64,000 bases of DNA, taken from positions 256,001 to 320,000 of the forward strand of contig JBBCGK010000001.1 of NCBI GenBank assembly GCA_037200965.1, given 5' to 3'. The stretch is from a bacterium. GTDB lineage: Bacteria > Patescibacteriota > Minisyncoccia > Phycocordibacterales > Phycocordibacteraceae. A model generated the notes under the pieces. That model saw only the letters and a program-made list of their open reading frames with translations. It had not been told where the DNA came from and searched no databases. Of the stretch, positions 1 through 64,000 are shown piece after piece. The first letter of the stretch is position 1. Every line of letters begins with the position of its first letter. The translations under genes were made by a program, and so were the position numbers.

Positions 1-881
1 CCAGTGTTCATGACAAGGCCCGGAATCCCCCTGATCTCGGAAATGAGGTCCTGTTTCGCGCGCAGCGCCCGGCCGCCAAACGCTTCCCTTCCCTCTTTTG
101 CCTCCTCAAGCGCGGCGGCAAAACTTGCGGCAAGCGCCGGGCTTTCGGTCCCCGGCCGGAGCCCCCGCTCCTGCCCTCCGCCGCTCATGACCGCCGAGAG
201 CGGAAGCGTCCGGTGCGCGATAAGCGCGCCGATGCCGCGCATGCCGCCGACCTTCGACGCGTCAAGCGTCACGATATCCGCATTGAAGTGCGCACGGGAG
301 AATTTCTGCGTAAGCGGAGCCTGCGTCGCATCGACATGAAGCAGCGTACGGGTACCCTTGCACGCCTCGGCGACTTCCCGCGTATTCCAGACCGTTCCCG
401 TTTCGCCGCATACCGCGTCCATGGAAATAAGCGAGGCTTCTTGGGTAAGCATCGGTGCGAGCGCTTCGATCTCGATCCTGCCGTTCCTGACCGGAAGTTC
501 TTCGACACGAATCCATTCGTCCCGCAATATCTGCATGGTCCCGGCGATCGAGGCGTGGGACGACGGCAGGTACAGAAAACGGATACTTTCCGGCTTCCTT
601 CCGGAACGGATGAGCGAGCACGCATGCCCTACGATCGCAAGCGCGTTCGCCTCGGTCGCTCCGGAAGTGAATACCACGTCGTCCGCCTTCACTTCCATAA
701 GCCGGGCGATCTTCGTGCGAGCGGCTTCGAGTATGTCTTTCGCGGCCCGTCCTTCCGCGTGCGGCGAGGACGGATTGCCGTATGCCTTCCTGGCGCGCAT
801 ATACGCGCGCGCAGCCGCGTCCGAAACCGGCGCGGCTGCGGCCCAGTCGAGATACGCGCGCTTTTTGGAGAATAAGCCCAT
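1..881 (-). CDS. Cysteine desulfurase (NifS/IscS-like class V aminotransferase). The N-terminal 293 aa are present and the C-terminus runs off the window start. It is not in the ORF track.
   Basis: Manual translation of the minus strand from the ATG at 881 gives MGLFSKKRAYLDWAAAAPVSDAAARAYMRARKAYGNPSSPHAEGRAAKDILEAARTKIARLMEV...VVFTSGATEANALAIVG...LLHVDATQAPL...DIVTLDASKVGGMRGIGAL. The SSPH, SGATEAN and HVDA motifs and the PLP lysine context (SK) match the family. Confidence 0.7.
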   Translation of the reverse strand, partial: MGLFSKKRAYLDWAAAAPVSDAAARAYMRARKAYGNPSSPHAEGRAAKDILEAARTKIARLMEVKADDVVFTSGATEANALAIVGHACSLIRSGRKPESIRFLYLPSSHASIAGTMQILRDEWIRVEELPVRNGRIEIEALAPMLTQEASLISMDAVCGETGTVWNTREVAEACKGTRTLLHVDATQAPLTQKFSRAHFNADIVTLDASKVGGMRGIGALIAHRTLPLSAVMSGGGQERGLRPGTESPALAASFAAALEEAKEGREAFGGRALRAKQDLISEIRGIPGLVMNT

Positions 882-930
882 GCGTAGGTTGTAGCACGGA
901 GCTTCGCGCGATTGCAATCGGCCTCTTTTC

Positions 931-2424
931 GTGATGTACTCTAACCCTATGGCAAGCGCTCCCCGCCCCCCGATCGTCGCCGTAATGGGACATATCGACC
1001 ACGGCAAATCTTCCCTTCTGGACTACATCCGGAAATCGAATGTCGTTGCCGGCGAAGCGGGCGGCATTACCCAGCACGTCTCCGCGTACGAAGCGGTGCA
1101 TGAGCACGAGGGCAAACCCCGCGCGATCACCTTCCTCGATACGCCGGGACACGAGGCGTTCAAGGTGCTCCGCGCGCGCGGCGCGGCCGCGGCGGACGTC
1201 GCGATACTCGTCGTCGCCGCGGACGAAGGCGTGAAACCGCAGACGCTCGACGCGCTTGCGGCGATACGCGAGGCGCAGACGCCGTTCGTCGTGGCGTTCA
1301 CGAAAATAGACAAAAACGGCGCGAACGTGGAGACCGCGAAGCATTCGCTTCTCGAGCACGAGGTATATCTCGAGGGCTTCGGCGGCGAAGTGCCGTTCGC
1401 GGCGGTCTCCTCGAAAACCGGCGAGGGCGTGCCCGAACTCCTCGACCTCGTCCTTCTCACGGCCGATCTCGCGGGACTTTCCGCGGACGCTTTCCTTCCC
1501 GCAGAAGGTTTCGTACTCGAGTCTTCGCAAGACCCCAAGCGCGGCCTTTCCGCAACGCTCATCGTTAAGGACGGTACGCTCTCGACCGGACAGTTCGTCG
1601 TCGCGGGAACCGCCTTCGCTCCCGTCCGCTTCATCGAGAACTTCCTCGGGAAACGGATCGATACCGCGGGTCCCTCCCAGCCGATACGCGTTTCCGGATT
1701 CAATTCCCTTCCCCCGGCCGGAACGCCTTTCAAGAGCGTCCAGAGCAAGAAAGAAGCGGAACAGCTTGCCGCGAAAGGCGTCACGCCCGCCAAGGCACAG
1801 CTCGCGCGCACCGGCGCGAACTCCGCGGAACTCCCGCTTATCATCAAAGCCGACGTAACAGGCAGTATCGAGGCGATCAGGCACGAGCTTTCGAAAGTAA
1901 CGCATGAGCGGGCGAATATCGTGCTCCTCTTCGCGGATGTCGGGGCCGTCGGCGAAAGCGACGTGAAGAGCGCGATAGCTTCGAAAGGAACCGTCATCGC
2001 GTTCAACGTTCCGGTCGACGCGGGGGCGCGGGAACTCGCCCTTCGCACGGGCATAGCGATAGAGAGTTTTTCCATAATCTACGATCTTGGCATGCGCATC
2101 CAGGACCTTCTTACGACCCGCGCGCCGCGCGTGACGAAGGAAGAGGAGCGCGGCACGGCGAAAGTGCTCCGCACGTTCAGCTCTTCCTCGCACAAGCAGG
2201 TGCTTGGGGTGAAGCTCGAGAGCGGCGCCTTCGCGGTTGGCGGGCTTGTTAAAATGCTCCGCCGGGATATCGAGCTCGGGCGCGGAAAGATATCGAACCT
2301 CCAGCAGGCCAGGGCCGATGTGAAGGAAATCCGCACGGAGGGAGATTTCGGCATCGAGATCGATTCGAAGACGGAAGCGGCGCCGGGCGACACCATCGTC
2401 ACGTACGAGATGGTCGAATCATAG
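931..2424 (+). CDS. infB: Translation initiation factor IF-2, short form lacking the N-terminal domains
   Basis: G1 motif AVMGHIDHGKSSLLD, G3 motif DTPGH, G4 motif TKIDK, and the C-terminal IF2 domains. It is divergent from the upstream desulfurase gene. Confidence 0.9.
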   Translation: MMYSNPMASAPRPPIVAVMGHIDHGKSSLLDYIRKSNVVAGEAGGITQHVSAYEAVHEHEGKPRAITFLDTPGHEAFKVLRARGAAAADVAILVVAADEGVKPQTLDALAAIREAQTPFVVAFTKIDKNGANVETAKHSLLEHEVYLEGFGGEVPFAAVSSKTGEGVPELLDLVLLTADLAGLSADAFLPAEGFVLESSQDPKRGLSATLIVKDGTLSTGQFVVAGTAFAPVRFIENFLGKRIDTAGPSQPIRVSGFNSLPPAGTPFKSVQSKKEAEQLAAKGVTPAKAQLARTGANSAELPLIIKADVTGSIEAIRHELSKVTHERANIVLLFADVGAVGESDVKSAIASKGTVIAFNVPVDAGARELALRTGIAIESFSIIYDLGMRIQDLLTTRAPRVTKEEERGTAKVLRTFSSSSHKQVLGVKLESGAFAVGGLVKMLRRDIELGRGKISNLQQARADVKEIRTEGDFGIEIDSKTEAAPGDTIVTYEMVES

Positions 2425-2426
2425 CC

Positions 2427-2750
2427 ATGAGCTTCAAAGTCGACCGCACTGCTTCCGAACTCACGCACCTCGCGGGCGCCTTCATCGCGGAAAACGCGAA
2501 CCGCGACACGCTCATCACGCCCACGCGCGCCGAATTGGGCTCCGACCTTAAGAACGCGACGGTGCTCGTGACCGTCTATCCCTACGAAAAGACTCCGCAA
2601 GCGCTCGCATTCCTTAACCGCAATCTCCGGGAATTCCGCCAGTTTCTCAAGGACAAGGGACATCTGACCGTTCTGCCGAACGTTTCCTTCGTAGAGGACG
2701 AAGGCGAGAAGAACCGCCAGCGCTTGGACGAGCTTTTCCGCGGCACCTAG
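2427..2750 (+). CDS. rbfA: Ribosome-binding factor A
   Basis: A 107-aa protein immediately after infB, the canonical infB-rbfA linkage. The size and conserved character fit RbfA. Confidence 0.75.
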   Translation: MSFKVDRTASELTHLAGAFIAENANRDTLITPTRAELGSDLKNATVLVTVYPYEKTPQALAFLNRNLREFRQFLKDKGHLTVLPNVSFVEDEGEKNRQRLDELFRGT

Positions 2751-2784
2751 CTCAAGGCGCGCGGGCGCGCTAGTATGCAGAAAC

Positions 2785-2856
2785 GGCCCGGTGGTGAAGG
2801 GGTAACACGACGATCTGCAAAATCGTTATGCGCGGGTTCGAGTCCCGCCCGGGCCT
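2785..2856 (+). tRNA. tRNA-Cys (anticodon GCA)
   Basis: Cloverleaf folded by hand. Acceptor ggcccgg/ccgggcc, anticodon stem acgat/atcgt with loop ctGCAaa, T-arm cgcgggttcgagtcccgcg. No encoded CCA. Confidence 0.8.
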
Positions 2857-2869
2857 CAAGTCGTATCAT

Positions 2870-2958
2870 GCCGAGGTGGCGGAATGGTAGACGCACTTCG
2901 CTTAAAACGAAGAGAGGACCTAAAAACCCTCATGTGAGTTCGAGTCTCACCCTCGGCA
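2870..2958 (+). tRNA. tRNA-Leu (anticodon TAA), class II with a long variable arm
   Basis: Acceptor gccgagg/cctcggc, anticodon stem cttcg/cgaag with loop ctTAAaa, long variable arm, T-arm gtgagttcgagtctcac. Confidence 0.8.
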
Positions 2959-3002
2959 CAGAAATCAGAAACTCCCGCATGCGCGGGAGTTTCTGATTTC
3001 TG
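2959..3002. terminator. Perfect 20-bp-stem palindromic hairpin (loop atgc) filling the space between the convergent tRNA-Leu and tRNA-Lys. Likely a bidirectional terminator or processing element.
   Basis: The sequence cagaaatcagaaactcccgc-atgc-gcgggagtttctgatttctg is an exact reverse complement. It abuts both tRNA 3' ends. There is no U-tract. Confidence 0.6.
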
Positions 3003-3075
3003 TGCGCCTACCTGGGCTCGAACCAGGGACCGTCTCCTTAAGAGGGAGCTGCTCTACCAGCTGAGCTATAGGCGC
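3003..3075 (-). tRNA. tRNA-Lys (anticodon CTT)
   Basis: The reverse complement gives gcgccta..tagctcagctggtagagc..ctCTTaa..T-arm cctggttcgagcccagg..taggcgc+a. Confidence 0.75.
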
Positions 3076-3141
3076 GTCACCGAATCGTAGCAAACGGCGA
3101 TCGTTTTTCAAAGCGAAGTACGGTAGCATCAGCTGGTGCGC

Positions 3142-3223
3142 GCCGGGGTGGTGAAACTGGTAGACACACTAGCCTTAGGAGCTAGCCCTTCACAGGATGG
3201 AGGTTCGAGTCCTCTCCCCGGCA
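3142..3223 (+). tRNA. tRNA-Leu (anticodon TAG), class II
   Basis: Acceptor gccgggg/ccccggc, anticodon stem ctagc/gctag with loop ctTAGga, long variable arm, T-loop ttcgagt. Confidence 0.8.
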
Positions 3224-3308
3224 CAACAGCTCGTCCCGCGGCCGTTTTCACGGCATCTTGACTTTTCCTACGATTCCTGTATATTGGTACGCAGTACCAA
3301 ATTGAACC

Positions 3309-4337
3309 TTGTCAGGAAAGGGCAAACTGATGAAACATGACATCAGCTCTAGCGACAGCATTAGAACTGGACTGTGGGTATCACTTCTTGCGGGACTTGT
3401 TGCCGCACTGATCGTCTACTGGGCACTTGATGATTTTGGCCCCTATATCGCAGGTGCAGGAGCTTGTGCAGCCCTCGGCATGGTAGCTGGAACGCTCAAT
3501 AAGTCGGGCTATCTCGGCTATACCCCTCCCGGGGAAGTCGGCGCAGACACGATAAACGGTGAACTGACCGGCAGGATTCGCGGGCCAGGTTATCCGTGGG
3601 CAATTCCCGGTCTTGGCGGCCAAATCCCCCTGAACGTTCAGGAGCGTAAGATTTCACCGCGTATCTTTACCGAACTCGTCGGAAAAGTACCGGTAGAAGT
3701 TGAGCTTTTGAGTACAGGCCGGATCGTCGATGCACGGAAGCACTTCCAGGCGCAACAATCTGAAGATATCCTGCTGCCCGAGTTCATCGAAACGCAGGCG
3801 CGAGCCTTCATGGGCCCGTGGAAAGACGCCGGTGGCGTAATCCTGCAGAAGGATCTGGTTGCCGAATATCTCGGGCTCCCGGCAAAGGCAGATGATCGCG
3901 GCGAACATTCGAAGCTCGAGGCAAAACTCCTCGAGTGCACTGTCGTTACCGAAGAGGACGACACGCCCGATTTGCCAAAAAGCGCCGTCAGGACGCTTAT
4001 GGCGAACGCGGGCAAAGTGCGCGAACAAGCCGCGAAATGGGGCCTCGAAATCGGCGTGATGCAAACCAGGCATTTCGACCTTCCGCAAAGCCTGAAAGAC
4101 ATCGGCGCGCTCGCGCTTATCAACATCAAGCGCGGGGAGATGATCGAGGAACTCAAGAAGCACAAGGGTATCCCCGAGCAAGATATTCTCAACTCCGTCG
4201 ACATGCTGATGAAGCTGCCGATCACAAAATCGGTCTCGGACATCCAGATCCGCGATCTCGACGCAGTGGCGGCGCACTTCGGCAAAGCAATCGCCGAATT
4301 GCTCTTCCGCTACATCAAAAACACAGGAGGCAAATAA
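3309..4337 (+). CDS. SPFH/band-7 (stomatin/flotillin-like) membrane protein
   Basis: N-terminal TM helix, then G..R.PG....PG.G..IPLNVQER...VEV..STGRIVDA..HFQ and a later ..WGLEIGVMQTRHFDLP segment matching the SPFH beta-sheet and helix pattern. Confidence 0.55.
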   Translation: MSGKGKLMKHDISSSDSIRTGLWVSLLAGLVAALIVYWALDDFGPYIAGAGACAALGMVAGTLNKSGYLGYTPPGEVGADTINGELTGRIRGPGYPWAIPGLGGQIPLNVQERKISPRIFTELVGKVPVEVELLSTGRIVDARKHFQAQQSEDILLPEFIETQARAFMGPWKDAGGVILQKDLVAEYLGLPAKADDRGEHSKLEAKLLECTVVTEEDDTPDLPKSAVRTLMANAGKVREQAAKWGLEIGVMQTRHFDLPQSLKDIGALALINIKRGEMIEELKKHKGIPEQDILNSVDMLMKLPITKSVSDIQIRDLDAVAAHFGKAIAELLFRYIKNTGGK

Positions 4338-4819
4338 TGGCTACAGCCACCACAGCAACGACAACATCCGGAACTCAAGCGAGCGATGGACAAAATCGCG
4401 GACTCCCACCCAAAGAACTCTGGCCGCGCGTTCTGAAGTGGGGCGGCCTCGGAATCGCAGCGATCATACTGATCGCTGGAGCTAAAAGTCTTTATGCTGA
4501 TCATAAGACTCAGGAACAATCACGCCAAGCCGAAGCCGCCGTCCTTGTCTGCCCGCCCGCAAACGCAAGTTTGCAGCAATGCAGGATGCTCGTCGGAACG
4601 GTGAATAAGATCGACACGAGCGCATGCTCCACGGTCGAATTCCGGCCGATACCGAAGCCGGAATACGCCAAGGCGGAGTATCTTCCCGCCGGTCTCCGTG
4701 ACGTCCGGCAAAACTATCAGCGCTGGACGGGAACGGAAGATCTCCCGGCTCATATCGACGCCTGGCGGATCGAGCCCACTGCGGGCGAAATCCCCCAAGG
4801 CTACCAGTGCCTCAACTAG
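4337..4819 (+). CDS. Membrane-anchored hypothetical protein: poly-Thr/Ala N-terminus, one TM helix, Cys-containing ectodomain. Translationally coupled (TAATG) to the SPFH gene.
   Basis: The ATG overlaps the SPFH stop by 1 nt, with aggagg 8 nt upstream. A TM segment WGGLGIAAIILIAGA is present. A terminator hairpin follows at 4842-4885. Confidence 0.5.
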   Translation: MATATTATTTSGTQASDGQNRGLPPKELWPRVLKWGGLGIAAIILIAGAKSLYADHKTQEQSRQAEAAVLVCPPANASLQQCRMLVGTVNKIDTSACSTVEFRPIPKPEYAKAEYLPAGLRDVRQNYQRWTGTEDLPAHIDAWRIEPTAGEIPQGYQCLN

Positions 4820-4901
4820 CAGCACGTACCGCTGTCAACTTATACAACCCCCTCTCCTTTGCAGGAGCCCGGGGGTTGTTTCTTAATCCGCATCCCGCCC
4901 G

Positions 4902-5177
4902 CTAGGATGTAAACTTCGGTACCGACGGAATGCCGAACGTGCCCGTAATGACGCCCAATATGCCAAACACGCCGAAAATGATGACGAGGCCGACCAAGCC
5001 CCAGAGAATGGAACTCCTTCCCTCTTCCCGCGCGGTCTCGTCCCCGGCATTCGCAACGAACTTGAAGACGCCCCAGAGGAAGATGAGAAATGCCGCCGCA
5101 GCGATAAGCATGAGGAGCGGATTCACGATCTGCACCACGACGGTCTTGAGGAAATTATTCAATACGTCCATAGGCAT
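4902..5177 (-). CDS. Small two-TM protein with VirB2/TrbC-like topology (T4SS-pilin-like), paralog 1; no signal peptide
   Basis: Helix-loop-helix core FLIFLWGVFKFVANAGDETAREEGRSSILWGLVGLVIIFGV, shared with the five upstream paralogs. Confidence 0.55.
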   Translation of the reverse strand: MPMDVLNNFLKTVVVQIVNPLLMLIAAAAFLIFLWGVFKFVANAGDETAREEGRSSILWGLVGLVIIFGVFGILGVITGTFGIPSVPKFTS

Positions 5178-5236
5178 AAGAATAACACAAAGCCCCGGCC
5201 AGCGGCCGGGGCTTTGTGTTAAAACGCCGGGAGAAA

Positions 5237-5590
5237 CTAGAAGTCTGCCTGCGGAAGCGGAGGCGTCGCGTTATTGGTCGAGAAGGTACCTACGAGGATA
5301 TTCACGAGGCCCCAGATCGAGACCATAACGAAGAAGCCGATAAGGCCGTAGAGCATGAGTTTCTTGCCCTTTTCCTTCGCGTCTTCGTCGTTCGCCCCGA
5401 TGATGAAGACCTGGAAAGCGCCCCAGATGAAGACGATGAAGGCGACGGCAAAGAGCACCGGCACCAGGACGTTATTGATGATATTGATGACCGTGGTACC
5501 CACATCGGATACGCTTGAGATAGTGGCGGCACCGGCAAGGAGCGGCGTCAAAAGTGCGATTGCGGCAAACGGCGCGAGGTATTTCTTCAT
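5237..5590 (-). CDS. VirB2/TrbC-like pilin-like protein, paralog 2, with signal peptide
   Basis: Signal peptide MKKYLAPFAAIALLTPLLAGAA, then the two-hydrophobic-helix core VLFAVAFIVFIWGAFQVFIIGANDEDAKEKGKKLMLYGLIGFFVMVSIWGLVNIL. Confidence 0.6.
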   Translation of the reverse strand: MKKYLAPFAAIALLTPLLAGAATISSVSDVGTTVINIINNVLVPVLFAVAFIVFIWGAFQVFIIGANDEDAKEKGKKLMLYGLIGFFVMVSIWGLVNILVGTFSTNNATPPLPQADF

Positions 5591-5699
5591 AATGGTGATA
5601 TTCGTATAATGGCTCCCCGGCGTTGAGCGGAGTTCCCCTTATTCTAGCTTGCCTTCGCCCCAGGGCAAGCCGCGTCCCTGATTCGTGTGGATAAGAACC

Positions 5700-6122
5700 T
5701 TAAAGGGTCGGGTAGTCGGGCCGCGCGTATCCTCCAAGGCCGAGCGTATTGGAGAGGATATTGACCAGGCCCCACAGCGAGAACATCACCACGAAACCGA
5801 TCAGCCCCCAGAGGATGAACTGCCTTCCTTCCTTGCGCTTGTCCTCGTCCGCACCGCCCACGATGAAGTAGTTGAAGACGCCCCAGAGGAATACAAGGAA
5901 GGCGATGGTAAACAGGATGGGTACGAGAATATTGTTGATGACCACGAGCACAAGATCGCCGTAGTGGCCGAAGGCGCCCGCATTAACAACCGACACCGTC
6001 GGCCCCGGGCTTATCTGCGGAGTCCCGTCTCCCGTGACAGGATCGATCGCCGCAGCCGCATAGGAACAAAGCGGCGCCCCAAGAACCAGAAGCGCGATCA
6101 GGAAAGGAAGATATCGTTTCAT
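5700..6122 (-). CDS. VirB2/TrbC-like pilin-like protein, paralog 3, with signal peptide and a variable Gly/Pro/Thr-rich segment
   Basis: Signal peptide MKRYLPFLIALLVLGAPLCSYAAA; core FLVFLWGVFNYFIVGGADEDKRKEGRQFILWGLIGFVVMFSLWGLVNIL. Confidence 0.6.
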   Translation of the reverse strand: MKRYLPFLIALLVLGAPLCSYAAAAIDPVTGDGTPQISPGPTVSVVNAGAFGHYGDLVLVVINNILVPILFTIAFLVFLWGVFNYFIVGGADEDKRKEGRQFILWGLIGFVVMFSLWGLVNILSNTLGLGGYARPDYPTL

Positions 6123-6128
6123 ACGGGA

Positions 6129-6446
6129 TTAATAAGAAGTCGGATAAGCCGGATGGCGGTACCCGCCAAGATCGAACGTGTTAACGAGTATGTTGACCAG
6201 CCCCCATACCGAAAGCATGACGAAGAATCCGACGAGGCCGTACAGGATATACGTGCGGCCCGTCTCGCGTTTCGTTTCGTCGTCCGCGCCCAGTATGAAG
6301 TATTGGAAGACGCCCCAGATGAAGACGATGAAGGCGACGGCGAAAACGAGGGGAACGGCGACATTGTTGATGAGGCCGAGAATAGTACCGGCGATGCCCT
6401 GGAGGTTGCCGCAGTTTCCTACGCACAGCGAGAATGAGAATCCCAT
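6129..6446 (-). CDS. VirB2/TrbC-like pilin-like protein, paralog 4
   Basis: Core FAVAFIVFIWGVFQYFILGADDETKRETGRTYILYGLVGFFVMLSVWGLVNIL. Lies 6 nt downstream of paralog 3. Confidence 0.55.
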   Translation of the reverse strand: MGFSFSLCVGNCGNLQGIAGTILGLINNVAVPLVFAVAFIVFIWGVFQYFILGADDETKRETGRTYILYGLVGFFVMLSVWGLVNILVNTFDLGGYRHPAYPTSY

Positions 6447-6457
6447 ATGGTTTAGTA

Positions 6458-6703
6458 TTATAGCGCGATTATGCTAAGGCCGATGCGTATCAATCCCCAG
6501 ACCCCGAACATGACCACAAGCCCGATCAGCCCCCAGAGGATGAACTGCCTTCCTTCCTTGCGCTTGTCCTCGTCCGCGCCGCCCACGATGAAGTAGTTGA
6601 AGACGCCCCAGAGGAATGCGAATCCCGCAAGCGCAAAGACGACAGGAATGACAATCCCGCCTATGATGGCTACGATCGAATTGACGAGTTCGGCAAAGGT
6701 CAT
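6458..6703 (-). CDS. VirB2/TrbC-like pilin-like protein, paralog 5. Start chosen at the internal Met (MTFAELVNS...) because the N-terminal extension shown in the ORF track overlaps the upstream gene.
   Basis: Core FAFLWGVFNYFIVGGADEDKRKEGRQFILWGLIGLVVMFGVWGLI is nearly identical to paralog 3. The ATG lies 1 nt after the stop of the upstream gene. Confidence 0.5.
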   Translation of the reverse strand: MTFAELVNSIVAIIGGIVIPVVFALAGFAFLWGVFNYFIVGGADEDKRKEGRQFILWGLIGLVVMFGVWGLIRIGLSIIAL

Positions 6704-6704
6704 A

Positions 6705-7247
6705 TCAGGTGCCAAGCGCCTGTACCGTCGCCTGGATTCCGAGCGAGATCGCCTTGGCGCCAAGGAGAATGAGCGCTCCGACGACCGTCCACAGGAGCGC
6801 CTCGCGCGCCTCCTTTATTTTTTCTTCCGCTCCCTGCGCGGTCACGAATTTGAAACCTACGTAGACGAGCATCAAGACGATGACGATGCCGCCGATCTGT
6901 ATCACGAGGTCGAGGACGGCATTGAGGAAATCCGGAATCGTCGAAAAGCCGAGAGGATTCGTAAGGCCGCTTCCGCCTCCCCCGCCGCCTGGAACCGTTC
7001 CCGCCGGACGGCATACTCCCGCCACGCAGGTATCAGTGCCGGTGCAGGCAGGCTTGCAGGCTGAACCGCCGGGAACGGTACCGGCCGCTTGGCATTTGCC
7101 GTTGACGCATGTATCGGTACCGGTGCAAGCAGGAAGGCAGGCGGAGTCGGCGGCCTGCGCAGGAGCAGGTACGAGGATAAACACCATGAGAAACGCGACC
7201 GTGGCCGGAACAATAAAATACTTGCCTGTAGCGTTCATGATTTTCAT
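6705..7247 (-). CDS. Pilin-like paralog 6: signal peptide, two tandem Cys-rich repeats (ACxPACTGTDTCVxGxCxxAGTVPGG), a Gly-rich linker, then the VirB2-like two-TM C-terminal core
   Basis: Start at MKIMNATGKYF (ATGA overlap with the stop of the SBP gene). Repeats ADSACLPACTGTDTCVNGKCQAAGTVPGG and SACKPACTGTDTCVAGVCRPAGTVPGG. C-terminal FKFVTAQGAEEKIKEAREALLWTVVGALILLGA. Confidence 0.55.
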   Translation of the reverse strand: MKIMNATGKYFIVPATVAFLMVFILVPAPAQAADSACLPACTGTDTCVNGKCQAAGTVPGGSACKPACTGTDTCVAGVCRPAGTVPGGGGGGSGLTNPLGFSTIPDFLNAVLDLVIQIGGIVIVLMLVYVGFKFVTAQGAEEKIKEAREALLWTVVGALILLGAKAISLGIQATVQALGT

Positions 7248-8542
7248 TGTATCGCCTGAGTCAGCGCGCGCTCGGCGGAAACAAGGGCTTCGCTTAGGGA
7301 TACGCGTCCGGTAATCACGTCCATAATCATAGCGCCGAATATGCGGTCCGTATCCTCGGGCGCTGGGGACAGCCATCCCCGGCTTATAAGCGCTTCGCGA
7401 TAAAAGACCGAAGCGAAAGGATCGGCGGGCTCGGTTCCAAGAAGCGACAGGCGTGCGGGCGCAAGCCCCGTGGCGCCCGCAAGCGCGGTCATAACCGCGG
7501 GATCCGCGAGCGCGACGGCGGCGCTATAGGCACCGGCGGGGTTCGGACTCCCTTTGGGGATAGCGAACGCGTAGAGGTCGCCGAACGTAATCCGGTTCAC
7601 GGCATTCCCCGTCTGCGGCAAGGCCGCGACATCGAAATCGAGATTGGGATTCGCCGCACGCAGGAACGGCGCATCGGACGCGAAGCCGATATACAGCGCG
7701 AGATCGCCGGAGACGAACGCCTGCCTTGAATCCGGGAGCGACCCGTTCCAGGTATAGGAAACTTTCGAAGGATCGGCGAACTGGGTGTAGTAGCGCACCA
7801 CGGCCTCCCCGGGAGAGACGCCGCCAAAGCTTTGCGTCTCGGCGCCAAGCGATGCCTTGAGGCCGAGTGTCGTGCGGGCCGAGAGCGGTACTCCGCTTTG
7901 GAGAAAGAGCGCGGAAAGAATAGCGCCCGCGTGGTCGACGTTGGCATAGGTTCCAAGACCGATGAGCCCGCGCTCGATGTTCCTCCCTCCGTCAAGCTGC
8001 GCCGTACGCGGCACGAGTCCGACAAGGGCCTCCCATGCCGACGGAGGAGCTACGATACCGGCGGACGAGAGAGTCGCGCGGTTGTAGTAGAGGACGAGCG
8101 GATCGACCGCGAGCGGAATGCCGTAGACCCCGTCGGACGCAAGGAAAAGCTGCCCTTCCTGCACGAACGCGTCGGTAAAGGCGCGCGCCGAAATCGAGCT
8201 GTACGGGATCGGTATAAGCTTGTCCTCAAGCGAGACGAGATGCTCCTGGCTTATGAGCACCAGGTCGGGGCCCGTACCCGACGCCAGAGCGTCGACGAGT
8301 TCCCGTTCGAAGGTCGCGGGCTGCTTGCCGACATACCGTATGCCCTTAAGCTCGGTATTCTGGCCCGTAATGTTCGCAAGAGCCGGGGCGATCTCGTCCT
8401 GAGGGAGCGTGCCCCATATCGTCACCGTCCCGATGGAGCCGGTGCCGGAGGAGCCGGTGAAGGTCGCGAAGACGAAGATGCCGATTAGCGCGAGGAGGAC
8501 AAACGCGCCGATGATTCCCGCCTGGAAAAATGAGATCTTCAT
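7244..8542 (-). CDS. Extracellular solute-binding protein (family-1 SBP-like; ABC-type sugar-binding fold) with an N-terminal membrane anchor
   Basis: Start taken at MKISFFQAGIIGAFVLLALIGIF. Motifs LISQEHLVSLEDKLIPIP and GVYGIPLAVDPLVLYYNR are typical of SBP_bac_1. Confidence 0.6.
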   Translation of the reverse strand: MKISFFQAGIIGAFVLLALIGIFVFATFTGSSGTGSIGTVTIWGTLPQDEIAPALANITGQNTELKGIRYVGKQPATFERELVDALASGTGPDLVLISQEHLVSLEDKLIPIPYSSISARAFTDAFVQEGQLFLASDGVYGIPLAVDPLVLYYNRATLSSAGIVAPPSAWEALVGLVPRTAQLDGGRNIERGLIGLGTYANVDHAGAILSALFLQSGVPLSARTTLGLKASLGAETQSFGGVSPGEAVVRYYTQFADPSKVSYTWNGSLPDSRQAFVSGDLALYIGFASDAPFLRAANPNLDFDVAALPQTGNAVNRITFGDLYAFAIPKGSPNPAGAYSAAVALADPAVMTALAGATGLAPARLSLLGTEPADPFASVFYREALISRGWLSPAPEDTDRIFGAMIMDVITGRVSLSEALVSAERALTQAIQ

Positions 8543-8543
8543 G

Positions 8544-9074
8544 TTAGGGAGCGGTAAATACGATGCCGTAGTGATGGGGGCCGGCGCTGAACTTCTTAAC
8601 CACATGGAAACCGGCGGCGGCAAAGACCGCTTCGGCCGCTTGTTCGTTCACCACGTGTGAAGGGTCCGGGCCGAGCCCCCCGTACGCTCCGGCCCAATCG
8701 ATGACCAGAAGCTTCCCTCCGGGCTTAAGAATACGGCGCAGTTCGGCCGCGACTATCGCCTTCTCTTTTATCTGAAACAGCGTGTTGGAAAGAATCGCAC
8801 CGTCGACCGCCTGATCCCGAAGCGTGGTTCCGCGCGGCTTCTCGATATCGCCCCATACGGTTTCTATGGTCCGCACCCCCTGCTCCCGCGCCGTTCCCTG
8901 AATGCGCTTCAGCACATCCTCCTGAACATCGATCGCATATACCCGCCCGTCCACCCCCACGGCGTGCGCCGCGGCAAGGGAATAGTGTCCGCTCCCCGCC
9001 CCGAGGTCCGCCACTTTCACTCCTTCCCTGAGGCCCATCTGCAGTACGTTCGTCTTCGGATCGGCGAAATTCAT
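8544..9074 (-). CDS. Class I SAM-dependent methyltransferase
   Basis: Motif I VADLGAGSGHYSL, and acidic residues after beta-2 (AIDVQED). The stop lies 1 nt before the SBP start. Start chosen at MNFADPK, with a tatact -10-like box upstream; the longer start at 9125 is also possible. Confidence 0.65.
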   Translation of the reverse strand: MNFADPKTNVLQMGLREGVKVADLGAGSGHYSLAAAHAVGVDGRVYAIDVQEDVLKRIQGTAREQGVRTIETVWGDIEKPRGTTLRDQAVDGAILSNTLFQIKEKAIVAAELRRILKPGGKLLVIDWAGAYGGLGPDPSHVVNEQAAEAVFAAAGFHVVKKFSAGPHHYGIVFTAP

Positions 9075-9194
9075 GCGATCAGTATAGCAAGAGCGCCCGC
9101 GCTGCTGGCGCATAGTCAACAGCATATAAAAACAGGCGGTCTTTCGGCCGTCCGCGCCACAAGCATTGCTTCCGGGAGCGAAACGGCCCGGCGA

Positions 9195-9587
9195 TTAATG
9201 AACGGTCGCCGCGGTGCCTTCAAGAACCACGCGCCCGGTCTTATAAAGCGACACATCGATGCTTCGTCCGGGAGCGACCGGAACCGCAAATGTTTCGAGC
9301 AGTTCCGCGGCGGGCGCATCGGTTTTGTGCCGCTCGTTAAAGCCCGTGATGCCGGCTACGAAATCCGTCGCGGCCATATCCGGGTCCTTGAGCGCTATCA
9401 CCAGCTTCGCCGCTTCCGGAGAGAAGCGGTAGAGAGTGGTCATGTGCGCTTCCATCTGCCCGCGCTCGAGCATGAGCTGGTCGGCTGATTTTTCGATGGG
9501 CGCGAGCGTGCTCGCAACGGAAGCGGGTTCCGCCTTCTTTTCGCTTGGCACAAGCCTCCGAATCAGTCCTTCAAAGGGGTTTGCCAT
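9195..9587 (-). CDS. Hypothetical protein
   Basis: 130-aa ORF with coherent codon usage and no recognisable motif. Confidence 0.4.
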   Translation of the reverse strand: MANPFEGLIRRLVPSEKKAEPASVASTLAPIEKSADQLMLERGQMEAHMTTLYRFSPEAAKLVIALKDPDMAATDFVAGITGFNERHKTDAPAAELLETFAVPVAPGRSIDVSLYKTGRVVLEGTAATVH

Positions 9588-9676
9588 CAGCTAACGGTAG
9601 CACGAACCGAAACGATGGCGAAAAGCCGCTTCAGGGTGTATAAGTAGCGCGGTTAGGAAAGAAGGAGAACAGCATC

Positions 9677-10297
9677 ATGTCCGAAGTATTCCATGTACAT
9701 ACCTTCGCAGGACTGAACGGTCCGCCCGTTCTCGTCGCCTGCTTCTGGCACCCTGTGCTCCTGACCGGAGGTATCGGGTTTTGCATGAAGCAAGCCGATG
9801 CGGAGAAAATCGCGGCGACAAAGTCCCTGCCTGAAGGAGACCGCACCAGTGTCTTGAGCGCGCTCAAGATGCTTCCGAAAAGCAGCCCGGAGTTGGCGTT
9901 CACGTTGAGGGGTCGATATACAGGGTCGTTTATCGGTCTCGTCAACGACTTCAAGCCACTCATCGGTCGCATCGTCGCCCGTCCGCACACGAAACCGGTT
10001 TTTTGGGCCATGTGGCCTCCGGACGCCGATGGGACGGCCGAAACGACACTGATGTGGTTCACCCCAAGCAAAGGTTACGAGGTCGGCGTCGTTTTTTCCG
10101 TCGAACAATTCGAAGCTCTTGTCCACGAACTCGATTCGGCCAATTTGCTCAACGACCAGCTTCGAGCTGAGTTCAAGGCGAACAAGTGGCGCGTCGAAGC
10201 GCGGCGCGGCGAAGTGTGGGAGCCTATTCGCGTCACCGGATCGCCAGCCCGCATCATCTGCATCGGCTCGATGGTTATAGAACGGGCGAAGATGTAA
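9677..10297 (+). CDS. Hypothetical protein
   Basis: Strong SD gaaggagaac 6 nt before the ATG. An intrinsic terminator follows (10320-10357). Preferred over the overlapping minus ORF 9653..10330. Confidence 0.55.
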   Translation: MSEVFHVHTFAGLNGPPVLVACFWHPVLLTGGIGFCMKQADAEKIAATKSLPEGDRTSVLSALKMLPKSSPELAFTLRGRYTGSFIGLVNDFKPLIGRIVARPHTKPVFWAMWPPDADGTAETTLMWFTPSKGYEVGVVFSVEQFEALVHELDSANLLNDQLRAEFKANKWRVEARRGEVWEPIRVTGSPARIICIGSMVIERAKM

Positions 10298-10319
10298 GTG
10301 AGTCGCTGCCTCCCTGAAG

Positions 10320-10357
10320 CCGCCGGGCATTCCTGCCCGGCGGTCTTTCTTTTTCTC
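10320..10357 (+). terminator. Rho-independent terminator
   Basis: Hairpin ccgccgggca-ttcc-tgcccggcgg followed by tctttctttttct. Confidence 0.7.
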
Positions 10358-10361
10358 CTAG

Positions 10362-10670
10362 CTATGCGAGTACGTAAATATCTATCACCGGTTCCTCATA
10401 CGGATGTACGCGTTTGATGGCCGCGATCACCTTCTCAACGAGTTCGTCTTCGCAATTCACTTCTATTCGCTCCTCTTCCACTTCCTCGGGCTTCCCCGCT
10501 TCCCCGATGGCCGGACTCGCGCCTTCCTGTGGTACAAACCTGCCGACGCCTTTGGTACTGAAACTGCAGAATGCATAGTTACCGATTTTTCCCGCACCTG
10601 CTTCTCCCATCGCTTGCCGGACCGTATCGGCAACTTCACCCGCGGGTGCCGTGACGACGATTTTCTTCAT
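10362..10670 (-). CDS. Small PII/CutA-like protein resembling the C-terminal domain of NIF3/YqfO-family proteins
   Basis: A 102-aa protein ending in the ...HPYEEPVIDIYVLA motif that is characteristic of NIF3/CutA-like folds. Confidence 0.4.
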   Translation of the reverse strand: MKKIVVTAPAGEVADTVRQAMGEAGAGKIGNYAFCSFSTKGVGRFVPQEGASPAIGEAGKPEEVEEERIEVNCEDELVEKVIAAIKRVHPYEEPVIDIYVLA

Positions 10671-10679
10671 GTATGTATG

Positions 10680-13600
10680 TTAAAGCGCCACCATCGACGC
10701 GATTGAATCGCCCTCGTAGAGCCGCATGATACGCACGCCCTGGGTCGCGCGGGAAAGCGACGGCACTTCCTTGGCGGTGATGCGGATAACCTGTCCCTTT
10801 TTAGAAACAACGACGATTTCCTCATCCGACACGTCCTTCCCGAGAAGCACTTTCGCGCCGATGATCTCGCCCGTCTTCGGTGTCACCTCTGCCGTCTTGA
10901 TGCCGGAACCTCCCCGGCCTTGCACCTTGTATTCGGAAAGCTCGGTCGACTTGCCGTATCCTTTCGACATGATGACGAGGAGGGACGCGTCCTTGGCTGC
11001 GGCCGAAATCACTTCCGCGGAAACGACCGTGTCGCCCTTGCGCACGCTCATGCCGCGCACGCCTCCGGCGGTCCGCCCCATCGCGCGCACGTCGCCCTCC
11101 TCGAAGCGGATGCTTTGGCCCTTGGCGGTTACGATCGAAACGCTGTCGCTCTCTTCGGCAAGATGCGCGGCAACGAGCTTATCGCCGTCCTTGAGGTTGA
11201 TCGCGATGATGCCCGAGCGGCGTACATCCGCGAAGGACTTTGCTTCCACTTTTTTCACAATGCCGTTTGCCGTCACGAAGAATACCGACAAGGCGTCGCG
11301 CTCGGCGCCCTTGGGGACCGGAAGTACCGAAGTCACCTTCTCGTCACCGGCAAGCGGAAGGAAGTTCATCATGCTCTTTCCCTTGGTCGCGCGCTTCCCT
11401 TCGGGGATCTCGTACATCTTGAGCTGGTATGCCTTGCCGTAGTCGGTGAAGAAGAGGAGGTCGGAGTGCGCCGAGGCCGCGAGGAAGTGCGTCACGACGT
11501 CCTCCTCCTTGGTCGAGAGGTCGACGACGCCGACGCCGCCGCGCTTCTGCGTCTTGTATTCCGACGGGTTCGTGCGCTTCACGTAGCCTCCGGCGGTGAG
11601 GACGAGGACGGACTCCTCGTCCGGCACCAGGTCTTCGACGGAGATGTTCTGAACCCCGCCTTTGACGATCTTCGTGCGGCGGTCGTCGCCGTATTTCTCG
11701 CCGATAGCGACGAGTTCCGTCTTCACGACCGCGAGGATGTTCTTTGCGGAAGAGAGTATCTTCTCGAGCTTCGCGATAAGCGCCTGGACCTCCGCCAGTT
11801 CGTCCTCGATCTTCTTGCGCTCGAGGCCCGCGAGTTTCGACAGCCGCATCTCGAGGATCGCCGCCGCCTGAAGCTCCGAAAATGCGAATTTCTTCTGGAG
11901 CGCGAGGGACGCGGCCGGGACATCGGCGGCTTTCTTGATGATCGCGATGACCTCGTCGATATGGTCGAGCGCTTTCGAAAGTCCGAGGAGGATGTGCTCG
12001 CGCGCCTTCGCCTGCCGGAGATCGAATTCGGTACGCCGCTTCACCACTACTCTCCGGTGTTCTATGAAATTCTCGAGAATGCCCTTGAGCGAAAGCGTCT
12101 GCGGCACGCCGTCGACGAGCGCAAGCATGTTGTAGTGGAAAGCGCTCTCGAGCTCGGTGTGCTTATAAATCGTATTGAGGACGGCCTGCGGGTGCGCCGT
12201 GCCTTTGAGCTCGACGACAATGCGGGTCTCAAATGACGTCGTCGACTCGTCGCGCAGGTCCCGTACGCCCTCGAGCTTCTTGTCGCGCACGAGATCGGCG
12301 ATGCGGGTGATGAGGTCGGCTTTATTGACGCGGTACGGGATCGAGGTGATGACAATTTTCGAATCCTTCTTGCCGTCGTCGACGATCTCCGCTTCGCCGC
12401 GCACCACGACCCCGCCCCGTCCGCTTATGTACGCCTGCCTGATATCGGCCTGGTTAAAGGCAACCCCCCCGAGCGGGAAATCCGGGCCTTTGACGAATTT
12501 GAGGAGGTCCTCGGTCGTCGCCTCGGGCTCGTCGATGAGGTGCACGGTCGCGTCGACCACTTCCCGCAGGTTATGGGGCGGTATTGCGGTTGCCATGCCG
12601 ACCGCGATACCGAGCGTGCCGTTAAGGAGAAGGTTCGGCACGGCGGCGGGAAGCACGGATGGCTCCTTACGGCTCGCGTCATAGTTGGGGTTCCATTCGA
12701 CCGTGTCCTTGTCGAGGTCGTTCATGATGTCCTCCGCGATGCGCGACATCTTGGCCTCGGTATTGTGGTTTATGAATCCGTTAGCGACAAAGGAGTGGCA
12801 CTCGCTTCGCACCCGGATCGAATACACAGGAGCTGGTGCCTCGTTCGTTACGGAAGCCACTACATCGAACAAATACCGGTGGCGCGAGAGTTCGCCGAAC
12901 AGCGCCTCGACCGTCGGACGCACATGCGGCAGCACGGCGGAGGCGACGAGCGGGCCATGTTCGGCAAGCGCGGTGTATCGGTCGAAATTATGCTTGCGTA
13001 CGAATCTCCCGATACCCTGATAGCTCGGCGGTGCAAGATGCGAACGCACGTATCCTGCGATGAACGGCACGTAGTCGGTAGCCGATGAGTCCTTGGAGAG
13101 CCGCGCGATCGCTTTGCCAAGCTTCGTTTTCTTGCGCGCGGAAACAAAACCGATCTCGCGCTCAAAGAGGCGGTAGTCATGGAGACCCCGTATATAGAGC
13201 TTTTCGATCGCGCGGTGGCAGTCGTGACGGCGCGTGCTTGCGATGCCAAGGCGCATAAGAACGACCTGCATTTCGTCGAGAAGCGCCGTGCTCTTAGATA
13301 CGACGCTCAATTCCGTCATTTTCGACGAGAAGCTTATGCCGCCGTCGCCTTCAAAATACGCCTGAAGGAAAGCTGCGACGACTGGCTTCGGAGACCGCAG
13401 CACCGAGAACGGGATACGCTTTTCGGGCGATTTTACCGGCGCAAGCCCTATAGCGCGCAGAAACGCAATCACATATTGCGAGTGAATCTCGATGGTGTAG
13501 TACGGCTTCTTACCATAGGAAGACGGTTCGCGCCTGAAGTGGTGCAGGCGGCAGCCAGGAAACACGCGGGCGAAGCGCTCGACGAAGGCCTGGATGAGGT

Positions 13601-14489
13601 CGGGGTCGCTGTTGCAGAACTCCAACTCCTTTTCCTTGATGGTACCTTCCGATACGAGGAGGCCGAGGATGAATGCCAGGTCTTCGGTAAGCTCCGCAGG
13701 CAGCTGCTGTACTGTAATCCGTTTGTTCGCGACTTTCGGAACAAAGGGCGTGAGGGAGAGCGGGTGTTCCGGCCACAAAAGGTCGGGGGTCCGATCCATC
13801 ACCACCACGTCGCCTTCGTCGATATCGGCAAGAAGCTTCCACGCGAAGCGGGGTACGCCAGTTGCCGGATCCTCGTGCCAGATAAGAAGCGGGTGGTTGC
13901 GGGAACCACGGATCCGGTATCCCCGATTGGTTTTGAGGGCTATCGTTGGATGAACGCCGCTATCGAACCACGCATCGGCCGAATTGATCCGGCCGTTCAT
14001 CGAAATCACCCGCGCCTCGATTTCTTCCGTGCCGTCGTCGGATAGTTCCTTGATGGGAACCAGACCCTTATCTGTCGCAACAAGCGTGTCCCCCGTGACG
14101 CAATACCGCATGGCGGCTGGCGAGTCGCCGTCGATCGAGCCGAAATTGCCCTGCCCGATCACGAGCGGATAGCGGTGCGAGAAATCCTGCGCAAGCTTCG
14201 TCATCGCGTCATAGACGCTCGCGTCGCCGTGCGGATGGTATTTGCCGAGCACGTCGCCGACGACAAGCGCGGACTTGCGGAATTTCGCGCCCGCCGTGAG
14301 CCCAAGCTCGCTCATGGCGTAAAGGATGCGGCGGTGTACCGGCTTCAGGCCGTCGCGCACGTCGGGAAGCGCGCGGGAGGTGATCACGCTCATCGCGTAA
14401 TCGACGTAGGAGGTGCGCATCTCGCCCGTGATGCTCTGCCCTATGATGCGCCCGCCAAGCGGTACGGCCGACTGTTCTTCCTTAGCCAT
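10680..14489 (-). CDS. gyrA: DNA gyrase subunit A interrupted by a 447-aa intein; the exteins total 822 aa
   Basis: N-terminus ...[13 protein letters not shown]...GKYHPHGD...SPAAMRY; the C-terminal GyrA beta-pinwheel repeats are intact. The intein lies between AAMRY and TEAKMS. Confidence 0.9.
12762..14102 (-). mobile_element. GyrA intein at the canonical gyrA-a site, with an embedded LAGLIDADG homing-endonuclease domain
   Basis: Begins CVTGDTLV (block A) and ends VANGFINHN followed by extein T (HN|T). Two LAGLIDADG motifs: [14 protein letters not shown] and [14 protein letters not shown]. Confidence 0.85.
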
Positions 14490-14504
14490 GCAAGCCTATA
14501 AAAA

Positions 14505-14861
14505 TCAGAACGGGATGATCGTCTGCGAGCTTGCGGCAGCAGGTTTCTCTTCGATCGTCGAGCTTGTGCCGCCGTCTACGATCTGGAGCGACGGTGCGGG
14601 CTTTGGGGTGCCAAATCCAGTCGCGGCACCAGCCGCACCGACAAGCTTCGAAAATGCCGATGAGCTCTCCGGGACGGCGGCGATCGCCGGGCGGCTCCCG
14701 CCGTCAAGCGGAACGGGCTTGAGCGCGAGCATGCCGCCGGATATGGTCGCGGCAAGCCAGCCGATCGCAAGGAGCGCGGTAAGTACGCCAGCACTTCCAA
14801 GGGCGATGTTTCTGCGTACGTGTTCCGGTTTGCTTCGAAGACGGTCGAGGTGTTCAAGCAT
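14505..14861 (-). CDS. Small single-TM membrane protein, hypothetical; immediately upstream of gyrA
   Basis: TM segment ALGSAGVLTALLAIGWLAATI and an Ala/Gly/Pro-rich tail. Confidence 0.4.
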   Translation of the reverse strand: MLEHLDRLRSKPEHVRRNIALGSAGVLTALLAIGWLAATISGGMLALKPVPLDGGSRPAIAAVPESSSAFSKLVGAAGAATGFGTPKPAPSLQIVDGGTSSTIEEKPAAASSQTIIPF

Positions 14862-14875
14862 AGGTTAAATAGTTA

Positions 14876-15526
14876 TTACGGGGTCACTACTATAATAGCA
14901 CCGTCGCGCGCAAGCGCATCTTTCTTTTTGATAGTCAACTTGTCCACTTTCTCCGCCGCCCCTCCCTCTTCTTTGAGGAAGGTCTCAAGCGCCTTGCCCT
15001 CCCCCATGCCGCTCCAGTGCATCGGCACGATGATGCGGGGCTCAAGCGATACGGCGAGCTTATGCGCGGCGGACGGATCAAGCACTCCGTCTCCGCCGAC
15101 CGGTACGAACAGTACGTCGATCTCCTCGATAGCCTCCCGCGCATCGGCCGGAAGCTCCGTATCCGAAAGCGCGCCGAGAAACAGGAGGCTCATACCCTCG
15201 AGATCGACCAGATATATGGTATTGACCGCTTCCGCCTGGCCTTTGGCGAGGCCGTACTTGCTCTTAGTGAGAAAGCCCTGGATCGTGACGCCCGAGTGCT
15301 CGTATTCGCCGGGTCCCGAGATAACGAACGGGACTTTCTCGCCGTAGCTTACTTCCGCCGTGCCGTTCATATCGGGATGGTTTCTCGAGACAAGCGCGAT
15401 GTCGGCGCCGAAGCGCGCGGCGGGAAGCGTCCCGCCCTTCGAGATCGGGTCGAAGGCGAGCGTAAGATCGCCGAAACTTACCTTGAAGCACTGTCCGCCA
15501 AGATGCGTGATGACCATGATGTGCAT
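14876..15526 (-). CDS. Metallo-beta-lactamase-fold metal-dependent hydrolase (UPF0173-like)
   Basis: MHIMVITHLGGQCFKVSF... and HxHxDH-type motifs (VSRNHPDMNG, VPMHWSG). The start is probably the internal Met rather than 15580. Confidence 0.55.
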   Translation of the reverse strand: MHIMVITHLGGQCFKVSFGDLTLAFDPISKGGTLPAARFGADIALVSRNHPDMNGTAEVSYGEKVPFVISGPGEYEHSGVTIQGFLTKSKYGLAKGQAEAVNTIYLVDLEGMSLLFLGALSDTELPADAREAIEEIDVLFVPVGGDGVLDPSAAHKLAVSLEPRIIVPMHWSGMGEGKALETFLKEEGGAAEKVDKLTIKKKDALARDGAIIVVTP

Positions 15527-15889
15527 AAGTATACCCTGAATTTTCCGGGATGGTACTGTTTCGGAAGGCTGTTCCATCACTCTCCCGGAAATCAGCCGGA
15601 CAAGGAGGAGCTATGGATACAGGGAACCTCTCCCGGGGAACCCATACGAGATGAAGCGACAGCGCGGTGCGGACGATCATACCGTTTACCGGCATCCTGC
15701 TGCATACGCAGAAGCCGGGGAGTTGTCTTACCAACAATCCGAACACCGCGAGAGGGGGCCTTTTGGGCCCCCTCGCCTTATTTTAAGTTATGCACATGCT
15801 GTTCACCCGAACACTTGCAGGGCAATTCTGGGTGGTATGCTGTCAAGGTTTTGGGGGACATCTCCCGAACATTAGAGGAGTCGTTTGAC

Positions 15890-16030
15890 ATGCCAGCGAA
15901 AGCGGAAATGCAGTTCGCCATCACGGCCGATGTGGCCACCGACGAAGCGAAAAGCCACCAGCACCTCGACGCCGGTCCGGACAGCCCGGCGAAGCGCGCG
16001 AAGAAGGCCGGCCAGGCTCCCACAGCGTAG
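15890..16030 (+). CDS. Small ORF (46 aa) with a Shine-Dalgarno sequence. Low confidence.
   Basis: gaggag 7 nt upstream of the ATG gives MPAKAEMQFAITADVATDEAKSHQHLDAGPDSPAKRAKKAGQAPTA. A hairpin plus T-tract lies at about 16142-16170. Confidence 0.3.
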   Translation: MPAKAEMQFAITADVATDEAKSHQHLDAGPDSPAKRAKKAGQAPTA

Positions 16031-16289
16031 GCGCAAGGCAAAGTGCGCCGCGGTTCCCGGGATTACGCGAAAGCGTTTTTCCGGGTCCCGCGGCCGCGCT
16101 CTCGCCATTTTCTCTCCTGGCATCATTCGACTCCCAATCAAAGGTCCCGTTTACGGGGCCTTTTGTTTTATTACGACATATCCACAGGGGTATTGACAAT
16201 TCAGCACGGGGTGTGCTAGGGTCCCCTAATCGGACCTGGACTGGCCAGGAAGAACCGATACAGTCATCCTCGAGAAAGGGGAAATTCCA

Positions 16290-16805
16290 ATGAAGCACCA
16301 TCACTATGGCTTTGCGCTCGCAGTTGCCGCCATGTTCACGCTCTCGGCTCCGGCCTTCGCCAATGATTCCAGCTGGACGTCGCCCGCGCACTTCAAGAAC
16401 ACGACTTCGGTCGCCGCGATCATCGACGGCTCCTCCGACGCCATCATGAAGGACACGATCACGGCCGCCATCGGCCTCGACATGACGCTCGCGCTCATCG
16501 AACACGATCCGCAGATCAATGGCTACGACGCGATCGCGCTGAACGGCGGCGCCAAGCAGACCACCGTCATCATCCACTACGTCGATCTCGACACCGTGGA
16601 CATGCCGCTGGTGATGAACGACTCCGGCAAGACCGTCGCCATGGGCCCCGCCGGCCTCGGCGCCGATTCTGACAGCCTCATCCAGAAGATCTATGATGCG
16701 GCCGCCACGCTGACCAATCAGATGCGCGCCGACTCCGCCTACCAGCTCGCTGCCGGCCTCCACACGCCGTCGCAGCTCGGGCAGTACGCCGACAAGCTGG
16801 CGTAA
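16290..16805 (+). CDS. Secreted hypothetical protein with a signal peptide
   Basis: SD aagggga, signal peptide MKHHHYGFALAVAAMFTLSAPAFA, and an intrinsic terminator at 16852-16884. Confidence 0.6.
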   Translation: MKHHHYGFALAVAAMFTLSAPAFANDSSWTSPAHFKNTTSVAAIIDGSSDAIMKDTITAAIGLDMTLALIEHDPQINGYDAIALNGGAKQTTVIIHYVDLDTVDMPLVMNDSGKTVAMGPAGLGADSDSLIQKIYDAAATLTNQMRADSAYQLAAGLHTPSQLGQYADKLA

Positions 16806-16959
16806 CTTCCCGAAGCAGACTGGGTGAAAGGTCTGCATAGTAAGTAAAACGGGCGCTCCCTCGGGAGCGCCCATTGTTTTTATGCTTGCCCTTTTTCGTG
16901 CTATGCTTGCAATGCCCGGCTCGATGTTTTATGCCGGCGGCTCATCTGAGGAGAAGAAC

Positions 16960-17079
16960 ATGACTCATTCCCGCGTCGCGACGAACATCGCCTCCGGCTT
17001 CCGCCATCCGACGTACGATGGCCGCCCGAAGGCGACGGGTCTCGACCACGAACTTGATGTCCGAATCCGAACCGGGTGA
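16960..17079 (+). CDS. Small ORF (39 aa) with a strong SD, followed by an intrinsic terminator
   Basis: gaggagaagaac-ATG gives MTHSRVATNIASGFRHPTYDGRPKATGLDHELDVRIRTG. The terminator is gggcgcc-cgggaaacc-aggcgccc plus ttttccctt at 17131-17166. Confidence 0.35.
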   Translation: MTHSRVATNIASGFRHPTYDGRPKATGLDHELDVRIRTG

Positions 17080-17314
17080 GATCTCGAATCGCTCCTGACG
17101 CGTTCCGGTCGGGAAATATCCAATACGGAAGGGCGCCCGGGAAACCAGGCGCCCTTTTCCCTTATTATCTTTAAAGAAGCCGAACTTGGCTTTTTATACG
17201 GATCTTGATAAGGTGTCGGTATCGCGAGCGCGTGATTAGTAAGCGCGAGCGGGCTAACCCTCGAGGCCCCAGGGCCGACAGTACCCGCCGCCGGACCGCG
17301 CCGCCACAATTGTC

Positions 17315-18454
17315 ATGCAAGAAGAAAAGGTTGAGGCGAAGGCCCCAAAGCCTATCGCTCCGTTTGTCATAGACCCTAGGCACGCGATGGCCCCGTTTGC
17401 GGACGCCATCCCTACCCCGCCCTCGGCCGGGGACCTGGTCGAGGGAACGATCATCGCGCTTGCGCGCGGGCGTCTCTATATCGACCTGCCCCCGTTTGGC
17501 ACCGGCCTCATCTACGGACGCGAATATCTCAATGCCGCCGATGTACTTCGCAAGGCGAACGCGGGAGATACCATCACCGCGAAAGTCGTCGACCCCGCGG
17601 GCCGCGACGGATACATCGAACTCTCCCTTAAGGAGGCGCGCCAGGCCGCGATCTGGGGCGAGGCGGAGCAGGCCATCGCCGCGGGCACTATCTATAACCT
17701 CACAGTCGAGGACGCGAACAAGGGCGGCCTCATCCTTACGTGGCAGGGCATCCAGGGCTTCCTTCCCGCTTCCCAGCTCGCGAAGGAACACTATCCGCGC
17801 GTCACCGACGGCGACAAGGACAAGATCATCGGGGAACTCAAGAAGCTCGTCGGCGTCGCGCTTCCGGTTCGTGTCATCACCGCCGACGCCCGCGAGAACA
17901 AGCTCATCTTCTCCGAACGCACCGGAAGCGAGGACCAGGAGAAGGCGTCGCTCATCGACAAGTACCAGGTCGGCGACACGGTCGAGGGCGAGATCACGGG
18001 TACCGTCGACTTCGGCATCTTCGTCAGGATCGAGCAGGGGCTCGAGGGCCTCGTGCACATCAGCGAGCTCGACTGGGGCCTTGTCGAAGACCCGCGCGCG
18101 CTCTTTAAGGTCGGCGAGAAGGTGAAGGTGAAGATCATCGAGATCAAGGAAGGCAAGGTTTCCCTCTCGATCAAGGCGCTCAAGGAAAATCCGTGGAAAA
18201 CCGCGGGCGACCGGTACCAGAAGGGCCAGGAGATCTCGGGCGTCATCATCAAATACAACAAGCACGGCGCGCTTGCCTCGATCGAGGAAGGAATCGCGGG
18301 CCTCGTGCACATCAGCGAGTTCGAGAGCCCGCAGGAGCTGCGCGACAATCTCGAGCTTGGCAAGACCTATCCGTTCAAGATCACGCTTTTCGAGCCGAAG
18401 GACCAGCGCATGACGCTTGCGTTTGCGGGTACGAAGAAGGCAGTGAAGAAATAG
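17315..18454 (+). CDS. rpsA: 30S ribosomal protein S1, short four-S1-domain form
   Basis: Repeated S1 motifs (GxV.G.V..i...G.FV.i..gveGLvHiSE). A strong terminator lies at 18466-18510. The start may be the internal Met at 17387. Confidence 0.8.
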   Translation: MQEEKVEAKAPKPIAPFVIDPRHAMAPFADAIPTPPSAGDLVEGTIIALARGRLYIDLPPFGTGLIYGREYLNAADVLRKANAGDTITAKVVDPAGRDGYIELSLKEARQAAIWGEAEQAIAAGTIYNLTVEDANKGGLILTWQGIQGFLPASQLAKEHYPRVTDGDKDKIIGELKKLVGVALPVRVITADARENKLIFSERTGSEDQEKASLIDKYQVGDTVEGEITGTVDFGIFVRIEQGLEGLVHISELDWGLVEDPRALFKVGEKVKVKIIEIKEGKVSLSIKALKENPWKTAGDRYQKGQEISGVIIKYNKHGALASIEEGIAGLVHISEFESPQELRDNLELGKTYPFKITLFEPKDQRMTLAFAGTKKAVKK

Positions 18455-18465
18455 GTTCGGGAAAA

Positions 18466-18510
18466 GAAAGCGCGAGGCACCCTTCGGGTGCCTCGCGCTT
18501 TCTTCGTTTG
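18466..18510 (+). terminator. Rho-independent terminator after rpsA
   Basis: aaagcgcgaggcaccc-ttcg-ggtgcctcgcgcttt followed by cttcgttt. Confidence 0.75.
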
Positions 18511-18592
18511 CTCCAAAGAAGTCGAAGTGAGAAACGTGCAAGGAAATGGGGCGCCGGACTCTCGTCCGGCGCCATTTCTTATGTGGCGACCC

Positions 18593-19189
18593 CTATCTCG
18601 TATTCGCCTCCATCATCGCCTTCTCGATACCTTCCTCGGCGAACAGGTGCGCGACGAGCGCGGCTTTCTTGAGCGTTTTCTTGAGAAGCGCTTCCTCGGC
18701 GGGCTTAAATTTCCCTATCACATGCTTTATCACTTTCTCCTCGCCTGATACTTTTTTCGTCTGGTTCCTTTTTCCCTGCGCCGATATGCCGATCTTGAGC
18801 TGCGCGAAGCCTTCCGTTTTAAGCGCGCGCATGATGCTCTCGACGCCCTTGTGTCCCCCGCTCCCGCGGTTAAACGTCATCTTGAGAATGCCAAGCGGCA
18901 GATCGAGATCGTCCCGCAGGACCAGGAGCGACTCCGCCGCCTTCTTCGATTTCACGAGCGCCGCCGCGGTCTTTCCCGAGAGATTCACGAAGGTTTCCGG
19001 AAGCGCGAGAACAACCTTCTCTTTCCCTATCTTCCCTTCCGAGATAAGGGCTTGCGCGCCCTTCTTCAGCTCGAACGCGTCAAACCCTTCCGTTTTCGCG
19101 ACAAGCTCGACCGCCATCCTCCCGGCGTTATGCCGCGTCTTTGCATACTCCCCTCCCGGATTTCCGAGTCCCATGAGTATCGTCGCCAT
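18593..19189 (-). CDS. pth: Peptidyl-tRNA hydrolase
   Basis: LMGLGNPGGEYAKTRHNAG signature. A palindromic hairpin lies downstream at 18544-18577. Confidence 0.9.
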   Translation of the reverse strand: MATILMGLGNPGGEYAKTRHNAGRMAVELVAKTEGFDAFELKKGAQALISEGKIGKEKVVLALPETFVNLSGKTAAALVKSKKAAESLLVLRDDLDLPLGILKMTFNRGSGGHKGVESIMRALKTEGFAQLKIGISAQGKRNQTKKVSGEEKVIKHVIGKFKPAEEALLKKTLKKAALVAHLFAEEGIEKAMMEANTR

Positions 19190-19291
19190 CAGGTGATTGT
19201 ATCACTCGCCGAGCGTTGACATCCTAGTGCCCTGCACCTACAGTCAAGGAAGAAATAGTCGGGCGCCGCCCGCATGCGAAGGATTTGAACC

Positions 19292-19678
19292 ATGTCCACC
19301 CATTTGTTGTCGGACGCCGACGCGACCGGTGCTCATAGGGCATACGAGAAGCTCCGGAGCATTCGTGACGCGATCTCGCCGCGCGTATCCCGGAGCCCGC
19401 ACGCAAGCTCTCTTTGTCTGATGCTCGAAGGTTTGCGGGCCGAGAACGGACACCTCCGCGAATTACAGCCGGGCGAAGTGGCCAATGCCTGGAGGCTCAG
19501 TCTCCTGCGCAAGCCGGACGGTTTGCCGCAACAGGTCGCGGTCTCCCTCACCGGCCTGTGCGACGGAAGCTGGAAAGCTAAGTGCTCTTCATCGGGTGCT
19601 CAGGCGAGGTTCAGCCCTGCCGAGGTCGCCGAGGCCGAGCATGCCTTCAAAGCCGCCGTCAGCGAAGCAATCGCATAA
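19292..19678 (+). CDS. Hypothetical protein
   Basis: SD aagga upstream; 128 aa; no recognisable motif. Confidence 0.4.
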   Translation: MSTHLLSDADATGAHRAYEKLRSIRDAISPRVSRSPHASSLCLMLEGLRAENGHLRELQPGEVANAWRLSLLRKPDGLPQQVAVSLTGLCDGSWKAKCSSSGAQARFSPAEVAEAEHAFKAAVSEAIA

Positions 19679-19775
19679 GCCCGTCGCGATCGTACGTCAG
19701 CGCCCCGTCAGAAACGACGGGGCGTTTGGCTTTGCGCGGAGCGAAAAACTTGCGCGCGGAAACGGCAAGCGTACA

Positions 19776-20336
19776 ATGCATGCAATGCGAGTTACCGGAG
19801 TCGTACGAGAAGTTGTCATCTTCGTCCTCCTGGCCGTCGTCATCGTTCTTCCGATCCGCTTTTTCATCGCGCAGCCTTTCGTCGTACAGGGTGAATCGAT
19901 GCATCCGACCTTCGAGAACGGCGACTATCTCATTATCGACGAGCTTTCCTATGATTTCAGCGCTCCCAGGCGCGGCGATGTCGTCGTCTTCCGCTATCCC
20001 GGGGATACTTCCGTCTTTTATATAAAGCGCATCATAGGCCTCCCCGGAGAGACCGTGCGGATCACCAAAGGCGTCGTGAACATCCAGCGCGCGGACGGAA
20101 GCGACCTCGCGCTTGAGAGTGAGCCGTACATTTCCGCCGAGGATGCCACCTATACTCTCTCAACAAGCCTCGGGCAGGGCGAGTATTTCGTCATGGGCGA
20201 CAACCGGCCGAATAGCTCCGACTCCCGCGTCTGGGGCACGCTTCCCGAGAAGGACATCATGGGCCGCGTATTCCTCCGGCTTCTTCCGGCAAGCGCGGTC
20301 GGAGCCTTTCCCGGCGCGGCAAGCGTTCCGCAATAA
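19776..20336 (+). CDS. lepB: Signal peptidase I
   Basis: TM helix, then GESMHPTF (Ser box) ... GDNRPNSSDSRVWG (box E). Start chosen at MHAMRVTG; the upstream 97 aa shown in the track are low-complexity. Confidence 0.8.
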   Translation: MHAMRVTGVVREVVIFVLLAVVIVLPIRFFIAQPFVVQGESMHPTFENGDYLIIDELSYDFSAPRRGDVVVFRYPGDTSVFYIKRIIGLPGETVRITKGVVNIQRADGSDLALESEPYISAEDATYTLSTSLGQGEYFVMGDNRPNSSDSRVWGTLPEKDIMGRVFLRLLPASAVGAFPGAASVPQ

Positions 20337-21499
20337 TGTCCATGCCGACTTCTAAGGACTCGACTACCCTTAAGGCGGAAGACGTGCTTCGGAGGGCACA
20401 CGCCGTCGGCAACTACTACGGCTTCCTTCCGCTCGCCTCGCTCACCGCGATGAAGCGCGGCGGCAATACGAAGCTTCCGTTCCCCGATACGCTCCAGTTA
20501 AATTCGCTCGACGCGACCGCGCAGATCGTCGCAACGTTTTTAAAGCAAGTGCGCGACGGCGGACTTATTCCCTCAAGCACGCAACCGCTTTTCGTCTGGC
20601 ATACGAACGCGGCAGCCGGGCGTCCCGCCCCCAAGCAGCTTCTTATACAGTTCCACGCAATCGGCGCCGACCGGGCGATCGCCGACGCGGTACTTATCCG
20701 CGCGGTGCGCGCGCTCGCGGCGGATATCCATAAAGGCGAGCTTTTGCTTCGCATCAACAGCATGGGCGACCGCGAAACCCGGAACCGCTTCAGCCGGGAA
20801 CTCGGTGTCTTCTTCAGGAAGCGCGGCGCCGCGCTCCCGACGGACTGCGTTGACTGCGCGAAGCGCGACGTGTTCGAGGCGGCGGAGCTTCTGCTTGACA
20901 GCGAACACGAAGGCGATCTTCCGACGCCGACCGATCATCTCTCCGAAGCGAGCCGCAAGCGCTTCGAGGACCTCCTCGAATACCTCGAAGCGACCGAAAC
21001 GCCCTATGACCTCGCGCCGAACCTCCTTTCCCGCGGCGCCGCGTGGTCCGAGACGTGCTTTGAGGTGCGTGCGGGCGGGCATCCGGTCGCCTGGGGTTCG
21101 CGCTATACCGACCTCACCAGGCATTTCTTCAAGGGCCAGGTTCCGGCAGTCGGTGCGGTGCTTAAAGTGAACGTGCAGGGCGGCACGACGCTTCCGGCAG
21201 CGAAAGTATCCGGCCAGCCCCGTTTCGTTTTCGTACACATCGGCGAGGAAGCCAAGCGCGCGAGCATGCTCATCGCCGACACGCTTCGCCATACGCGCAT
21301 CCCGCTCATGCAGTCGATCGGCGTCGAGTCCCTCACCGAGCAGATGCGCCTCGCGGAGCTGCTCAATCCCCGCTATCTCCTCATCATGGGCCGCAAGGAA
21401 GCGCTCGACCACTCGGTTACGCTTCGGGAGCGTTCGACCCATACTGAAACCTCGATTCCCGTCGCATCCTTAGTCGAGCGGTTGCGGGCGGTGGCGTAA
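20336..21499 (+). CDS. Histidyl-tRNA synthetase homolog (class II core plus anticodon-binding domain) with degenerate motif 2 and GGRYD motif
   Basis: LIQFHAIGAD...LRINSMG...DCVDCAKRD...YDLAPNLLSRG...ETCFEV..AGG.PVAWGSRYTDL...C-terminal PRFVFVHIGEEAK...LLIMGRKE. These are collinear with HisRS/HisZ, but RYERPQ..RYRQFHQ is replaced by TNAAAGRPAPKQLLIQFHA. Confidence 0.55.
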   Translation: MSMPTSKDSTTLKAEDVLRRAHAVGNYYGFLPLASLTAMKRGGNTKLPFPDTLQLNSLDATAQIVATFLKQVRDGGLIPSSTQPLFVWHTNAAAGRPAPKQLLIQFHAIGADRAIADAVLIRAVRALAADIHKGELLLRINSMGDRETRNRFSRELGVFFRKRGAALPTDCVDCAKRDVFEAAELLLDSEHEGDLPTPTDHLSEASRKRFEDLLEYLEATETPYDLAPNLLSRGAAWSETCFEVRAGGHPVAWGSRYTDLTRHFFKGQVPAVGAVLKVNVQGGTTLPAAKVSGQPRFVFVHIGEEAKRASMLIADTLRHTRIPLMQSIGVESLTEQMRLAELLNPRYLLIMGRKEALDHSVTLRERSTHTETSIPVASLVERLRAVA

Positions 21500-21584
21500 G
21501 TGGGGGACAAAACTGGAATACCATGATATAATGGGAGTATTGCCGCCTCATATTCCTCTCATCTGAAAACGTTATACTATTCGC

Positions 21585-21761
21585 ATGAACATCGATTCCA
21601 TAACGAAAGAGCATGAAAATAAGTGGATCGCGCTGTCCCCCGATCATAGCGAGGTGCTCGAATCCGCCGCCGACCTCATGGACCTGAAAGCCAAAGTCGG
21701 GGAGCGGGATGTCGTATACCTGAAAGTGCCCGCTTCCGGGACGTACTTCGCCTTCGCATAA
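21585..21761 (+). CDS. Small DUF5678-like protein (58 aa); not in the ORF track
   Basis: MNIDSITKEHENKWIALSPDHSEVLESAADLMDLKAKVGERDVVYLKVPASGTYFAFA. The stop lies 1 nt before the start of the next gene. Confidence 0.45.
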   Translation: MNIDSITKEHENKWIALSPDHSEVLESAADLMDLKAKVGERDVVYLKVPASGTYFAFA

Positions 21762-21762
21762 T

Positions 21763-22173
21763 ATGACGAAATGGTATCCGTATACTCCCTTCTGGCAGGG
21801 AGATTATATGGTAAAGAAGCCGCTCATCGAAGTGGAGCTTTTTCATAACGGCCAGTCAATGAAACAGATGGCTCTGCTCGACTCCGGAGCGGATATCACC
21901 ACGGTCAATGCTGAAATAGCCGCATACCTCGGCATCGATTTGAAAGACTGTGATGAGAAAGTTATAGCGGGAGTTGTCGGACAGCCGACGCCCGCCTATC
22001 TAACCGAAATGGACATGAGCGTTTCCGGCTTCCCCGAAACCGTGCGGCTCCGCCTGCTTTTCGTTCCCGGTCTCAAGATGAATATCCTGCTCGGACAAGA
22101 GGGCTTCTTCGACGCGTTCCGCGTTTCGTTTGCGAAATACGAAGATGCGATCGAGCTGTCGCATGGGCACTAA
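21763..22173 (+). CDS. Retropepsin-like aspartic protease (clan AA)
   Basis: The ALLDSGADITTV motif (D-S-G-A) and LLGQEGFF (hydrophobic-G-x-x-F flap). An alternative start at 21808 has a gggaga SD. Confidence 0.6.
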   Translation: MTKWYPYTPFWQGDYMVKKPLIEVELFHNGQSMKQMALLDSGADITTVNAEIAAYLGIDLKDCDEKVIAGVVGQPTPAYLTEMDMSVSGFPETVRLRLLFVPGLKMNILLGQEGFFDAFRVSFAKYEDAIELSHGH

Positions 22174-22283
22174 GTCTTCCGCCTGCCAGATCTCCACGGA
22201 CGGCGGCGCAGCCTTTCGCGCTTTGTAGGGAAATGCTATAACCAGCATGGCCGCGAACCATCGCGGAGAAAGGAAGGTCTTTT

Positions 22284-22754
22284 ATGGACAGGCTCCGTTC
22301 ATTCTGTTTCTTCACGGGCATTGGCATCGCTGTGACGCTCGTCGATGCCGGAACATTCTATCTGCTCACCGACCGCTTCGGTTGGGAGAAATATCTCGCG
22401 GCGCTCGCGATTCTCTCCTTGTCCGGCGCGATCGTCGGCATGATTCGGGGCGTTCTCGACCGTGATGGCGCTTCGGGCTTGGTGGCAGGACTCCTTGCCG
22501 TCATCGCCCCGGCCTGGCTGGCCTGGATGCTTCTTGCTCCAAAGACCGACGCGTTACGGGAACCTCCGATTGGAGAACGCGAAGCGATCATCGCATCGTT
22601 CGCGTTCTACCGTTTTGCATTCTATGCGCTTGCCGTGCTCAGTAGCACCCCCTGGTCCATCGCGCTCCTGTTCTCCCTCGGCACGCTCGTCGCCTTCGTG
22701 CTCATCGCAAGCTTCATATTGAAGGTGGCGGCGCAGGAAACCGCGAAGCGATGA
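22284..22754 (+). CDS. Integral membrane protein, hypothetical (four TM)
   Basis: SD aaggaagg upstream; multiple hydrophobic helices. Confidence 0.45.
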   Translation: MDRLRSFCFFTGIGIAVTLVDAGTFYLLTDRFGWEKYLAALAILSLSGAIVGMIRGVLDRDGASGLVAGLLAVIAPAWLAWMLLAPKTDALREPPIGEREAIIASFAFYRFAFYALAVLSSTPWSIALLFSLGTLVAFVLIASFILKVAAQETAKR

Positions 22755-22828
22755 GTGGGATACGTACGATCGAAAACCGGCGCGTTCGGCGGCGGGTTCC
22801 CCTCGGAACCCGCCGTTATCTTTTTTTA

Positions 22829-23851
22829 GTGAGTTCAACAAGTAAAAGCACCACCTTCCATTAATACTGGAGGCATATGGCGCATATGAGCATCGAGGAA
22901 CGCGAGCTGATACAGAAAGGGCTGTGGGAGAAGAAATCGGTGCGAGAGATCGCCCGGGAGCTCAGACGTCCGCATTCGACCGTGAGCAAGGAGATCCGAC
23001 GGAATCTCCCGCCCGAGCGGCGGGTATATACGCCCCGTCTCGCCAACGAACGAGCGCTCGAGAAACGGAAGTCCCGGGGACGGCAATCGCGCCTCAAGAG
23101 TCCCGAGCTCGGGGAGTACGTGGTCGAACACCTGAAGCTCGGCTGGTCTCCCGAGCAGATATCCAGCACCGCCCCAGAGCGAATATCGCACGAAGCCATA
23201 TACCAGTATGTATACGCACAGATACATCGCAAGGGATATGGGCATCCAAAGCCCGGGAAGGAAGACCTGCGCCCATACCTGGCGCGGCGTCACAAGCGAC
23301 GGCAGAAGATGGGGCACCGCAAATCACAAAGAGTCCTGCGCCCAACGGGCCCGAGCATTGATGAACGCCCGCTCGTTGTCGAGAAACGCACACGCCTGGG
23401 CGACTGGGAGGGCGACAGTATCGAAGGCAAGAACCATGGGCCCGGCCTCAACTCCCTGGTCGATCGCGGGAGCGGACTCCTCCTCTTGTCGAAGCTCGAG
23501 GCCAAAGATGCGGACGCGACCTGCGCAGCGGTCGCCCGCAGGCTCGCGGGGATGTGCGCCCACACCCTCACCCTCGACAACGGGCCCGAGAACCGTCCAT
23601 GGCAGGAACTTGAGACGGCAACGGGAGCCCGGGTGTACTTCGCCCACCCGTATCACTCCTGGGAGCGCGGCTCAAACGAGAACACTAATGGCTTGGTACG
23701 TCGTTTCTTCCCGAAAGGTACCGACTTCAGCCTCGTCTCCGACGAGACTGTGGCGGCAGTGGAGTATGTTCTCAATACGAGGCCTCGGAAACGGCTCGGG
23801 TATCGGACACCATTAGAAGTCTGGGGTGGTGCTTTGAGAGGTTGAATTCAC
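22829..23851 (+). mobile_element. IS30-family insertion sequence, about 1.02 kb, with imperfect 27-bp terminal inverted repeats
   Basis: IRL gtgagttcaacaagtaaaagcaccacc (22829-22855) against the reverse complement of IRR gtgaattcaacctctcaaagcaccacc (23825-23851). The transposase stop lies inside IRR, as is typical of IS30. Confidence 0.7.
22877..23845 (+). CDS. IS30-family DDE transposase
   Basis: N-terminal HTH (SIEERELIQKGLWEKKSVREIARELRR) and the DDE region ...GDWEGDSI...LTLDNGPE...HPYHSWERGSNENTNGLVRRFFPKG. Confidence 0.85.
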   Translation: MAHMSIEERELIQKGLWEKKSVREIARELRRPHSTVSKEIRRNLPPERRVYTPRLANERALEKRKSRGRQSRLKSPELGEYVVEHLKLGWSPEQISSTAPERISHEAIYQYVYAQIHRKGYGHPKPGKEDLRPYLARRHKRRQKMGHRKSQRVLRPTGPSIDERPLVVEKRTRLGDWEGDSIEGKNHGPGLNSLVDRGSGLLLLSKLEAKDADATCAAVARRLAGMCAHTLTLDNGPENRPWQELETATGARVYFAHPYHSWERGSNENTNGLVRRFFPKGTDFSLVSDETVAAVEYVLNTRPRKRLGYRTPLEVWGGALRG

Positions 23852-23901
23852 CTTTATATGAGTAGACAAAAGAACGCCGGGTATGGTAAGGTAGCCCCCA
23901 C

Positions 23902-24165
23902 ATGGTCAACGCAACACGAGTCGAAGTGGTGAAGGGAAAGAACGAGAGTACGACCTCCCTCATCCGCCGTTTCTCCCGCCGCGCGCAGGGGCTTAACATC
24001 GTGCGCGGACTCCGGAAGCTCCGCTACTACGAGCGCACCAAGTCGAAGAACGTGCAGCACAAGCGCGCGATGGTTTCGAAGGCTCGCCGCGAAAACTATA
24101 ACGAGCTCGTGAAGCTCGGCAAGATCGACCCGGCCGCGGAGAAGCTCGCGCGCAGGAAGCGCTAG
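23902..24165 (+). CDS. rpsU: 30S ribosomal protein S21
   Basis: Basic 87-aa protein; SLIRRFSRRAQGLNIVRGLRKLRYYERTKSKNVQHKRA matches the bS21 pattern. Confidence 0.6.
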   Translation: MVNATRVEVVKGKNESTTSLIRRFSRRAQGLNIVRGLRKLRYYERTKSKNVQHKRAMVSKARRENYNELVKLGKIDPAAEKLARRKR

Positions 24166-24172
24166 TTCCCGG

Positions 24173-24637
24173 ATGGGAAAGTTCGCAGTCACCAACAAGA
24201 CCCGGCGTCCCGCGCCGGTTTTGCCTTTCCTGAAGGTCGCGAAAGCAGTGCTGCCCTCTTTCGAGATTTCGCTCGCCTTCGTCGGCGAAAGCGAAGCGAG
24301 AAAAATAAATGCCGCGACGCGGGGAAAGTCATACGTTCCGAACGTCCTTTCCTATGCTGCGGGTCCCGCAAGCGGCGAGATCATCATCTGCCTTCCGGAA
24401 GCGAAACGGCAAGCGCCGTCGTACGGCATGTTGCTTCCGACATTCATCCTGTTCCTCTTTATCCACGGGCTGCTGCATTTGGAAGGACGGCGTCACGGGA
24501 CTACAATGGAGCGGTACGAGCAAGAGCTCCTCGCGCGGTTCGCGAAAGGAGTCAGGAGTTCGGCATCCCTTCATGAAACGACGCATCGCGACCGGCATCG
24601 ACATCGGCACCTACCAGGTAAAGGTGGTGGTCGTTGA
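24173..24637 (+). CDS. ybeY: Endoribonuclease YbeY (rRNA maturation factor)
   Basis: H..GLLHL.G..H metal-binding motif (FIHGLLHLEGRRHG). The 3' end overlaps the ftsA start. Confidence 0.7.
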   Translation: MGKFAVTNKTRRPAPVLPFLKVAKAVLPSFEISLAFVGESEARKINAATRGKSYVPNVLSYAAGPASGEIIICLPEAKRQAPSYGMLLPTFILFLFIHGLLHLEGRRHGTTMERYEQELLARFAKGVRSSASLHETTHRDRHRHRHLPGKGGGR

Positions 24638-25742
24638 GGCTGTCGAAGGCCCGGGCGGCTCCCTCACTCCTCGCATCATCGGCACGGGACTTGCCGAATC
24701 AAAAGGACTCCGGCATGGCTATATCGTAAATAAGGAGGACGTGGCGGAAAGCGTGCTTATCGCCAAGGCCCAGGCCGAAGCGACATCGAGAATGCCTATA
24801 AAAAGCGGGTTCCTCGCGATCGGCGGGGTTTCGCTTGACGAGACGAGGGCATCCGGGGAAACGATCATCTCGCGCGCGGACCAGGAAGTGACCGAGCTTG
24901 ATGTCGAGAAGACAATTGCGTCTGCGCGATCGGCGGCGTCCCCGGGCTTTCTCAACCGCCGCGTGCTCCACGAGATACCGCTCGAATACCGCATCGACGG
25001 GGCGAAGGTCCTTGGCGAGCCGATCGGAATGAAGGGCACCCGGCTCGAAGCGGATTATCTTTTCATAACCGCGCTCGCCCAGCATGCGGACAGCCTCGTC
25101 GCCGCGGTCGAGGATACCGATATCGAGATCATCGACCAGATGGCTTCCCCGCTCGCGGGCTCGTACGTGACTTTGACCAAGGATCAGAAGATGAAAGGCT
25201 GCGTTCTCGCGAACATCGGGGCCGAAACCGTTTCCATCGTCATCTACGATGAGGGCGTCCCGGTCTCCCTCAAAGTGTTCCCCGTCGGCTCGACCAATAT
25301 CACCGACGACATCGCGCTCCATTTCAAAATCGCGCTCGAGGACGCGGAGCGCCTCAAGCTCGGGAAGCTCGGCGGCGCGATGTATCCCCGAAAGAAAGTG
25401 GATGATCTTATCAGCGTGCGTTTCGCGCACATGTTCAGCCTCGTCGACAAGCATCTCAAAGCGACGGGGCGAAGAGGTCCCCTTCCCGCGGGCATCGTCC
25501 TCACCGGCGGCGGCTCGGGCTCGGGTACCATAAGCGACATCGCGAAGCACTCGCTCAACCTCCCGGTGCGCATAGCCGAGACGCGCATGAGCGCGGACGC
25601 GAAAGTGCGCGACGCGACCTGGGCCGTCGCCTACGGCCTCGCCCTCTGGGGCCTTACGGGCGACACGGAAGTCGCGAAGAAGCCCGCGTTCCAAAAACTT
25701 TCGGCATCGCTTGGAAAGCTTCTCGGGCAGTTCATGCCATAA
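24573..25742 (+). CDS. ftsA: Cell division protein FtsA
   Basis: Actin-fold N-terminus MKRRIATGIDIGTYQVKVVVVE, ...IVLTGGGS..., and a C-terminal amphipathic helix. Confidence 0.85.
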   Translation: MKRRIATGIDIGTYQVKVVVVEAVEGPGGSLTPRIIGTGLAESKGLRHGYIVNKEDVAESVLIAKAQAEATSRMPIKSGFLAIGGVSLDETRASGETIISRADQEVTELDVEKTIASARSAASPGFLNRRVLHEIPLEYRIDGAKVLGEPIGMKGTRLEADYLFITALAQHADSLVAAVEDTDIEIIDQMASPLAGSYVTLTKDQKMKGCVLANIGAETVSIVIYDEGVPVSLKVFPVGSTNITDDIALHFKIALEDAERLKLGKLGGAMYPRKKVDDLISVRFAHMFSLVDKHLKATGRRGPLPAGIVLTGGGSGSGTISDIAKHSLNLPVRIAETRMSADAKVRDATWAVAYGLALWGLTGDTEVAKKPAFQKLSASLGKLLGQFMP

Positions 25743-25796
25743 GGCAGCACGGGAGCGGATTGTGTCAAATTTGACGCTTTCGGTGCGCTCTGTATC

Positions 25797-27074
25797 ATGA
25801 GCCGCAAGCCTTATATTTCTCATATGTCCAAACGCGTCGAACCCGAGATCGAAACCTTCGCCCGCATCCGCGTCATCGGCGTCGGAGGTTCCGGCAACAA
25901 CGCCGTGAACCACATGATCAACTCCAAGGTGCGCGGCGTGGAATTCATCGCCGTCAACACCGACGCGCAGGATCTGCACCGCTCGCTCGCCAAGCGCAAG
26001 ATCCACATCGGCAAGAACCTCACGAGAGGCCTCGGTGCCGGCATGAATCCGGATCTCGGCAAGCGCGCGGCTGAAGAGACGCGCCAGGAAATCCAGGAGG
26101 CGCTCCAGGGTTCCGACATGGTCTTCATCACCTGCGGCATGGGCGGAGGCACGGGCACCGGAAGCGCGCCGATCGTCGCGAAGATCGCGAAGGAGATCGG
26201 CGCGCTCACGGTCGCGGTCGTCACGCGCCCGTTCGGCTTCGAGGGAGCGCAGCGCCGCGACATCGCCGACCACGGCCTCGCGGAACTTAAGAAGGAGGTG
26301 GACGCGTACATCGTGATCCCGAACGACAAGCTCCTTTCGATCGTCGAGGCGAACACGTCCGCGAAGAACGCGTTCGCGCTCGCCGACGAAATCCTTCGCC
26401 AGGCGGTCGAGGGCGTCTCCGACATCATCACGACTCCGGGCGAGATCAACACCGACTTCAACGACATCAAGGCGATCATGGAGGGTGCGGGTCCCGCGCT
26501 CATGGGCATCGGCGTCGCCGACGGCGACAAGCGCGCATCGGAAGCCGCCTCGAAGGCCGTCAATTCCCCGCTTCTCGACATTTCCATAAACGGGGCGAAG
26601 GGTATCCTCTTCGTGGTTGCGGGCTCGGACGATCTCGGCATCCTCGAAGTGCAGGAGGCCGCGAAGGTCATCAACGAGTCGGTTGATAAGAATGCCAAGG
26701 TGATCTTCGGCATGATGCGGGACGAGAAGCTCAAGAAAGGCCAGATCCGCATCATCGTCATCGCGACTGGCTTCCCGGAAGGCATGCTCGAGACGAGAAC
26801 GGCAAGCCCCGCCGAGCGCTCGCTCTTCTCCCTTCCGGCGGAGCGCCAGCAGGAGGAACGCGGCAAGATTTATAACGACCTCGCAACCCGGAAGGCCAAG
26901 GAGCCGGAAGCTGAGGAGGCGCAACCGGCCCCCGCTCCCGCGCGCAAGGAAAAGGAGGAACCGATCGTCACCGCTACTCCTTCAAAGCGCCAGGAGATTC
27001 CCGAGCCCGTACCGGACGAGAACGACGAGGCCTGGGGCGCGATCCCGAGCTTTTTGAGAAGGCATAAGAAATAG
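25797..27074 (+). CDS. ftsZ: Cell division protein FtsZ
   Basis: [13 protein letters not shown] and the tubulin signature GGGTGTG. The start could be the Met at 25824. Confidence 0.9.
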
Positions 27075-27131
27075 AGTGGTGTTTCTTCGGAGTACACCCA
27101 AAAGTTGAAAACACTACAGGCTCCCCGCGCA

Positions 27132-27470
27132 TCACGGTGCGGGGAGCCTGGTTCCGAAAGAAATGTGAAATTCGGCGTTTCTCGCCGCTCGGGCAATGGC
27201 GAGTTTCGCTTTTTGCATATCGTCGGTAAAGACTCTGATTTCCTGATGAACGGAAGGTCCACGGACAGAAAGAAGTATGTTGCCCTTCTCGTCGATGATT
27301 TTTACGGCGTTCCTGCCGGTAGATGTTTTGCCTGCCGTGATGAAACCAGGGGAAATTTTCGTAACCGACTTTTCCTTGATTACGTCCGGCAAGAACCTCC
27401 ATGCGGCTTCGATGACGGTTGGGTGGTTGCCGCCGAGCTTACCACCCCACCTCCTCTTTGTATGTGACAT
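27132..27470 (-). CDS. Hypothetical protein (112 aa)
   Basis: SD aggatgg upstream. A hairpin plus T-tract follows on the minus strand (27095-27131). Preferred over the overlapping plus ORF 27105..27467. Confidence 0.4.
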   Translation of the reverse strand: MSHTKRRWGGKLGGNHPTVIEAAWRFLPDVIKEKSVTKISPGFITAGKTSTGRNAVKIIDEKGNILLSVRGPSVHQEIRVFTDDMQKAKLAIARAARNAEFHISFGTRLPAP

Positions 27471-27609
27471 GGTTTTCCATCCTCAGACAGATAACTTGTC
27501 TCTATACTATACTACAAACCATGTGAATCTGTCAAAACAGTCCGGGTAGTGCGTCCGTGGCGACCGCCATCCACAAGACGCGGTTAGTCATCTCTGATAT
27601 CTTGTACTC

Positions 27610-28533
27610 ATGCACGACCTCATCATCATCGGCGGCGGACCCGCCGGAGTCTCCGCGGGAGTATACGCGGCGAGAAAGCAGCTCAAGACCGTGCTTGTGA
27701 CCGAAGAGATCGGCGGACAAAGCACCGTGTCGGAAGGCATCGAGAACTGGATCGGTACGGTGAAGATCCCGGGCGTGGAACTCGCGAAATCTTTCAAGAC
27801 GCATCTTGAAGCGTACAAGCGCGATCTCGTCGGGATAGTCGAGGGAGAACGGGTCGCCGGCCTCAAAAAGATCGAGGGAGGATTCGAATGTTCGACCAAG
27901 AACGGCGCATACCAGGCGCGCGCGGTCCTCATCGCCTCCGGCGCCGCGCGGAGAAAGCTTGATATTCCGGGGGCGGACAAGTTCGAGAACAAAGGCGTCA
28001 CGTACTGCGCGTCCTGCGACGGGCCGCTTTTTGCCGGAGCCGATGTGGCCGTCGTCGGGGGCGGAAACGCGGGCTTCGAGACCGCGGCGCAACTTCTCGC
28101 GTACGCGAAGTCCGTTACCCTTCTCCACCGCAGAAACGACTTCAAGGCCGACCCGGTCACGGTCGAGGCCGTCCTCAAACATCCGAACATGAAAGCCCTT
28201 ACGGGCGTCGAGCCGACGGAAGTCATGGGCGATAAGTTCGTCGCCGGGCTCAGATACCGGGACATCGCAAGCGGCGAAGAGAAAGAGCTCGCAGTCTCCG
28301 GCGTATTCGCCGAGATCGGCGTGATGCCGAACACGGATTTCGCGAAGGATGCGGTCACGCTTGATGAGGTCGGGCGCGTGAAGACCGACCCCAGGAATCA
28401 GCGCACGTCCGCCGAGGGTATCTGGGCCGCGGGAGACGTGACCGACGAGCTGTACCATCAGAACAACATCGCCGCGGGAGACGGCGTGAAGGCGCTCGAA
28501 GACATCTACGTCTGGCTCAAGACCCGCCGGTAA
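27610..28533 (+). CDS. trxB: Thioredoxin-disulfide reductase
   Basis: IIGGGPAG FAD motif, redox-active CASCDG, and VVGGGNAG NADPH motif. Confidence 0.9.
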   Translation: MHDLIIIGGGPAGVSAGVYAARKQLKTVLVTEEIGGQSTVSEGIENWIGTVKIPGVELAKSFKTHLEAYKRDLVGIVEGERVAGLKKIEGGFECSTKNGAYQARAVLIASGAARRKLDIPGADKFENKGVTYCASCDGPLFAGADVAVVGGGNAGFETAAQLLAYAKSVTLLHRRNDFKADPVTVEAVLKHPNMKALTGVEPTEVMGDKFVAGLRYRDIASGEEKELAVSGVFAEIGVMPNTDFAKDAVTLDEVGRVKTDPRNQRTSAEGIWAAGDVTDELYHQNNIAAGDGVKALEDIYVWLKTRR

Positions 28534-28542
28534 ATCCTCTTT

Positions 28543-29043
28543 CTACAACACCCTTCTCGCCTTAAGTTCCTGGAACAATGTCACCGACCGCTCGAGCCCG
28601 GAAATCTTGAGGGCATCCACGTCCTGCGACGCGGTTAATCTCTTTATCGCGATATAGGCAAAATCCTGCGGTACGCGTTTCTCGAGCTTCTTCCCGACAA
28701 GCAGCGTCTTGACCTGGCTGTCGTCGCGATAGAACCTTCCCTTCAGGAGGTCGAGTACCGTCTTGCTCATATTGTCTATATCGCGCCGTCCGTATTCTTT
28801 CTCTCCCGCGAAATACTGGATGACGAAAATGAACACTTCGCCGTCGGTCGGGAACATCTCGTTTTTCACAAGCCGGGAGTCGAGCTCCGAACCTATGATC
28901 GTCTTGAAAACGCTCAGAGACTCTTTTTCCGCTTTTCGCATAGCCGCGTCAAACCCGCTCCGGTATGCTTCCTGCGTTGCGGGAATGATCTTGCCTATGC
29001 CAAAATCGAAATCTATGGAAGTGAGCGGAAGATTTTTCGGCAT
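28543..29043 (-). CDS. RusA-family Holliday-junction resolvase (crossover junction endodeoxyribonuclease RusA-like) with an N-terminal extension
   Basis: YGRRDIDNMSKTVLDLLKGRFYRDDSQVKTLLVGKK matches the RusA catalytic-region pattern (D.DN..K...DaL....DDsqV). Confidence 0.6.
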   Translation of the reverse strand: MPKNLPLTSIDFDFGIGKIIPATQEAYRSGFDAAMRKAEKESLSVFKTIIGSELDSRLVKNEMFPTDGEVFIFVIQYFAGEKEYGRRDIDNMSKTVLDLLKGRFYRDDSQVKTLLVGKKLEKRVPQDFAYIAIKRLTASQDVDALKISGLERSVTLFQELKARRVL

Positions 29044-29045
29044 TT

Positions 29046-29216
29046 TCACTTCTTCTTCGCCTTCGCAAAGAACCGGACACCCTCCTTCGTCTTCACTTTC
29101 TGTACGGCAGCAAACGCGACAGGCTTCCCTTGTTTGGTATAGAAATTAACCACGACCGGCTCCTGCCGGGTCTTGGTCGCGATAAAGAAAACCGGGATTT
29201 TAGCGGCAACTGCCAT
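29046..29216 (-). CDS. Small basic hypothetical protein (about 56 aa) directly upstream of rusA and probably co-transcribed with it. Boundaries uncertain.
   Basis: MAVAAKIPVFFIATKTRQEPVVVNFYTKQGKPVAFAAVQKVKTKEGVRFFAKAKKK. The stop lies 2 nt before the rusA start. Confidence 0.3.
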   Translation of the reverse strand: MAVAAKIPVFFIATKTRQEPVVVNFYTKQGKPVAFAAVQKVKTKEGVRFFAKAKKK

Positions 29217-29319
29217 ATATGCAGGAAAGTATATCACATGCGGCGAACTCGCGAACGCGATTCTTGCGGTACGGTACGAGCCGTCACGTTTCTTGACCGG
29301 ATGCAAGATATAGCGTACA

Positions 29320-30942
29320 TTGTGCGTATTACGATCTATGGATAGATTCGGCTTCTTCTCGAATATTCGAGCTTTCTTTTTGCGCGTCGCGCGCGGCCTT
29401 CGCGCGCTCTGGACGCGCTTCCGCTCCCTCAAGCTCTGGCAGCAGGGGGCGATCGTCCTTGCGATAGTAGTGCTGATATTCGCGGGGCTTAGGCTCACGC
29501 ACGGGGATGCGCCCGCAAGCGCATCCGACTCAGTCCGCACCGTGACGCTCGCGTCAGTCGCGGAACTTTCGGGCGGCGGAGACTCGAGAAGCATTATCGG
29601 CAGCGTGCGCTCGGTCACCGAAGCCGACGTGCTTTCGCAGGCCGGAGGCACGATACGGGCGGTGCACACGTCGGTCGGCGCGTCCGTTCCGGCGGGCTTC
29701 GTGATCGCCGAGATCGAAAACGCGAGCGAACGCGCAAGCGTTCTTTCGGCGGAAGGCGCGTATGACGCGGCGGTCGCCGGACGCTCCATCACCGCGCTCC
29801 AGGCCGGAAACTCAGCCACCTCGTTTGAGGAAGCGAAGACGAGCGCGCGCGATACCTATCGGAGCGCCTATACCACGGTCGACACCGTCCTTACGACCAA
29901 GGTAGACCTGTTCTTCGGCGCCCCAAGCGCCTATGGTCCGCGCCTTTTGATCAACAGCATGGATTTGCAGGCTCTCTCCCGCAGGCGCGCCACCATCGAC
30001 GACATGGCGGGGCTATGGAAAACGCACCTCGCGGCGGCGGACAATACCGATCCCGAAGCGCTCCTTTCGGAAACGGACCGGGTGACCGGGACGCTGTCGG
30101 AATTCCTCGCGGATCTTGCGAGTGCCGCAAACGAGCGCGACTCGGGCGCGACCGCAGATCAGCTCGCGGCGCTCGCTTCCGCGCGCGCGAACGTCGACGG
30201 GCTGCGCGCGGCGCTTTCCGCCGCGCGCGACGCATACCGCGCGAAAGCGACGGCGGCCCAGGTCGGCGCCGAACAGTCGGTCTCGACCGGCGCGCAGACC
30301 GCGAGTGCCGACGCGGGCGTGAAGCAGGCGCTCGGGGCGCTCCGGCTCGCGCAGGCGAATCTCGAGAAGACGATCATCCGCGCTCCGATAGGCGGAACCG
30401 TAAACTTCCTGCCGGTGCGGGTCGGCGACTACGTCACCGCCCTCACCCACGTCGCGACCGTGGCACAAAACGGTGCGCTCGAGATCGTCGCCTATGTCTC
30501 GGAAGACGACCGCGCGTCGCTTGCGGTCGGCAACTCCGTGACCGTCGAAGATTCCTATACGGGAACCGTCACTTCGATCTCCCCCGCCCTTGATCCCGTG
30601 ACCAAGCAGATCGAGGTGCATGTCGGCGTCACGGGCGGCGCGAAGCTCGTGAACGGCCAGTCGGTCCGCATCGGCTTCCCCGCGCTTGCAAAGCCCTCTC
30701 TAGAGAGCGCGAAGACCCTGTCGCTTCCGCTTGCGGCCGTGAAGCTGCGCACCGATTCCCGCGTCGTCTTCGGCGTCGGCGAAGACGGGCGGCTCATCGC
30801 GCACCAGGTCGAAATAGGCGCGGTTGCGGGAGACCGCATCGAGATAACGACGCCGCTTCCCGCGGATCTCAGGATCGTCACCGACGCGCGCGGGCTCTCC
30901 GAAGGCGAGAAGGTGAACGTCGCTGTAACCGGCGCGCCCTAA
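29320..30942 (+). CDS. Efflux RND periplasmic adaptor (membrane fusion protein, HlyD family)
   Basis: N-terminal TM helix, long coiled-coil region, then a beta-barrel and MP domain (IRAPIGGTVNFLPVRVGDYV...). Followed 5 nt later by the RND pump. Confidence 0.75.
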   Translation: MCVLRSMDRFGFFSNIRAFFLRVARGLRALWTRFRSLKLWQQGAIVLAIVVLIFAGLRLTHGDAPASASDSVRTVTLASVAELSGGGDSRSIIGSVRSVTEADVLSQAGGTIRAVHTSVGASVPAGFVIAEIENASERASVLSAEGAYDAAVAGRSITALQAGNSATSFEEAKTSARDTYRSAYTTVDTVLTTKVDLFFGAPSAYGPRLLINSMDLQALSRRRATIDDMAGLWKTHLAAADNTDPEALLSETDRVTGTLSEFLADLASAANERDSGATADQLAALASARANVDGLRAALSAARDAYRAKATAAQVGAEQSVSTGAQTASADAGVKQALGALRLAQANLEKTIIRAPIGGTVNFLPVRVGDYVTALTHVATVAQNGALEIVAYVSEDDRASLAVGNSVTVEDSYTGTVTSISPALDPVTKQIEVHVGVTGGAKLVNGQSVRIGFPALAKPSLESAKTLSLPLAAVKLRTDSRVVFGVGEDGRLIAHQVEIGAVAGDRIEITTPLPADLRIVTDARGLSEGEKVNVAVTGAP

Positions 30943-30947
30943 CGCGC

Positions 30948-33900
30948 ATGACGGGATTCTGGAAATTCTTCCTGGATAAGCGGCAGTTCACGCTGCTCCT
31001 CATTTTCGTACTCATACTCGGCGGCATCTATGCCGCCGTCCGCATTCCGAAGGAATCGGCGCCGGAGGTCCAGATACCGGTCGGCATCGTGACTACCATT
31101 CTTCCCGGGGCCTCCGCCGAGGATACCGAACGGCTCGTGACCAACAAGATCGAGGACAGCGTGCTTGGCATCGAGCGCGTCTCCAAGGTCACTTCGACCT
31201 CGGGCGCCGGGCTCTCCTCGGTCACGGTCGAGTTCGACGCCTCCGCCGATATCGACAAGTCCATCCAGCTCCTCAAGGACGCGGTCGACAAGGCGAAGCC
31301 CGATCTTCCGGCCGAAGTCGAGGATCCGAGCGTCACGGACGTGAATTTCGCCGACCAGCCGATCCTGATCGCATCCGTCTCGGGCGACCTCGCGCCTGCC
31401 GAACTCACGACCCTTGGCGAGACGCTCAAGGACGAGCTTTCCCGCGTCTCCGGAGTTTCCCGCGTCGCGCTTTCGGGTACCAGGGCGCGCGAGGTGCAGG
31501 TCGTGGTCGAGCAGGCGAAGCTCCGGCAGTACGGCCTTTCGCTCTCCGATGTCACAAACGCGATCCGGGCGTCCGGCATCGCTTCCCCGATCGGCTCGAT
31601 CACGGTGCGGGGCGTCGAATACTCGGTGCGTCTTGAGGCCGGCATCACGGACACATCGGCGGTCGAGGGCGTCGCGTTTTCCGGTCCCGGCGGGACGCCG
31701 CTTCACGTGCGCGATGTCGCCCGCGTCGTCGATGGGCTCGAGAACCCCTCGACCTTTTCCCGCGTCTCAAGCGCCGGGAGTCCTTCCGCGCCCGCGCTCA
31801 CCGTTTCCGTCTTCAAGAGCCGCGGCGGCAATATTCTCGCGACCGGAAGCGCGGTGAAGGAGAAGCTCGCGGCGCTTGAGTCCTCGACGCTCTCAGGCAC
31901 CAAGACCGTGATCACGTACGACGCGGCGCACGACGTGCAGAAGGACCTTACCGAACTCACGCGTACCGGCATCGAGACCGTGATCCTCGTCATGCTCATG
32001 CTCTTCGCGACGCTCGGGTGGCGGGAATCCCTGGTTGCCGCCGTCTCGATCCCGCTTTCTTTCCTCATTTCCTTCATCGGCATGGCGGCGGCCGGAAACA
32101 CGATCAACTTCGTCTCCCTCTTCGCGCTTATCCTCGCGATCGGCATTCTGGTCGACTCCGGCATCGTCGTCGTCGAGGCTATCCATACGCGTCTCATCAA
32201 GTCCGGAAGCCGCATGCAGGCGGCGGTCGCGGCGATCCGCGAGTATGCGTGGCCCCTTATCGCAGGCACCATGACCACGGTCGCCGTGTTCATCCCCCTC
32301 TTCTTCCTCTCCGGCGTCACGGGCAAGTTCATCGCGTCGATCCCTTTCACGGTTATCTTCGTCCTTCTCGCGAGCATCTTCGTCGCGCTTGGCATCGTGC
32401 CCCTTCTCGCGACATTCCTCGTGAAGCCGGAGCTGTCGCCCCTGGAGGCGGCGCAGGAGCGCTATAACGAGGCGGCAAAGCGCTGGTACGAAGGGTTTCT
32501 CCGCCGGATTCTCGGGAACCGCAAGTACGAGAACCGCTTCATCGCGGCCATGATCGGCCTCTTTATTGTCGCGCTTCTCCTTCCGATGTTCGGAGCGGTG
32601 AAGGTCATCTTCTTCCCCGGAAGCGACTCGGATCTCGTCTATCTCTCGGTCGAGCTGCCGCAGGGAAGCGAGCTCGCCGCGACCGACCTCTCGGTTCGCG
32701 AAGTGGAGGAGATCCTCTACAAGGACCCGAACATCGCGTCGTTCGTGACCGAGGTCGGGTCGGGCTCCTATTTCGCGGGCGGCGGGTCGGGCGCGAAGCT
32801 CGCGAACATTTCCATAAATCTCAAGACCCCGCGGGATAAGTCGAGCGACGAGATACTCGAGGATCTCCGGAAGGAGCTCGCGCCGGTCACCTCCGCCAAG
32901 GTCACCGTCTCAAGCCCCGAAGGCGGGCCGCCGACCGGAACTCCGGTCGTGATCACCTTCTCCGGGAACGACCTTGCCGCGCTTACGACCGCGACCGAAG
33001 CGGCGGAGCGCGTGCTCGCGGATATTCCGGGCGCGACCAATGTGACGACGAGCACCAAAGACGACAGCGCCGAGTTCATCCTCTCGCTCGACACGGCGAA
33101 GGCCGCCGAGCTTGGCGTCTCTCCCGCGGTCGTTGCCGATACCCTCCGCACCGCCCTCTACGGCGCGAAAGCGACCGAAATCCGTACCGGAAAGGACGAT
33201 ATCGAGGTGCGCACGCTCCTTAACCTCAACCCTTCCTATAAAGACCCGAGTGAGACCACGCACGTCACCATCGACGCGGTGCGGGGGCTTTCCGTACCGG
33301 GTGCCAAAGGTCCCGTGCTCCTCTCGACTATCGCTTCGGTCGATTTCGCGGCCGCGCACGCGGCCATACGGCATGAGGACGGCACGCGCGTGACGACGCT
33401 CGGGAGCGAGCTTCGCGCAAGTGCGACCGCCGCCGACGTGTCGACCGAATTCGAGAAGCGCATGCAGGGCGTCGACCTTCCAGCGGGCGTCACGATGAAG
33501 ATCGGCGGCGAGAACGAGGATGTCGACCAGTCGTTCGCCGAGATGTTCATCGCGCTTCTCGCGGGCGTGGCGCTCATGCTCGCCATCCTCGTCCTCGAGT
33601 TCAATTCGTTCCGCCACGCGCTCTATCTCCTTTCCGTCATCCCGCTCTCGCTCATCGGCGTACTCGGAGGCCTCGCGCTCACCGGCTCCCCGCTTTCCTT
33701 CCCTTCCCTTCTCGGCGTTATCGCGCTTGCGGGCGTGATCATAAACCACGCCATCATTCTCATGGACTCGGTCGCCCGCATCGGACGGGAAAGCCCCGAG
33801 CATTCGCTCCAGGAGGTCGTCATCGAAGCCGCGTCCTCGCGCTTCCGCCCCATTATCCTCACGACCGTCGTGACCGTGGTCGGCATGATCCCGCTCTCCT

Positions 33901-34046
33901 TCGCCTCCGCGCTTTGGGGGCCGCTCGCCTTCGCGATCATGTTCGGACTTTCCTTCTCCATGATCCTCACGCTCGTCCTCATCCCCGTCCTCTATCACCG
34001 CTGGCCAGGGAGAGAGGTACGCGAGCGGTACGCCGCCCGGGGTTAG
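30948..34046 (+). CDS. RND efflux transporter permease subunit (AcrB/AcrD/AcrF family)
   Basis: 1032 aa; 12-TM architecture with two large periplasmic loops; conserved TM4 region LILAIGILVDSGIVVVE. A terminator lies at 34090-34130. Confidence 0.9.
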   Translation: MTGFWKFFLDKRQFTLLLIFVLILGGIYAAVRIPKESAPEVQIPVGIVTTILPGASAEDTERLVTNKIEDSVLGIERVSKVTSTSGAGLSSVTVEFDASADIDKSIQLLKDAVDKAKPDLPAEVEDPSVTDVNFADQPILIASVSGDLAPAELTTLGETLKDELSRVSGVSRVALSGTRAREVQVVVEQAKLRQYGLSLSDVTNAIRASGIASPIGSITVRGVEYSVRLEAGITDTSAVEGVAFSGPGGTPLHVRDVARVVDGLENPSTFSRVSSAGSPSAPALTVSVFKSRGGNILATGSAVKEKLAALESSTLSGTKTVITYDAAHDVQKDLTELTRTGIETVILVMLMLFATLGWRESLVAAVSIPLSFLISFIGMAAAGNTINFVSLFALILAIGILVDSGIVVVEAIHTRLIKSGSRMQAAVAAIREYAWPLIAGTMTTVAVFIPLFFLSGVTGKFIASIPFTVIFVLLASIFVALGIVPLLATFLVKPELSPLEAAQERYNEAAKRWYEGFLRRILGNRKYENRFIAAMIGLFIVALLLPMFGAVKVIFFPGSDSDLVYLSVELPQGSELAATDLSVREVEEILYKDPNIASFVTEVGSGSYFAGGGSGAKLANISINLKTPRDKSSDEILEDLRKELAPVTSAKVTVSSPEGGPPTGTPVVITFSGNDLAALTTATEAAERVLADIPGATNVTTSTKDDSAEFILSLDTAKAAELGVSPAVVADTLRTALYGAKATEIRTGKDDIEVRTLLNLNPSYKDPSETTHVTIDAVRGLSVPGAKGPVLLSTIASVDFAAAHAAIRHEDGTRVTTLGSELRASATAADVSTEFEKRMQGVDLPAGVTMKIGGENEDVDQSFAEMFIALLAGVALMLAILVLEFNSFRHALYLLSVIPLSLIGVLGGLALTGSPLSFPSLLGVIALAGVIINHAIILMDSVARIGRESPEHSLQEVVIEAASSRFRPIILTTVVTVVGMIPLSFASALWGPLAFAIMFGLSFSMILTLVLIPVLYHRWPGREVRERYAARG

Positions 34047-34133
34047 GGACGAACGCTATTGACGGCACACGCAGGGGGTGTATAGTGCATGCACTACACC
34101 TGAGCGGCATCCTAAACGGGTGCCGCTCGCTGT

Positions 34134-34757
34134 TTATCTCATTCGCAAACGCTCCCGCAGATATTCGAAGTCGCGAAAGTTACTTCCGGCAAATTGTTTG
34201 AGTTCTTTTGCCGTGCGGGGCCCGCGGGAAAGCACCAGCACTTCTTTCCCTCGCTCCTTAAGATGCTTCAAGACCGGCAGGAAATCACCGTCACCGGAAA
34301 GAATTAGCGCGCGATCCAGAGATTCTTCTTCCTTCATGAGACGGAATGTCATGTCCACATCGCAGTTGGCTTTACGGCGCGTGCTGCCGTCTTCCTGTTC
34401 GTATGACTTCACTGGCTTGAGGAAGAGCGTATAGCCGAATTCTTCGAGTTTCCGATAGAACCGCACGCGCTTGAGATGTCGATTGATCAGGACAATATTG
34501 GCATCATCTAATATATCCGCTCCGTCTTTGAGCAAACCGATGAGATAGTTCTCCAGCGCCGTTATCGGAACGGTCTCGGCAGCCAGATAATCATAAGGAA
34601 AGTTATGCAGTTCGACGCCGCCGAAATAGTGCGCTTGAATGACTCCGTACTTCTCTTTCAGATAGGCCAGGAGCTTTTCATAGTCTATTTTCCACCCCAA
34701 GCTCTTCTCTCCTCCATAGAAGAGGTTCGAGGCATCAATGAATGCAATGCTTCGCAT
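34134..34757 (-). CDS. NYN-domain (LabA-like, PIN-related) protein
   Basis: AFIDASNLFY...CDVDM...LILSGDGDF..VL..L...GKEVLV. Confidence 0.7.
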   Translation of the reverse strand: MRSIAFIDASNLFYGGEKSLGWKIDYEKLLAYLKEKYGVIQAHYFGGVELHNFPYDYLAAETVPITALENYLIGLLKDGADILDDANIVLINRHLKRVRFYRKLEEFGYTLFLKPVKSYEQEDGSTRRKANCDVDMTFRLMKEEESLDRALILSGDGDFLPVLKHLKERGKEVLVLSRGPRTAKELKQFAGSNFRDFEYLRERLRMR

Positions 34758-34881
34758 GCGCCCATTTTATCACTCATGATGTTTCCACACCCCGCATGAC
34801 GCACGTCGCGGCATAACAAGAATAAACGAAGGGCCATGCGCTGCGCATGGCCCTTCGTTTTGCGAGTGATTACCCTGGCGG

Positions 34882-35019
34882 CTAGAGATTGTCAGCCGCT
34901 TTATCCGCCTCTTTCTGCGCGTCGTCGGCGTGCTCCTGTTTCCCCGCAGCTTCGCGCTCGTCGCCCGCCTGTTCCTCGTGTTCTTGCGCGCGTTCGTTCA
35001 AGTTATCTGCATCAGCCAT
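34882..35019 (-). CDS. Small acidic ORF (45 aa); not in the ORF track. Low confidence.
   Basis: MADADNLNERAQEHEEQAGDEREAAGKQEHADDAQKEADKAADNL. A hairpin plus T-tract follows immediately on the minus strand (34806-34850). Confidence 0.3.
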   Translation of the reverse strand: MADADNLNERAQEHEEQAGDEREAAGKQEHADDAQKEADKAADNL

Positions 35020-35074
35020 GGTGGTTGATCGGTTATGGGTACCAGTCCTTTATACCGGTCCCCTGCTGAAGCGA

Positions 35075-35419
35075 TTATGAAGGCGTATGGTGCGAGTGCC
35101 TGTGCTCCGCGCTTGCCTCGCCTTCCCCGGGCATCTTTCTTCCCTTGGCTTCGTAGTATCCCTCGAAATAGCCCTCGCGGTGCCCTTCGCGTGTCGCGAA
35201 CGTGTAGAGCGCATAGGCGAATATGAGGATGCCGATGAAGCTCGGGAACGCGGTCTGGAAGCACAGGATAAGCGCGATGCCGAGGATGCTGAGCGTAATA
35301 AGGACGGGGTTGCTGAGGATCCGCGGTCCCGCCCGCCACTCTTTGTACTCGCTCTCGAGCCGCTCGAATTCCTCGCCGCCGAGCCTTTTTAGATCGCTCA
35401 TTGTCTTATTCGTTTTCAT
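35075..35419 (-). CDS. Two-TM membrane protein, hypothetical
   Basis: Hydrophobic segments LITLSILGIALILCF and FIGILIFAYALYTF; charged termini. Confidence 0.45.
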   Translation of the reverse strand: MKTNKTMSDLKRLGGEEFERLESEYKEWRAGPRILSNPVLITLSILGIALILCFQTAFPSFIGILIFAYALYTFATREGHREGYFEGYYEAKGRKMPGEGEASAEHRHSHHTPS

Positions 35420-35448
35420 GGTGCGTGTTTGGTTAGTGACTTAAAGCG

Positions 35449-35778
35449 CTAGAACAGGACAAATGCGAGATTGACCGCGCACAAGACGATGCTGAAGAGG
35501 AGCGCCGCAAGAATCCCGTCCACCCTGAATCCCGGCACCACCATGGAGACGAGAAGTATGATGACCGCGTTTATGACAAGGGAGAAGAGCCCGAGCGTAA
35601 GGATGTTCACCGGAAGCGTAAGGAGGGTGAGGATGGGCTTGAGAAATATGTTCAGAAGCCCGAGCACGACCGCGACGATAAGCGCGGTTCCGAACCCCGC
35701 TACCGCGACTCCCGGAAGAAGGAACGCGGCGACGATAATGGCAAGGCCCGAAATGAGCCAGTGGATGAGTAGAAGCAT
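35449..35778 (-). CDS. YvlD/DUF360-family membrane protein (phage holin-4 superfamily)
   Basis: MLLLIHWLISGLAIIVAAFLLPGV...LNIFLKPILTLLTLPVNILTLGLFSLVINA pattern. Confidence 0.6.
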   Translation of the reverse strand: MLLLIHWLISGLAIIVAAFLLPGVAVAGFGTALIVAVVLGLLNIFLKPILTLLTLPVNILTLGLFSLVINAVIILLVSMVVPGFRVDGILAALLFSIVLCAVNLAFVLF

Positions 35779-36005
35779 GAATGGGTATTAGAAATAAGGA
35801 CGCGCGGAGCCGCGTGCGAGCAGCCCGTAGAACAAGAGTACGGAAATCAAAATAACGGCGATCTCAAGGGGAGATGATGGGGCGATAAACCGAAATCGGG
35901 AACTTGAACTACAAAACAAAGACCGCCCTGTCAGCAGAGTTTCCGAAAGGACGGACCCTGCGACAAGGCGGTTTATGGGCAGGAACGCCCGCGCAATACT
36001 CTCCG

Positions 36006-36440
36006 TCAGCGCAGGCGCTTCGCCAGGCCGATTGCAGCCTTGCGAACTTCCGGCGTCAAATTGAGATCGAGGAAGTCTCGATACGACACCCATTTTAACG
36101 CCGAATGCTCATCGCTGAGCTTTTTTATTCCGCCGACGAGTCGGCACACGCTAAACAACACAACATACGGCAGACCCTTGTACGCGCCGTCGCCGATAAC
36201 GTAGCTGTCTGCGAAGCATTGAAGCTCGACGGGGGTAACGAAATACCCCGTCTCTTCGATTACCTCGCGTTCCTGCGCATGAGCGATGTCTTGGCCTTGA
36301 TCGAGTTTGCCACCCGGACATTCCCAGAGGCCAGCGTGATGGCTCTCGTTGGCCGATCGTCGTATGGCGAGCAGTCTTCCGTCATGGCGCTTTACGAAAG
36401 CGCGGGTGACGAGGACCACGCGCGGACGTGGTGAGGGCAT
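36006..36440 (-). CDS. NUDIX hydrolase
   Basis: Nudix box GLWECPGGKLDQGQDIAHAQEREVIEETG. Confidence 0.8.
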   Translation of the reverse strand: MPSPRPRVVLVTRAFVKRHDGRLLAIRRSANESHHAGLWECPGGKLDQGQDIAHAQEREVIEETGYFVTPVELQCFADSYVIGDGAYKGLPYVVLFSVCRLVGGIKKLSDEHSALKWVSYRDFLDLNLTPEVRKAAIGLAKRLR

Positions 36441-36515
36441 GGTGCAAGCGTCCTTCGGCGCTGATTAGAACATCCCGCAATACAATGGCATAAGGATTAT
36501 ATAACGCAAGCGCTG

Positions 36516-36587
36516 TGACCCCGACGGGAATCGGACCCGTGTTTGGTCCTTGAAAGGGACCTGTCCTAACCATTAGACGACGGGGCC
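36516..36587 (-). tRNA. tRNA-Glu (anticodon TTC)
   Basis: The reverse complement gives ggccccg..D gtct/ggac..anticodon stem ggtcc/ggacc with loop ctTTCaa..T-arm acggg-tccgatt-cccgt..cggggtc+a. The T-loop is slightly unusual (TCCGATT). Confidence 0.65.
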
Positions 36588-36645
36588 GTCTTCTAACCTG
36601 CGTATCCTAGCATTTTACCGCCTAAATGCTAGAATCCTTGGCGTT

Positions 36646-36731
36646 GGAGGCGTCGGATAGTGGTTTATTCCAGCGGTTTCGAAAACCGCCATACCGCAAG
36701 GTATCGTGAGTTCGAATCTCACCGCCTCCGC
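36646..36731 (+). tRNA. tRNA-Ser (anticodon CGA), class II
   Basis: Acceptor ggaggcg/cgcctcc, anticodon stem gcggt/accgc with loop ttCGAaa, long variable arm, T-arm gtgagttcgaatctcac. Confidence 0.8.
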
Positions 36732-36871
36732 AAATCGAAGCGGGAAAGAAGTTGAAGAAGCCACAGGCGTATATTTCAAAGATAGAACGAGGCGAGCGCG
36801 GCGTTGATGCAGTCGAGCTCGCGGAGTTCGCAAAGGTTTACGGAAAACCGATGGATTATTTTATCAGGTAA
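36731..36871 (+). pseudogene. N-terminally truncated XRE-family (Cro/C1-type) HTH gene remnant abutting the tRNA-Ser 3' end
   Basis: The in-frame translation ...LKKPQAYISKIERGERGVDAVELAEFAKVYGKPMDYFIR* covers only helix 3 onward of an HTH_3 domain. No start codon or helix 1-2 precedes it. The frame runs into the tRNA. Confidence 0.5.
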
Positions 36872-36883
36872 CGTTTCATCATT

Positions 36884-37171
36884 ATGGAAGCAGAAGCACA
36901 AAAAGAGGTTTCAGAAAAGAAAAAATTTATAGATTTGAAACCGAACAAGCTTTCAATGGTTCTTCTTGCCGTGAGCGTAGTGGTTATATTTGTCTACGAC
37001 CACTCTGACGTTATTGGCTTGCTTGGTTTTCTGTTGGGCTGGCTGGTCGCCGTCATTTTTTTGGAAAGATTGGCTCGATTTATTTTCTCAAAGGTTTCTA
37101 GGGGGACTGCTCTCAACATCGCGCTGGTTGTGTATCTCATCATTTTCTTTCTCGTGCGCGGCGGCTTCTAA
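36884..37171 (+). CDS. Small membrane protein, hypothetical (AT-rich island)
   Basis: 95 aa, two TM helices; GC content markedly below the window average. Confidence 0.4.
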   Translation: MEAEAQKEVSEKKKFIDLKPNKLSMVLLAVSVVVIFVYDHSDVIGLLGFLLGWLVAVIFLERLARFIFSKVSRGTALNIALVVYLIIFFLVRGGF

Positions 37172-37183
37172 GGAAGTTCGCGC

Positions 37184-37636
37184 ATGGTACTTTTCTTTCG
37201 CAGTAAAAATGAGCTGCTGTATTTTTTCTTAGGAATAATCTTCATTGCGCTTCCCGTAGGGATCGCGCTTGAGTACGTGGGAGTTAGTTTAGACGTTTAT
37301 GAAATGGCCGCGCTCGGTGCTTTTGGTGCGCTGCTTATTGTGCTACTCGACAAATTCCTTGCCCGAAGAAAAATGGAGCGGATCGCCCTTTTTTGGGTAG
37401 AGCGACAAGCACACGATTTGGCGGAAGCATCAAAACGCTACCCGATAAAAAATAAGCCGGATAATTCCGCAGCCTTTGATACACACTTGGCGTATTTCAA
37501 CGAACTTAGCGATATATCAAAAAGGGAGGGCATGAAGAAATTCAAACTCTCTGAAAAAGACTGGCATGACTTCCTCGGCTATATGATAATGAAGTCAAAA
37601 AATGACAAGACCAAACCGCAGCCTGCGCGACATTGA
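37184..37636 (+). CDS. Membrane-anchored hypothetical protein (AT-rich island)
   Basis: 150 aa with two N-terminal TM helices and a soluble C-terminus. Confidence 0.4.
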   Translation: MVLFFRSKNELLYFFLGIIFIALPVGIALEYVGVSLDVYEMAALGAFGALLIVLLDKFLARRKMERIALFWVERQAHDLAEASKRYPIKNKPDNSAAFDTHLAYFNELSDISKREGMKKFKLSEKDWHDFLGYMIMKSKNDKTKPQPARH

Positions 37637-38168
37637 GTACGAAATCGTAAACCAGATATACCTCTGCGAAATCTGTTTTGATGTCTGTAAGGCAGTACCG
37701 AAACTACCCGGGCGCGGAAGCGATTTTTTGCCTTTCTATTACAACCTCAACTTTTCAAAGGGTGTTATCTCGCTCCACAGTTTATTGCTCTCAAACTCGC
37801 CAGGCGAGCTATCGATAAGAAACTTCCTCGCTCAATACAAAGCAGACTATTCACGCGAAGACACCGCAGAAATTGAGGCAAAAGTCGCTTCCATTGCCGA
37901 TGCGTTCAAAAAGGTTCTTCCTCTCTCATTGCGGCATAAGGTCGCCGCGCACATTGACCAAGAATTCAAGCACGCCAATTTTACAAGTGCGTATATCGTC
38001 CCCGATGCGGCAGAAAAGTATGCAGAAATTGTGCGCAAACTGAAAGATGCCATTTTTGCTTTTACAAATTACGCGCAAGACGATTACCCGCACGGCAGGA
38101 TTTTAGAGCAGTCAAAGACGGCAATTGAGCAAATAATTTCGGAATCTGATGAGACGTATCGTCTTTGA
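37602..38168 (+). CDS. Hypothetical protein, possibly HEPN/abortive-infection-like (R-x5-H motif)
   Basis: 188 aa and all-alpha in character. Contains SLRHKVAAHID, which fits the HEPN R-x(4-6)-H signature. Low GC. Confidence 0.3.
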   Translation: MTRPNRSLRDIEYEIVNQIYLCEICFDVCKAVPKLPGRGSDFLPFYYNLNFSKGVISLHSLLLSNSPGELSIRNFLAQYKADYSREDTAEIEAKVASIADAFKKVLPLSLRHKVAAHIDQEFKHANFTSAYIVPDAAEKYAEIVRKLKDAIFAFTNYAQDDYPHGRILEQSKTAIEQIISESDETYRL

Positions 38169-38635
38169 GTTATGGGGAGCCAGTCCTGCCGTTTTATAAT
38201 GTTTCCTAAAACGACGGGGCTGGCTGTGCGCGGACTGGGTGGGTGGGCCAAGCACATACAAACATGACTGCGCCCTAGCGCAGACCGCAGTGTATTGCGC
38301 CTCGGATCGCCTTTTGATTACGGAGCAAGGGGCTTCAATGTGGATACTTTGTTGCCCCTTGTGGAGTTTTCAAAACGCGACGCAAACCAAAAACTTCCTT
38401 TCCTCTTTTTCGCCTTTCGGCGGAGGGGTGGGGGGAGGAGCCGGAGAAAGAAATGCAAGGAAACTTTTGGGTTTGACCGCGCGAGTCCGCGAGCGCGGCC
38501 GAGGCGCGTTCAGGTCAGGTGGGTTCGCGCAAAGGTGATACACTCACCGCCCAGTACCGATATTCGAACTTGACAAAAGCTCTTTTACTAAAAAGAACAG
38601 CCCGATTTAACGGACTGCAGTTGAAAAGATTTATC

Positions 38636-39190
38636 TCAATTATGAAGCTGAATGTTGATAACCACTTTCTTCGGCACTTTGCCGTAGATGGCTTCAAGAT
38701 AAAACCGACTGATATCCATCCAGATACCTAGCCAGAGCGTGAACACAAGCTTTTCGCGATTCAGGCCGAGATAGGTCGGCTCGAGCGAGACAGGGTCGTA
38801 ACCGAGGCAATATTCGTCTGGCCTTTCACCGCCAATGGATCTGGTAGTGATTCCCGACTTCCAGAAGTGATGGAACCTCAATTCTCCTTCTTCCTCTTTC
38901 CAAAGTCGGAAGTGCCCGATTCGGTCCTTATTAACTCCGCCTTCCCATTCTTTCTCTTCCTGGCGCTCTGCATCCTTAATGGTGACCTCACCTTGGCCGG
39001 GAGAGTACCCCGATACGTCTTCACCAGAAGACCTTGTACGGGAGCGATATTTCATTTGAATACGTTTCGATTCTTTGAGTCCGGAGCCGTATTTAACAAC
39101 CCTTCGTGCCGCCTCTCGATTCTCGTCGATCCGTGCGATAATTTTCTCAAGAGCGGCATTTACCGCCATTCGCTCTGTATTCGATGTCAT
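38636..39190 (-). CDS. Hypothetical protein (AT-rich island)
   Basis: 184-aa ORF with no recognisable motif. Confidence 0.4.
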   Translation of the reverse strand: MTSNTERMAVNAALEKIIARIDENREAARRVVKYGSGLKESKRIQMKYRSRTRSSGEDVSGYSPGQGEVTIKDAERQEEKEWEGGVNKDRIGHFRLWKEEEGELRFHHFWKSGITTRSIGGERPDEYCLGYDPVSLEPTYLGLNREKLVFTLWLGIWMDISRFYLEAIYGKVPKKVVINIQLHN

Positions 39191-39320
39191 CCAGGTTCTC
39201 CGAGGTTGAAGTTACTACCTATCCGAATACTTTATATAAGGAGCGACTGGCTCGGTCAAACATCCTCTTCAGGGGCCTGTTTCAAATCAGGAAATGTTAA
39301 AGTAAGCGGACTTATAGCCT

Positions 39321-40007
39321 ATGAACCTCCAAATCGAGCACCTAAAAGGCAAAACGGACTTGCTGCAAAAGAAACTCGGCCATCCTGACTATCGCGCTAT
39401 CTACGGCACGGGCTGTATAACGCAGCCTGATGTGTGTCTGATTTTGATGAACCCAACGGCGAGAAACGTTTCAGTACATAAACAATGGAAAGGACTCAGG
39501 GCTTCGTGGCTCGGGACAAAAAACATATGGAAACTCCTGTACCAGCTCGGTTTCCTAGACAAACAGACTTTTACAGCCACTCAAGACAAAAAGCCTCGGG
39601 ACTGGGATGATGCATTTGCGAGGAGTTTGTATACGAAGCTTGCCGAAAAGAAAGTGTTTCTAACAAACCTGGGCCGGTCCACCCAGCCGGATGCGAGGCC
39701 CCTTCCGAATTCCGTATTCGCGGCGTGCGCTCCCCTGATGGAAGAAGAGATCGATTTCATCAGGCCGAACGTAGTGATTACGTTCGGAAATCAGGTGAGC
39801 TCTGTTTTGTTGCAACGGCCGATAAAGGTTTCGGAAGTGAGGAGAAAGCCGTTTGAGCTTAAGACGAAAGGCGGCGTTTATACGACGTACGCGACCTATT
39901 ACCCCGTGGGGATGGGCATTATGAACATGGGTAAGGCGGCGGAGGATATCAAATGGATTCTTTCAAAGCATTCCATCAAAGAACTCCCGGCAAAGCTCCG
40001 CGCCTGA
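39321..40007 (+). CDS. Uracil-DNA glycosylase-superfamily protein (family 4/6-like)
   Basis: GTGCITQPDVCLILMNPTARN resembles the UDG motif A (GxGxxx + hydrophobic + GE/NP), and VVITFGNQ and YYPVG resemble motif B. Confidence 0.45.
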   Translation: MNLQIEHLKGKTDLLQKKLGHPDYRAIYGTGCITQPDVCLILMNPTARNVSVHKQWKGLRASWLGTKNIWKLLYQLGFLDKQTFTATQDKKPRDWDDAFARSLYTKLAEKKVFLTNLGRSTQPDARPLPNSVFAACAPLMEEEIDFIRPNVVITFGNQVSSVLLQRPIKVSEVRRKPFELKTKGGVYTTYATYYPVGMGIMNMGKAAEDIKWILSKHSIKELPAKLRA

Positions 40008-40021
40008 GGTATGCTTGAACC

Positions 40022-40726
40022 ATGTCGGAACCCATACGCATAGGAAATACAGCCTTGGAATTTATACTCGATGTCCCTGACAGGCCGACGACTGCGGCCG
40101 TCGTCTTTTTGCCCGGTATAAGCGGCGGAGCCTTTTCGGATCGTTTCCAGCCTCTGGTAGAAGCCTGTTTGGAAGCGGGTTTCGCGATAGCCCGGGTGAG
40201 CGCATGGAAAGACGCGAAAGACGTCGAGCAAAGGAATTTGAACGGCATTTACCGGGACCTTGGCGAGGTAACTACCTACCTACACGCCCAGGGATATAGT
40301 TCCCTGTTCGGCATCGGAAAAAGCTTCGGCGGCGCCGTAATGCTTACATTCCCTTCCACTCATATCCGCAGGAAAGTGCTGTGGGCTCCCGCGATAGGGG
40401 TTGCGGAAGACGGCGCCACCATAGACGCGTACATGTCTGCTGCGCTTGGCTCCCTGCGTTCGCTGCTGGATTTAACGGTGGACAGGGCATATTTGGAGAA
40501 GAAAGATACGCCTGCGCTTATTATTCACGGCACGGCCGATGCCAATATCCCCTTCTCGAACTCGGAGAGGCTCGTTTCAATGCTCCCGAACGCCAGACTC
40601 CTTTCGATTGAAGGAGCCGATCATTCGTATAGCGAAAAGAAGCACGAAGAGGCCGTCATCCTGGCTACAGTGAATTTTCTTACCGAGACCCAAATACTTC
40701 CTCCAAGCTTTCAACCACTCCCGTGA
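40022..40726 (+). CDS. Alpha/beta hydrolase (dienelactone-hydrolase-like)
   Basis: Nucleophile elbow GIGKSFGG, and HGTAD near the C-terminus. Confidence 0.65.
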   Translation: MSEPIRIGNTALEFILDVPDRPTTAAVVFLPGISGGAFSDRFQPLVEACLEAGFAIARVSAWKDAKDVEQRNLNGIYRDLGEVTTYLHAQGYSSLFGIGKSFGGAVMLTFPSTHIRRKVLWAPAIGVAEDGATIDAYMSAALGSLRSLLDLTVDRAYLEKKDTPALIIHGTADANIPFSNSERLVSMLPNARLLSIEGADHSYSEKKHEEAVILATVNFLTETQILPPSFQPLP

Positions 40727-40767
40727 CGCCACACCGTATAGCGCCGCAGGCGCGCTATACTCTTTCC

Positions 40768-41463
40768 ATGAAAACTGAAAAATTGATCGGGTGGCTCCTG
40801 ATCGCCGGTGCGGTTTTGATCTTTATTCCGTACATCCTCCTTACGATACTCTTCCAGTACCCCGACATCCTCCGCGAAGCTCCGGGAGTCATCCTCACCC
40901 GCTTCCATGATGGCGGCGCGGCGCTCATCCTGTTGTGGTGGGCGTTCGCGCTTGCCGGCCTTCCGCTTCTCGCCGCCTATGTGGCGCTCGGGCAGAAACT
41001 CGAAACAAAATCCCCTCTCGTGCGGATCGCCACCACCCTCGGCGTCATTTCCGGAGCCGTGCAGATCGCCGGGCTCCTGCGCTGGACATTCGCGGTCCCG
41101 GGCATCGCCGCCACGTTCGTCGAGAGCCAGAGCGAAGCGGCGCGGGAAGCCGCGATCGTTGTCTTTCAGACGCTCCATCAGTATGGCGGCGTTGCGATCG
41201 GGGAGTGCCTCGGGCAGCTCCTGACCATCGCATGGATCGCCCTTATGTCGTTCGTCTTCGACCGCCTCCGCCTTATGCCCCGCTGGGTCACCTGGCTCGG
41301 CTACGCCGCTGCGGCGATCTATCTCCTCGCGCAAGCGGAGCTCCTGGGAACGGTGATTCCGGGCTTCCCCGTATGGGACCTCGCGGGCTTTATCGGCAGC
41401 ACGCTCTGGCTTGTCTGGCTCCTGGTGATCGGCGTGCGGTTCCTGAAGCTCAAGATCGATTGA
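40768..41463 (+). CDS. DUF4386-family membrane protein
   Basis: MKTEKLIGWLLIAGAVLIFIPYILLTILFQYPDIL... and a multi-TM pattern typical of DUF4386. The track ORF begins at 40723. Confidence 0.55.
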   Translation: MKTEKLIGWLLIAGAVLIFIPYILLTILFQYPDILREAPGVILTRFHDGGAALILLWWAFALAGLPLLAAYVALGQKLETKSPLVRIATTLGVISGAVQIAGLLRWTFAVPGIAATFVESQSEAAREAAIVVFQTLHQYGGVAIGECLGQLLTIAWIALMSFVFDRLRLMPRWVTWLGYAAAAIYLLAQAELLGTVIPGFPVWDLAGFIGSTLWLVWLLVIGVRFLKLKID

Positions 41464-41503
41464 ATACGGTATACTTCGCGCATTAACCAAACTCTTTCTT
41501 CCC

Positions 41504-41977
41504 ATGAACAACGCACTAACCGGATGGATCGTAGCGCTCGTGGTGGTTGTCGCCGCAGCGGCTTTTTATTTCTGGTCTCCGACGATGCGGCCACCAGCAG
41601 GGCCTCAAGAAACAAATACGCCTGCGCAGCATGAAAACACCGGTGATCCCCTTATGTCGGGGCTCTGGCAAAGCACGATCGATGCGAAGTTCACCCGCGA
41701 GATACGTCCAGATGGCGTGATGATCGACCGATATGAGGGGGATATGGGCGCGGGTACGGGCGGCGAGTGGTCGGTAATCGATCCTGAGGGCGAGCCGGTG
41801 CTCAAAGACCGGGCAGGCGCGCTTTCGGGTATGACCGTCATTAAGGTCGTATGGGACGGCGGCGTCGAAACCACGTATTTCGCGGTCAACAAACTCGACG
41901 AGCATTCGCTTACGACGACCGATCTTTCGGGCCAGGGCGCCGTGACGGTGTATACGAAAATTAGCACTCTTCCCTAG
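41504..41977 (+). CDS. Membrane-anchored hypothetical protein
   Basis: N-terminal TM helix IVALVVVVAAAAFYFW followed by a soluble domain. Confidence 0.4.
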   Translation: MNNALTGWIVALVVVVAAAAFYFWSPTMRPPAGPQETNTPAQHENTGDPLMSGLWQSTIDAKFTREIRPDGVMIDRYEGDMGAGTGGEWSVIDPEGEPVLKDRAGALSGMTVIKVVWDGGVETTYFAVNKLDEHSLTTTDLSGQGAVTVYTKISTLP

Positions 41978-42061
41978 GTATACCGAGATAGGTTTGACAT
42001 CCAGGTCCGCTCGCGTACAGTTTCCCCCAGACGTGGGAAACCCAGACGGAAGGAGATTGAC

Positions 42062-42787
42062 ATGCAAGCAGTGCTTTCGGATACCCAAGCCCGCCGCTTG
42101 CGGAAGGCCGGGGATGTGCTGACCAGAACGAGTACGAAGAAGCTCCGCGATCAGGTAGCCGCGCAAGAAAAGCTTCTCCGGCAACGACAGGAGCGGGAGC
42201 GGCAGGAACGGCTTCGGACCGAGCGCGAACGCCGGGAATATGAAATTCGCTGGCAGGCGCGCCGCGCCAAGGCACGCACCGGGCTCGCAAACCTGCTCGA
42301 ACTCGCGCAATCGCCGGACATGCAGCGCCTGATCGCGCTCAACAAGGAGCCTGGGGCGTGCGGAAGCTTCACCTTCTACGGGGCTTCGCGGCCAAGCGGA
42401 GACGATTGGCCCAATATCCCCGATGACCGCTTCGAACGACGGGATGTCAGGGTCGTTTTCTTTGCTACAGGCATAGACATCGATTTCGGGGCAAGATACA
42501 ATGGCGATATGTCTTGTATTTCGATCTACTTCAACGAAGTACCAAGCAAAGGCGCCGAGCCTGCGTTTCTGGTCGCCTGGGATGAACGCACTCCCTATCG
42601 TACCTATGATTCGTTTTTGGACGCTTTCATCCGAGACACCGGGGACGATGACGCAGTCTTGGCGCTCAAGGTATCGCAACGTAAGCATGCCTGGTTCCCA
42701 GACTTGATCGCCGGGCAAGTAGTCGTCGACTGCGCTGACAAGCGCAAGCTCGGCTACTTCCTCAAACGAGCTTTGGCAACTATCTGA
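42062..42787 (+). CDS. Hypothetical protein with an N-terminal Arg/Glu-rich coiled-coil
   Basis: Strong SD ggaaggagattgac upstream; 241 aa. Confidence 0.5.
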   Translation: MQAVLSDTQARRLRKAGDVLTRTSTKKLRDQVAAQEKLLRQRQERERQERLRTERERREYEIRWQARRAKARTGLANLLELAQSPDMQRLIALNKEPGACGSFTFYGASRPSGDDWPNIPDDRFERRDVRVVFFATGIDIDFGARYNGDMSCISIYFNEVPSKGAEPAFLVAWDERTPYRTYDSFLDAFIRDTGDDDAVLALKVSQRKHAWFPDLIAGQVVVDCADKRKLGYFLKRALATI

Positions 42788-42879
42788 CCGGGAGCAGGCG
42801 ACTCATCCCCGGCCGCAACGCGGCCGGGGATGTTCTTTTTTGCTATACTGGCATTCTTATCCCCGCTCATAAAAAACCT

Positions 42880-43275
42880 ATGAACCGAGTCGCGCACTTC
42901 GAAATACACGCAACCGATCCCGAGAAAGCCGCCACATTCTATACCGACGTCTTCGGCTGGGACATCAAGAAATGGGAAGGAGGTCAGATGGAATACTGGA
43001 TGGTGATGACGGGCAAGCAGGAAGAGGCGGGCGGCATCAACGGCGGTATAACGCGCCGCATGGGCGCGGCTCCGGAGAACGGAGCGGCCGTGACGAGCTT
43101 CGTCTGCACGGTCGTCGTCGATTCGTACGACGCATACCACGAGAAGATCATAGCCGCCGGAGGGACCGTCGCGCTTCCGAAAATGGCGCTCCTTGGGATG
43201 GCCTGGCAGGGATACTATAAGGACATCGACGGGAATATCTTCGGGCTCCATCAGGCCGACGCGAACGCGAAATAA
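42880..43275 (+). CDS. VOC-family (glyoxalase/bleomycin-resistance) protein
   Basis: MNRVAHFEIHATDPEKAATFYTDVFGW... paired beta-alpha-beta-beta-beta modules. Confidence 0.7.
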   Translation: MNRVAHFEIHATDPEKAATFYTDVFGWDIKKWEGGQMEYWMVMTGKQEEAGGINGGITRRMGAAPENGAAVTSFVCTVVVDSYDAYHEKIIAAGGTVALPKMALLGMAWQGYYKDIDGNIFGLHQADANAK

Positions 43276-43290
43276 TCCAGGAATTGAAAA

Positions 43291-43327
43291 GGAAATCGGG
43301 GTCCTCGGACCCCGATTTCCTTTTTCC
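43291..43327. terminator. Bidirectional Rho-independent terminator between the VOC gene and the convergent P-type ATPase
   Basis: ggaaatcggggtcc-tcg-gaccccgatttcc flanked by aaaa on one side and ttttt on the other. Confidence 0.75.
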
Positions 43328-45924
43328 TAGCGTGCCATGCGCGAGCGGAATACCCACTTCGCAAGCTCGATGGCGGTGATATTGAGAAGCGCGACGCCAA
43401 GGACGCCTATAAGCCACGGAAGCGGAAGCGGCACCGTATCGAGAATCCCCTGGAGGAACGGAACATAGAGCCCGAGGAATACGAGCGCGAGGCCGAAACC
43501 GACGCCAGCGAGCATCGCCGGGTTCCCGAAGAACGGATAGGTGAGTACGCTCTTCGTGAGGCTCCGGAGGGCGAACGCGGAGAAAAGCGTGTAGCTCGCG
43601 AAGCTGGCGAAAATGAAAGTGCGCACGATATCTCCCGGGTACCCTGCGGCAAGAAGGCCCCAATAGAGGATGAAAAGGAAGGCGCTCGTCGCGATGCCGA
43701 TAAAGAGGATGAGGAAGCTCATGAGCGGGTCAAAGAGCGCCCCGCGCCCCTGCGCGGGGCGCATGCCAGCATCCTTCTCCTTTTCGAAGGCGAAGGCGAT
43801 CGCCGGGAAGCTGTCGGAGAAGAAATTCACCCAGAGTATCTGGAGGGCCGTAAGCGGGATGACGAGACCGGCAAGGAGCGCGCCGCCGATAAGGAACAGC
43901 TCGTTGGCCGTGTCCGAAAGAAGATATACGAGCGTCTTGCGGAGATTCCCCCTGATCCTTCTTCCCTCCTCGACCGCCGCCGCGATGGTCTCGAAATTAT
44001 CGTCGAGAAGCACGAGGTCGGCGACATCGCGCGCGACCGCGGTGCCGGAACCCATGGCGATCCCGATATCCGCCTGCCGGATGCCAGGCGCGTCGTTCAC
44101 GCCGTCGCCGGTCATGGCGACCGATTTCCCGGCCGCCTGGAACGCCTTCACGATCCGCATCTTATCAAGCGGCGATACGCGCGCGACGACCTCAAGGGTC
44201 GGGAGACGGAGCGCGAGTTCCGCATCCGAGAGATTCCGCAACTCGACGGCATCAAGAACGCCGTCCCCGGAAATGCGCATGCCGGCGGCGCGCGCGACCG
44301 ATACGGCAGTCCCCCGGTGGTCGCCCGTCACGAGCACCACGCGGATGCCCGCCTCCTCGACAAGCGCGAGCGCCGCCGGGACATTCGGGCGGATCGGGTC
44401 ATGAAGCGTCACAAGCCCGAGAAACGACAGCTCCGCAGGCACGATATCCTTAAACGAAACTTCCTCGCCCGCCCCGAGTTCCCGCGACGCAATGCCAAGC
44501 ACGAGCGCGCCCGCGCCTGCTTCGGTATTGATCCGCTCCAGGAGGCGCGCCCGTTCGGAAGCGTTAAGCGCCGAGCGGGCAAGGAGGATATCCGGCGCTC
44601 CGACGAACACGAGCTGGCGACGGTCACCCTCTTTGACGACGGACGCCGAGAATTTATTGACCGCGTTAAACGGCAGCGCCTCCTTTACCTCCCGGGCCGC
44701 GATGAGGGCGGACACGTCGACGCCGCGAAGCGCGGCCGAGCGCACGAGCGACGCTTCGATGATGCGCCCGTCGATGCGCCACTCCTCCGGAGGATCCGAC
44801 GGGTTTTCGACAAGCACGTTCGCATTTTCAAGCGCGAGCCGGAGGAGGCCCGATTCGTCCGTACCGGGCTCGGGTATGAGCGCGCCGATTTCCATGCGCG
44901 CGGTGGTGAGGGTGCCGGTCTTGTCGGTGAGTATCACGTCCGCGCTCCCGAGTGCCTCGGCGGCGGCAAGCCTGCGCACGACCCCCTTGCGGCGCGCCAT
45001 GCGCTGGACGCCGATCGCGAGAATGACCGTCATCGCGATCGGCAGACCCTCGGGTACCGCCGACACGGCGATCGCGACCGCCGTCACGAACATCGCCGCA
45101 AGCGGCTCCCCCGCATAAATGCCCGCGAGGAATATAAGAAGGGTGACGACGCCAAGCGCGAGACTCGCGCGCAGGCTGAACGCCCGCACTGCCGCCTGAA
45201 GCGGCGTCTCTTCGTTCTCGGTGCCGCCGACAAGTTCGGCGATCTTCCCGAGTTCGGTCATGGCCCCCGTACGGCAGACAAGCGCGGTGCCGACGCCCTG
45301 GGTTATAAGGGTCCCGGCGAACGCCATCGAGCGCTGGTCGCCAAGTCCCGCATCCGCCGCTCCCGCCTCCGTAGTCTTTCCGGAGGGAAGCGCTTCGCCC
45401 GTGAGTACCGCCTCGTCAGCCTGCAGGTCGTTTACGAACACCAGCCTCGCGTCCGCCGGGACGCGGTCGCCCTGCGCAAGCCGGATAAGATCGCCCGGCA
45501 CGAGCTCCGTGGCGTCGATCTCCCGCTCCCTGCCGTCCCGTATCACCCGCGCCCTCTGGCGCAGATAGGTCTTAAGCTCGGCAAGCGCCCGTTCGGCCTT
45601 GTGTTCCTGATAATAGCCAAGCCCCGCGTTCACGATAACCGCGGCCAGAATGAACAGGGAGCCTTTGTAGTCGCCGATGACGGTCGTGACGGCTGAGGCG
45701 GCGAGCAGGAGGAGCACGAACGGGCTTTTGAACTGTCCGATGAGAGTCAAAAGCCACGGCGCCCTGAACTCCTTCTCAAGAATATTCGGCCCGAAGCGCC
45801 GGGCGCGCTCGAGCGCCTCCCGGTCGGAAAGGCCTTCTTCAAGGTCGCTTGAAAGAAGGGCGGCGACATCCTCGATGGGAAGCGCCTGATACGGCTCTTT
45901 GGGCGTCCCGAGGAGGGAAGTCAT
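43327..45924 (-). CDS. Cation-transporting P-type ATPase (P2-type, Ca2+/Mg2+-like)
   Basis: DKTGTLT phosphorylation site, TGDHRGTA and GDGVNDAP motifs, and ten TM segments. Start taken at MTSLLGTPKEP. Confidence 0.9.
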   Translation of the reverse strand: MTSLLGTPKEPYQALPIEDVAALLSSDLEEGLSDREALERARRFGPNILEKEFRAPWLLTLIGQFKSPFVLLLLAASAVTTVIGDYKGSLFILAAVIVNAGLGYYQEHKAERALAELKTYLRQRARVIRDGREREIDATELVPGDLIRLAQGDRVPADARLVFVNDLQADEAVLTGEALPSGKTTEAGAADAGLGDQRSMAFAGTLITQGVGTALVCRTGAMTELGKIAELVGGTENEETPLQAAVRAFSLRASLALGVVTLLIFLAGIYAGEPLAAMFVTAVAIAVSAVPEGLPIAMTVILAIGVQRMARRKGVVRRLAAAEALGSADVILTDKTGTLTTARMEIGALIPEPGTDESGLLRLALENANVLVENPSDPPEEWRIDGRIIEASLVRSAALRGVDVSALIAAREVKEALPFNAVNKFSASVVKEGDRRQLVFVGAPDILLARSALNASERARLLERINTEAGAGALVLGIASRELGAGEEVSFKDIVPAELSFLGLVTLHDPIRPNVPAALALVEEAGIRVVLVTGDHRGTAVSVARAAGMRISGDGVLDAVELRNLSDAELALRLPTLEVVARVSPLDKMRIVKAFQAAGKSVAMTGDGVNDAPGIRQADIGIAMGSGTAVARDVADLVLLDDNFETIAAAVEEGRRIRGNLRKTLVYLLSDTANELFLIGGALLAGLVIPLTALQILWVNFFSDSFPAIAFAFEKEKDAGMRPAQGRGALFDPLMSFLILFIGIATSAFLFILYWGLLAAGYPGDIVRTFIFASFASYTLFSAFALRSLTKSVLTYPFFGNPAMLAGVGFGLALVFLGLYVPFLQGILDTVPLPLPWLIGVLGVALLNITAIELAKWVFRSRMAR

Positions 45925-46352
45925 ATGGGGAACAGTATACGCGAACGACAGGCTCGCGCGCCCAAAAGCGCGGCATAAACAGGGAAGTCGGAGCGGGGAA
46001 ATTGCGGGAGGGAAGTCGGACAAGGGGATTGCATTGTGTCTCGTTAGAAAGGCTATGTGCTGTCACATAGGGACTGCTGCTGCGTGCATCCAAAAAGGGT
46101 CTTGATCACCGCAGCCGAGCGATAGAGAGCCTATCCGGGACTATTTGACAGTATATGAAGATTGTATAGTTATCCACAGGTGCCGTTTACGAGATAAAAT
46201 CTAGATAAAATCTCGGTTAGGCAAGTTTTGTGTTTTGAGGTCATAAAATTATGACACGACTCCCCTGCTCCGCTGCTTCGTTTCAGCAAAATTATGTATC
46301 TCGTATCAAGAACTTATCGAGATCTGTATTCTTGAGTGTTTCAAATATACGG

Positions 46353-47030
46353 ATGCATTCGCGCTTTGAATACCTAAAGAACGAGGCGGTGAAGTTGCGC
46401 AAACGTGGAAAATCGTTGAGAGCCATCGAAGGCCTGCTTGACGTTCCTCGTTCGACACTCAGCGGGTGGCTTAAGAACGTTTCCCTGAGTGCGAAACATA
46501 AAGCGTCCCTCGAGAGGAAATGGAGGCTGGCGCTCACGATCGCAAGAACCGAAGCGGTCCGTTGGCACAATACCCAGAGAAACAAGAGACTGGAAGAAGC
46601 CGCTGAGGCAGCAGAAAAGACTCTTCAAAAGATAGGAGACGACTCAGAAATGCTTGAGCTCGCACTCGCTATGCTCTATCTCGGAGAAGGCGGAAAGACA
46701 AAGACGTCTCTTACTCTTGGAAACTCAGATCCGCTCATCGTGCGGTTTTATGTCAACGCGCTTGAGCGTTTATACGGAATCGCCAAAAGCAGGCTGCGGG
46801 CCGAGTTGCATTTGCGCGCGGATCAGGACGAAAACAAGTTAAAAAGATTCTGGTCGAAAGCGACCGGAATTCCCTTGAGACGTTTTGTATACAGCGTAAA
46901 GGATCAGCGCACTTTGGGCCGCGCGACCTATCCCGGGTATAAGGGCGTTTGTGCGGTATCCGGCGGGGGTGTGGCAATCCAGAGAAAATTAATGTATCTT
47001 GCTAAAGCATTTACAAAACGACATTCGTAA
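46353..47030 (+). CDS. HTH plus LAGLIDADG homing-endonuclease-like protein, paralog 1. The track ORF starts at 46251.
   Basis: HTH LRKRGKSLRAIEGLLDVPRSTLSGWL, LAGLIDADG-type motif LALAMLYLGEGGKT, then LGNSDPLIVRFYVNALERL. The stop lies 2 nt before tRNA-Val. Confidence 0.65.
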   Translation: MHSRFEYLKNEAVKLRKRGKSLRAIEGLLDVPRSTLSGWLKNVSLSAKHKASLERKWRLALTIARTEAVRWHNTQRNKRLEEAAEAAEKTLQKIGDDSEMLELALAMLYLGEGGKTKTSLTLGNSDPLIVRFYVNALERLYGIAKSRLRAELHLRADQDENKLKRFWSKATGIPLRRFVYSVKDQRTLGRATYPGYKGVCAVSGGGVAIQRKLMYLAKAFTKRHS

Positions 47031-47032
47031 AT

Positions 47033-47105
47033 GCGCGGTTAGCTCAATTGGTAGAGCACCTCGTTGACGTCGAGGGGGTAGTAGGTTCGAATCCTACACC
47101 GCGCA
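47033..47105 (+). tRNA. tRNA-Val (anticodon GAC)
   Basis: Acceptor gcgcggt/accgcgc, D-arm tagctcaattggtagagc, anticodon stem cctcg/cgagg with loop ttGACgt, T-arm gtaggttcgaatcctac. Confidence 0.8.
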
Positions 47106-47106
47106 C

Positions 47107-47964
47107 TTGATGCCTAAGACTATCGTTCTCTATCACGCCAACTGCCCCGACGGTTTCGGTGCCGCCTATTCGGCCTGGAAGAAGTTCGGTAACGAAGCGA
47201 TATACATTCCCGTGCGGCACGGCAAGCCCGTGCCGGAGCACCTTGCAGGCTCGGAACTCTATCTGCTCGATTTCACGTACGAGCGGCAGGAGATGGACGC
47301 GCTCAAGGCACTCGCCTCGCGCATCGTCGTACTCGACCACCATGAAGGGGTGCGCGATGTCGTCGAGAGCATACCCGAACATATCTTCGACTCGAAACGT
47401 TCGGGTGCGACGATCGCCTGGAGCTATTTCCACCCTGCCGAGCCCGTACCGGAGTTCCTCGAAATCGTCGCGAAGGCCGATCTCTATCTCCCGCTTGCAG
47501 ACGACGAGCGCGCGATCATCTCGTACGCGTACGCGCAGCCGTTCACGTTTAAGAACTGGGATTCGTTCGTCTCCCTCGTCGGGAATCCCGAAGAACGGGC
47601 GAAGCTTGTCGCCCGTGGTCTCGCCTATACCGAGCATTTCCAGCTCTTAGCGGCACAGATCGCGGAGCGCGCGGAACTCGTCTCGTTTGAAGGACACGAA
47701 GTGTATTTCGTCTCCGCTCCCCGGCTCTTCGCGACCGAGGTCGGCCATTTGCTGAATACGACACAGCCGCCGTTCGCTCTCATAGCTCGCGCGGAGCCTG
47801 ATGGAAGCCTGCGCGTCTCGATGCGCGCGGATACGACCGTCGACGTTTCGGCCATAGCCCGAAAATACGGCGGCAACGGGCATCCGGGCGCGGCCTCATT
47901 TTCAATCGACCGAAACGCTCCCCTTCCCTGGACGCCGATCAAGCATGAAGATTCTCGCGATTGA
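47107..47964 (+). CDS. nrnA: DHH-family phosphoesterase (NrnA-like oligoribonuclease / pAp phosphatase)
   Basis: HANCPDGFGAAY, DHH (VLDHHEG) and GGNGHPGAASF (GGGH) motifs. The ATG is at 47110, 4 nt after tRNA-Val. Confidence 0.75.
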   Translation: MMPKTIVLYHANCPDGFGAAYSAWKKFGNEAIYIPVRHGKPVPEHLAGSELYLLDFTYERQEMDALKALASRIVVLDHHEGVRDVVESIPEHIFDSKRSGATIAWSYFHPAEPVPEFLEIVAKADLYLPLADDERAIISYAYAQPFTFKNWDSFVSLVGNPEERAKLVARGLAYTEHFQLLAAQIAERAELVSFEGHEVYFVSAPRLFATEVGHLLNTTQPPFALIARAEPDGSLRVSMRADTTVDVSAIARKYGGNGHPGAASFSIDRNAPLPWTPIKHEDSRD

Positions 47965-49120
47965 AACAAGCTGCGACGAGACGGCGGTCTCGATACTTGA
48001 GTGCGAAGGAGATGAGCGGAGCGCGCGCTTCACGATTCTCGGAAACGCGCTCCTGTCGCAGATAGACCTGCATCAACAGTATGGCGGCGTCTTCCCCGCC
48101 CTTGCCAAGCGCGAGCATGCGAAGAATCTGGTACCGCTTCTCGAAGCCGCGCTCGAGGAAGCGGAACTCCTGCGCGAAGACGCTCAGGCAATGCCGCAGG
48201 ACGTTCACGACCGTATCGCGAAACTTCTCGAACGCGAGCCCGGGCTCTCGGAACTCTTTTTCGAATTCATACGGGAAGCGGAAACGCCCGGTATCGATGC
48301 TATCGCGGTCACGGCCGGTCCCGGACTCGAGCCAGCGCTATGGGTGGGAGTGAATTTCGCATCCGCGCTCGCGCTCGCGTGGGGCAAGCCCCTGATACCG
48401 GCAAATCACATGGAGGGACACGTGCTCTCCGCCCTGGCGGAAAGTAAAGATGAAAGGCTTCTGATCGAAGACGTATCGCTTCCGCTCCTCGCGCTCCTTA
48501 TCTCCGGCGGACATACCGAGCTCGTACTCATGAAAAGCTGGCTCGAATACGAGCTCATAGGACAAACGCGCGACGACGCGGTCGGCGAGGCGTTTGATAA
48601 GGCGGCGCGTATGCTCGGCCTCCCCTATCCCGGCGGCCCCGAAATTTCAAAGCTCGCCGACATAGCGCGCCGCGACTCTTCTCCGAATCCGTTCTCGCTT
48701 CCCCGTCCCATGCTCAAGGATCCGCATTGCGACTTTTCCTTCTCGGGCCTTAAGACTTCCGTGCTGTATCTCCTCAAAGGAATGCAGGAAGTTTCGGAAG
48801 TCGAGAAGCAGCAGATCGCACGCGAGTTCGAGGACGCGGTAGGCGAGGTACTGTGGGCAAAGACCGCGCGGGCGCTTGAAGAGACGGGAGCCAAGGTCTT
48901 GGTACTTGGCGGCGGAGTCTCGAATAACAAGCACATACGGAAGCTCTTCGCGGAAAAGATAACGGATGAATATCCGAATGTCTCGCTCCACCTCCCTACC
49001 GCGAGTCTCACAACCGACAATGCCGTCATGATCGGACTCGCGGGCTTCTATCGCTTCCTTCGCGGCGAGCGGGCGCTCCCCGGCGAACTCCGGGCGAACG
49101 GCAACCTCTCGCTTGTATAA
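47945..49120 (+). CDS. tsaD: tRNA N6-adenosine threonylcarbamoyltransferase
   Basis: MKILAIETSCDETAVSIL, and metal-binding H..GH (HMEGHV). Confidence 0.9.
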   Translation: MKILAIETSCDETAVSILECEGDERSARFTILGNALLSQIDLHQQYGGVFPALAKREHAKNLVPLLEAALEEAELLREDAQAMPQDVHDRIAKLLEREPGLSELFFEFIREAETPGIDAIAVTAGPGLEPALWVGVNFASALALAWGKPLIPANHMEGHVLSALAESKDERLLIEDVSLPLLALLISGGHTELVLMKSWLEYELIGQTRDDAVGEAFDKAARMLGLPYPGGPEISKLADIARRDSSPNPFSLPRPMLKDPHCDFSFSGLKTSVLYLLKGMQEVSEVEKQQIAREFEDAVGEVLWAKTARALEETGAKVLVLGGGVSNNKHIRKLFAEKITDEYPNVSLHLPTASLTTDNAVMIGLAGFYRFLRGERALPGELRANGNLSLV

Positions 49121-49156
49121 AAACCGTACCGCCTGGGTCGAGGCGGTACGGGAATC

Positions 49157-49324
49157 ATCGATTGTTGCGCACGGCGAGGAACCGATTGTCCGAATTCCAG
49201 TCGCCATCCCAGTTGTTCAGGTCGAGCTTCCAGTTGCCGTTGTCGTCGTTCCAGAGGATCGGGACGTTGCGATCATCGCCAACCTGGGCCGATATCGTGC
49301 GAAATACCGTCAGTACCACCATCC
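49157..49324 (-). pseudogene. Duplicated fragment of the C-terminal module of the downstream lipoprotein (a 55-aa ORF or remnant)
   Basis: The minus-strand translation MVVLTVFRTISAQVGDDRNVPILWNDDNGNWKLDLNNWDGDWNSDNRFLAVRNNR parallels the lipoprotein C-terminus ...GQSAQVGGDRYVPILWRGVGGRWGLGLRYWDGVWGSGNLFLAVRN. Nucleotide similarity 49160-49300 against 49640-49770. Confidence 0.5.
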
Positions 49325-49638
49325 ATTGAAAGCCTTAGCTGGTCTCTGGATTGAATCTTGTTTGGGATCTAAAATCCGCCAGTATTTTGCACCAACAGTC
49401 CTTTGATTTTGGACAAGCCCCGAGACGCGCTCCGGAAAACCATGGCCGTCCGGATTCCGGCCTAGCGAGGGTTGCGGACAGGTAGCCCGAAGCCGTGGCC
49501 GCAGGAAACTGTTCACCCGTCTTCTGCAGTATACAAAACAAAACTCGCGGACGCTTTCCAGGAAAGCAGTCCGCGAGGGTCCAAGGGCACGAGGAGTCAA
49601 AGCGCAGGGAATGCGCAAAGGATTCCAGGGCCCAAGGG

Positions 49639-50172
49639 TTAGTTGCGCACGGCGAGGAACAGATTGCCCGAACCCCAGACGCCATCCCAGTAGCGCAGGC
49701 CGAGCCCCCAGCGGCCGCCGACGCCGCGCCAGAGGATCGGGACGTAGCGATCACCGCCAACCTGGGCCGACTGGCCAAGACACACGGTCCAGTACGTGGG
49801 CGGACCGAGGTCGAAGTCCCGGCGATTCTTCGCGAGCGCCGCGCCGTAGGCGAGGCACTCTTCGAGATTTGCGGGCCGCAGGCTGTGGGCGCGCATCTCG
49901 TCGACCGCAGTCTTCGAGGAGATCGAACGGTTGAACGAGACGATCACCATGGTCTCGACGCGCTTCGTCTTCCCTTGGACCGGGAAGGCCGTTGCGGTAA
50001 TGGCGTCGTTGACCCAGTCGTAGTGCCCGGCCGCGATCATCTTCTCGTGGCTCTGGGTACTGTCGACGGTGATCTGGCGGTTTTCCGTCTTCCCCGACCC
50101 GCCGCCACACGCGCCGAGCGTGAACGCAAGCAACAATGCGGCGATCGCGCCGCTTATCGACCTATTGCGCAT
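49639..50172 (-). CDS. Lipoprotein, hypothetical
   Basis: Start at MRNRSISGAIAALLLAFTLGACGGG (lipobox LGAC). The track ORF extends to 50214. Confidence 0.55.
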   Translation of the reverse strand: MRNRSISGAIAALLLAFTLGACGGGSGKTENRQITVDSTQSHEKMIAAGHYDWVNDAITATAFPVQGKTKRVETMVIVSFNRSISSKTAVDEMRAHSLRPANLEECLAYGAALAKNRRDFDLGPPTYWTVCLGQSAQVGGDRYVPILWRGVGGRWGLGLRYWDGVWGSGNLFLAVRN

Positions 50173-50316
50173 GAATATGGCCCTCCTTTCAGTTAGCCAT
50201 GGATGGTGCGGCACCGTGCCGCGACATCTGTGTAAAATATATACATATTTGGTTAGTTGTCAAGTCTACCGGCCCGGATTCCCAAAACAAGCTTATATTT
50301 GCTATAGTTTTCGGTA

Positions 50317-52497
50317 ATGGACGAGAAATTCAGGAAACCATACAGCCCGGCCGATACCGAAACCCGCATCTATAAAAGATGGGAGGAAAGCGGGTATTTC
50401 AATCCTGATAACCTGCCCGGCAACCGCACGGAAGACTTCACCATCGTGCTCCCTCCCCCGAATGTCACGGGCGTCCTCCATATCGGCCATGCGTACGAGG
50501 ATTCCCTTCAGGATGCCGCCATCAGGTATGAGCGGATGCGCGGAAAGAAAGCGCTCTGGCTCCCGGGCACGGACTCGGCCGCGATAGCGACGCAGGCGAG
50601 GGTCGAAAAGAACATCCAGAAGGACGAGGGCAAGAGCCGCCACGATATCGGGCGCGAAGAACTCGTACGAAGAGTGAAGGAGTTTGCCAAGGCGAGCGAG
50701 GGAACCATCCTCTCGCAGGTACGGCGCATGGGAGCCTCTCTGGACTGGTCGCGCTACGCATACACGCTCGACGATGCCCGCACGAATGCAGTCACGACCG
50801 CCTTCGTCCGCATGTACGAGGCGGGCCTCATCTATCGCGGCAACCGCATCGTCAACTGGGATCCGAAGGGCCAGACCACCATTTCCGACGATGAGATCGT
50901 CCACGAGGAGCGCAAAGCGAAACTCTATACCTTCCGCTACGGCAAGGACTTCCCTATCCCGGTCGCGACGACCCGACTCGAGACGAAAGTCGGCGATGTC
51001 GCGGTCGCCGTGCATCCGGACGACGCGAGATACAAGAAATTCGTCGGGAAGGAATACGATGCGGTCTTCTGCGACGTGCCGGTGCATATCAAGGTGGTTG
51101 CGGACACAGCGGTAGAGCCGGAATTCGGGACCGGGGCGCTCGGGGTCACCCCCGCGCACAGCATGATCGACTGGGAAATCGCCGAGCGGCACGGACTTCC
51201 GAAGGACAGAATTGTGATAAACGAATACGCAAAGATGGCGGTCGAAGGACGGCTGAAGGGACTCAAGGTTGCCGACGCGCGCGAGACGGTCGCCGAGTGG
51301 CTCCGAAACGAAGGGCTCATGGAAAAGGAGGAAGATATCGTGCAGAACGTCGCGACTGCCGAGCGCACCGGCGGCATCATCGAGCCCCTGCCGAAGCTGC
51401 AGTGGTTCATGGCGGTCGACAAAGAGTTCGCGATTCCCCATTCGGAAATCCCGGGCATCGCCTCAGGGAGCGCGACGACCCTCAAGAAACTCATGCGCGC
51501 GGCGGTCGAGAGCGGCGGGGTCTCCATGCCGCAGGAGAACTTCCGGAAGGTGTACTTCCACTGGATCGACAACCTCCATGACTGGTGCATCAGCCGGCAG
51601 ATTTGGTTCGGCCACCGCATCCCCATCTGGTACAAGGACGGCGGGACGTATTGCGGCATTTCGGCCCCGGAAGGCGCGGGCTGGGAACAGGACCCGGACG
51701 TACTCGATACGTGGTTCTCGTCCGCCCTGTGGACCTTCTCGACGCTTGGCTGGCCGCAAGAAACGAGCGACTTGCGCACGTTCCATCCGACCGCCTTCAT
51801 GTCGCCGGCCTATGAAATACTCTCGCTCTGGGTTTCGAGAATGATACTCATGAGCGCCTTCCATTTGGGACAGGTACCGTTTCGTACCGTCCTTATACAT
51901 GGCCTCGTGCGCGACAAGCAGGGCCGCAAGTTCAGCAAGTCGCTTGCGAACGGCATAGACCCCCTCGACCTTATCGAGAAATACGGCGCGGACGCGCTTC
52001 GCATGGGACTTCTGGTCGGCACCGCGATTGGGGGCGACATCCGCTTCGACGAAGACAAGGTGAAGGGATACAAGCATTTCGCGAACAAGCTCTGGAACAT
52101 CGCGCGGTTCATTCTCGAAAACACCGGGAAGCTCGGGGATGTCTCGGCTGCAACTTTCTCGAAGGAAGACGAGGCGCTCCTCGCCGAATGCGGCGAGCTT
52201 GCGAAGGACGTGACGAAAGACCTCGACGAATACCGCTTCTATCTCGCCGCCGAGAAGCTCTACCACTACGCCTGGCACCGCCTCGCCGACGAAATACTCG
52301 AGCAGTCGAAACCGCTCCTGAATGGAGATGACGAAGCCGCCCGCAAGAGCCGCGCCCGGCTTCTTCTTGCGCTCCTTGACCGGATACTCCGGCTTCTCCA
52401 TCCGTTCATGCCGTTCGTCACCGAAGAAATCTGGTTCTCGCTCCCGAAAAGCCCGGATAGGGAGGAAATGCTGATGATCGCATCGTGGCCCTCCTGA
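50317..52497 (+). CDS. valS: Valyl-tRNA synthetase, compact form lacking the C-terminal coiled-coil
   Basis: HIGH motif PNVTGVLHIGHA, the editing domain, and KMSKS as KFSKSL. Confidence 0.9.
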   Translation: MDEKFRKPYSPADTETRIYKRWEESGYFNPDNLPGNRTEDFTIVLPPPNVTGVLHIGHAYEDSLQDAAIRYERMRGKKALWLPGTDSAAIATQARVEKNIQKDEGKSRHDIGREELVRRVKEFAKASEGTILSQVRRMGASLDWSRYAYTLDDARTNAVTTAFVRMYEAGLIYRGNRIVNWDPKGQTTISDDEIVHEERKAKLYTFRYGKDFPIPVATTRLETKVGDVAVAVHPDDARYKKFVGKEYDAVFCDVPVHIKVVADTAVEPEFGTGALGVTPAHSMIDWEIAERHGLPKDRIVINEYAKMAVEGRLKGLKVADARETVAEWLRNEGLMEKEEDIVQNVATAERTGGIIEPLPKLQWFMAVDKEFAIPHSEIPGIASGSATTLKKLMRAAVESGGVSMPQENFRKVYFHWIDNLHDWCISRQIWFGHRIPIWYKDGGTYCGISAPEGAGWEQDPDVLDTWFSSALWTFSTLGWPQETSDLRTFHPTAFMSPAYEILSLWVSRMILMSAFHLGQVPFRTVLIHGLVRDKQGRKFSKSLANGIDPLDLIEKYGADALRMGLLVGTAIGGDIRFDEDKVKGYKHFANKLWNIARFILENTGKLGDVSAATFSKEDEALLAECGELAKDVTKDLDEYRFYLAAEKLYHYAWHRLADEILEQSKPLLNGDDEAARKSRARLLLALLDRILRLLHPFMPFVTEEIWFSLPKSPDREEMLMIASWPS

Positions 52498-52516
52498 CAT
52501 GCGTTAGAATGGGTAC

Positions 52517-53224
52517 ATGACGGCTGAAGCCTTCGGCTATGCGTTCCTTGGAGGCGTCCTCCCCGCCCTCCTCTGGCTTTATTTCCTCCTCCGGGAAGAT
52601 TCCCGCTGCCCGGAGCCCAAGCTCATGATTCTGGTCGCTTTCTTCGCGGGCATGATCGCCGTGCCGCTCGTGCTTCCCCTGGAGCGCTTCGCATCCCTTC
52701 ATCTTGATCCGGGGCTTCCCGTGGTCGTGGCATGGGCTGCGATCGAGGAGGTCATAAAATACCTTGCCGCGGCCGTGGCGGTTTTATGGCGGTGGCGGAC
52801 CGTGAACGAATCCCCCGATCTCGTGATCTACATGCTGACCGCCGCACTCGGCTTCGCGGCGCTTGAAAACGCGCTCTTCCTCGTCGCCCCGATAGCGTCC
52901 GGACACTTCGTCGACAGCCTCATCACCGGGAACTTGCGTTTCGTGGGATCGACGATACTTCACGTCATCGCCTCGTCCTCGATCGGTTTCGCGCTCGCCT
53001 TCTCGTACAAGTCGAGCCGGGCGGTGCGCATGCTCGCCTCGACCGCCGGACTTATCCTCGCGATCACGTTGCACACCCTCTTCAATGTACTTATAATCGC
53101 CAAAGAGGTTTCCCACGTCCTCGCCGCGTTCTTCACCGTGTGGAGCGCCGCGGTCGTCTTTTTCGCCCTCTTCGAGATACTGAAATACCTGCGGTATCGC
53201 AATTTACCAAGAAACTCCTGCTAA
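52517..53224 (+). CDS. PrsW-family intramembrane metalloprotease
   Basis: IEEVIKY (EExxK), FAALENALF (FxxxE) and HVIASSSIGFA (Hxxx..G) motifs in a multi-TM protein. Confidence 0.6.
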   Translation: MTAEAFGYAFLGGVLPALLWLYFLLREDSRCPEPKLMILVAFFAGMIAVPLVLPLERFASLHLDPGLPVVVAWAAIEEVIKYLAAAVAVLWRWRTVNESPDLVIYMLTAALGFAALENALFLVAPIASGHFVDSLITGNLRFVGSTILHVIASSSIGFALAFSYKSSRAVRMLASTAGLILAITLHTLFNVLIIAKEVSHVLAAFFTVWSAAVVFFALFEILKYLRYRNLPRNSC

Positions 53225-53230
53225 CCACCT

Positions 53231-53731
53231 ATGATCACCAAGAAACGCTCCTTCTTCGAACGCCTTTCCGGTTCCGTCTCGGCCGGAAGCGACTTCGACT
53301 CTTTCGACGATGAGCTCCCGCAGGGAGAAACGGCGCGACCCGCGACCCGCGAGATCGGTGCCGCGCGCGGCGCGATCTATCAGACCGAAGAAGAGCCGGC
53401 GGAAGGCCAGCTTCCCGTCGACGTATACCAGACGCCGAGCGAAATCATGCTCCGGGCGTTCGTCGCCGGGGTCCGCGCCGAGGACCTCAACGTTTCCATA
53501 AGCCGCGACATGGTCGTGATCGAGGGCGCGCGCTCCGCGCGCGAGCAGATTTCTGACTCGGACTATTTCAATCAGGAGCTCTTCTGGGGATCGTTCGCAC
53601 GCAAGGTCCTGCTCCCGCAGGAAGTCGACGTGGACGGCTCTTCGGCAAGCGCGAAGGATGGACTTTTGACTATCACCCTTCCCAAGCTCGACAAGGCCCG
53701 CCAGACGAAACTCAAGGTTAAGTCTTCCTAG
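53231..53731 (+). CDS. Hsp20/alpha-crystallin-family small heat-shock protein
   Basis: The alpha-crystallin domain ends in GLLTITLPK. Confidence 0.75.
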   Translation: MITKKRSFFERLSGSVSAGSDFDSFDDELPQGETARPATREIGAARGAIYQTEEEPAEGQLPVDVYQTPSEIMLRAFVAGVRAEDLNVSISRDMVVIEGARSAREQISDSDYFNQELFWGSFARKVLLPQEVDVDGSSASAKDGLLTITLPKLDKARQTKLKVKSS

Positions 53732-53746
53732 AAAAGCAGCCCGGTA

Positions 53747-54826
53747 TCAAAGCGCCTCCGCCCGAAGCGGAGGCGCTTTGCTTACCGTTTCGACCTTGAA
53801 GCGTATCCGCCCGATCACCCGCCCGTCAGCCGTCTCGACTCCCACCCGCCAGCTTCCCGGAGCGAGATCGCTCTTGGCCGAATACCCGCGGTATCCGCCG
53901 TCGCGCCCGCCAAGGATCGGAAAGGAAATGCGGCTTTCCGTGATCCACTTCTCTTCCCGCTCATCGTAATGCTCCCAGCGGTGGACGATCGTAGTCGAGA
54001 GCTTCACGGGAGCGAAGACGGCGCTAAAGGCATACAGCGTTTCACCGGGAAGCATGTGCTCGACCGGAGCGAAGCCAAGCGATTCCCGCCAGGTCCGCGG
54101 CTCCGCTTCGCCCGCGTATCCTGCGGGGCCGCGGGAGACGGAGTGATAGGTTCCCGCGCTCTGGAGCGCGAGCGGGAGCGGCGGCAGGATATTCGTGAAA
54201 TAAAAGAGGTTGACGACCGCGAGTATCGCGAGCGCGCCTCCCCGGATTCGCCAGCGTTCGGCTAGGAAGCGCGTGCGGCCGATAAGGCGGAGGAGGATAA
54301 GAAATAGCGCGAAGAGCACGGCCGCGATGAGCCCCGAAAGCAGGAATGTCGAAGTTCCCATCAAGCCCGTGAATACCGGAACGGCGAGGATGGCGTAGGA
54401 ATAGAGGCCGAAGAACAGGAGGAGCGTCGTAAAGACGAGACGGTCGTGGTATTTGCCGAACACTTCGTTCCCGAGGAAAATCAACGCCAACAGAAAAAGG
54501 AATGGCCAAGATGCGGAAAGATCCGCGCTTCTCGCATAAAAGATAAGGAACCCGCTCCACATGCCGCCGAGCGCGAACTGGGTCAGAAGCGGCAGGACGA
54601 AACGGAAGCGCGGGAGCGGCCTTCCACCCCCGGCCCTCGTCTCGAAGAAATGCAGAAGCGCGATCGAGGCGGCGGCGAGCGCGATATAGCCTACGAACAG
54701 AGCCTGCGTCTGCGGCAGGTCGATGCGGCTGAAGAACACGTTGTCGGCGACGAAGCCCGCGACCATCGCCGCGGCGGACAGATGCCGCTCGTACTTCTGT
54801 ATCCAAGCGAAGAGCGGACGGAACAT
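53747..54826 (-). CDS. Multi-pass membrane protein, hypothetical, with a soluble C-terminal domain
   Basis: About eight TM helices. The start at 54826 lies 1-2 nt from the tRNA-Phe 3' end, so an internal start is possible. A bidirectional terminator hairpin lies at 53741-53778. Confidence 0.5.
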   Translation of the reverse strand: MFRPLFAWIQKYERHLSAAAMVAGFVADNVFFSRIDLPQTQALFVGYIALAAASIALLHFFETRAGGGRPLPRFRFVLPLLTQFALGGMWSGFLIFYARSADLSASWPFLFLLALIFLGNEVFGKYHDRLVFTTLLLFFGLYSYAILAVPVFTGLMGTSTFLLSGLIAAVLFALFLILLRLIGRTRFLAERWRIRGGALAILAVVNLFYFTNILPPLPLALQSAGTYHSVSRGPAGYAGEAEPRTWRESLGFAPVEHMLPGETLYAFSAVFAPVKLSTTIVHRWEHYDEREEKWITESRISFPILGGRDGGYRGYSAKSDLAPGSWRVGVETADGRVIGRIRFKVETVSKAPPLRAEAL

Positions 54827-54827
54827 G

Positions 54828-54899
54828 TGCCTGGGACAGGACTTGAACCTGCAACCCCTTCCGCTTCAAGGAAATGCTCTACCATTGAGCTACCCAGGC
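54828..54899 (-). tRNA. tRNA-Phe (anticodon GAA)
   Basis: The reverse complement gives gcctggg..tagctcaatggtagagc..stem ttcc/ggaa with loop tTGAAGc..T-arm caggttcaagtcctg..cccaggc+a. Confidence 0.75.
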
Positions 54900-54920
54900 A
54901 ATACGGGGCATAATACCAGA

Positions 54921-55616
54921 TTAATATCCTTCTTTCACGCCCTCAATCATACCCATCAAATAGTGGAACTTTGGAGTATCATTGACCTGAATCTGAAGGG
55001 TCCCCCACGGCAAACGGTTGTATGGGCGGATTCCCTTGCTGGCACCGGTAATTAGGTAGCTGCTTTTGAAAAAACGTTCCTTGGGAAGTCTTGTAATGCT
55101 GGCCCAATAACGGAGCGCTTCGGCCTCATTGATGTGCGGGTAGAGACGCATAACGAGACGTATCTTCTCAACAGGAATTTCCATAACTTCCCGTAAAAAA
55201 CGCAGGAATACCCGTATCATCTCCGGATCTGAATTAACGAAACTGATAGTGTGGCACATGCGCGCCTTGCCATCCACCACCTTAAGTCTTTTGTACCCTT
55301 CCGCCCAATAAAGAAGAGCGCCAGCAAATAGCAGGTTTGCCTTGGAAAACTTCGGGACAACCGTTCTTCCTTCCCGCGCGGCATTGCGCGCTCGACGTTC
55401 CGCGTGAACGGTTTGCATCTTGTTTCTTTTTAAGAACGCGTCCGTCACTCCAAGACGGACTCGGGCCTTAAGGCGTGCGTTCGCTTTGTCTGAAAGTACT
55501 AAGTCGCGAAGCCATAGTGACAGCGTCGATTTCGCTACCGGAACTTCCTTCCGAATTTCGTTGTAACTCTTGCCCGCTATCCGCAGTCTGACCGCCCGGT
55601 CTCGAAACGGGTTCAT
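54921..55616 (-). CDS. HTH plus LAGLIDADG homing-endonuclease-like protein, paralog 2
   Basis: HTH LRIAGKSYNEIRKEVPVAKSTLSLWL, LLFAGALLYWAEGYK, then FVNSDPEMIRVFLRFLREV. The stop lies 21 nt upstream of the tRNA-Phe 5' end on the same strand. Confidence 0.65.
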   Translation of the reverse strand: MNPFRDRAVRLRIAGKSYNEIRKEVPVAKSTLSLWLRDLVLSDKANARLKARVRLGVTDAFLKRNKMQTVHAERRARNAAREGRTVVPKFSKANLLFAGALLYWAEGYKRLKVVDGKARMCHTISFVNSDPEMIRVFLRFLREVMEIPVEKIRLVMRLYPHINEAEALRYWASITRLPKERFFKSSYLITGASKGIRPYNRLPWGTLQIQVNDTPKFHYLMGMIEGVKEGY

Positions 55617-55697
55617 CGATCCTATTTTACTCTAGCCGGTTCGATTATCGCACACTATCTTTGTGGATAGAAAACTGATCTTCTATCCACTTAAACC

Positions 55698-56159
55698 CTA
55701 CGGCACCGCGACGCAGACGCCCGTTTCGGCGTTGCAGAATACCCCGCCGCAGTTCTGGCACTCCATCTTATACACCGAATATTTCCCGGAACCGATGAGC
55801 GCGAGACCGAAGGATGCGGCCGCAAGAAGAAGCTCGAACTCGATGCCCGAGAATCCGTGCGCCGCGCCGACGAGCGCGGCCGCGACTATCATTTCAATCC
55901 CGAAGAGGACGCCGAAGGCGCGCGTCGCGATACCGAGAATAAGCGCGAGACCGCCGATCACCTCAAGCCAGCCGATGAAGTACGCGACCCAGGGCCAGAA
56001 CCCGAGCGTGCCGAAGAAAACGGCAACCTGCGAGATGTTCTCCACTTTGTCCCAGCCATGGACGAGGAAGATGAGGCCGACCACGAGCCGTATGAGGAGA
56101 AGGCCGAAAGACCGCTTATAAAAGAACCTGCCCGCGCCATTGAGGGTGTCGATAAGCAT
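55698..56159 (-). CDS. DoxX-family membrane protein
   Basis: LLIRLVVGLIFLVHGWDKV... four-TM DoxX pattern. Confidence 0.65.
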   Translation of the reverse strand: MLIDTLNGAGRFFYKRSFGLLLIRLVVGLIFLVHGWDKVENISQVAVFFGTLGFWPWVAYFIGWLEVIGGLALILGIATRAFGVLFGIEMIVAAALVGAAHGFSGIEFELLLAAASFGLALIGSGKYSVYKMECQNCGGVFCNAETGVCVAVP

Positions 56160-56209
56160 GCCGTGAAGCTATGAGGATAATGCCGGAAATTATAGCACTG
56201 GTTTTTGAG

Positions 56210-56282
56210 TGTCCCCACCCGGAATCGAACCAGGATCGGAGGCTTAGGAAGCCCCTGTTCTATCCAATTGAACTATGGGGAC
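56210..56282 (-). tRNA. tRNA-Arg (anticodon CCT)
   Basis: The reverse complement gives gtcccca..tagttcaattggatagaac..stem ggggc/gcctc with loop ttCCTaa..T-arm cctggttcgattccggg..tggggac+a. Confidence 0.75.
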
Positions 56283-56288
56283 GCAAGA

Positions 56289-56921
56289 TTATACTAGCCG
56301 TTTACCTGATTCTGCGCCAATAAGACCTATGGCACTTTGCACGAATAAGCGTTCCTGTATCCCCGACGACACCCGAACTCGGCACATTCCGTACGGCAAT
56401 TTCCCTTTCTTTTTCCCTTTGATTATTTCAATCCTGGTAATCTTTGCGATCGGCAACCCGGTAACTCGAGCCCAGAATATCTTCGCTCTTTGAACAGGGA
56501 TATCATCATGAAGCCGGAGAGAAAGCGAGAGTCTTGCTGATGCAATGTTAAGCGTACGAAGACAGCGGAGGAAAGTACATATAAGAGATGGATCTGAATT
56601 TATCAATGAAAAGTCCTTTTTCGTACCTTCACCCCAATAAATGCCAATAAGGAGAAACAAGAGATCTCTATTTGAAAGCCTCCCCAAAGCTGACGACGAG
56701 CGCTCCAGGATACTTTCGCGTCGAGCTTGGGAGCGCTCTCGTGAACCTCCTTGTTTCCCCCTAAGCAGCGCCTGAAATTCGGGAAGGACTGAAACATGCT
56801 GAACGTAGCGCAGCACGGTTGTTTTGGAGGTTCCTGTTTCTTTAGAAATTTCCGGAATACTTTTGCCTTTTTTTCGTAAATGTACAACTCGGTTACGCTG
56901 TTGCTCGGATATTTTTCTCAT
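56289..56921 (-). CDS. HTH plus LAGLIDADG homing-endonuclease-like protein, paralog 3
   Basis: HTH LRKKGKSIPEISKETGTSKTTVLRYV, LLFLLIGIYWGEGTK, then LINSDPSLICTFLRCLRTL. The stop lies 6 nt upstream of the tRNA-Arg 5' end. Confidence 0.65.
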   Translation of the reverse strand: MRKISEQQRNRVVHLRKKGKSIPEISKETGTSKTTVLRYVQHVSVLPEFQALLRGKQGGSRERSQARRESILERSSSALGRLSNRDLLFLLIGIYWGEGTKKDFSLINSDPSLICTFLRCLRTLNIASARLSLSLRLHDDIPVQRAKIFWARVTGLPIAKITRIEIIKGKKKGKLPYGMCRVRVSSGIQERLFVQSAIGLIGAESGKRLV

Positions 56922-57024
56922 ATACTTAAATATACCTGACTACCTATTAGTATAGAGATGCTTTATCCACTTTCTGGAAGCAAAGATCCGGCCTTGGAAT
57001 GGGTGTTTTTGCTCACCGCGCCCT

Positions 57025-57285
57025 CTAGCCCGCAATTCCCAGGAGCGAAGAAAGTTTCTCCTTGTCGAATCCGACGACCATCTCTTCGCCGATGTAGATA
57101 ACCGGCACGCCCATCTGTCCGCTCTTGTCGATCATCTCCTGGCGCTTCTGGAGGTCAGTCGCGACGTTGTAATCGGTGAAGGCGATGCCGTGCTCCTTGA
57201 AAAAATCCTTGCTCATCTGGCAGAAATGGCAGGTGGGTGTGCTGTAGATGGTAACGGTCTTTTGGGCTGGTGCTGGTGTATCCAT
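57025..57285 (-). CDS. Glutaredoxin-like protein (NrdH/Grx family)
   Basis: TVTIYSTPTCHFCQMSKDFF (CxxC) in a thioredoxin fold, with ..GVPVIYIGEEMVVGFD. Confidence 0.7.
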   Translation of the reverse strand: MDTPAPAQKTVTIYSTPTCHFCQMSKDFFKEHGIAFTDYNVATDLQKRQEMIDKSGQMGVPVIYIGEEMVVGFDKEKLSSLLGIAG

Positions 57286-57333
57286 GGTTATTTCGTTATA
57301 GCCCTAGTATAGCATTTTCGGTTATCAACAGCC

Positions 57334-57873
57334 TTAGTCCGGTGTTTTCTCGAAGTGCTGCCAGTCCTTCGGGTTCCAGTCGCCACCCCACTTCCAGCCA
57401 CAGGACTTGAAGATAGCGGCAATATCCTCCGTTATCGTACCCGGTACCGATATGTCATACACGGCGCCGGAAGGAGCAACTGCGCCGTCGATGCCGATAT
57501 AGGGATTGAGAAGCGGATTCAGGTCGATGGCACGCCCATAGGAGTGATTCGAGAGCCTCTTCGTTTCGCCGTAAATTACCCGGTAACTGAATGCGGAAGT
57601 GTTATTCGCCGCCATCGAAGCGTCGTCGTCCCAGTTGTAATGCGTGATCGGGATAATTTGGTGGATAGGAAACCGCCTCTTGAAAAGCTCCTCGAAGATT
57701 TCCCGCATCTCCCTTGCGACATCCTTGTGCACTATCAGCTGCCCTTCATGCTTATTTCCGTCGAAAGAAATATGGGGCACAGAAATAATACTGAGCTCCT
57801 CTTTAATTTCGTCCGGAATCTCCTTGCCGCGCAAGGCCTCTTCGAGTGTCACGGGTAGTTTAGATGAAATCAT
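57334..57873 (-). CDS. M15-family zinc metallopeptidase (VanY/D-Ala-D-Ala carboxypeptidase-like, LAS superfamily)
   Basis: SNHSYGRAIDLNP (SxHxxGxAxD) and WKWGGDW...DWQHFE (His ligand). Confidence 0.7.
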   Translation of the reverse strand: MISSKLPVTLEEALRGKEIPDEIKEELSIISVPHISFDGNKHEGQLIVHKDVAREMREIFEELFKRRFPIHQIIPITHYNWDDDASMAANNTSAFSYRVIYGETKRLSNHSYGRAIDLNPLLNPYIGIDGAVAPSGAVYDISVPGTITEDIAAIFKSCGWKWGGDWNPKDWQHFEKTPD

Positions 57874-57962
57874 ACAGGCGCATGTCGGTCACTTGCTTTT
57901 TATATATCATCTGGTATGGTGGCCGCGCTAACCGCTTACCAAATATACCCCTTACTACCCCC

Positions 57963-59507
57963 ATGTATAAATTCCTTACCGGCACGGCCATCGCGTTCTT
58001 GCTGCTCGCCCCCTCCCTCTCGCCCGCCCAGGCGCAAAGTGCTACATCGACCCCCTTCGGCTACTTCCAGCTTCCGGTAACGCAGAGCCCCGCTATGGCG
58101 GGGAACACGACGGAATTGACGCTGCAAGTAACGAAAAAGACGGTATCGGACCTGATCGCCATGCTCGATTCCGCACGCGCGGCGCACATGCATCTGTATA
58201 TCCATTTCGTGGACAACGGGCCCCGCGCCAATAATCCTGACGGCAGCCTCTCGCTTGCGGGCTATAAACAGGACATGAGCGCATTCTGCCAGCAGACTGC
58301 GTCGAGCACGCCTAACTGCCCGAACCTGTCCTCGTACGTTCAGGATGGGACGCTTCTGGGCTTCCACCTCTTTGAGTATTCGCTCGACCCGACTCCGGCG
58401 CAGGTGACTGAAGGCTATCCGACGCTCGACTACATGAAACAGGGCGCCGCCCACGTAAAGACGCTCTGGCCAGCGGTACCTATGGTCATCGATAGCTCGA
58501 ACCCATGCCTTCTTACCAAGCAGACATGGTCGTCAAACGACGTTTCTTCCGTACTCATCACGTTCTTCACGGCGAAACAGGATGATTTCGCAGCAGGAGC
58601 GAACAGATTCCAGAAAAATATCGCGTGCATGCAACAGGTACACCTCGGCTACGCATGGATCATCAACCCGTTCGGCGGTACCCAGCAGGCGACGTACGAG
58701 AACAATCTGCCTAACTATCGCCACTATCTCGAGACGGTACTGCTCTCGCCCGGCGCGGCGATAGCCAACCTCGTCTGGCGCTACTGGCCCAACACCGGCG
58801 CTACCGTCACCAACGGCGCCAAGGTGTTTCCAAACTTCTGGAATGAGGAGGTGAACCCCGGCGTTACCGAGACGATCGAGGAAATCGAGCGTTGCGCGAA
58901 GGCTCCCTCGGCGGCTAACTGCCCGTCAGCCACATCCCAGGCGCACGCGCCGACCTGTAAATTGTCCGCATCGCCAAGCACAGTCGCGCCCGGCAAGCAG
59001 ACGACGCTTAGCTGGACGAGCACGGACGCGACGGGCGGTACCTGGGTACAAAATAGCGCGGCGAACGCACTCGGACTCTCCGGGGACGGCGTTTTGGCAA
59101 ACGGCTCCATGGCCGTGCGAGTAGACGCGGCGGCAGGCACCACCACGCCGGTACTCACGGTCTATGACGCGTACGGGGACCGCGCGTCCTGCTCGACTTC
59201 CGTTACCGTCACCGCTAGCAGCACGCCTCCGAGCGGTCCTGCCGGCTTCATTACGAGCTTTATGGCGTCGCCTTCGCAGGTAGCGCCCGGCGGCTGGACG
59301 TATCTTATGTGGAATACGGAAAATGCCGCATCGTGCCAGCTGCAATCGATCGTCGGCGGTACCGTGCGATCGTCGATCCGAGCCGACCTCAATACAGGCG
59401 ACCCGTTCGACACCTCCCTTACACAGACGACGACCTATCGCCTCGCCTGCACGATGCTTGACGGCGCGACCGCTACCAAAGATGCCGTTGTAACGGTCGT
59501 TCCCTAA
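57963..59507 (+). CDS. Secreted hypothetical protein with C-terminal Ig-like/beta-sandwich repeats
   Basis: Start at the signal peptide MYKFLTGTAIAFLLLAPSLSPAQA. The C-terminal third is Thr/Ser-rich with repeated TLSWTSTDA/YLMWNTENA-type strands. The track ORF begins at 57864. Confidence 0.55.
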   Translation: MYKFLTGTAIAFLLLAPSLSPAQAQSATSTPFGYFQLPVTQSPAMAGNTTELTLQVTKKTVSDLIAMLDSARAAHMHLYIHFVDNGPRANNPDGSLSLAGYKQDMSAFCQQTASSTPNCPNLSSYVQDGTLLGFHLFEYSLDPTPAQVTEGYPTLDYMKQGAAHVKTLWPAVPMVIDSSNPCLLTKQTWSSNDVSSVLITFFTAKQDDFAAGANRFQKNIACMQQVHLGYAWIINPFGGTQQATYENNLPNYRHYLETVLLSPGAAIANLVWRYWPNTGATVTNGAKVFPNFWNEEVNPGVTETIEEIERCAKAPSAANCPSATSQAHAPTCKLSASPSTVAPGKQTTLSWTSTDATGGTWVQNSAANALGLSGDGVLANGSMAVRVDAAAGTTTPVLTVYDAYGDRASCSTSVTVTASSTPPSGPAGFITSFMASPSQVAPGGWTYLMWNTENAASCQLQSIVGGTVRSSIRADLNTGDPFDTSLTQTTTYRLACTMLDGATATKDAVVTVVP

Positions 59508-59619
59508 GTAGAGCCGACCTCACCTTCATGGTCGAAAACGGAGAGCCTGACTATCCCGACCTAAAGACGCAAAGAACACCACCCCCGAGTCAAAAGTGCT
59601 CGGGGTTTTGGTTTCTCGC

Positions 59620-60147
59620 TCAGCTTGTATGAATTCGTGATTTAAGTCTTTCCATATAATCGTCCTTTTCCTCGCGATATCGGTCATAGTCGTTCGCATA
59701 CCTCTTATAAAGGTTCCGTTTGAGTTCGGAGTAATCCGTCACTTCCTTCGGATGCGCTCGCAGGTAATCGCGGAGTTCAAGCATTTCTTCGACGTGATGG
59801 TGGCTACGCTGGAATACATGCACATTGGAGAGCAGCGTATCGTCCTTCATTTTTCTGAAAAGAATCGCACCCGGCATCACGAAAGCACCCGCGTAATCGT
59901 AGCCAGCAGTTGCCATTTCGGCGCGATGAATATCCGCTGACCCGACATCGTCAACGAGTATGAGAATATCTATCACCGGCTTGCCGTCCATGCCGGGGAT
60001 CGAGGTACTTCCGATGTGTTGGATATCCGTGGCATCAGAACCAAAAATCCGCCAGAGAACCGTTGCGGCCGCCTTAAATTCCTGCGGCCAGTCCGGGTCG
60101 TAGGGAACGATTTCGTACTGACGCTTTGCGTACGAATATTTATCCAT
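59620..60147 (-). CDS. GrpB-family (UPF0157) protein
   Basis: IVPYDPDWPQEF...IQHIGSTSIPGM..KPVIDILILV pattern of GrpB nucleotidyltransferase-fold proteins. Confidence 0.7.
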   Translation of the reverse strand: MDKYSYAKRQYEIVPYDPDWPQEFKAAATVLWRIFGSDATDIQHIGSTSIPGMDGKPVIDILILVDDVGSADIHRAEMATAGYDYAGAFVMPGAILFRKMKDDTLLSNVHVFQRSHHHVEEMLELRDYLRAHPKEVTDYSELKRNLYKRYANDYDRYREEKDDYMERLKSRIHTS

Positions 60148-60453
60148 CAGCCTATTTTAACTCGGCAGTGCTGCATCATACCAACAAACCCATCAGTCAC
60201 TCAAACTAGCGCTTGAGGATTGTGCCCCATCATGGTCGTGAACTAACCATAGTCAAGCTCCACAAGGATTCCTTGGCGACTTCCCCGCCAAGAGACCGAG
60301 GCGTCTCGATCTATCGCCATTTTGCGAGCTTATTGACAACATACATATTATATGATATGTACATATTAATCCCGGTTCTGGTGAACTGGTCGTCCTTCGG
60401 GATAAGGAGGTTGAGTCCTACCTCAGCAAGGGACTCGTTCAATGGAGGGTCAC

Positions 60454-60873
60454 ATGACCTTGTCAGTAAATCAGTCTTTCGTCCTCAGCGGTCCGACCAA
60501 GGAACAGCTCAAGGACTCGCTCTTTTCACCAACGTACCAAGGAGGGCGCGGCGCTTATCACGCAAAACTCCTTACCTTCACGTCAGATGGGAGATTTACG
60601 GATCACGAAGTCAGTATCAAATCCGTACAAACTCTCAACAAGCTTGGAACCCACTTCTACATTACGGGGTGGGCGCATTCCAAGACCAAGGACGGAAGGG
60701 ACGATGCGGGGAGCTCCCGAGTCGTTCACCTTCTTTATCGTACTGACTCTCGCAAGGGAGGAATCAGTTTCGATGAGAACGCGCCGTCGTCGCACTGCCT
60801 GTCGTTCAGGAAGCCGGAAGAATCCAGATGGAAAGATTGCCGGCCTGATATACAAGCAGCGCTTGAGACATAG
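60454..60873 (+). CDS. Hypothetical protein
   Basis: SD ggaggg before the internal ATG (MTLSVNQ...). The track ORF starts at 60442. Confidence 0.4.
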   Translation: MTLSVNQSFVLSGPTKEQLKDSLFSPTYQGGRGAYHAKLLTFTSDGRFTDHEVSIKSVQTLNKLGTHFYITGWAHSKTKDGRDDAGSSRVVHLLYRTDSRKGGISFDENAPSSHCLSFRKPEESRWKDCRPDIQAALET

Positions 60874-60961
60874 CGCACCGCCCTTTACCGCCCCACTGCA
60901 ATTCGGCAGTGGGGTTTTGATTTTGGCGTTAGCCTCTCGGTCACCTTGCTTAACACTAGTA

Positions 60962-61035
60962 TGGTGCGGGATACGAGAATCGAACTCGTGCCTCAACCTT
61001 GGGAAGGTCGCGTCCTGCCACTAAACCAATCCCGC
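60962..61035 (-). tRNA. tRNA-Gly (anticodon CCC) with a genomically encoded 3' CCA
   Basis: The reverse complement gives gcgggat..tggtttagtggcaggac..stem cgacc/ggttg with loop ttCCCaa..T-arm cacgagttcgattctcgt..atcccgc+a+cca. Confidence 0.7.
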
Positions 61036-61039
61036 ATTC

Positions 61040-61396
61040 TTAAAACCAATCCAAGATACGCTGCCAGAGGCTCTTCGCCGGAGGAGTCTCTGTCGCGTTT
61101 TTGGGCGGCACCACGATGATAACCTCCTCGCCCGGGCGTGCAACCCCGAAGGATTTTCGTATAGCGGCCTCCTGCCCTCTTGGAGTATCGAGCGCGTCGA
61201 GGCTTGTTGTAAGTGCGGCTTTGCGCTTCTCGAGCGCCGCGTATTCGGCCCTGGTCTCCCCGGCCGCCTTCCAGGCTATCTCCGCCTTCTGCGCAAGCGA
61301 CACCACGAGCGTCCCAAGCCATACCGCGACAAGCGCCAGAAACGCGACGAGCAGTCCCTGTTTCCAGTCGATCGTGCGTGAGGAGCGGAGCGCCAT
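61040..61396 (-). CDS. FtsB/DivIC-like septum-formation initiator (single TM plus coiled-coil)
   Basis: TM helix LLVAFLALVAVWLGTLVV, a coiled-coil segment (EYAALEKRKAALTTSLDAL), and a C-terminal ...VVPP motif. Sits upstream of lepA. Confidence 0.5.
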   Translation of the reverse strand: MALRSSRTIDWKQGLLVAFLALVAVWLGTLVVSLAQKAEIAWKAAGETRAEYAALEKRKAALTTSLDALDTPRGQEAAIRKSFGVARPGEEVIIVVPPKNATETPPAKSLWQRILDWF

Positions 61397-61414
61397 AGGA
61401 CTCCAGTATAGCGC

Positions 61415-63217
61415 TTATCGGTCGCTTCCCTGCACCATTTTCATGAACACCTCTTCCGGAATATTTACCTTCCCCGTACCGTGCTCCTTGAGCTTCTTCT
61501 TTCCCTTCTTCTGCTTCTGAAGAAGCTTGTTCTTGCGCGATACGTCGCCGCCATAGAGCCCTGCCGTCACGTCCTTCCTCATCGCCGAGAGCGAGCGCGA
61601 AGCGATGATGCGTCCGAGTGCCCGCGCCTGAATTTTCGCGACGAACTGTTGTTTGGGAAGTATGTCGTGGAGCTTTTCGACCATCTTCTCCCCTTCCTCC
61701 TGTACCCGCCTCCTTGAAATCACGCGCGCGAACGCAGGCACCGGCTCCTCCGCGACGAGGATGTCGAGCCGTACGACATCCGCCGGACGCTCGTCGAGGA
61801 ATTCATACGAGAGCGACGCATACCCCGACGATACGCTCTTTACCCGGTCGAAAAAGCCGCGCATGAGTTCCCGAAGCGGCATCTCGGCCGTCATCTCGAT
61901 GCGCCCGTCGTCATAGCCGATGGTACCGGTCGTGTTCGCCTCATGCTCGTGAAAAAGCTGCACCAATGCGCTCACCGCATCCGGCGGCATAAGCACTATC
62001 ACCTTCACCCACGGCTCTTCGATGAGCTCGATATCCCCGAAGTCGGGAAAGCGCGAAGGAGTATACACGACTTCCCTGCCCTTGCGGGTCGTGACCGCGT
62101 ACGCGATGGTCGGGATGGTGACGATAAGGGCGAGCGAGAACTCGCGCTTCAAACGTTCGGAAATGATCTCGAGGTGGAGCATGCCGAGGAATCCGCACCG
62201 GAAACCCCGGCCGAGCACTCCGGACGACTCCTCCTCAAACGAAAGCGAGGAATCGGTGAGCCGGAGGCGCTCGAGCGCCTGGCGAAGCAAGGGAAGGTCA
62301 TCCTGACTCTCGGGGTATACCGAGGCCCAGACGACCGGCCGGGGCCGCTCGAAGCCTCCCAGGGCCGGGAGAAGGCCTCTTGGAACCCCTATCGTATCTC
62401 CCACCGCCACCACCCCCGGCTCCTTGACCCCGGTGATCACATACCCGATCTCGCCGGGGCCGAGCATCTCGGCAGGAGTTTCGTCGGGCGCGAAGATGCC
62501 GACTTCAAGCGCGGTGAAGGTATTCCCCGCTGCATGGAATAGAAGCGGCTGTCCTTTCTTCAGGGTTCCGTCGAAGACGCGCAGATAGACGGTGACGCCG
62601 CGATGCGTCGAATATGAAAAGTCGAAGATGGTCGCGCGCGGTTCGTCCGCGACCGCGGCGCGCGGCGGAGGCACCCGGTCGACGACCGCCCCGAGAAGCT
62701 CGTCAACCCCCTCGCCGCTTTTGCCGGAGACCGCGAGTACCGTGTCCGGAGAAACCGCAAGGAGTTTCGCGAGCTCCTGCTTCACTTCCGGCACGCGCGC
62801 GTACGGTGAATCGATCTTCGAGACGACCGGTATGATCGTACAGCCCGCGTTCTTCGCCATCGCGAGCGTTGTCAGAGTTTGCGCCTGGACACCCTGCGTC
62901 GAGTCGACGAGGAGGAGAACGCCTTCGACCGCGGAGAGCGCCCGCGACACTTCGTATGAGAAGTCGATATGCCCCGGCGTGTCGATGAGGTTCAAAACAT
63001 AACTCGTTCCGTTCTTTTCGTACTTCATCCGCACCGGCTGCATCTTGATCGTGATGCCGCGCTCGCGCTCGAGGTCCATGCGGTCGAGCACCTGGTCCCG
63101 CATCTTGCGCGTCTCTATGGTGTGGGTGGCCTCAAGAAGCCGGTCGGCAAGCGTCGACTTACCGTGGTCCACGTGTGCCACGATGCTGAAGTTCCTCAGA
63201 TTATATAATTGTGCCAT
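61415..63217 (-). CDS. lepA: Elongation factor 4 (LepA)
   Basis: NFSIVAHVDHGKSTLADRL, DTPGHIDF, and the LepA-specific C-terminal domain. Confidence 0.9.
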   Translation of the reverse strand: MAQLYNLRNFSIVAHVDHGKSTLADRLLEATHTIETRKMRDQVLDRMDLERERGITIKMQPVRMKYEKNGTSYVLNLIDTPGHIDFSYEVSRALSAVEGVLLLVDSTQGVQAQTLTTLAMAKNAGCTIIPVVSKIDSPYARVPEVKQELAKLLAVSPDTVLAVSGKSGEGVDELLGAVVDRVPPPRAAVADEPRATIFDFSYSTHRGVTVYLRVFDGTLKKGQPLLFHAAGNTFTALEVGIFAPDETPAEMLGPGEIGYVITGVKEPGVVAVGDTIGVPRGLLPALGGFERPRPVVWASVYPESQDDLPLLRQALERLRLTDSSLSFEEESSGVLGRGFRCGFLGMLHLEIISERLKREFSLALIVTIPTIAYAVTTRKGREVVYTPSRFPDFGDIELIEEPWVKVIVLMPPDAVSALVQLFHEHEANTTGTIGYDDGRIEMTAEMPLRELMRGFFDRVKSVSSGYASLSYEFLDERPADVVRLDILVAEEPVPAFARVISRRRVQEEGEKMVEKLHDILPKQQFVAKIQARALGRIIASRSLSAMRKDVTAGLYGGDVSRKNKLLQKQKKGKKKLKEHGTGKVNIPEEVFMKMVQGSDR

Positions 63218-64000
63218 TGCGCCTTCGCTGTTGAATATTGCTTAATACCTTATTCGCGTCGGAAACCCTCTTTTGGTGCGTCAGAAAAGGCTTAAGCAAA
63301 AAGATGAGCACCTCAAGTGAGCTTGATTCGTTGACCGAGACTCTCCATACGTTCTGTTTCCATATCCATCCGTAATCATTGTCGCCCTTTCGCGCGATAA
63401 TACGGGACTTGCTGCGAATACCAGAGCGAAGAAATAACTTGTGGATATCGGCAAGAATTGCTTGATCGTAGGCGTCAATCTTGAACCTTCCCTTTCCTTG
63501 ATTCAAGCCAAACGTGCCCTCCGCGTCAATATAGCCAGCCGCGAAAGCCCATAGTAGCGTTTCGTTCGAAGAAAGCCAGCGGCGCATTCCGGGCGGATAC
63601 TTTCCGAGCAGAAATGTAAAGGATCGATTGAGATAACAGTTCAGGTGGGCGCTTCGGGAATTACGAGAAATAGTAACAGTACCGTACTGGCAAAACAGCT
63701 CCTTAAAAAGTCTCTCCTGCGCTAGATGGGTGGTGTGACAACGAACAACAACTGTTTCTGACACACCCGGTGGGACATACGCGTTCAAATCTCCATATTT
63801 GAAACCGAGCAGATATGCTTTATCAATGTCTGATCCGCTAAAGTCCTTCCTTGGATACTTAGTTTGCGCAGCGCTCTTACTTTTTAGAGAAATGTCTGCT
63901 TCAATAAGGCGATTTCTGATCGTTATTGAGGTGCAACCGTATTTTTGTGCAATTTTCGCCGGACTCCATTTCCTATGAAGATATAGTTTCTCTAAATCGG
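63201..64000 (-). CDS. HTH plus double-LAGLIDADG homing-endonuclease-like protein, paralog 4. The N-terminus lies beyond the window end. It overlaps the lepA start region by 17 nt.
   Basis: Upstream of the track start, the same frame continues to the window edge: ...WSPAKIAQKYGCTSITIRNRLIEADISL (HTH) ...KAYLLGFKYGDL (motif 1) ... LLWAFAAGYIDAEGTF (motif 2). Confidence 0.55.
   Translation of the reverse strand, partial: DLEKLYLHRKWSPAKIAQKYGCTSITIRNRLIEADISLKSKSAAQTKYPRKDFSGSDIDKAYLLGFKYGDLNAYVPPGVSETVVVRCHTTHLAQERLFKELFCQYGTVTISRNSRSAHLNCYLNRSFTFLLGKYPPGMRRWLSSNETLLWAFAAGYIDAEGTFGLNQGKGRFKIDAYDQAILADIHKLFLRSGIRSKSRIIARKGDNDYGWIWKQNVWRVSVNESSSLEVLIFLLKPFLTHQKRVSDANKVLSNIQQRRRNGTII

Follow-up and report, generated by a model that had tools for sequence, protein, structure and literature searches.

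Why does a bacterial genome carry, a single nucleotide apart, a very small open reading frame and a gene for a protease with the active site of retroviral enzymes, and what might the two products do together? The question arises from a locus in a 64,000-nucleotide stretch of a patescibacterial genome (the window), in which a preliminary description had placed a 58-residue ORF immediately ahead of a 136-residue ORF containing LLDSGAD. The new result is that a retropepsin and a DUF5678 protein form a mobile, nearly obligatory pair in two domains of life; the function of this module we infer. In the literature we found no paper on a DUF5678–retropepsin pairing or on retropepsin toxins, none discussing the function of DUF5678, and none tying retropepsins to CPR or DPANN organisms.

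Two abutting genes under purifying selection

The coordinates given in the preliminary description were confirmed. The small ORF runs from an ATG at 21585 to a TAA at 21759–21761 and encodes the 58-residue product MNIDSITKEHENKWIALSPDHSEVLESAADLMDLKAKVGERDVVYLKVPASGTYFAFA. The protease ORF follows on the same strand and encodes 136 residues that include ALLDSGAD, with the codon for D40 at 21880–21882. The features of the pair are as follows.

21504–21532, plus strand: promoter-like site, GGGACA, 17-nt spacer and TATAAT with an upstream TG, 52 nt 5' of the small ORF
21585–21761, plus strand: small ORF, a divergent DUF5678 member with a predicted alpha-beta-beta-alpha-beta core and a flexible C-terminal tail
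21726–21758, plus strand: C-terminal tail of the small protein, VPASGTYFAFA, a conserved VP hinge and then a terminal peptide of hydrophobic/aromatic character
21759–21765, plus strand: junction TAA-T-ATG, comprising the small-ORF stop, the single base T 21762 and the protease ATG
21763–22173, plus strand: protease, predicted retropepsin-like (clan AA), single-domain, 136 residues, no N-terminal hydrophobic segment
21808–21810, plus strand: internal ATG, the start used in public gene calls, giving a 121-residue protease
21880–21894, plus strand: catalytic motif D40-S-G-A-D, residues 40–44, a single copy per chain
22087–22110, plus strand: second signature LLGQEGFF, residues 109–116, the family form of the retropepsin hhG-R-D/N motif, preceding the C-terminal helix and strands

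No Shine-Dalgarno-like sequence is present between the small-ORF stop and the protease ATG, and from this and the gene geometry we infer that translation of the two ORFs is coupled. Ribosomes ending the small ORF would re-initiate at the protease ATG, which would supply both proteins at a fixed ratio. Upstream, the promoter-like site is the sole sigma-70-like match in 21300–22900, but with one match found against 1.1 expected after shuffling the count does not exceed chance expectation, and its support is positional. Palindromes near it, sought as possible operators, are 6-nt matches that carry no meaning.

Public gene calls begin the protease at the internal ATG (P0001; the same 121-residue version appears in L094, gene at 1724–2089). 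The start at 21763 is better supported, because 103 protease-family representatives hardly vary in an N-terminal motif, M-x-[YF]-x-Y (M1 and Y7), because most representatives begin their alignment at profile position 1, and because AlphaFold2 (AF2) predicts three beta strands in residues 3–19, the pLDDT block means over residues 1–20 being 95 and 92. We judge the 121-residue call to be a truncation, which leaves the protease in public gene calls short by 15 residues. The small ORF, missing from the ORF track behind the preliminary description, appears in the NCBI annotation as a hypothetical protein (P0017).

With just 58 codons in a genome of about 60% GC, and with a product that by itself lies under the Pfam threshold, the small ORF could look like a chance reading frame, or like an unrelated gene that merely neighbours the protease. 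Several observations refute this. The small protein has homologs with E-values down to 2.7e-30, its AF2 model is confident (mean pLDDT 84), and a homolog adjoins the protease in 91 of 91 loci drawn from two domains of life. Compared with 72–74% identical homologs in another locus (L001), the small ORF gave a pN/pS of 0.142/0.947 and the protease one of 0.15/0.80, synonymous sites being saturated in both comparisons (pS 0.95 and 0.80) while pN stood at 0.14–0.15. These values, together with the joint recurrence of both homologs in two domains of life, argue that neither ORF arose by chance. Both are real genes under purifying selection, and a spurious or unrelated small ORF has become a vanishingly small prospect.

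The second gene encodes a retropepsin-like protease

The earlier identification of the larger product as a retropepsin-type protease holds by profile, by motifs and by predicted fold, all of which place it among retropepsin-like clan AA peptidases. It passes PF13650 (Asp_protease_2) with 29.4 bits against a cutoff of 24.3. Of the two further profiles that the preliminary description had pointed to, PF13975 (gag-asp_proteas) is passed at 28.5 bits (cutoff 28.2), whereas RVP, at 17.5 bits, remains under its cutoff of 20.7. A profile of the protease family searched against the PDB found the RSV protease (E 5.9e-4). The AF2 monomer model has a mean pLDDT of 93.4, and its best Foldseek match is Rickettsia APRc (5c9f_A; E 3.4e-5, TMq 0.65), followed by the HIV-1/2, FIV, HTLV-1 and RSV proteases and Ddi1/2, with a probability of 1.00 for all of these, APRc included. 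Two further elements of the model are a beta extension at the N-terminus, specific to the family, and a beta hairpin at the C-terminus.

The catalytic DSGAD is invariant in alignments A1 and A5, and D[ST]GA is retained in 84 of 88 proteases from non-redundant pairs. In the second signature, L110, G111, Q112, E113, G114, F115 and F116 are invariant in A1, and 81 of the 88 pair proteases have G[QR]xGFF. Retropepsins of family A2 bear one catalytic motif per chain and require a homodimer; with a single DSGA motif per chain, this protease would likewise have to dimerise to be active. It is apparently an active enzyme and is predicted to be a cytoplasmic homodimer. The notion that single-domain retropepsins are rare in bacteria proved overstated for this subfamily, which comprises 4,897 clusters at 50% identity (E <= 1e-3) and at least 1,544 at the stricter E <= 1e-10; nearly all members are stand-alone proteins of about 135–145 residues.

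The first gene encodes a divergent DUF5678 protein

A resemblance of the small protein to DUF5678 had been suggested, and it stands for the family while falling short for the single sequence. On its own, the small protein scores 15.1 bits against PF18929 (E 0.021, profile positions 4–44 of 49), below the gathering cutoff of 23.2. Its relatives do match, with hits for 7 of 9 in the close set (best E 6.5e-6) and for 44 of 54 in the wider set (best E 5.5e-16). A profile built from these relatives retrieved 426 proteins and, among the 120 matches listed, all carry PF18929 and all are 63–82 residues long. Since its homologs match PF18929, we assign the small protein to DUF5678 by transitive homology, although it is sub-threshold alone. 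The family signature reads G-x-W-[VI]-A ... [VI]-[VIL]-a-h-G ... helix ... [RK]-[VI]-P ... tail. Relative to the DUF5678 proteins of Pfam, the window protein and its CPR clade are divergent, with a different tail and without the N-terminal extension. The AF2 model places helices at residues 3–9 and 31–38 and strands at 14–17, 24–28 and 44–47.

The pair lies in a lineage-specific insertion

To place the pair in its genome, we compared 40 loci orthologous to the upstream HisRS-like gene (46–79% identity). In 32 of them, from related genomes, an SPase gene and the HisRS-like gene are followed directly by S21, usually with YbeY as well, and the pair, a 156-residue membrane-protein gene and an IS30-like element are absent. 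Because the HisRS-like gene and S21 are adjacent in these 32 loci, the region from about 21500 to 23851 is a lineage-specific insertion, and it has two parts, the pair with the membrane-protein gene and the IS30-like element.

21500–22828, no strand assigned: accessory segment with the pair, the 156-residue membrane-protein gene and a terminator-like hairpin; absent from orthologous loci
22284–22754: 156-residue membrane-protein gene, unrelated to the pair, no Pfam match
22788–22817: terminator-like hairpin that ends the part with the pair and the membrane-protein gene
22829–23851, plus strand: IS30-like element, outside the module but within the same insertion; absent from orthologous loci

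The IS30-like element encodes a 322-residue transposase (22877–23845; HTH_38, E 5.5e-15) between terminal inverted repeats of 27 nt (arms 22829–22855 and 23825–23851, 81% complementary). GC content is 0.49–0.52 over the pair against 0.60–0.66 in the upstream flank. The arrangement of the window was seen again in two further samples.

Searches of plasmid and phage collections (tblastn with three family members) and of IMG/VR returned no relatives. An origin in a phage, plasmid or virus was rejected on these grounds, and whatever mobility the pair has is not tied to known vectors.

A nearly obligatory pairing in bacteria and archaea

Scanning a single genome for each GTDB species gave 168 protease relatives, and the best 80 of the 168 were retrieved with their loci. 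By record label, these 80 comprise 32 from CPR/Patescibacteria, 29 from DPANN archaea, 9 under other archaeal labels and 10 from other bacteria. We then searched all six-frame ORFs of the 80 loci, plus those of loci collected earlier, with an iterated HMM of the small protein. A small-ORF homolog lies directly upstream and on the same strand for 90 of 91 protease ORFs; the 91st locus has one too, ahead of a frameshifted protease, so the order is kept throughout. Apart from that frameshifted locus, the 91 loci contain no non-adjacent match to the small protein. In the reverse direction, all three DUF5678 genes checked on long contigs precede the protease, which in one case has an in-frame stop. 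The recurrence of the pairing, claimed earlier from the window, is thus established: in CPR bacteria, in DPANN archaea and in a small number of further lineages, the retropepsin almost always comes with a DUF5678 partner. The preliminary description had named two ways in which it could fail, a small ORF not conserved beside retropepsin homologs and a lack of DUF5678 similarity; the pair is conserved, and the similarity is there.

The junction is tight as well: of 88 non-redundant pairs, 84 have one of -20 to +14 nt, most often a 4-nt ATGA overlap (23 pairs) or the 1-nt gap found in the window (20 pairs). In the four outliers the N-terminus of the protease is interrupted.

No third conserved gene accompanies the pair: 150 flanking genes fall into 109 Pfam families, each seen at most four times; among them are genes for ribosomal proteins and translation and, here and there, PIN, ParE and Fic. 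Some copies sit beside toxin–antitoxin (TA) genes (MazE/PIN in L003, HicA in L092). Copies 74–78% identical occupy contexts unlike that of the window, a 74% identical one lying between gap and a CsgG gene, and 39% identical copies share a block with genes for Replic_Relax, for a primase zinc ribbon, for HNH and for MazE/PIN. Some MAGs hold two or three copies (L030 and L033 in one, with a tandem pair in L033; L025 and L027 in another), and degraded copies also occur (L091, L073). From these varied contexts, the multiple and degraded copies, the absence from 32 orthologous loci, the dip in GC and the spread over two domains, it follows that the pair is an autonomous, accessory, horizontally spread two-gene unit.

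This behaviour bears on what the small protein can be. A heteromeric enzyme would account equally well for the 1:1 co-occurrence and the tight coupling, which are typical of such enzymes; the small protein would then be an obligate subunit, activator or adaptor for the folding, dimerisation or substrate choice of the protease, and the complex would be the active enzyme with a housekeeping or stress role in reduced genomes. The N-terminal beta extension and C-terminal beta hairpin of the protease could dock a strand of the partner, and the enrichment in CPR and DPANN organisms could reflect a function specific to their lifestyle. However, the patchy spread, the multiple and pseudogenised copies, the variable insertion sites and the absence from 32 orthologous loci speak against a housekeeping enzyme and for an accessory or selfish element, and we consider a subunit of this kind unlikely.

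The order of the genes raises another possibility, that the locus is a degenerate Gag-Pro-like remnant of a retroelement or virus, its small protein a fragment of capsid or nucleocapsid and neither product having a cellular function. A protease whose fold and motifs match those of retroviruses, preceded by another protein, does mimic the gag–pro order. Yet no reverse transcriptase, retroviral-type integrase or capsid family was found among the 150 flanking genes (best 25 of 109 families), the viral, phage and plasmid collections held no relatives, both genes are under purifying selection, and the two frames meet in differing registers (-4, +1, -11 and others). Because the register is not conserved, no product of programmed frameshifting is implied. 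Such a relic is highly improbable. A frameshift or read-through fusion of the gag–pro type was rejected for the same variability of frame, and no fusions occur among the 120 DUF5678 matches listed or the 150 protease representatives.

A class-specific C-terminus and the possible function of the pair

Judged by the 88 pairs, the most class-specifically conserved feature of the small protein is its extreme C-terminus. In the archaeal class nearly all members end ...ETMIF-stop, and in the CPR class the tail reads [YF][YF]xP.... In alignment A2, V48, P49 and Y54 of the window protein are invariant. The AF2 model suggests that this tail is flexible: the last block (residues 51–58) has a mean pLDDT of 63, and DSSP assigns no secondary structure beyond residue 47.

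One explanation is that the small protein is the dedicated substrate of the protease in a maturation system, its tail being cleaved off so that the core becomes active or a peptide is set free. Retroviral proteases cut at Tyr/Phe-Pro sites, which the CPR-type tails resemble; these tails are aromatic-hydrophobic-Pro and extend to either side of a possible scissile bond. The flexibility of the modelled tail would suit a cleavable peptide, and obligate co-occurrence would suit an enzyme with a single substrate. The archaeal class is harder to accommodate, because its members end exactly at ...ETMIF, ...MIL or ...MIY, with an extension in only 2 of about 45, and so offer no prime-side residues and nothing cleavable at the conserved position. 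Nor is there a conserved neighbouring gene that could use a matured product. A protease with its private substrate therefore seems to us an improbable description of the pair.

A different role for the tail, as a decoy for the dimer interface that mimics the N-terminal strand of the protease, was rejected. In a sliding-window BLOSUM comparison the protease N-terminus was the best match to the tail in 8 of 83 pairs, against 6–7 of 83 for the controls (the reversed tail and an internal segment).

We tentatively favour, at somewhat short of an even chance, an autonomous mobile operon in which a homodimeric retropepsin is made together with a cognate DUF5678 binding partner that is most likely a stoichiometric, antitoxin-like inhibitor. 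Three considerations favour inhibition: genomic behaviour like that of TA and defence systems, the position of the partner gene first, as is usual for antitoxins, and the class-specific C-terminus. In this scheme the small protein would bind the protease as its cognate partner and form a complex with it. The core would give specificity, and the terminal peptide, acting as a pseudo-substrate or as a mimic of the product, would occupy the substrate cleft. With respect to retroviral cleavage sites, the archaeal ...ETMIF-COOH resembles the non-prime side, and the CPR tail the non-prime side or a full site. More speculatively, loss, degradation or displacement of the partner (through loss of the locus, stress or infection) might free the protease, which could then cleave cellular or invader proteins and cause addiction or defence, in the manner of type II TA or abortive-infection systems.

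Several observations run counter to an antitoxin-like inhibitor. The tail of the window protein, ...TYFAFA, mimics a substrate less obviously than the archaeal ...ETMIF does. Most type II antitoxins carry a DNA-binding domain, whereas none could be detected in the partner, and a search for operator palindromes gave nothing convincing. The small proteins also match no PADLOC A component, and the plasmid, phage and IMG/VR collections hold no relatives. We also know of no experimentally established precedent for an aspartic-protease toxin.

A more far-reaching version would make the pair an undescribed TA or abortive-infection class, with a retropepsin as effector, its cleft plugged by the C-terminus of the partner, exchanged between domains specifically among CPR and DPANN episymbionts; it might even represent the free-living cellular stock of the protease-plus-upstream-protein arrangements of retroelements. 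We hold this larger proposal to be doubtful.

Relation to known systems

The closest parallels in genomic behaviour are the type II TA systems, such as VapBC and HicAB. Like these, the pair is a two-gene operon with the small partner first and with overlapping or abutting frames; it occurs in variable contexts, spreads horizontally and patchily, and is found in multiple and decayed copies, some of which adjoin bona fide TA genes. The predicted flexible C-terminal tail of the partner recalls the antitoxin tails that cover toxin active sites. The putative effector, in contrast, is an aspartic protease rather than a nuclease, kinase or translation inhibitor, and the DNA-binding, autoregulating antitoxin typical of type II systems has no counterpart here: none of 54 small partners has an HTH, RHH or AbrB match in Pfam at E <= 0.01, and the palindromes are of 6 nt only. 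An hhalign comparison aligned the small-protein profile with a UPF0150/HicB-like protein adjoining a HicA gene (89%, E 2.3e-6), with no backing from structure searches; we read it as a weak hint that DUF5678 may be distantly linked to HicB/UPF0150 antitoxins. The 2009 and 2013 surveys by Makarova contain nothing on retropepsins in TA systems.

Among catalogued systems, the nearest to the pair are two phage-defence candidates of PADLOC, PDC-M52 and PDC-M08. Both are two-gene A>>B cassettes (Payne et al., 10.1101/2024.01.29.577857, supplementary file 8), defined as candidates because they lie embedded in RefSeq loci for BREX, DISARM or type I R-M (10.1101/2024.01.29.577857). Their B component, the second gene, is retropepsin-like and about 120–140 residues long. 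The window protease matches PDC-M52B over nearly the full length (E 7.6e-7, profile positions 21–135 of 139), and 74 of 103 protease representatives match PDC-M52 (best E 4.5e-10) and 54 match PDC-M08 (best E 1.4e-10). The partner gene, however, is different: none of the PADLOC PDC A models matched any of 54 DUF5678 partners at E <= 0.1, and no embedding in BREX, DISARM or type I R-M loci was seen here. Because the B match is weak and the partners match no A model, we take the pair to be an architecture related to PDC-M52 and PDC-M08, with a protease that is a distant relative, and not a member of either.

With the proteases of HIV-1, RSV and HTLV-1 (MEROPS A2), the window protease shares one D-S/T-G-A per chain, a flap region, the hhG-R/Q-x motif, the predicted fold and the need for a homodimer, and the protein encoded ahead of it ends in a hydrophobic peptide that resembles the P-side of a cleavage site. 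It differs in having a cellular gene of its own rather than being cut out of a polyprotein, in lacking a retroelement context, and in its extra N-terminal beta extension and C-terminal hairpin. APRc, the best structural match, is likewise a prokaryotic stand-alone retropepsin domain, but the two sequences share only 16% identity. The parent protein of APRc is embedded in the membrane and processes itself; APRc is its soluble domain and is not known to have a dedicated small partner gene. For the proposed mode of inhibition, parallels exist in yeast IA3 with proteinase A and in the propeptide of pepsinogen, where a small polypeptide segment blocks the cleft of an aspartic protease until it is removed. 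The enzymes in these cases are of the two-domain, pepsin type, and their inhibitors are not known to be encoded in a coupled operon or to be homologous to DUF5678.

Implications

The pair supplies a putative functional context both for DUF5678 and for a large family of prokaryotic retropepsins. If the small protein is indeed an inhibitor, aspartic proteases would join the effectors of toxin and defence systems, and DUF5678 would offer a natural protein scaffold for inhibiting retropepsins. CPR and DPANN organisms lack many known defence systems. As the pair is concentrated in these groups and crosses the boundary between bacteria and archaea, it is also a marker of gene flow between these episymbionts. 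Some DUF5678 proteins are mislabelled as 'succinyl-CoA synthetase subunit alpha' in existing annotation.

A possible recurrent site of insertion

The pair formed by the 58-aa DUF5678-family small ORF and the 136-aa retropepsin-like protease lies in the following neighbourhood of the window:

20336-21499, + strand: gene for a 387-aa 'HisRS-like' protein, upstream of the pair
22284-22754, + strand: gene for a predicted membrane protein of 156 aa, separating the pair from the insertion sequence
22788-22817: strong hairpin resembling a terminator, with 13 pairs and a T-run, after the 156-aa gene
22829-23851: IS30-like insertion sequence with 27-nt terminal inverted repeats, 81% complementary

The sole Pfam match to the 387-aa protein is an HGTP_anticodon domain (E 6.4e-7), and no class II catalytic core was found in it by Pfam at E <= 1e-3. 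The order SPase, HisRS-like gene, S21, YbeY is kept in about 40 related metagenomic contigs. In several orthologous loci (L102, L107, L118-L120, L125, L128, L130 and L131), the HisRS-like gene and S21 lie 400-770 nt apart, as against less than 100 nt otherwise; the site is a possible recurrent hotspot of insertion.

The pair may be co-transcribed with the 156-aa gene, whose product had no match in a Pfam search; the gene is missing from the orthologous loci and was found beside none of the other copies of the pair. The segment made up of the pair, this gene and the hairpin is directly abutted on its downstream side by the IS30-like element, which is not present in 32 orthologous loci and whose terminal inverted repeats enclose a transposase of 322 aa that has an HTH_38 domain.

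Copies of the pair in other genomes

On one Paceibacterota contig the whole pair occurs twice in tandem, as diverged copies (L033, 2015-2657 and 3702-4366), and the same metagenome-assembled genome (MAG) has a third copy (L030). Two further copies have decayed:

L091, 3001-3659 (Altiarchaeota): protease with an in-frame stop and DSGAE replacing DSGAD
L073, 3601-4417 (Thaumarchaeota): protease frameshifted

The DUF5678 gene is still intact in both. Copies that are 39% identical (L003 and L004, about 200-7200) sit within a conserved gene block containing Replic_Relax, DUF6876, a DnaG-type zinc-ribbon primase and HNH, together with MazE and PIN in L003 specifically; this block has the look of a small replicon that is mobile, or of an integrated element.

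Several of the loci that have pairs of the CPR or DPANN type (L022, L028, L034, L074; L049, L067, L069, L076, L089) belong to MAGs whose labels read 'uncultured Gammaproteobacteria' or 'uncultured Methanosarcinales'. Such labels may reflect errors of binning or taxonomy and not the true hosts; one of the loci so labelled is a single 950-kb contig.

Errors in public annotation

In the public gene calls of NCBI and Logan, the protease begins at an internal ATG, at 21808 in the window, as in the 121-aa database protein P0001 and in L094 (1724-2089), and thereby loses 15 N-terminal residues that are conserved and structured. In NCBI/nr, certain DUF5678 proteins from DPANN archaea, 64-68 aa long (P0047, P0131), bear the name 'succinyl-CoA synthetase subunit alpha', evidently a propagated mis-annotation.

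Follow-up and report, generated by a model that had tools for sequence, protein, structure and literature searches.

A tRNA-Ser-adjacent cassette with a HEPN-like gene in a Patescibacteria genome as the probable remnant of a serine-recombinase element

Patescibacteria (CPR) have tiny genomes in which few mobile elements or defence systems have been recognised. HEPN domains adopt a four-helix up-down alpha fold in which an insert often separates helices 2 and 3 and the conserved motif lies where helix 3 ends or the following loop starts, and HEPN RNases have metal-independent activity that depends on the arginine and the histidine of that motif. The HEPN signature consists of Rx4-6H with a polar residue (N, D or H) right after the arginine, as well as an upstream acidic residue, typically within E-x3-[KR] (PMC3710099). 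Among described HEPN families, AbiU2 (PF18734; Anantharaman et al. 2013, PMC3710099) is the closest to the protein family reported here, while the closest described carriers are elements of the SCCmec Ccr, XisF and Tn4451/Tn5397 types and tRNA-linked islands with decayed integrases. In a 64-kb window (the whole stretch of DNA analysed) from a Patescibacteria genome, we describe a locus that joins an orphan HEPN-signature family, a recurrent operon of XRE, membrane-protein and HEPN-like genes, and a tRNA-targeting serine-recombinase vehicle with unusual modules bounded by inverted repeats. We consider it likely, with a probability of about 0.7, that positions 36731-38550 form the cargo module of an element of Patescibacteria that integrates at tRNA 3' ends by means of a large serine recombinase. 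While the general kind of genome decay is known, the element family and the toxin family appear to be undescribed.

Two tRNA genes, each identified by both ARAGORN and Rfam, lie at the left edge of the locus, tRNA-Glu(UUC) at 36515-36587 on the minus strand and tRNA-Ser(CGA) at 36646-36731 on the plus strand; the latter is taken here as the attachment site of the element, and Rfam found no further RNA over 34-42 kb. The 32-nt 3' half of tRNA-Ser is found in 33 Patescibacteria genomes; a Logan contig ends inside this tRNA, at window position 36707, because that half is common to several tRNA-Ser isoacceptors, and strain variation is not needed as a cause of the break. The first-pass annotation had described about 3.3 kb of markedly low-GC DNA after tRNA-Ser, encoding two small membrane proteins, a 188-aa protein, a 184-aa protein on the opposite strand and a UDG-superfamily protein, and we found the same composition and the same open reading frames. 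Specifically, the GC content of 36731-40010 is 0.478, as compared to 0.590 +/- 0.024 for all other 3.28-kb segments across the window (z = -4.7), and is lower than that of every other segment. With regard to the cassette itself, GC is 0.472 as compared to 0.589 +/- 0.032 for segments of the same length (z = -3.7), and homologous cassette genes elsewhere have a GC content of 0.30-0.38; in composition, the cassette is foreign and distinct from its host.

The cassette begins with an XRE/HTH_3 pseudogene fragment (36731-36871, plus strand), identified through Pfam and BLASTP, that comprises codons 28-73 and the stop. The fragment matches Pfam HTH_3 with E = 2.4e-8 (34.3 bits) but spans only positions 12-55 of the 55 in the profile, and it aligns by BLASTP with residues 28-73 of intact 73-aa XRE proteins, with identities ranging from 50% (locus L008) to 83% (L072); searches against PADLOC-DB 2.0 gave generic HTH matches only. 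Homology begins at Q28, the first codon past the tRNA, and the junction is located exactly at the tRNA end, where tRNA replaces residues 1-27 of the intact homologues; this agrees with a rearrangement or integration at a tRNA locus, as had been proposed. The window copy has lost helices 1-2 together with the promoter and the start codon, and the fragment does not form a complete five-helix Cro/C1-type domain. The profile span and the starting residue thus support the earlier description of this gene as beheaded, while the accompanying statement that it has no start codon is qualified by an in-frame TTG at 36752. This TTG, along with a frame that is open from 36710 (it is preceded by TGA at 36707-09 and reads VRISPPP up to the junction, followed by QIEAGKKLKKPQAYISKIERGERGVDAVELAEFAKVYGKPMDYFIR and a stop) and an HTH_3 score above the Pfam cut-off, could be read as a working short gene, started from TTG or another non-canonical codon, in an ordinary native operon. 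We find this hardly credible, as the TTG is the codon for the conserved Leu of GKKLKK and a start there would leave a product of just 39 aa without helices 1-2, every intact homologue is longer at its N-terminus by 26-27 residues that include these helices, and the upstream stretch of the frame is the tRNA itself. Moreover, equivalent fragments are decaying elsewhere: a second, independent truncated XRE gene that adjoins tRNA-Gln in L057 carries an in-frame stop, and the fragments in L033, a still more decayed remnant behind the same tRNA-Ser, and in L047 show deletions and a frameshift. An integration that split the XRE gene (i.e., with attP inside it) was also considered and rejected, as no N-terminal XRE fragment was found anywhere in the window (best E of 0.14-0.3, which is noise).

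Downstream of this fragment, both membrane-protein genes and the gene for the HEPN-like protein have remained intact. The first variable middle gene encodes a 95-aa membrane protein (36884-37171, plus strand) with about three hydrophobic segments by hydropathy and weak similarity to the middle genes of other cassettes; the second (37184-37636, plus strand) encodes a 150-aa protein with two N-terminal hydrophobic segments and overlaps by 35 bp the gene for the 188-aa HEPN-like protein (37602-38168, plus strand). Neither the 95-aa nor the 150-aa protein had a family match in Pfam, PADLOC, PHROGs or NCBIfam. The succession of an XRE gene, one to three membrane-protein genes and a gene for a protein of 185 aa recurs in about 25 Patescibacteria metagenome loci, usually just 3' of a tRNA gene, and XRE, transmembrane and HEPN-like genes occur in this same order in L009, L050-L058, L060, L063, L064, L069 and L072. 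In at least eight independent contexts, a same-strand tRNA gene (tRNA-Ser with tga, gct or cga; tRNA-Gln, Thr, Lys or Asn) is located 0-2.5 kb upstream of the cassette.

A 470-bp stretch that follows the HEPN-like gene (38169-38635) had been described as a non-coding gap. While it indeed encodes no conserved protein, its DNA is conserved in related cassettes and contains a hairpin and a right inverted repeat. The hairpin (38181-38222, plus strand), directly 3' of the HEPN-like gene, has a 15-bp consensus stem and the conserved loop ATAATGTTTCCT; in the window the stem is longer, about 18 bp, with a fold of -36 kcal/mol (z = -2.1). It is conserved in L008/9, L010/53, L047-49, L050, L051/52, L069, L072 and L023, with compensatory changes at 3 of the 15 consensus stem pairs, and is probably the terminator of the operon or a 3' element of the cassette. 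The remnant of the right terminal inverted repeat (38377-38551) matches L009 6822-7048 and L050 2178-2319 (83%) and contains, at about 38384-38475, a palindromic hairpin, while its terminal core is CTCACCGCC (38543-38551); on the outer side it can be aligned with the ends of the repeats in L009 and L056, GCGGTGA...TTTGCGCGAACCCAC. The same 9-mer is present in the 3' end of tRNA-Ser (36718-36726), although CTCACCGCC is not significant alone, with three copies in the window as compared to 0.8 expected.

Cassette homology ends at 38550-38554, and the recognisable element thus measures 1.82 kb (36731-38550) rather than the 3.3 kb previously assigned to the island. To the right of this boundary are a terminator-like hairpin (38597-38618, minus strand; terminator scan), which belongs to the 184-aa gene and is flanking DNA, the 184-aa gene itself (38636-39190, minus strand), whose product has no family match, and a gene for a UDG-superfamily protein (39321-40007, plus strand; GC 0.50). 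The latter protein passes the Pfam superfamily model UDG (E = 7e-8; score of 33 against a cut-off of 24.3) and is weakly family-4-like, as NCBIfam UDG_fam4 matches with E = 1e-10 and 41.6 bits, far under the cut-off of 125.3. Nothing was found that ties these two genes to the cassette; they are also low in GC and may represent separate accessory DNA. Alternatively, all of 36731-40010 could be a classical tRNA island with a tyrosine integrase and attL/attR sites, with the 184-aa and UDG genes among its cargo; the stretch adjoins the tRNA, is low in GC throughout (0.486 for 38551-40010), and returns to a higher GC content only after about 40.0-40.8 kb. This account seems quite improbable to us given that cassette homology halts where it does, that the 184-aa family has unrelated neighbourhoods elsewhere, and that the cassette enzymes of the relatives are serine recombinases and not tyrosine integrases. 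In addition, an attR direct repeat of the tRNA-Ser 3' end, which the first-pass annotation had suggested searching for downstream, was represented only by the 9-bp core; no tRNA-end repeat of at least 12 nt was found, and a repeat finder and a search for long copies (22-mer, up to 3 mismatches) returned nothing beyond chance 11-12-mers. Among the 33 genomes with the same tRNA-Ser 3' half, the flanking genes of the window are not conserved beside the tRNA, and the right flanks differ.

No integrase, as had been stated, and no other recombinase was detectable in the 64-kb window; recombinases are present, by contrast, in L009, L056, L065 and L031. A gene with Resolvase, Recombinase and Zn_ribbon domains sits between the tRNA and the XRE gene in L009, while L056 and L065 carry such a gene upstream of the cassette; by this comparison, the missing enzyme is a large serine recombinase rather than a tyrosine integrase. 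The best NCBIfam matches of these recombinases are CcrB, CcrA and XisF, with scores far under the family cut-offs. In L031, L027 and L022, homologous recombinase genes adjoin the same 3' half of tRNA-Ser; each is convergent with the tRNA gene and either overlaps it or is separated from its 3' end by at most about 125 bp. L031 also has the identical tRNA-Glu/tRNA-Ser(cga) pair. Inverted repeats of 42-229 bp with 93-100% identity bound the cassettes in L009, L054-56, L058, L063 and L065, and those of intact copies are near-perfect and 100-230 bp long; the recombinase gene and the cargo are bracketed separately, by repeats of 88-229 bp, and neighbouring repeats share a 6-7-bp core, with the cores TCTCCGC and TCACCGC bracketing the element in L009. 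Tandem accretion was seen in L008/L009, and when inversion was examined, the orientation of recombinase to cassette was alike in all three informative loci, a sample of three loci only.

Because the recombinase and the left repeat are gone from the window, which also lacks a long att duplication, the history of the element is reconstructed from its relatives only. Intact copies consist of the tRNA, a recombinase gene between inverted repeats, and a second pair of inverted repeats enclosing the XRE gene, the membrane-protein gene(s), the HEPN-like gene and the hairpin. A deletion of roughly 2 kb, by comparison with L009, would have its ends at the final base of tRNA-Ser(CGA) and at XRE codon 28. 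Lost with it would be the recombinase, the left inverted repeat, the promoter of the cassette and helices 1-2 of the repressor, and the cargo would therefore be stranded in the chromosome. The XRE protein would normally repress the operon, while the variable membrane proteins may act as partner, sensor or restraint; with the XRE gene and the promoter gone, expression would need read-through from tRNA-Ser or an internal promoter. The earlier proposal of a decayed integrative element or defence islet fits an element at a tRNA that has lost its recombinase, albeit over only 1.82 kb. More tentatively, and with odds that we place well below even, the intact relatives may constitute an undescribed class of modular elements in which recombinase and cargo modules, each with their own long and near-identical inverted repeats, could exchange, invert or become stranded independently. 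Neighbouring repeats would then meet at a 6-7-bp core, C[A/T]CCGC, which would also be the crossover site at the tRNA 3' end, and the copies in the window and in L057 would result from aberrant excision, in which the recombinase joined the core at the tRNA end to a secondary site within the XRE gene, with the host keeping the cargo, an orphan HEPN-plus-membrane-protein defence system, long enough for its GC content to drift from about 0.33 towards 0.46.

The conserved cargo gene of the stranded cassette encodes the 188-aa protein, for which we found 62 homologues with 46-77% identity. Among 1.84 billion proteins, the family amounts to some 30 clusters at 50% identity, nearly confined to Patescibacteria-type metagenome contigs and MAGs; no relatives were found among phages or plasmids (tblastn) or viral contigs (scan). 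In the window protein, LRHKVAAH provides R111-x5-H117 (R111-H-x4-H117), and neither residue varies among 25 close or 22 diverse relatives, in which the motif reads LR[HN]K..AH with H or N after the arginine. Upstream, E69-x3-R73 corresponds to the E69-L-S-I-[RK]73 found in most core-family members; E69 never varies among the 22 diverse relatives, and the only other fully conserved positions across them are R111 and H117. The family hence carries both HEPN signatures, E-x3-[KR] and R-[HN]-x4-H. The structure model is all-alpha (pLDDT 81.5), with low confidence in the motif loop (pLDDT 44-54). Pfam HEPN_AbiU2 (PF18734) matches the protein with 16.7 bits and E = 0.005, under the gathering threshold of 26.8 bits, and matches only 4 of 25 relatives, likewise below gathering (best E = 0.001); the distant relatives P0103 and P0090 have weak AbiU2 matches to the same profile region as the window protein. 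No model for this protein or the membrane proteins was found in PADLOC-DB 2.0, PHROGs or NCBIfam, a PDB profile search found nothing, Foldseek gave no match at E <= 0.001, and wider-alignment searches reached no annotated family. Genes neighbouring the homologues include DpnI, KAP NTPase and AAA_14/DUF4143; Abi_C, DUF6119 and ParB-methyltransferase; and type I R-M genes. Judged by its sequence motifs, this protein is probably an RNase toxin of the HEPN type, and the neighbouring genes suggest a defence role for the cassette; we predict a metal-independent HEPN RNase that serves an abortive-infection or toxin-type defence module as its effector. The earlier HEPN/Abi-like proposal is supported by both signature motifs and by relatives in defence islands, while the sub-threshold AbiU2 match does not establish family membership. 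A different helical bundle, either hemerythrin- or DinB-like and metal-binding or an adaptor, in a membrane-associated, non-defence operon is an explanation that we consider doubtful. Once distant relatives are included, C25 and H124 lose their conservation, and H59 and C29 cease to be invariant (C29 >90%). Exactly E69, R111 and H117 stay invariant, which fits both HEPN motifs, the weak AbiU2 matches of three different members all cover the motif region, and R-M, Abi and KAP genes are neighbours.

Should the cargo prove to function in abortive infection, a CPR-specific defence system would be added to the few recognised, and the locus would also represent a case in which a host keeps the cargo of a mobile element after deletion of the mobility gene. 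For annotation, a stranded cassette accounts for the pseudogene, the apparent non-coding gap and the low-GC patch together.

Compared with described systems, the 188-aa family resembles AbiU2 in being all-alpha, about 185 aa long and equipped with R-[HN]-x4-H and E-x3-[KR], and in having R-M and other defence genes as neighbours; it differs in that profile matches are not significant (E = 0.001-0.005) and in that its partners are XRE and variable membrane proteins, whereas those noted for AbiU2 are Sel1-repeat or R-M genes (PMC3710099). The elements of the relatives share with SCCmec Ccr, XisF and Tn4451/Tn5397-type elements their Resolvase, Recombinase and Zn-ribbon recombinases and their nature as small cargo carriers at the 3' end of a conserved gene, yet the Patescibacteria elements target the tRNA 3' end and have each module in long near-perfect inverted repeats, and the window has no recombinase. 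Like tRNA-linked islands with decayed integrases, the window has low-GC DNA 3' of a tRNA, a lost mobility gene and defence-type cargo; unlike them, it points to a serine rather than a tyrosine recombinase, lacks an extended attR, and retains a remnant of only 1.8 kb. Finally, as in type II toxin-antitoxin modules with an XRE antitoxin (HigA- or MqsA-like), the operon starts with a small XRE gene and has the gene for a predicted RNase toxin as its last, but in the cassette one to three membrane-protein genes lie between the two. Three independent XRE-less copies (the window, L057 and L047-49) retain an intact HEPN-like ORF, which suggests that the XRE protein is a regulator and not an essential antitoxin.

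The divergent tRNA-Glu(UUC) and tRNA-Ser(CGA) genes of the window (36515-36587, minus strand, and 36646-36731, plus strand) come from a Patescibacteria MAG whose proteins are filed as WDN10_01835/01840. GC content of 36731-40010 is 0.478 as compared to a mean of 0.590 ± 0.024 for all other 3.28-kb segments (z = -4.7), none of which falls lower, confirming the first-pass annotation of this DNA as an AT-rich island; the ORF layout, the R111-x5-H117 motif of the 188-aa protein, the UDG match of the 39321-40007 gene and the absence of a recombinase from the window were likewise as described there. The same sequence was assembled independently in L001, a contig of Logan SRR28211700, which starts at window position 36707 and is thus broken within the 3' half of tRNA-Ser, most simply because this 32-nt half is common to several tRNA-Ser isoacceptor genes.

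The reading frame after tRNA-Ser is open from 36710, encodes QIEAGKKLKKPQAYISKIERGERGVDAVELAEFAKVYGKPMDYFIR and then reaches a stop. Pfam HTH_3 matches this product (E = 2.4e-8) over profile positions 12-55 of 55 only, and its sole in-frame start, a TTG at 36752, lies within the conserved GKKLKK. The fragment aligns to residues 28-73 of the XRE proteins found in related loci, with identities of 50% (L008) and 83% (L072). Intact XRE genes have ...EAGLT|Q(V/I)EAGKKL at the position where the window has tRNA CTCCG|CAA ATC GAA, and homology therefore starts at the first codon past the tRNA; the gene is indeed beheaded, as had been proposed, with codons 1-27 gone. Microhomology at the junction amounts to CG only (tRNA ...CTCCG|CAAATC versus intact ...TTAACG|CAAGTA). 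A search for the N-terminal XRE fragment elsewhere in the window did not find one, and we therefore rejected the explanation that the gene was merely split by integration.

The left 1.8 kb of 36731-40010 is a recurrent cassette. Relatives of the 188-aa protein (n = 62; 46-77% identity) come in the majority from metagenome contigs, and those with named organisms are Patescibacteria MAGs; their loci share a gene order in which a 72-77-aa XRE is followed by one, two or three membrane proteins, whose families vary, and then by a protein of approximately 185 aa. The interval 38169-38635, previously regarded as a 470-bp non-coding gap, instead contains conserved cassette DNA, namely a hairpin and the right inverted repeat. 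Positions 38175-38260 recur immediately 3' of the HEPN-like gene in 8 or more further loci and fold into a hairpin that has a consensus stem of 15 bp, compensatory changes at 3 stem pairs and a conserved loop (38181-38222 in the window; 6559-6612 in L009 and 1899-1952 in L050, two cassette loci). The 12-13-nt loop, ATAAT[A/G]T[C/T]TCCT, is strongly conserved, which suggests that the hairpin is more than a plain terminator. In another locus, L023, the hairpin (4994-5040) lies 27 bp past tRNA-Ser(gga) without a cassette, as if all else had been deleted. Farther right, 38377-38554 corresponds to the inverted repeat on the right side of the cassette in L009 and L050; since the outer end of this repeat (reverse complement, GCGGTGAGTGTATCACCTTTGCGCGAACCCAC) can be aligned to the ends of the L009 and L056 repeats, the cassette was delimited as 36731-38550. 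A terminator-like hairpin of the 184-aa gene (38597-38618) lies beyond it.

In locus L009, tRNA-Ser(tga) is followed by a large serine recombinase, encoded on the other strand, and then by the cassette; the recombinase-to-cassette order is repeated in L056 and L065. The cassette-linked recombinases have Resolvase, Recombinase and Zn-ribbon domains, and their best NCBIfam matches, CcrB and XisF, score far under the cut-off. Among 33 genomes retrieved by possession of the 32-nt 3' half of the window tRNA-Ser, three (L031, L027 and L022) have a same-family recombinase convergent with the tRNA, no more than about 125 bp from the tRNA 3' end or overlapping it. A same-strand tRNA is located 0-2.5 kb upstream of the cassette in at least 8 independent contexts, including tRNA-Ser (tga, gct and cga), tRNA-Gln, tRNA-Thr, tRNA-Lys and tRNA-Asn. 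Together with the recombinases at tRNA-Ser, these tRNAs point to tRNA 3' ends, above all those of tRNA-Ser, as the attachment sites.

Two of these recombinase loci show further features. The Kaiserbacteria locus L031, on contig MFMU01000002.1, has a tRNA-Glu/tRNA-Ser(cga) pair identical in type to that of the window; its recombinase is flanked by an 88-bp inverted repeat (97-184 and 1586-1673; 97% identity) with outer ends that bear CCGCC/GGCGG, derived from the tRNA terminus, and the fetched stretch ends before the remainder of the element. In the Saccharibacteria locus L027 (796-3390), the recombinase ORF (1842-3317) extends into the 3' end of tRNA-Ser(tga) and is preceded by a 349-aa protein, which we take to be possibly a replication protein; recombinases of this family appear to move other kinds of cargo as well.

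Inverted repeats of 42-229 bp (93-100% identity) bracket the cassette in 7 loci, and contigs often break off at the outer boundary of the right repeat. L009 (2612-7093) and L008, contigs from separate assemblies of a population sampled as ERZ24794644 and ERZ24794645, with 0 mismatches over 3131 bp, merge into a chain of adjacent inverted repeats (L009 coordinates 2612-8793): 134 bp (98% identity) around the recombinase gene rec536, beginning within the tRNA-Ser(tga) 3' end; 229 bp (100%) around the XRE-to-HEPN cassette; and 135 bp (100%) around a second recombinase gene, rec501. Where two repeats adjoin, they overlap in a core of 6-7 bp (GCGGTGA/TCACCGC). The chain may reflect terminal repeats that belong to separate modules, segments able to invert, or att hybrids. 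In L063, an exact 23-bp repeat of the tRNA-Asn 3' end (3134-3156 and 5309-5331) recurs 2.2 kb downstream, just ahead of the left inverted repeat of the cassette, suggesting that another element integrated at tRNA-Asn and displaced the cassette.

Relative to L009, approximately 2 kb is missing from the window: the recombinase and the repeats that flank it, the left repeat of the cassette, the promoter of XRE and the first 27 XRE codons. A second, independent case is L057, where tRNA-Gln...GCCA is joined at about XRE codon 32 with an in-frame stop next; in L033, the tRNA pair is that of the window, the sequence past the tRNA starts with the same bases (CAAA), and approximately 45 bp of XRE remain; further decay states are found in L047-49, L051/52 and L069/71. 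That two deletions end exactly at a tRNA terminus suggests aberrant excision, in which the recombinase cleavage site at the tRNA end would have been involved in the deletion; alternatively, microhomology-mediated deletion combined with selection against tRNA damage could yield the same end points.

The 188-aa protein did not score above threshold with any model from Pfam, NCBIfam, PHROG or PADLOC, HEPN_AbiU2 being a recurrent weak match of the family (E = 0.001-0.005). An exhaustive profile search identified 30 clusters (50% identity) among 1.84 billion representatives, and a wider profile gained no annotated relatives. In an alignment that includes the most distant relatives (19-25% identity), the invariant residues are exactly E69, R111 and H117; E69 starts E-x3-[KR] in most core-family members and R111 and H117 form R-[HN]-x4-H. 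HEPN RNases have two signature motifs, with a polar residue following the R (PMC3710099), and both are matched here, including that polar residue.

Neighbours of the relatives' genes include DpnI, KAP NTPase, AAA_14/DUF4143, Abi_C, DUF6119, ParB-methyltransferases and a type I R-M system, and these neighbourhoods are defence-island contexts. An operon in which a putative XRE repressor precedes variable membrane proteins and a predicted RNase would fit an abortive-infection or toxin-type module. Since the HEPN-like ORF is intact in 3 independent XRE-less copies, a role for the XRE protein as a regulator is more probable than one as an essential antitoxin. In L002/L003 (3920-6549; Magasanikbacteria-type contigs), a KAP-family NTPase of 687 aa lies 18 bp ahead of the HEPN-like gene, and XRE and membrane genes are absent; the HEPN-like protein thus has other partners too. 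GC content of the window gene is 0.457, well above the 0.30-0.38 of its homologues, in a host genome of 58% GC; this value would agree with a long stay of the gene in the host, and hence its retention, and also with a GC-richer donor.

Cassette homology stops at 38550, short of the 184-aa gene (38636-39190, minus strand) and the UDG gene, which are GC-poor as well (0.49 and 0.50, respectively). Members of the 184-aa family elsewhere have unrelated gene neighbours, and structural analysis of this protein gained no assignment. This DNA may represent a second accessory patch. At 56-57 kb, another low-GC patch (0.47) encodes a 210-aa protein (56289-56921, minus strand) that has an HTH_7 domain of the resolvase type and directly adjoins tRNA-Arg(cct) (56209-56282); this patch may be another tRNA-linked remnant. 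Low-GC accessory genes seem to be scattered near tRNAs across the window; these include a LAGLIDADG-domain protein (63201-63788, minus strand; region about 0.48), an ORF of 259 aa (46251-47030, plus strand) that lies a short way upstream of tRNA-Val(gac) and an NYN-domain protein (34134-34757, minus strand; GC 0.495).

In itself, the feature seen in the window represents unremarkable decay of an integrative element, and novelty appears to lie in the family of elements, the orphan family of HEPN-like proteins and the modular layout bounded by repeats. A full-text literature search found nothing on the XRE/membrane/HEPN-like cassette or on serine-recombinase tRNA integrants in Patescibacteria. 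A 2026 paper linked small serine recombinases to defence systems; the idea is related, but the enzyme class is another one.

What the first reader, a model, noticed from the sequence alone, without database searches (positions are those of the whole stretch)
46251..56921. Paralogous HTH-LAGLIDADG endonuclease-like genes sit immediately 5' of tRNA genes (three of four copies)
Four paralogs share the same architecture: an N-terminal HTH, a LAGLIDADG-type motif (YLGEGGK / YWAEGYK / YWGEGTK / YIDAEGTF) and a conserved NSDPxxIxxFLxxL block. They lie at 46353-47030 (+), 54921-55616 (-), 56289-56921 (-) and 63201->64000 (-). Three end 2, 21 and 6 nt upstream of a same-strand tRNA gene (Val-GAC, Phe-GAA and Arg-CCT respectively). 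These tRNAs are in turn packed only 1-4 nt from the start codon of the next gene (nrnA after tRNA-Val, a membrane protein after tRNA-Phe). The fourth paralog overlaps the start of lepA. A free-standing homing-endonuclease gene inserted at the 5' flank of tRNA genes, probably co-transcribed with them, is unlike the usual intron- or intein-encoded context. It suggests either intronless homing that targets conserved tRNA loci or domestication of the genes (for example for tRNA precursor processing or regulation).
Basis: partly seen in the sequence, partly recalled or inferred. Interest (0 to 1): 0.85.

Follow-up and report, generated by a model that had tools for sequence, protein, structure and literature searches.

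The report
Endonuclease-like gene cassettes docked at tRNA genes
Three related genes in this ultra-small (Patescibacteria) bacterial genome belong to a very large, undescribed family of self-contained gene cassettes, probably homing endonucleases, that sit right against particular tRNA genes, are present in some related genomes and cleanly absent from others, and are the only places where intron-split tRNA genes were found.

Summary
p1, p2 and p3 are true paralogs. They end 2, 21 and 6 nt before tRNA-Val(GAC), tRNA-Phe(GAA) and tRNA-Arg(CCT). In 160 related loci, 97% of family members lie within 100 nt of a tRNA, against 19% of control ORFs, and each clade keeps its own tRNA. The fourth gene is not a paralog. 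It is a bona fide LAGLIDADG_3 gene whose relatives always sit 5' of lepA.

Related syntenic genomes carry clean empty sites for all three genes. One pair shows a precise 684-nt insert 13 nt upstream of tRNA-Arg, with no terminal or target-site repeats. The genes are AT-richer than host genes in every genome tested, carry their own promoter, and overlap the tRNA promoter. Glu106 and Lys109 are invariant in 166 members. LAGLIDADG ancestry is supported by motif-level alignments to I-DmoI and an intein endonuclease. Fold searches are only moderately supportive, and Pfam does not recognise the domain.

Many members flank tRNA genes split by ORF-less group I introns. All 59 intron-tRNAs found were next to a family gene.

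Best reading: free-standing homing-endonuclease cassettes specific for tRNA loci, possibly mobilising tRNA introns. This is a new variant of a known kind. Cleavage is untested.

The parts
46353..47030 (+). p1: HTH + LAGLIDADG-like gene of the tRNA-Val(GAC) clade
   Evidence: ORF. Family HMM E 6.6e-51. Orthologs in L016, L043 and L048 also lie directly 5' of tRNA-Val(GAC), and L065 has a decayed remnant there. GC3 is 0.55 against 0.69-0.80 for host genes.
46170..46178 (+). perfect DnaA-box-like 9-mer TTATCCACA upstream of p1
   Evidence: YTATCCAC occurs 7 times in the window against 1.9 expected, and 4 of the 7 are upstream of p1, p2 and p3. Sequence.
47033..47106 (+). tRNA-Val(GAC), partner of p1; the next gene starts at 47107/47110
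   Evidence: ARAGORN; ORF list.
54921..55616 (-). p2: HTH + LAGLIDADG-like gene of the tRNA-Phe(GAA) clade
   Evidence: 259 homologs; 100% match to a Patescibacteria MAG protein. AF2 model pLDDT 85. Orthologs lie 5' of tRNA-Phe in 55 loci. GC3 is 0.55.
55663..55690 (-). palindrome GTGGATAGAA-N8-TTCTATCCAC (two DnaA-box-like half sites) at the left end of the p2 cassette
   Evidence: A related TTWTNCACA motif lies at -55..-48 in 31 of 163 family upstream regions, against 0.7% expected.
55624..55629 (-). -10-like TAAAAT 7 nt before the p2 ATG (leaderless-type promoter)
   Evidence: Sequence. The same architecture (TATAAT-like hexamer 6-8 nt before the ATG) is seen across orthologs.
54910..54918 (-). 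extended -10 (TGgTATTAT) for tRNA-Phe, next to the p2 stop codon and 10 nt before the tRNA
   Evidence: Promoter scan. TGnTAnnnT is conserved at this position in p2-clade orthologs.
54827..54899 (-). tRNA-Phe(GAA), partner of p2, intron-less here; the ATG of the next gene is at 54826
   Evidence: In 52 related loci the same tRNA carries a group I intron at 33/34.
56289..56921 (-). p3: HTH + LAGLIDADG-like gene of the tRNA-Arg(CCT) clade
   Evidence: HTH_7, E 5.4e-7. About 35 metagenome orthologs lie -27..+95 nt 5' of tRNA-Arg(CCT). GC3 is 0.41. AF2 model pLDDT 83.
56963..56970 (-). DnaA-box-like GTGGATAA upstream of p3
   Evidence: (T)GTGGATAA is conserved at -47/-48 in p3-clade orthologs.
56929..56934 (-). 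-10-like TATATT 7 nt before the p3 ATG
56288..56293 (-). TATAAT -10 for tRNA-Arg, containing the p3 stop codon
   Evidence: In orthologs, TTGGAA (inside the C-terminal codons)-N17/18-TAnnAT lies 8 nt before the tRNA.
56209..56282 (-). tRNA-Arg(CCT), partner of p3
   Evidence: The identical tRNA sequence occurs in empty and occupied alleles.
63201..64000 (-). p4: unrelated bona fide LAGLIDADG_3 gene (276 aa, cut by the window end), overlapping the lepA start
   Evidence: Pfam E 4.6e-7. P0271 is named 'LAGLIDADG family homing endonuclease' by NCBI. No profile similarity to p1-p3 beyond the HTH. Homologs are always 5' of lepA.

Best explanation
p1, p2 and p3 are members of a very large Patescibacteria family of free-standing, ORF-only cassettes about 680-760 nt long. 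Each cassette carries its own promoter and encodes a probable single-motif, homodimeric LAGLIDADG-type homing endonuclease fused to an N-terminal Tc3/resolvase-like HTH. Each clade is tied to one tRNA gene.

Shown here:
- The cassette is a discrete insert between the end of the upstream gene and about 13 nt before the tRNA's first base. It has no inverted or target-site repeats.
- It is present or absent independently at each tRNA locus among syntenic relatives.
- It is compositionally foreign.
- Its 3' end overlaps, and partly supplies, the tRNA promoter.
- The putative catalytic Glu and Lys are invariant.

Inferred:
- The protein recognises the empty allele, using the conserved tRNA 5' region as an anchor and the junction as the cleavage site.
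- It cuts there and is copied in by recombinational repair (intron-less homing).
- Insertion splits the site, which would explain why occupied alleles need no protective changes in the tRNA.
- Embedding the tRNA promoter makes deletion costly.
For: Association:
- 85% of members have a same-strand 3' tRNA and 97% have any tRNA within 100 nt, against 5% and 19% for controls.
- Clades map to tRNA identity: Val-GAC, Arg-CCT, Phe-GAA, Lys-CTT, Gly-TCC, Met-CAT, Cys-GCA and others.

Linkage rather than co-transcription:
- In one large clade the gene is always within about 200 nt of an intron-bearing tRNA-Phe, whether upstream, downstream or divergent.
- The Val-TAC and Leu/Met clades are divergent.

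Empty sites:
- p3 is absent at Grx-tRNA-Arg in 15 of 17 syntenic loci.
- p2 is absent 5' of tRNA-Phe in 10 loci.
- p1 is absent in 7 loci.

Precise indels:
- L004 against L095 and L091 shows a 684-nt insert 13 nt 5' of tRNA-Arg, with no TIR or TSD.
- L092 against L013, L012, L005 and L010 shows a roughly 755-nt p2 insert.

Other signs of a selfish element:
- Decayed copies exist in L016, L071 and L065.
- GC3 is 0.41-0.55 against 0.69-0.80 for host genes, and is lower than host genes in 26 of 26 genomes.

Active-site-like conservation: Y103, E106, G107, K109 and W171 are invariant in 166 of 166 members.

LAGLIDADG link:
- I-DmoI at E 0.019-0.057, in register with E117.
- GyrA intein endonuclease block '[20 protein letters not shown]'.

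Intron link:
- All 59 intron-tRNAs in 1.47 Mb are next to a family ORF.
- For tRNA-Phe the counts are 52 intron / 28 no intron when linked, and 0 / 10 when unlinked.

Analogy and precedents:
- In the same genomes a bona fide LAGLIDADG_3 gene behaves the same way at lepA.
- Free-standing HEGs, collaborative homing, T4 SegB in a tRNA cluster, and host promoters embedded in HEGs are all described (PMC3984707; PMC2988022).
Against: - No cleavage activity or target site is shown.
- p2 divergence tracks that of syntenic housekeeping genes: 54-63% against ValRS 51-68% and TsaD 62-70%. This looks like long vertical inheritance under purifying selection, not the rapid gain-decay-loss cycle typical of HEGs. 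Only 3 decayed copies were seen among about 170.
- GC3 of p2 correlates with host GC3 (r 0.75), so any transfer is not from a single foreign pool.
- A homodimeric enzyme would want a palindromic site, and none is evident at the junction.
- p2-clade genomes carry the gene next to an intron-less tRNA-Phe with an ordinary anticodon loop. The intron insertion site therefore cannot be the only target.
- No relatives were found in viral contigs.
Confidence: 0.6

Rival explanations
1. Domesticated DNA-binding proteins. The family derives from an endonuclease but now serves the host as tRNA-locus-specific regulators or promoter donors. It would bind the tRNA gene or its own operator and tune expression of that tRNA, perhaps coupled to DnaA and replication.
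For: - Divergence matches housekeeping neighbours inside a conserved syntenic block.
- Core residues are under very strong purifying selection.
- The ORF 3' end supplies the -35/-10 of the tRNA promoter.
- A DnaA-box-like or palindromic operator is conserved at the gene's own promoter.
Against: - Each gene is absent from many syntenic relatives whose tRNA is identical in sequence.
- Codon composition is foreign in 26 of 26 genomes.
- The acidic and lysine residues needed for catalysis, which WhiA has lost, are invariant.
- There is no reason why only some isoacceptors, and different ones in different genomes, would need a private regulator.
Confidence: 0.2
2. RNA-level helper. The protein acts on the adjacent tRNA precursor, as a group I intron maturase or a processing cofactor, as some LAGLIDADG proteins do.
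For: - All 59 intron-containing tRNAs found lie next to a family gene.
- LAGLIDADG maturases are an established class (general knowledge; the possibility that an HEase assumes a maturase function is mentioned in PMC3984707).
Against: - Most partners are intron-less: 166 of 225 tRNAs within 210 nt of a family ORF carry no intron. That count includes neighbouring tRNAs in clusters.
- The window's three partner tRNAs are all intron-less.
- Patescibacteria tRNA introns self-splice in vitro (PMC13011429).
- The N-terminal domain is a DNA-type HTH of the Tc3/resolvase kind.
Confidence: 0.1
3. A transposase- or recombinase-like element that targets tRNA promoters as safe havens, using a catalytic domain unrelated to LAGLIDADG.
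For: - The HTH resembles those of Tc1/IS630, IS3 and resolvase.
- Insertion just upstream of tRNA genes recalls Ty3 and the Dictyostelium TRE elements (general knowledge).
- Fold evidence for LAGLIDADG is not decisive.
Against: - There are no terminal inverted repeats or target-site duplications at a base-precise junction.
- No DDE, serine- or tyrosine-recombinase domain is found in Pfam or NCBIfam.
- Clade-to-tRNA fidelity argues for one fixed site per lineage rather than transposition.
- The motif block aligns with I-DmoI and with an intein endonuclease.
Confidence: 0.05

Closest known systems
Free-standing homing endonucleases of T4-like phages, especially SegB (GIY-YIG) in the T4 tRNA gene cluster
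   Same: - An ORF-only selfish gene sits between conserved genes or tRNAs and is sporadic among relatives.
- It has its own promoter.
- Host promoters embedded in the endonuclease gene favour its retention (PMC2988022). Here the tRNA -35/-10 overlaps the ORF end.
   Different: - Cellular (Patescibacteria) chromosomes rather than phage; no viral relatives were found.
- LAGLIDADG-like rather than GIY-YIG or HNH.
- A huge family: 3,546 clusters at 50% identity with E<=1e-10.
- One fixed tRNA partner per clade.
- Long vertical persistence.
Collaborative (trans) homing: F-CphI next to the ORF-less psbA intron of cyanophage S-PM2; T4 mobE and the nrdB intron
   Same: [quoted passage not shown] Here the family gene lies within about 200 nt of intron-split tRNA-Phe, tRNA-Met or tRNA-Leu.
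   Different: - The host gene is a tRNA in a bacterial chromosome.
- Cleavage at the intron insertion site is not shown.
- The same family also flanks intron-less tRNAs, including all three in this window.
LAGLIDADG homing endonucleases: I-DmoI, I-CreI, and the intein-type LAGLIDADG_3 domain
   Same: - The block YW[AG]EG.K ... NSDP..I..F aligns with I-DmoI YVAEGDK...WNKNKALLEIV and with the GyrA intein GLLVSEGT...[12 protein letters not shown].
- The acidic residue is invariant.
   Different: - No Pfam hit.
- Not encoded in an intron or intein.
- Extra N-terminal HTH and a long helical linker.
- The models show an extra helix between the third and fourth strands.
- Fold matches are weak.
WhiA (degenerate LAGLIDADG + HTH transcription factor)
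   Different: - WhiA has two LAGLIDADG domains that lack the catalytic acids, a C-terminal HTH, and is a universally conserved host gene (general knowledge).
- Here there is a single motif with an invariant Glu and Lys, an N-terminal HTH, and a sporadic distribution.
LAGLIDADG endonucleases in rRNA introns and group I introns in tRNA genes of Patescibacteria
   Same: - Same phylum.
- The tRNA-Phe(GAA) intron at 33/34 matches the published table (PMC13011429).
   Different: That paper reports that most tRNA introns lack endonuclease genes and infers limited mobility. It looked inside introns with Pfam. The genes described here lie outside the intron and escape Pfam.

Membership tests
LAGLIDADG homing endonuclease | LAGLIDADG helix ending in a conserved acidic residue followed by Gly | tested here: met
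   L-Y-W-[AG]-E-G-x-K, with Y, E, G and K invariant in 166 of 166 members. It aligns in register with I-DmoI YVAEGDK and with the GyrA intein LLVSEGT.
LAGLIDADG homing endonuclease | Significant match to curated LAGLIDADG models (Pfam LAGLIDADG_1/_2/_3) | tested here: not met
   p1-p3 and 24 homologs hit only HTH models at E<=1. p4 does hit LAGLIDADG_3.
LAGLIDADG homing endonuclease | alpha-beta-beta-alpha-beta-beta-alpha core fold | tested here: inconclusive
LAGLIDADG homing endonuclease | Profile-level homology to an undoubted LAGLIDADG family | tested here: inconclusive
   Profile A4 against PDB sequences: I-DmoI at E 0.019-0.057. hhalign against I-DmoI: probability 26%. hhalign against the p4 family: negative.
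LAGLIDADG homing endonuclease | Site-specific double-strand cleavage with 4-nt 3' overhangs | not testable with these tools
   Needs biochemistry.
Free-standing (intron-less) homing endonuclease gene | Presence/absence polymorphism at the same site in related genomes | tested here: met
   p3 is empty in 15 of 17 syntenic loci, p2 in 10 loci and p1 in 7 loci.
Free-standing (intron-less) homing endonuclease gene | Discrete insert without terminal repeats or target-site duplication | tested here: met
   A 684-nt insert with identical break points in L095 and L091 relative to L004. No TIR in the window copies.
Free-standing (intron-less) homing endonuclease gene | The enzyme cleaves the empty allele near the insertion point; the occupied allele is immune | not testable with these tools
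   Indirect only. The tRNA sequence is identical in empty and occupied alleles, so any immunity must come from disruption of the junction.
Free-standing (intron-less) homing endonuclease gene | Horizontal spread (phylogeny incongruent with the host) | tested here: inconclusive
   GC3 is foreign in 26 of 26 genomes, but identity tracks the syntenic host genes. No proper reconciliation was possible.
Collaborative homing system | ORF-less group I intron in the gene next to a free-standing HEG | tested here: met
   Rfam RF00028 hits, and ARAGORN intron-tRNAs within 204 nt or less of family ORFs, 59 of 59. This does not apply to the window copies, whose tRNAs are intron-less.
Collaborative homing system | The endonuclease target coincides with the intron insertion site | not testable with these tools
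   Against it as the only target: HEG-bearing, intron-less tRNA-Phe genes have the ordinary CUGAAGA loop.
WhiA-type domesticated LAGLIDADG regulator | Loss of the catalytic acidic residues, and universal conservation as a host gene | tested here: not met
   Glu and Lys are invariant. The distribution is sporadic.
IS/transposon transposase | Terminal inverted repeats, target-site duplication, and a DDE or recombinase catalytic domain | tested here: not met
   (no TIR or TSD). (only weak HTH-region matches to transposase models, far below their cut-offs).

The most novel reading that the evidence does not exclude
The tRNA-flanking genes are active endonucleases that home to the promoter/5' boundary of specific tRNA genes. 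They are also the missing mobility engine for the ORF-less group I introns of Patescibacteria tRNA genes, by collaborative homing. Expression may be gated by a DnaA-box-like operator. That would make them a chromosomal, tRNA-directed gene-drive system that is widespread in one of the largest bacterial phyla.
Probability: 0.3. Interest if true: 0.85.

Novelty: new variant of a known kind. Interest (0 to 1): 0.74.

Why it matters
Patescibacteria have tiny genomes yet are unusually rich in introns. A recent survey concluded that their tRNA introns mostly lack endonuclease genes and are therefore hardly mobile (PMC13011429). This finding points to a very large family of about 3,500 clusters at 50% identity, annotated almost entirely as hypothetical proteins. 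It sits just outside those tRNAs, escapes Pfam, and behaves like a site-specific selfish cassette.

If the proteins cut DNA, several things follow:
- They would explain how tRNA introns spread.
- They would add a new target class, the tRNA gene 5' boundary, to homing biology.
- They would provide dozens of natural enzymes with different long recognition sites.
- They would show selfish genes wiring themselves into essential tRNA promoters in minimal genomes.

The family also matters for annotation. Intron-split tRNA-Phe genes are missed by default tRNA finders.

Tried and rejected
- Four-paralog model: rejected. hhalign of the p1-p3 family (A2, A4) against the p4 family (A3) finds only the HTH.
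- Chance adjacency: rejected by control ORFs and by independent clades.
- 'Target switching' from tRNA-Phe to tRNA-Gly or tRNA-Pro, suggested by the first tree: rejected. Those members still have the intron-bearing tRNA-Phe on their other side.
- Members 'without a tRNA': resolved as intron-split tRNA-Phe missed by default ARAGORN.
- Upstream GTGGATA motif as a relic of a tRNA 5' half: rejected. There is no D-stem or acceptor context, and many copies match the 9-mer DnaA-box consensus.
- Immunity by substitutions in the tRNA: rejected. Empty and occupied alleles carry identical tRNA-Arg, and there is no systematic anticodon-loop difference in tRNA-Phe.
- Transposon features: no TIR or TSD.
- Phage origin: no relatives in viral contigs.
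- Nucleotide-level empty/occupied comparison for p1: the flanks are not alignable.
- Technical dead ends:
  - The mixed alignment A5 was too diverse for a collection scan.
  - The afdb50 fold library was unavailable.
  - Foldseek against PDB was uninformative.
  - The second model (p3) did not sharpen the fold assignment.

Full report
**What is in the window**

The window comes from a Patescibacteria (Paceibacteria-like) MAG. p2 is 100% identical to 'MAG: hypothetical protein WDN10_01935 [bacterium]' on a 960-kb contig.

- p1 46353-47030(+) ends 2 nt before tRNA-Val(GAC) 47033-47106.
- p2 54921-55616(-) ends 21 nt before tRNA-Phe(GAA) 54827-54899.
- p3 56289-56921(-) ends 6 nt before tRNA-Arg(CCT) 56209-56282.

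The three proteins are 28-31% identical. They share an N-terminal HTH, a YW[AG]EG.K block and an NSDP block.

The fourth gene (63201 to the window end) is different:
- It is 14% identical to p1.
- It is the only one to hit Pfam LAGLIDADG_3.
- It belongs to a 276-aa family that NCBI names 'LAGLIDADG family homing endonuclease'.
- Profile-profile comparison with the p1-p3 family finds only the HTH.

**The tRNA association generalises**

A scan of one genome per species found 477 stretches encoding p2 relatives, and I fetched 80 loci. A metagenome scan with p3 gave 80 more.

An HMM of the family, run with ARAGORN, first showed a tRNA within 60 nt downstream for 51 of 92 members. The rest shared a conserved sequence of about 300 nt right after the stop. 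That sequence is a group I intron (Rfam RF00028). It splits a tRNA-Phe(GAA) at position 33/34, the same site published for one Patescibacteria genome (PMC13011429).

With introns allowed, the counts for 142 evaluable members are:
- 85% have a same-strand tRNA within -30..+100 nt of the stop.
- 97% have a tRNA within 100 nt of either end.
- For 786 control ORFs in the same loci the figures are 5% and 19%.

The recurrent -10 overlap arises when an ORF reads into the tRNA and stops at the U8-A9-G10 TAG.

Deep clades of the family tree follow tRNA identity:
- Same strand: Val-GAC (p1), Arg-CCT (p3; about 35 loci), Phe-GAA (p2), Lys-CTT, Gly-TCC, Met-CAT, Cys-GCA.
- Divergent orientation: Val-TAC and intron-bearing Leu/Met.

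The family is very large. It has 6,298 clusters at 50% identity with E<=1e-3 and 3,546 with E<=1e-10. None were found in viral contigs.

**Linkage, not co-transcription**

In the large clade that at first seemed to have 'switched' to tRNA-Gly(GCC) or tRNA-Pro, every member still has an intron-bearing tRNA-Phe immediately on its other side. That tRNA lies on the same strand upstream or is divergent. The invariant is therefore tight linkage to one tRNA gene, in any orientation.

The genes have their own promoter. A -10 hexamer lies 6-8 nt before the ATG, which implies leaderless mRNAs:
- p2: TAAAAT at 55624-55629.
- p3: TATATT at 56929-56934.
- The same layout recurs in orthologs.

The tRNAs have their own -10 element overlapping the ORF end:
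- TGgTATTAT at 54910-54918 for tRNA-Phe.
- TATAAT at 56288-56293 for tRNA-Arg, containing the p3 stop codon.
- In p3 orthologs the -35 (TTGGAA) lies inside the last codons.

**Empty sites and exact boundaries**

The neighbourhood LepA-FtsB-Grx-[p3-tRNA-Arg]-p2-tRNA-Phe-membrane protein-Hsp20-membrane protein-ValRS-TsaD-NrnA is conserved. Within it:
- p3 is missing between Grx and tRNA-Arg in 15 of 17 genome loci.
- p2 is missing 5' of tRNA-Phe in 10 metagenome loci that do have p3.
- p1 is missing 5' of tRNA-Val(GAC) in 7 loci.

L004 (empty) aligns at the DNA level with L095 and L091 (occupied) on both sides of one point, 13 nt upstream of tRNA-Arg. The occupied alleles carry exactly 684 extra nt there:
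- The insert is the gene's promoter plus the ORF minus its last four codons.
- It begins right after the Grx terminator hairpin.
- It has no inverted ends and no duplication.

L092 against L013, L012, L005 and L010 shows an equivalent insert of about 755 nt for p2. The window copies have no flanking repeats. The tRNA-Arg sequence can be identical in empty and occupied alleles.

**Selfish or host gene?**

For a selfish cassette:
- The three loci are occupied independently of one another.
- Frameshifted copies exist in L016 and L071, and L065 has an HTH-only remnant 5' of tRNA-Val.
- Composition is foreign. GC3 is 0.55, 0.55, 0.41 (and 0.47 for p4) against 0.69-0.80 for neighbouring host genes.
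- p2 orthologs have lower GC3 than syntenic host genes in 26 of 26 genomes, by 0.14 on average.

For a host role:
- p2 identity to the window copy (54-63%) equals that of ValRS, TsaD and Hsp20 in the same genomes.
- GC3 correlates with host GC3 (r 0.75).
- Decay is rare.

Both readings need function to be maintained, and it is. Y103, E106, G107, K109 and W171 are invariant in 166 members that are otherwise only about 25-30% identical between clades.

**Is it a LAGLIDADG enzyme?**

Against, or neutral:
- Pfam and NCBIfam see only the HTH.
- AF2 models are confident (pLDDT 85 and 83).
- Foldseek is uninformative.

Sequence evidence is more specific:
- A 100-sequence profile hits I-DmoI at E 0.019-0.057 over the motif region.
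- The only other ORF in the window that the profile touches is the intein endonuclease inside GyrA, a genuine LAGLIDADG_3. The match is '[21 protein letters not shown]' against 'LYWgEGt..sfsNsDpemiklf'.

I rate LAGLIDADG ancestry as likely, at about 0.75, but not proven. The HTH is of the Tc3/resolvase type.

**The intron connection**

In 1.47 Mb of fetched DNA, ARAGORN finds 59 intron-containing tRNAs. All lie within 204 nt of a family ORF, and none of the 295 unlinked tRNAs has an intron. For tRNA-Phe alone the counts are 52 with intron and 28 without when linked, against 0 and 10 when unlinked.

These loci were chosen through the family gene and are phylogenetically related, so the result is suggestive and not a clean test. 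The layout matches collaborative homing as described for phages (PMC3984707). It bears on the published conclusion that Patescibacteria tRNA introns mostly lack endonuclease genes (PMC13011429).

It cannot be the whole story. The window's three tRNAs and the whole near-p2 clade are intron-less, with normal anticodon loops.

**The fourth gene as an internal control**

p4's relatives (43-64% identical) sit immediately 5' of lepA, from an overlap to 91 nt away, in L004 and in three unrelated contigs. They are absent 5' of lepA in L001, L007, L012 and L016. A certified LAGLIDADG gene thus shows the same life-style in the same genomes. This supports reading the tRNA-linked family in the same way.

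**Unexplained**

A DnaA-box-like 9-mer (TTWTNCACA) lies at -55..-48 from the ATG in 31 of 163 family upstream regions, against 0.7% expected. In the window it is perfect before p1 (46170-46178), forms a palindrome before p2 (55663-55690), and is an 8/9 match before p3. It sits at the left edge of the cassette. It could be a DnaA site or an autoregulatory operator for the HTH. I could not tell which.

**Literature**

Four full-text searches found no description of endonuclease-like genes flanking tRNA genes in this phylum. The closest precedents are phage free-standing endonucleases, notably SegB in the T4 tRNA cluster, and promoter embedding in such genes (PMC2988022).

**Verdict**

The best explanation is a new family of tRNA-locus-specific, free-standing LAGLIDADG-like homing-endonuclease cassettes (confidence 0.6). 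A domesticated regulator is the main rival (0.2). Catalysis and target are untested.

Noticed in passing
window 10683-14495 (-): GyrA carries an intein with a LAGLIDADG_3 endonuclease domain (Pfam DNA_topoisoIV E 1.6e-146, Intein_splicing E 4.4e-10, LAGLIDADG_3 E 4.4e-17). With p4, the window holds two certified LAGLIDADG genes besides the three tRNA-linked ones.
   Followed up: partly
window 63201-64000 (-); L004 5359-6150; L161-L164: The p4 family (LAGLIDADG_3, 276 aa, two motifs with invariant Asp and Glu) always lies immediately 5' of lepA and is absent there in several syntenic relatives. It looks like a lepA-linked free-standing homing endonuclease.
   Followed up: partly
window 46170-46178, 55663-55690, 56963-56970; upstream regions of family genes in L001-L160: A DnaA-box-like motif (TTWTNCACA) lies about 50 nt before the start codon of family genes, roughly 28-fold enriched. 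Before p2 it forms a palindrome. It could be a DnaA site or an autorepressor operator; this is unresolved.
   Followed up: partly
window 54824-54827 and 47106-47112; L002, L005, L010, L012, L013: Start codons of the next genes abut the tRNA 3' ends by 0-3 nt, and this is conserved in relatives. Family genes have -10 hexamers 6-8 nt before the ATG. Together these suggest leaderless mRNAs and tRNA-punctuated transcripts.
   Followed up: partly
L015, L017, L022-L024, L027-L031 and others (52 loci): tRNA-Phe(GAA) is interrupted by a 203-404-nt group I intron at 33/34. It is invisible to ARAGORN's default mode, so tRNA-Phe would be reported missing from these genomes.
   Followed up: yes
window 57334-60900: A block containing a peptidase-like gene, a 547-aa secreted protein and a GrpB-like gene (some with lower GC3, 0.56-0.73) separates Grx from FtsB/tRNA-Gly(CCC). 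In many relatives tRNA-Gly(CCC), Grx and p3 are contiguous. This may be an inserted island.
   Followed up: no
proteins P0148, P0152, P0182, P0197, P0213: Some library members are 400-576 aa long with 2-4 matched stretches of the family profile. They may be tandem fusions or mis-called adjacent copies.
   Followed up: no
L049 (7461-8183, 9968-10675, 13426-14283); L048; L077 (9175-9852, 9986-10681): Single genomes carry up to three family members within 7-14 kb, each at a different tRNA. In L077 two copies are separated only by tRNA-Phe.
   Followed up: partly
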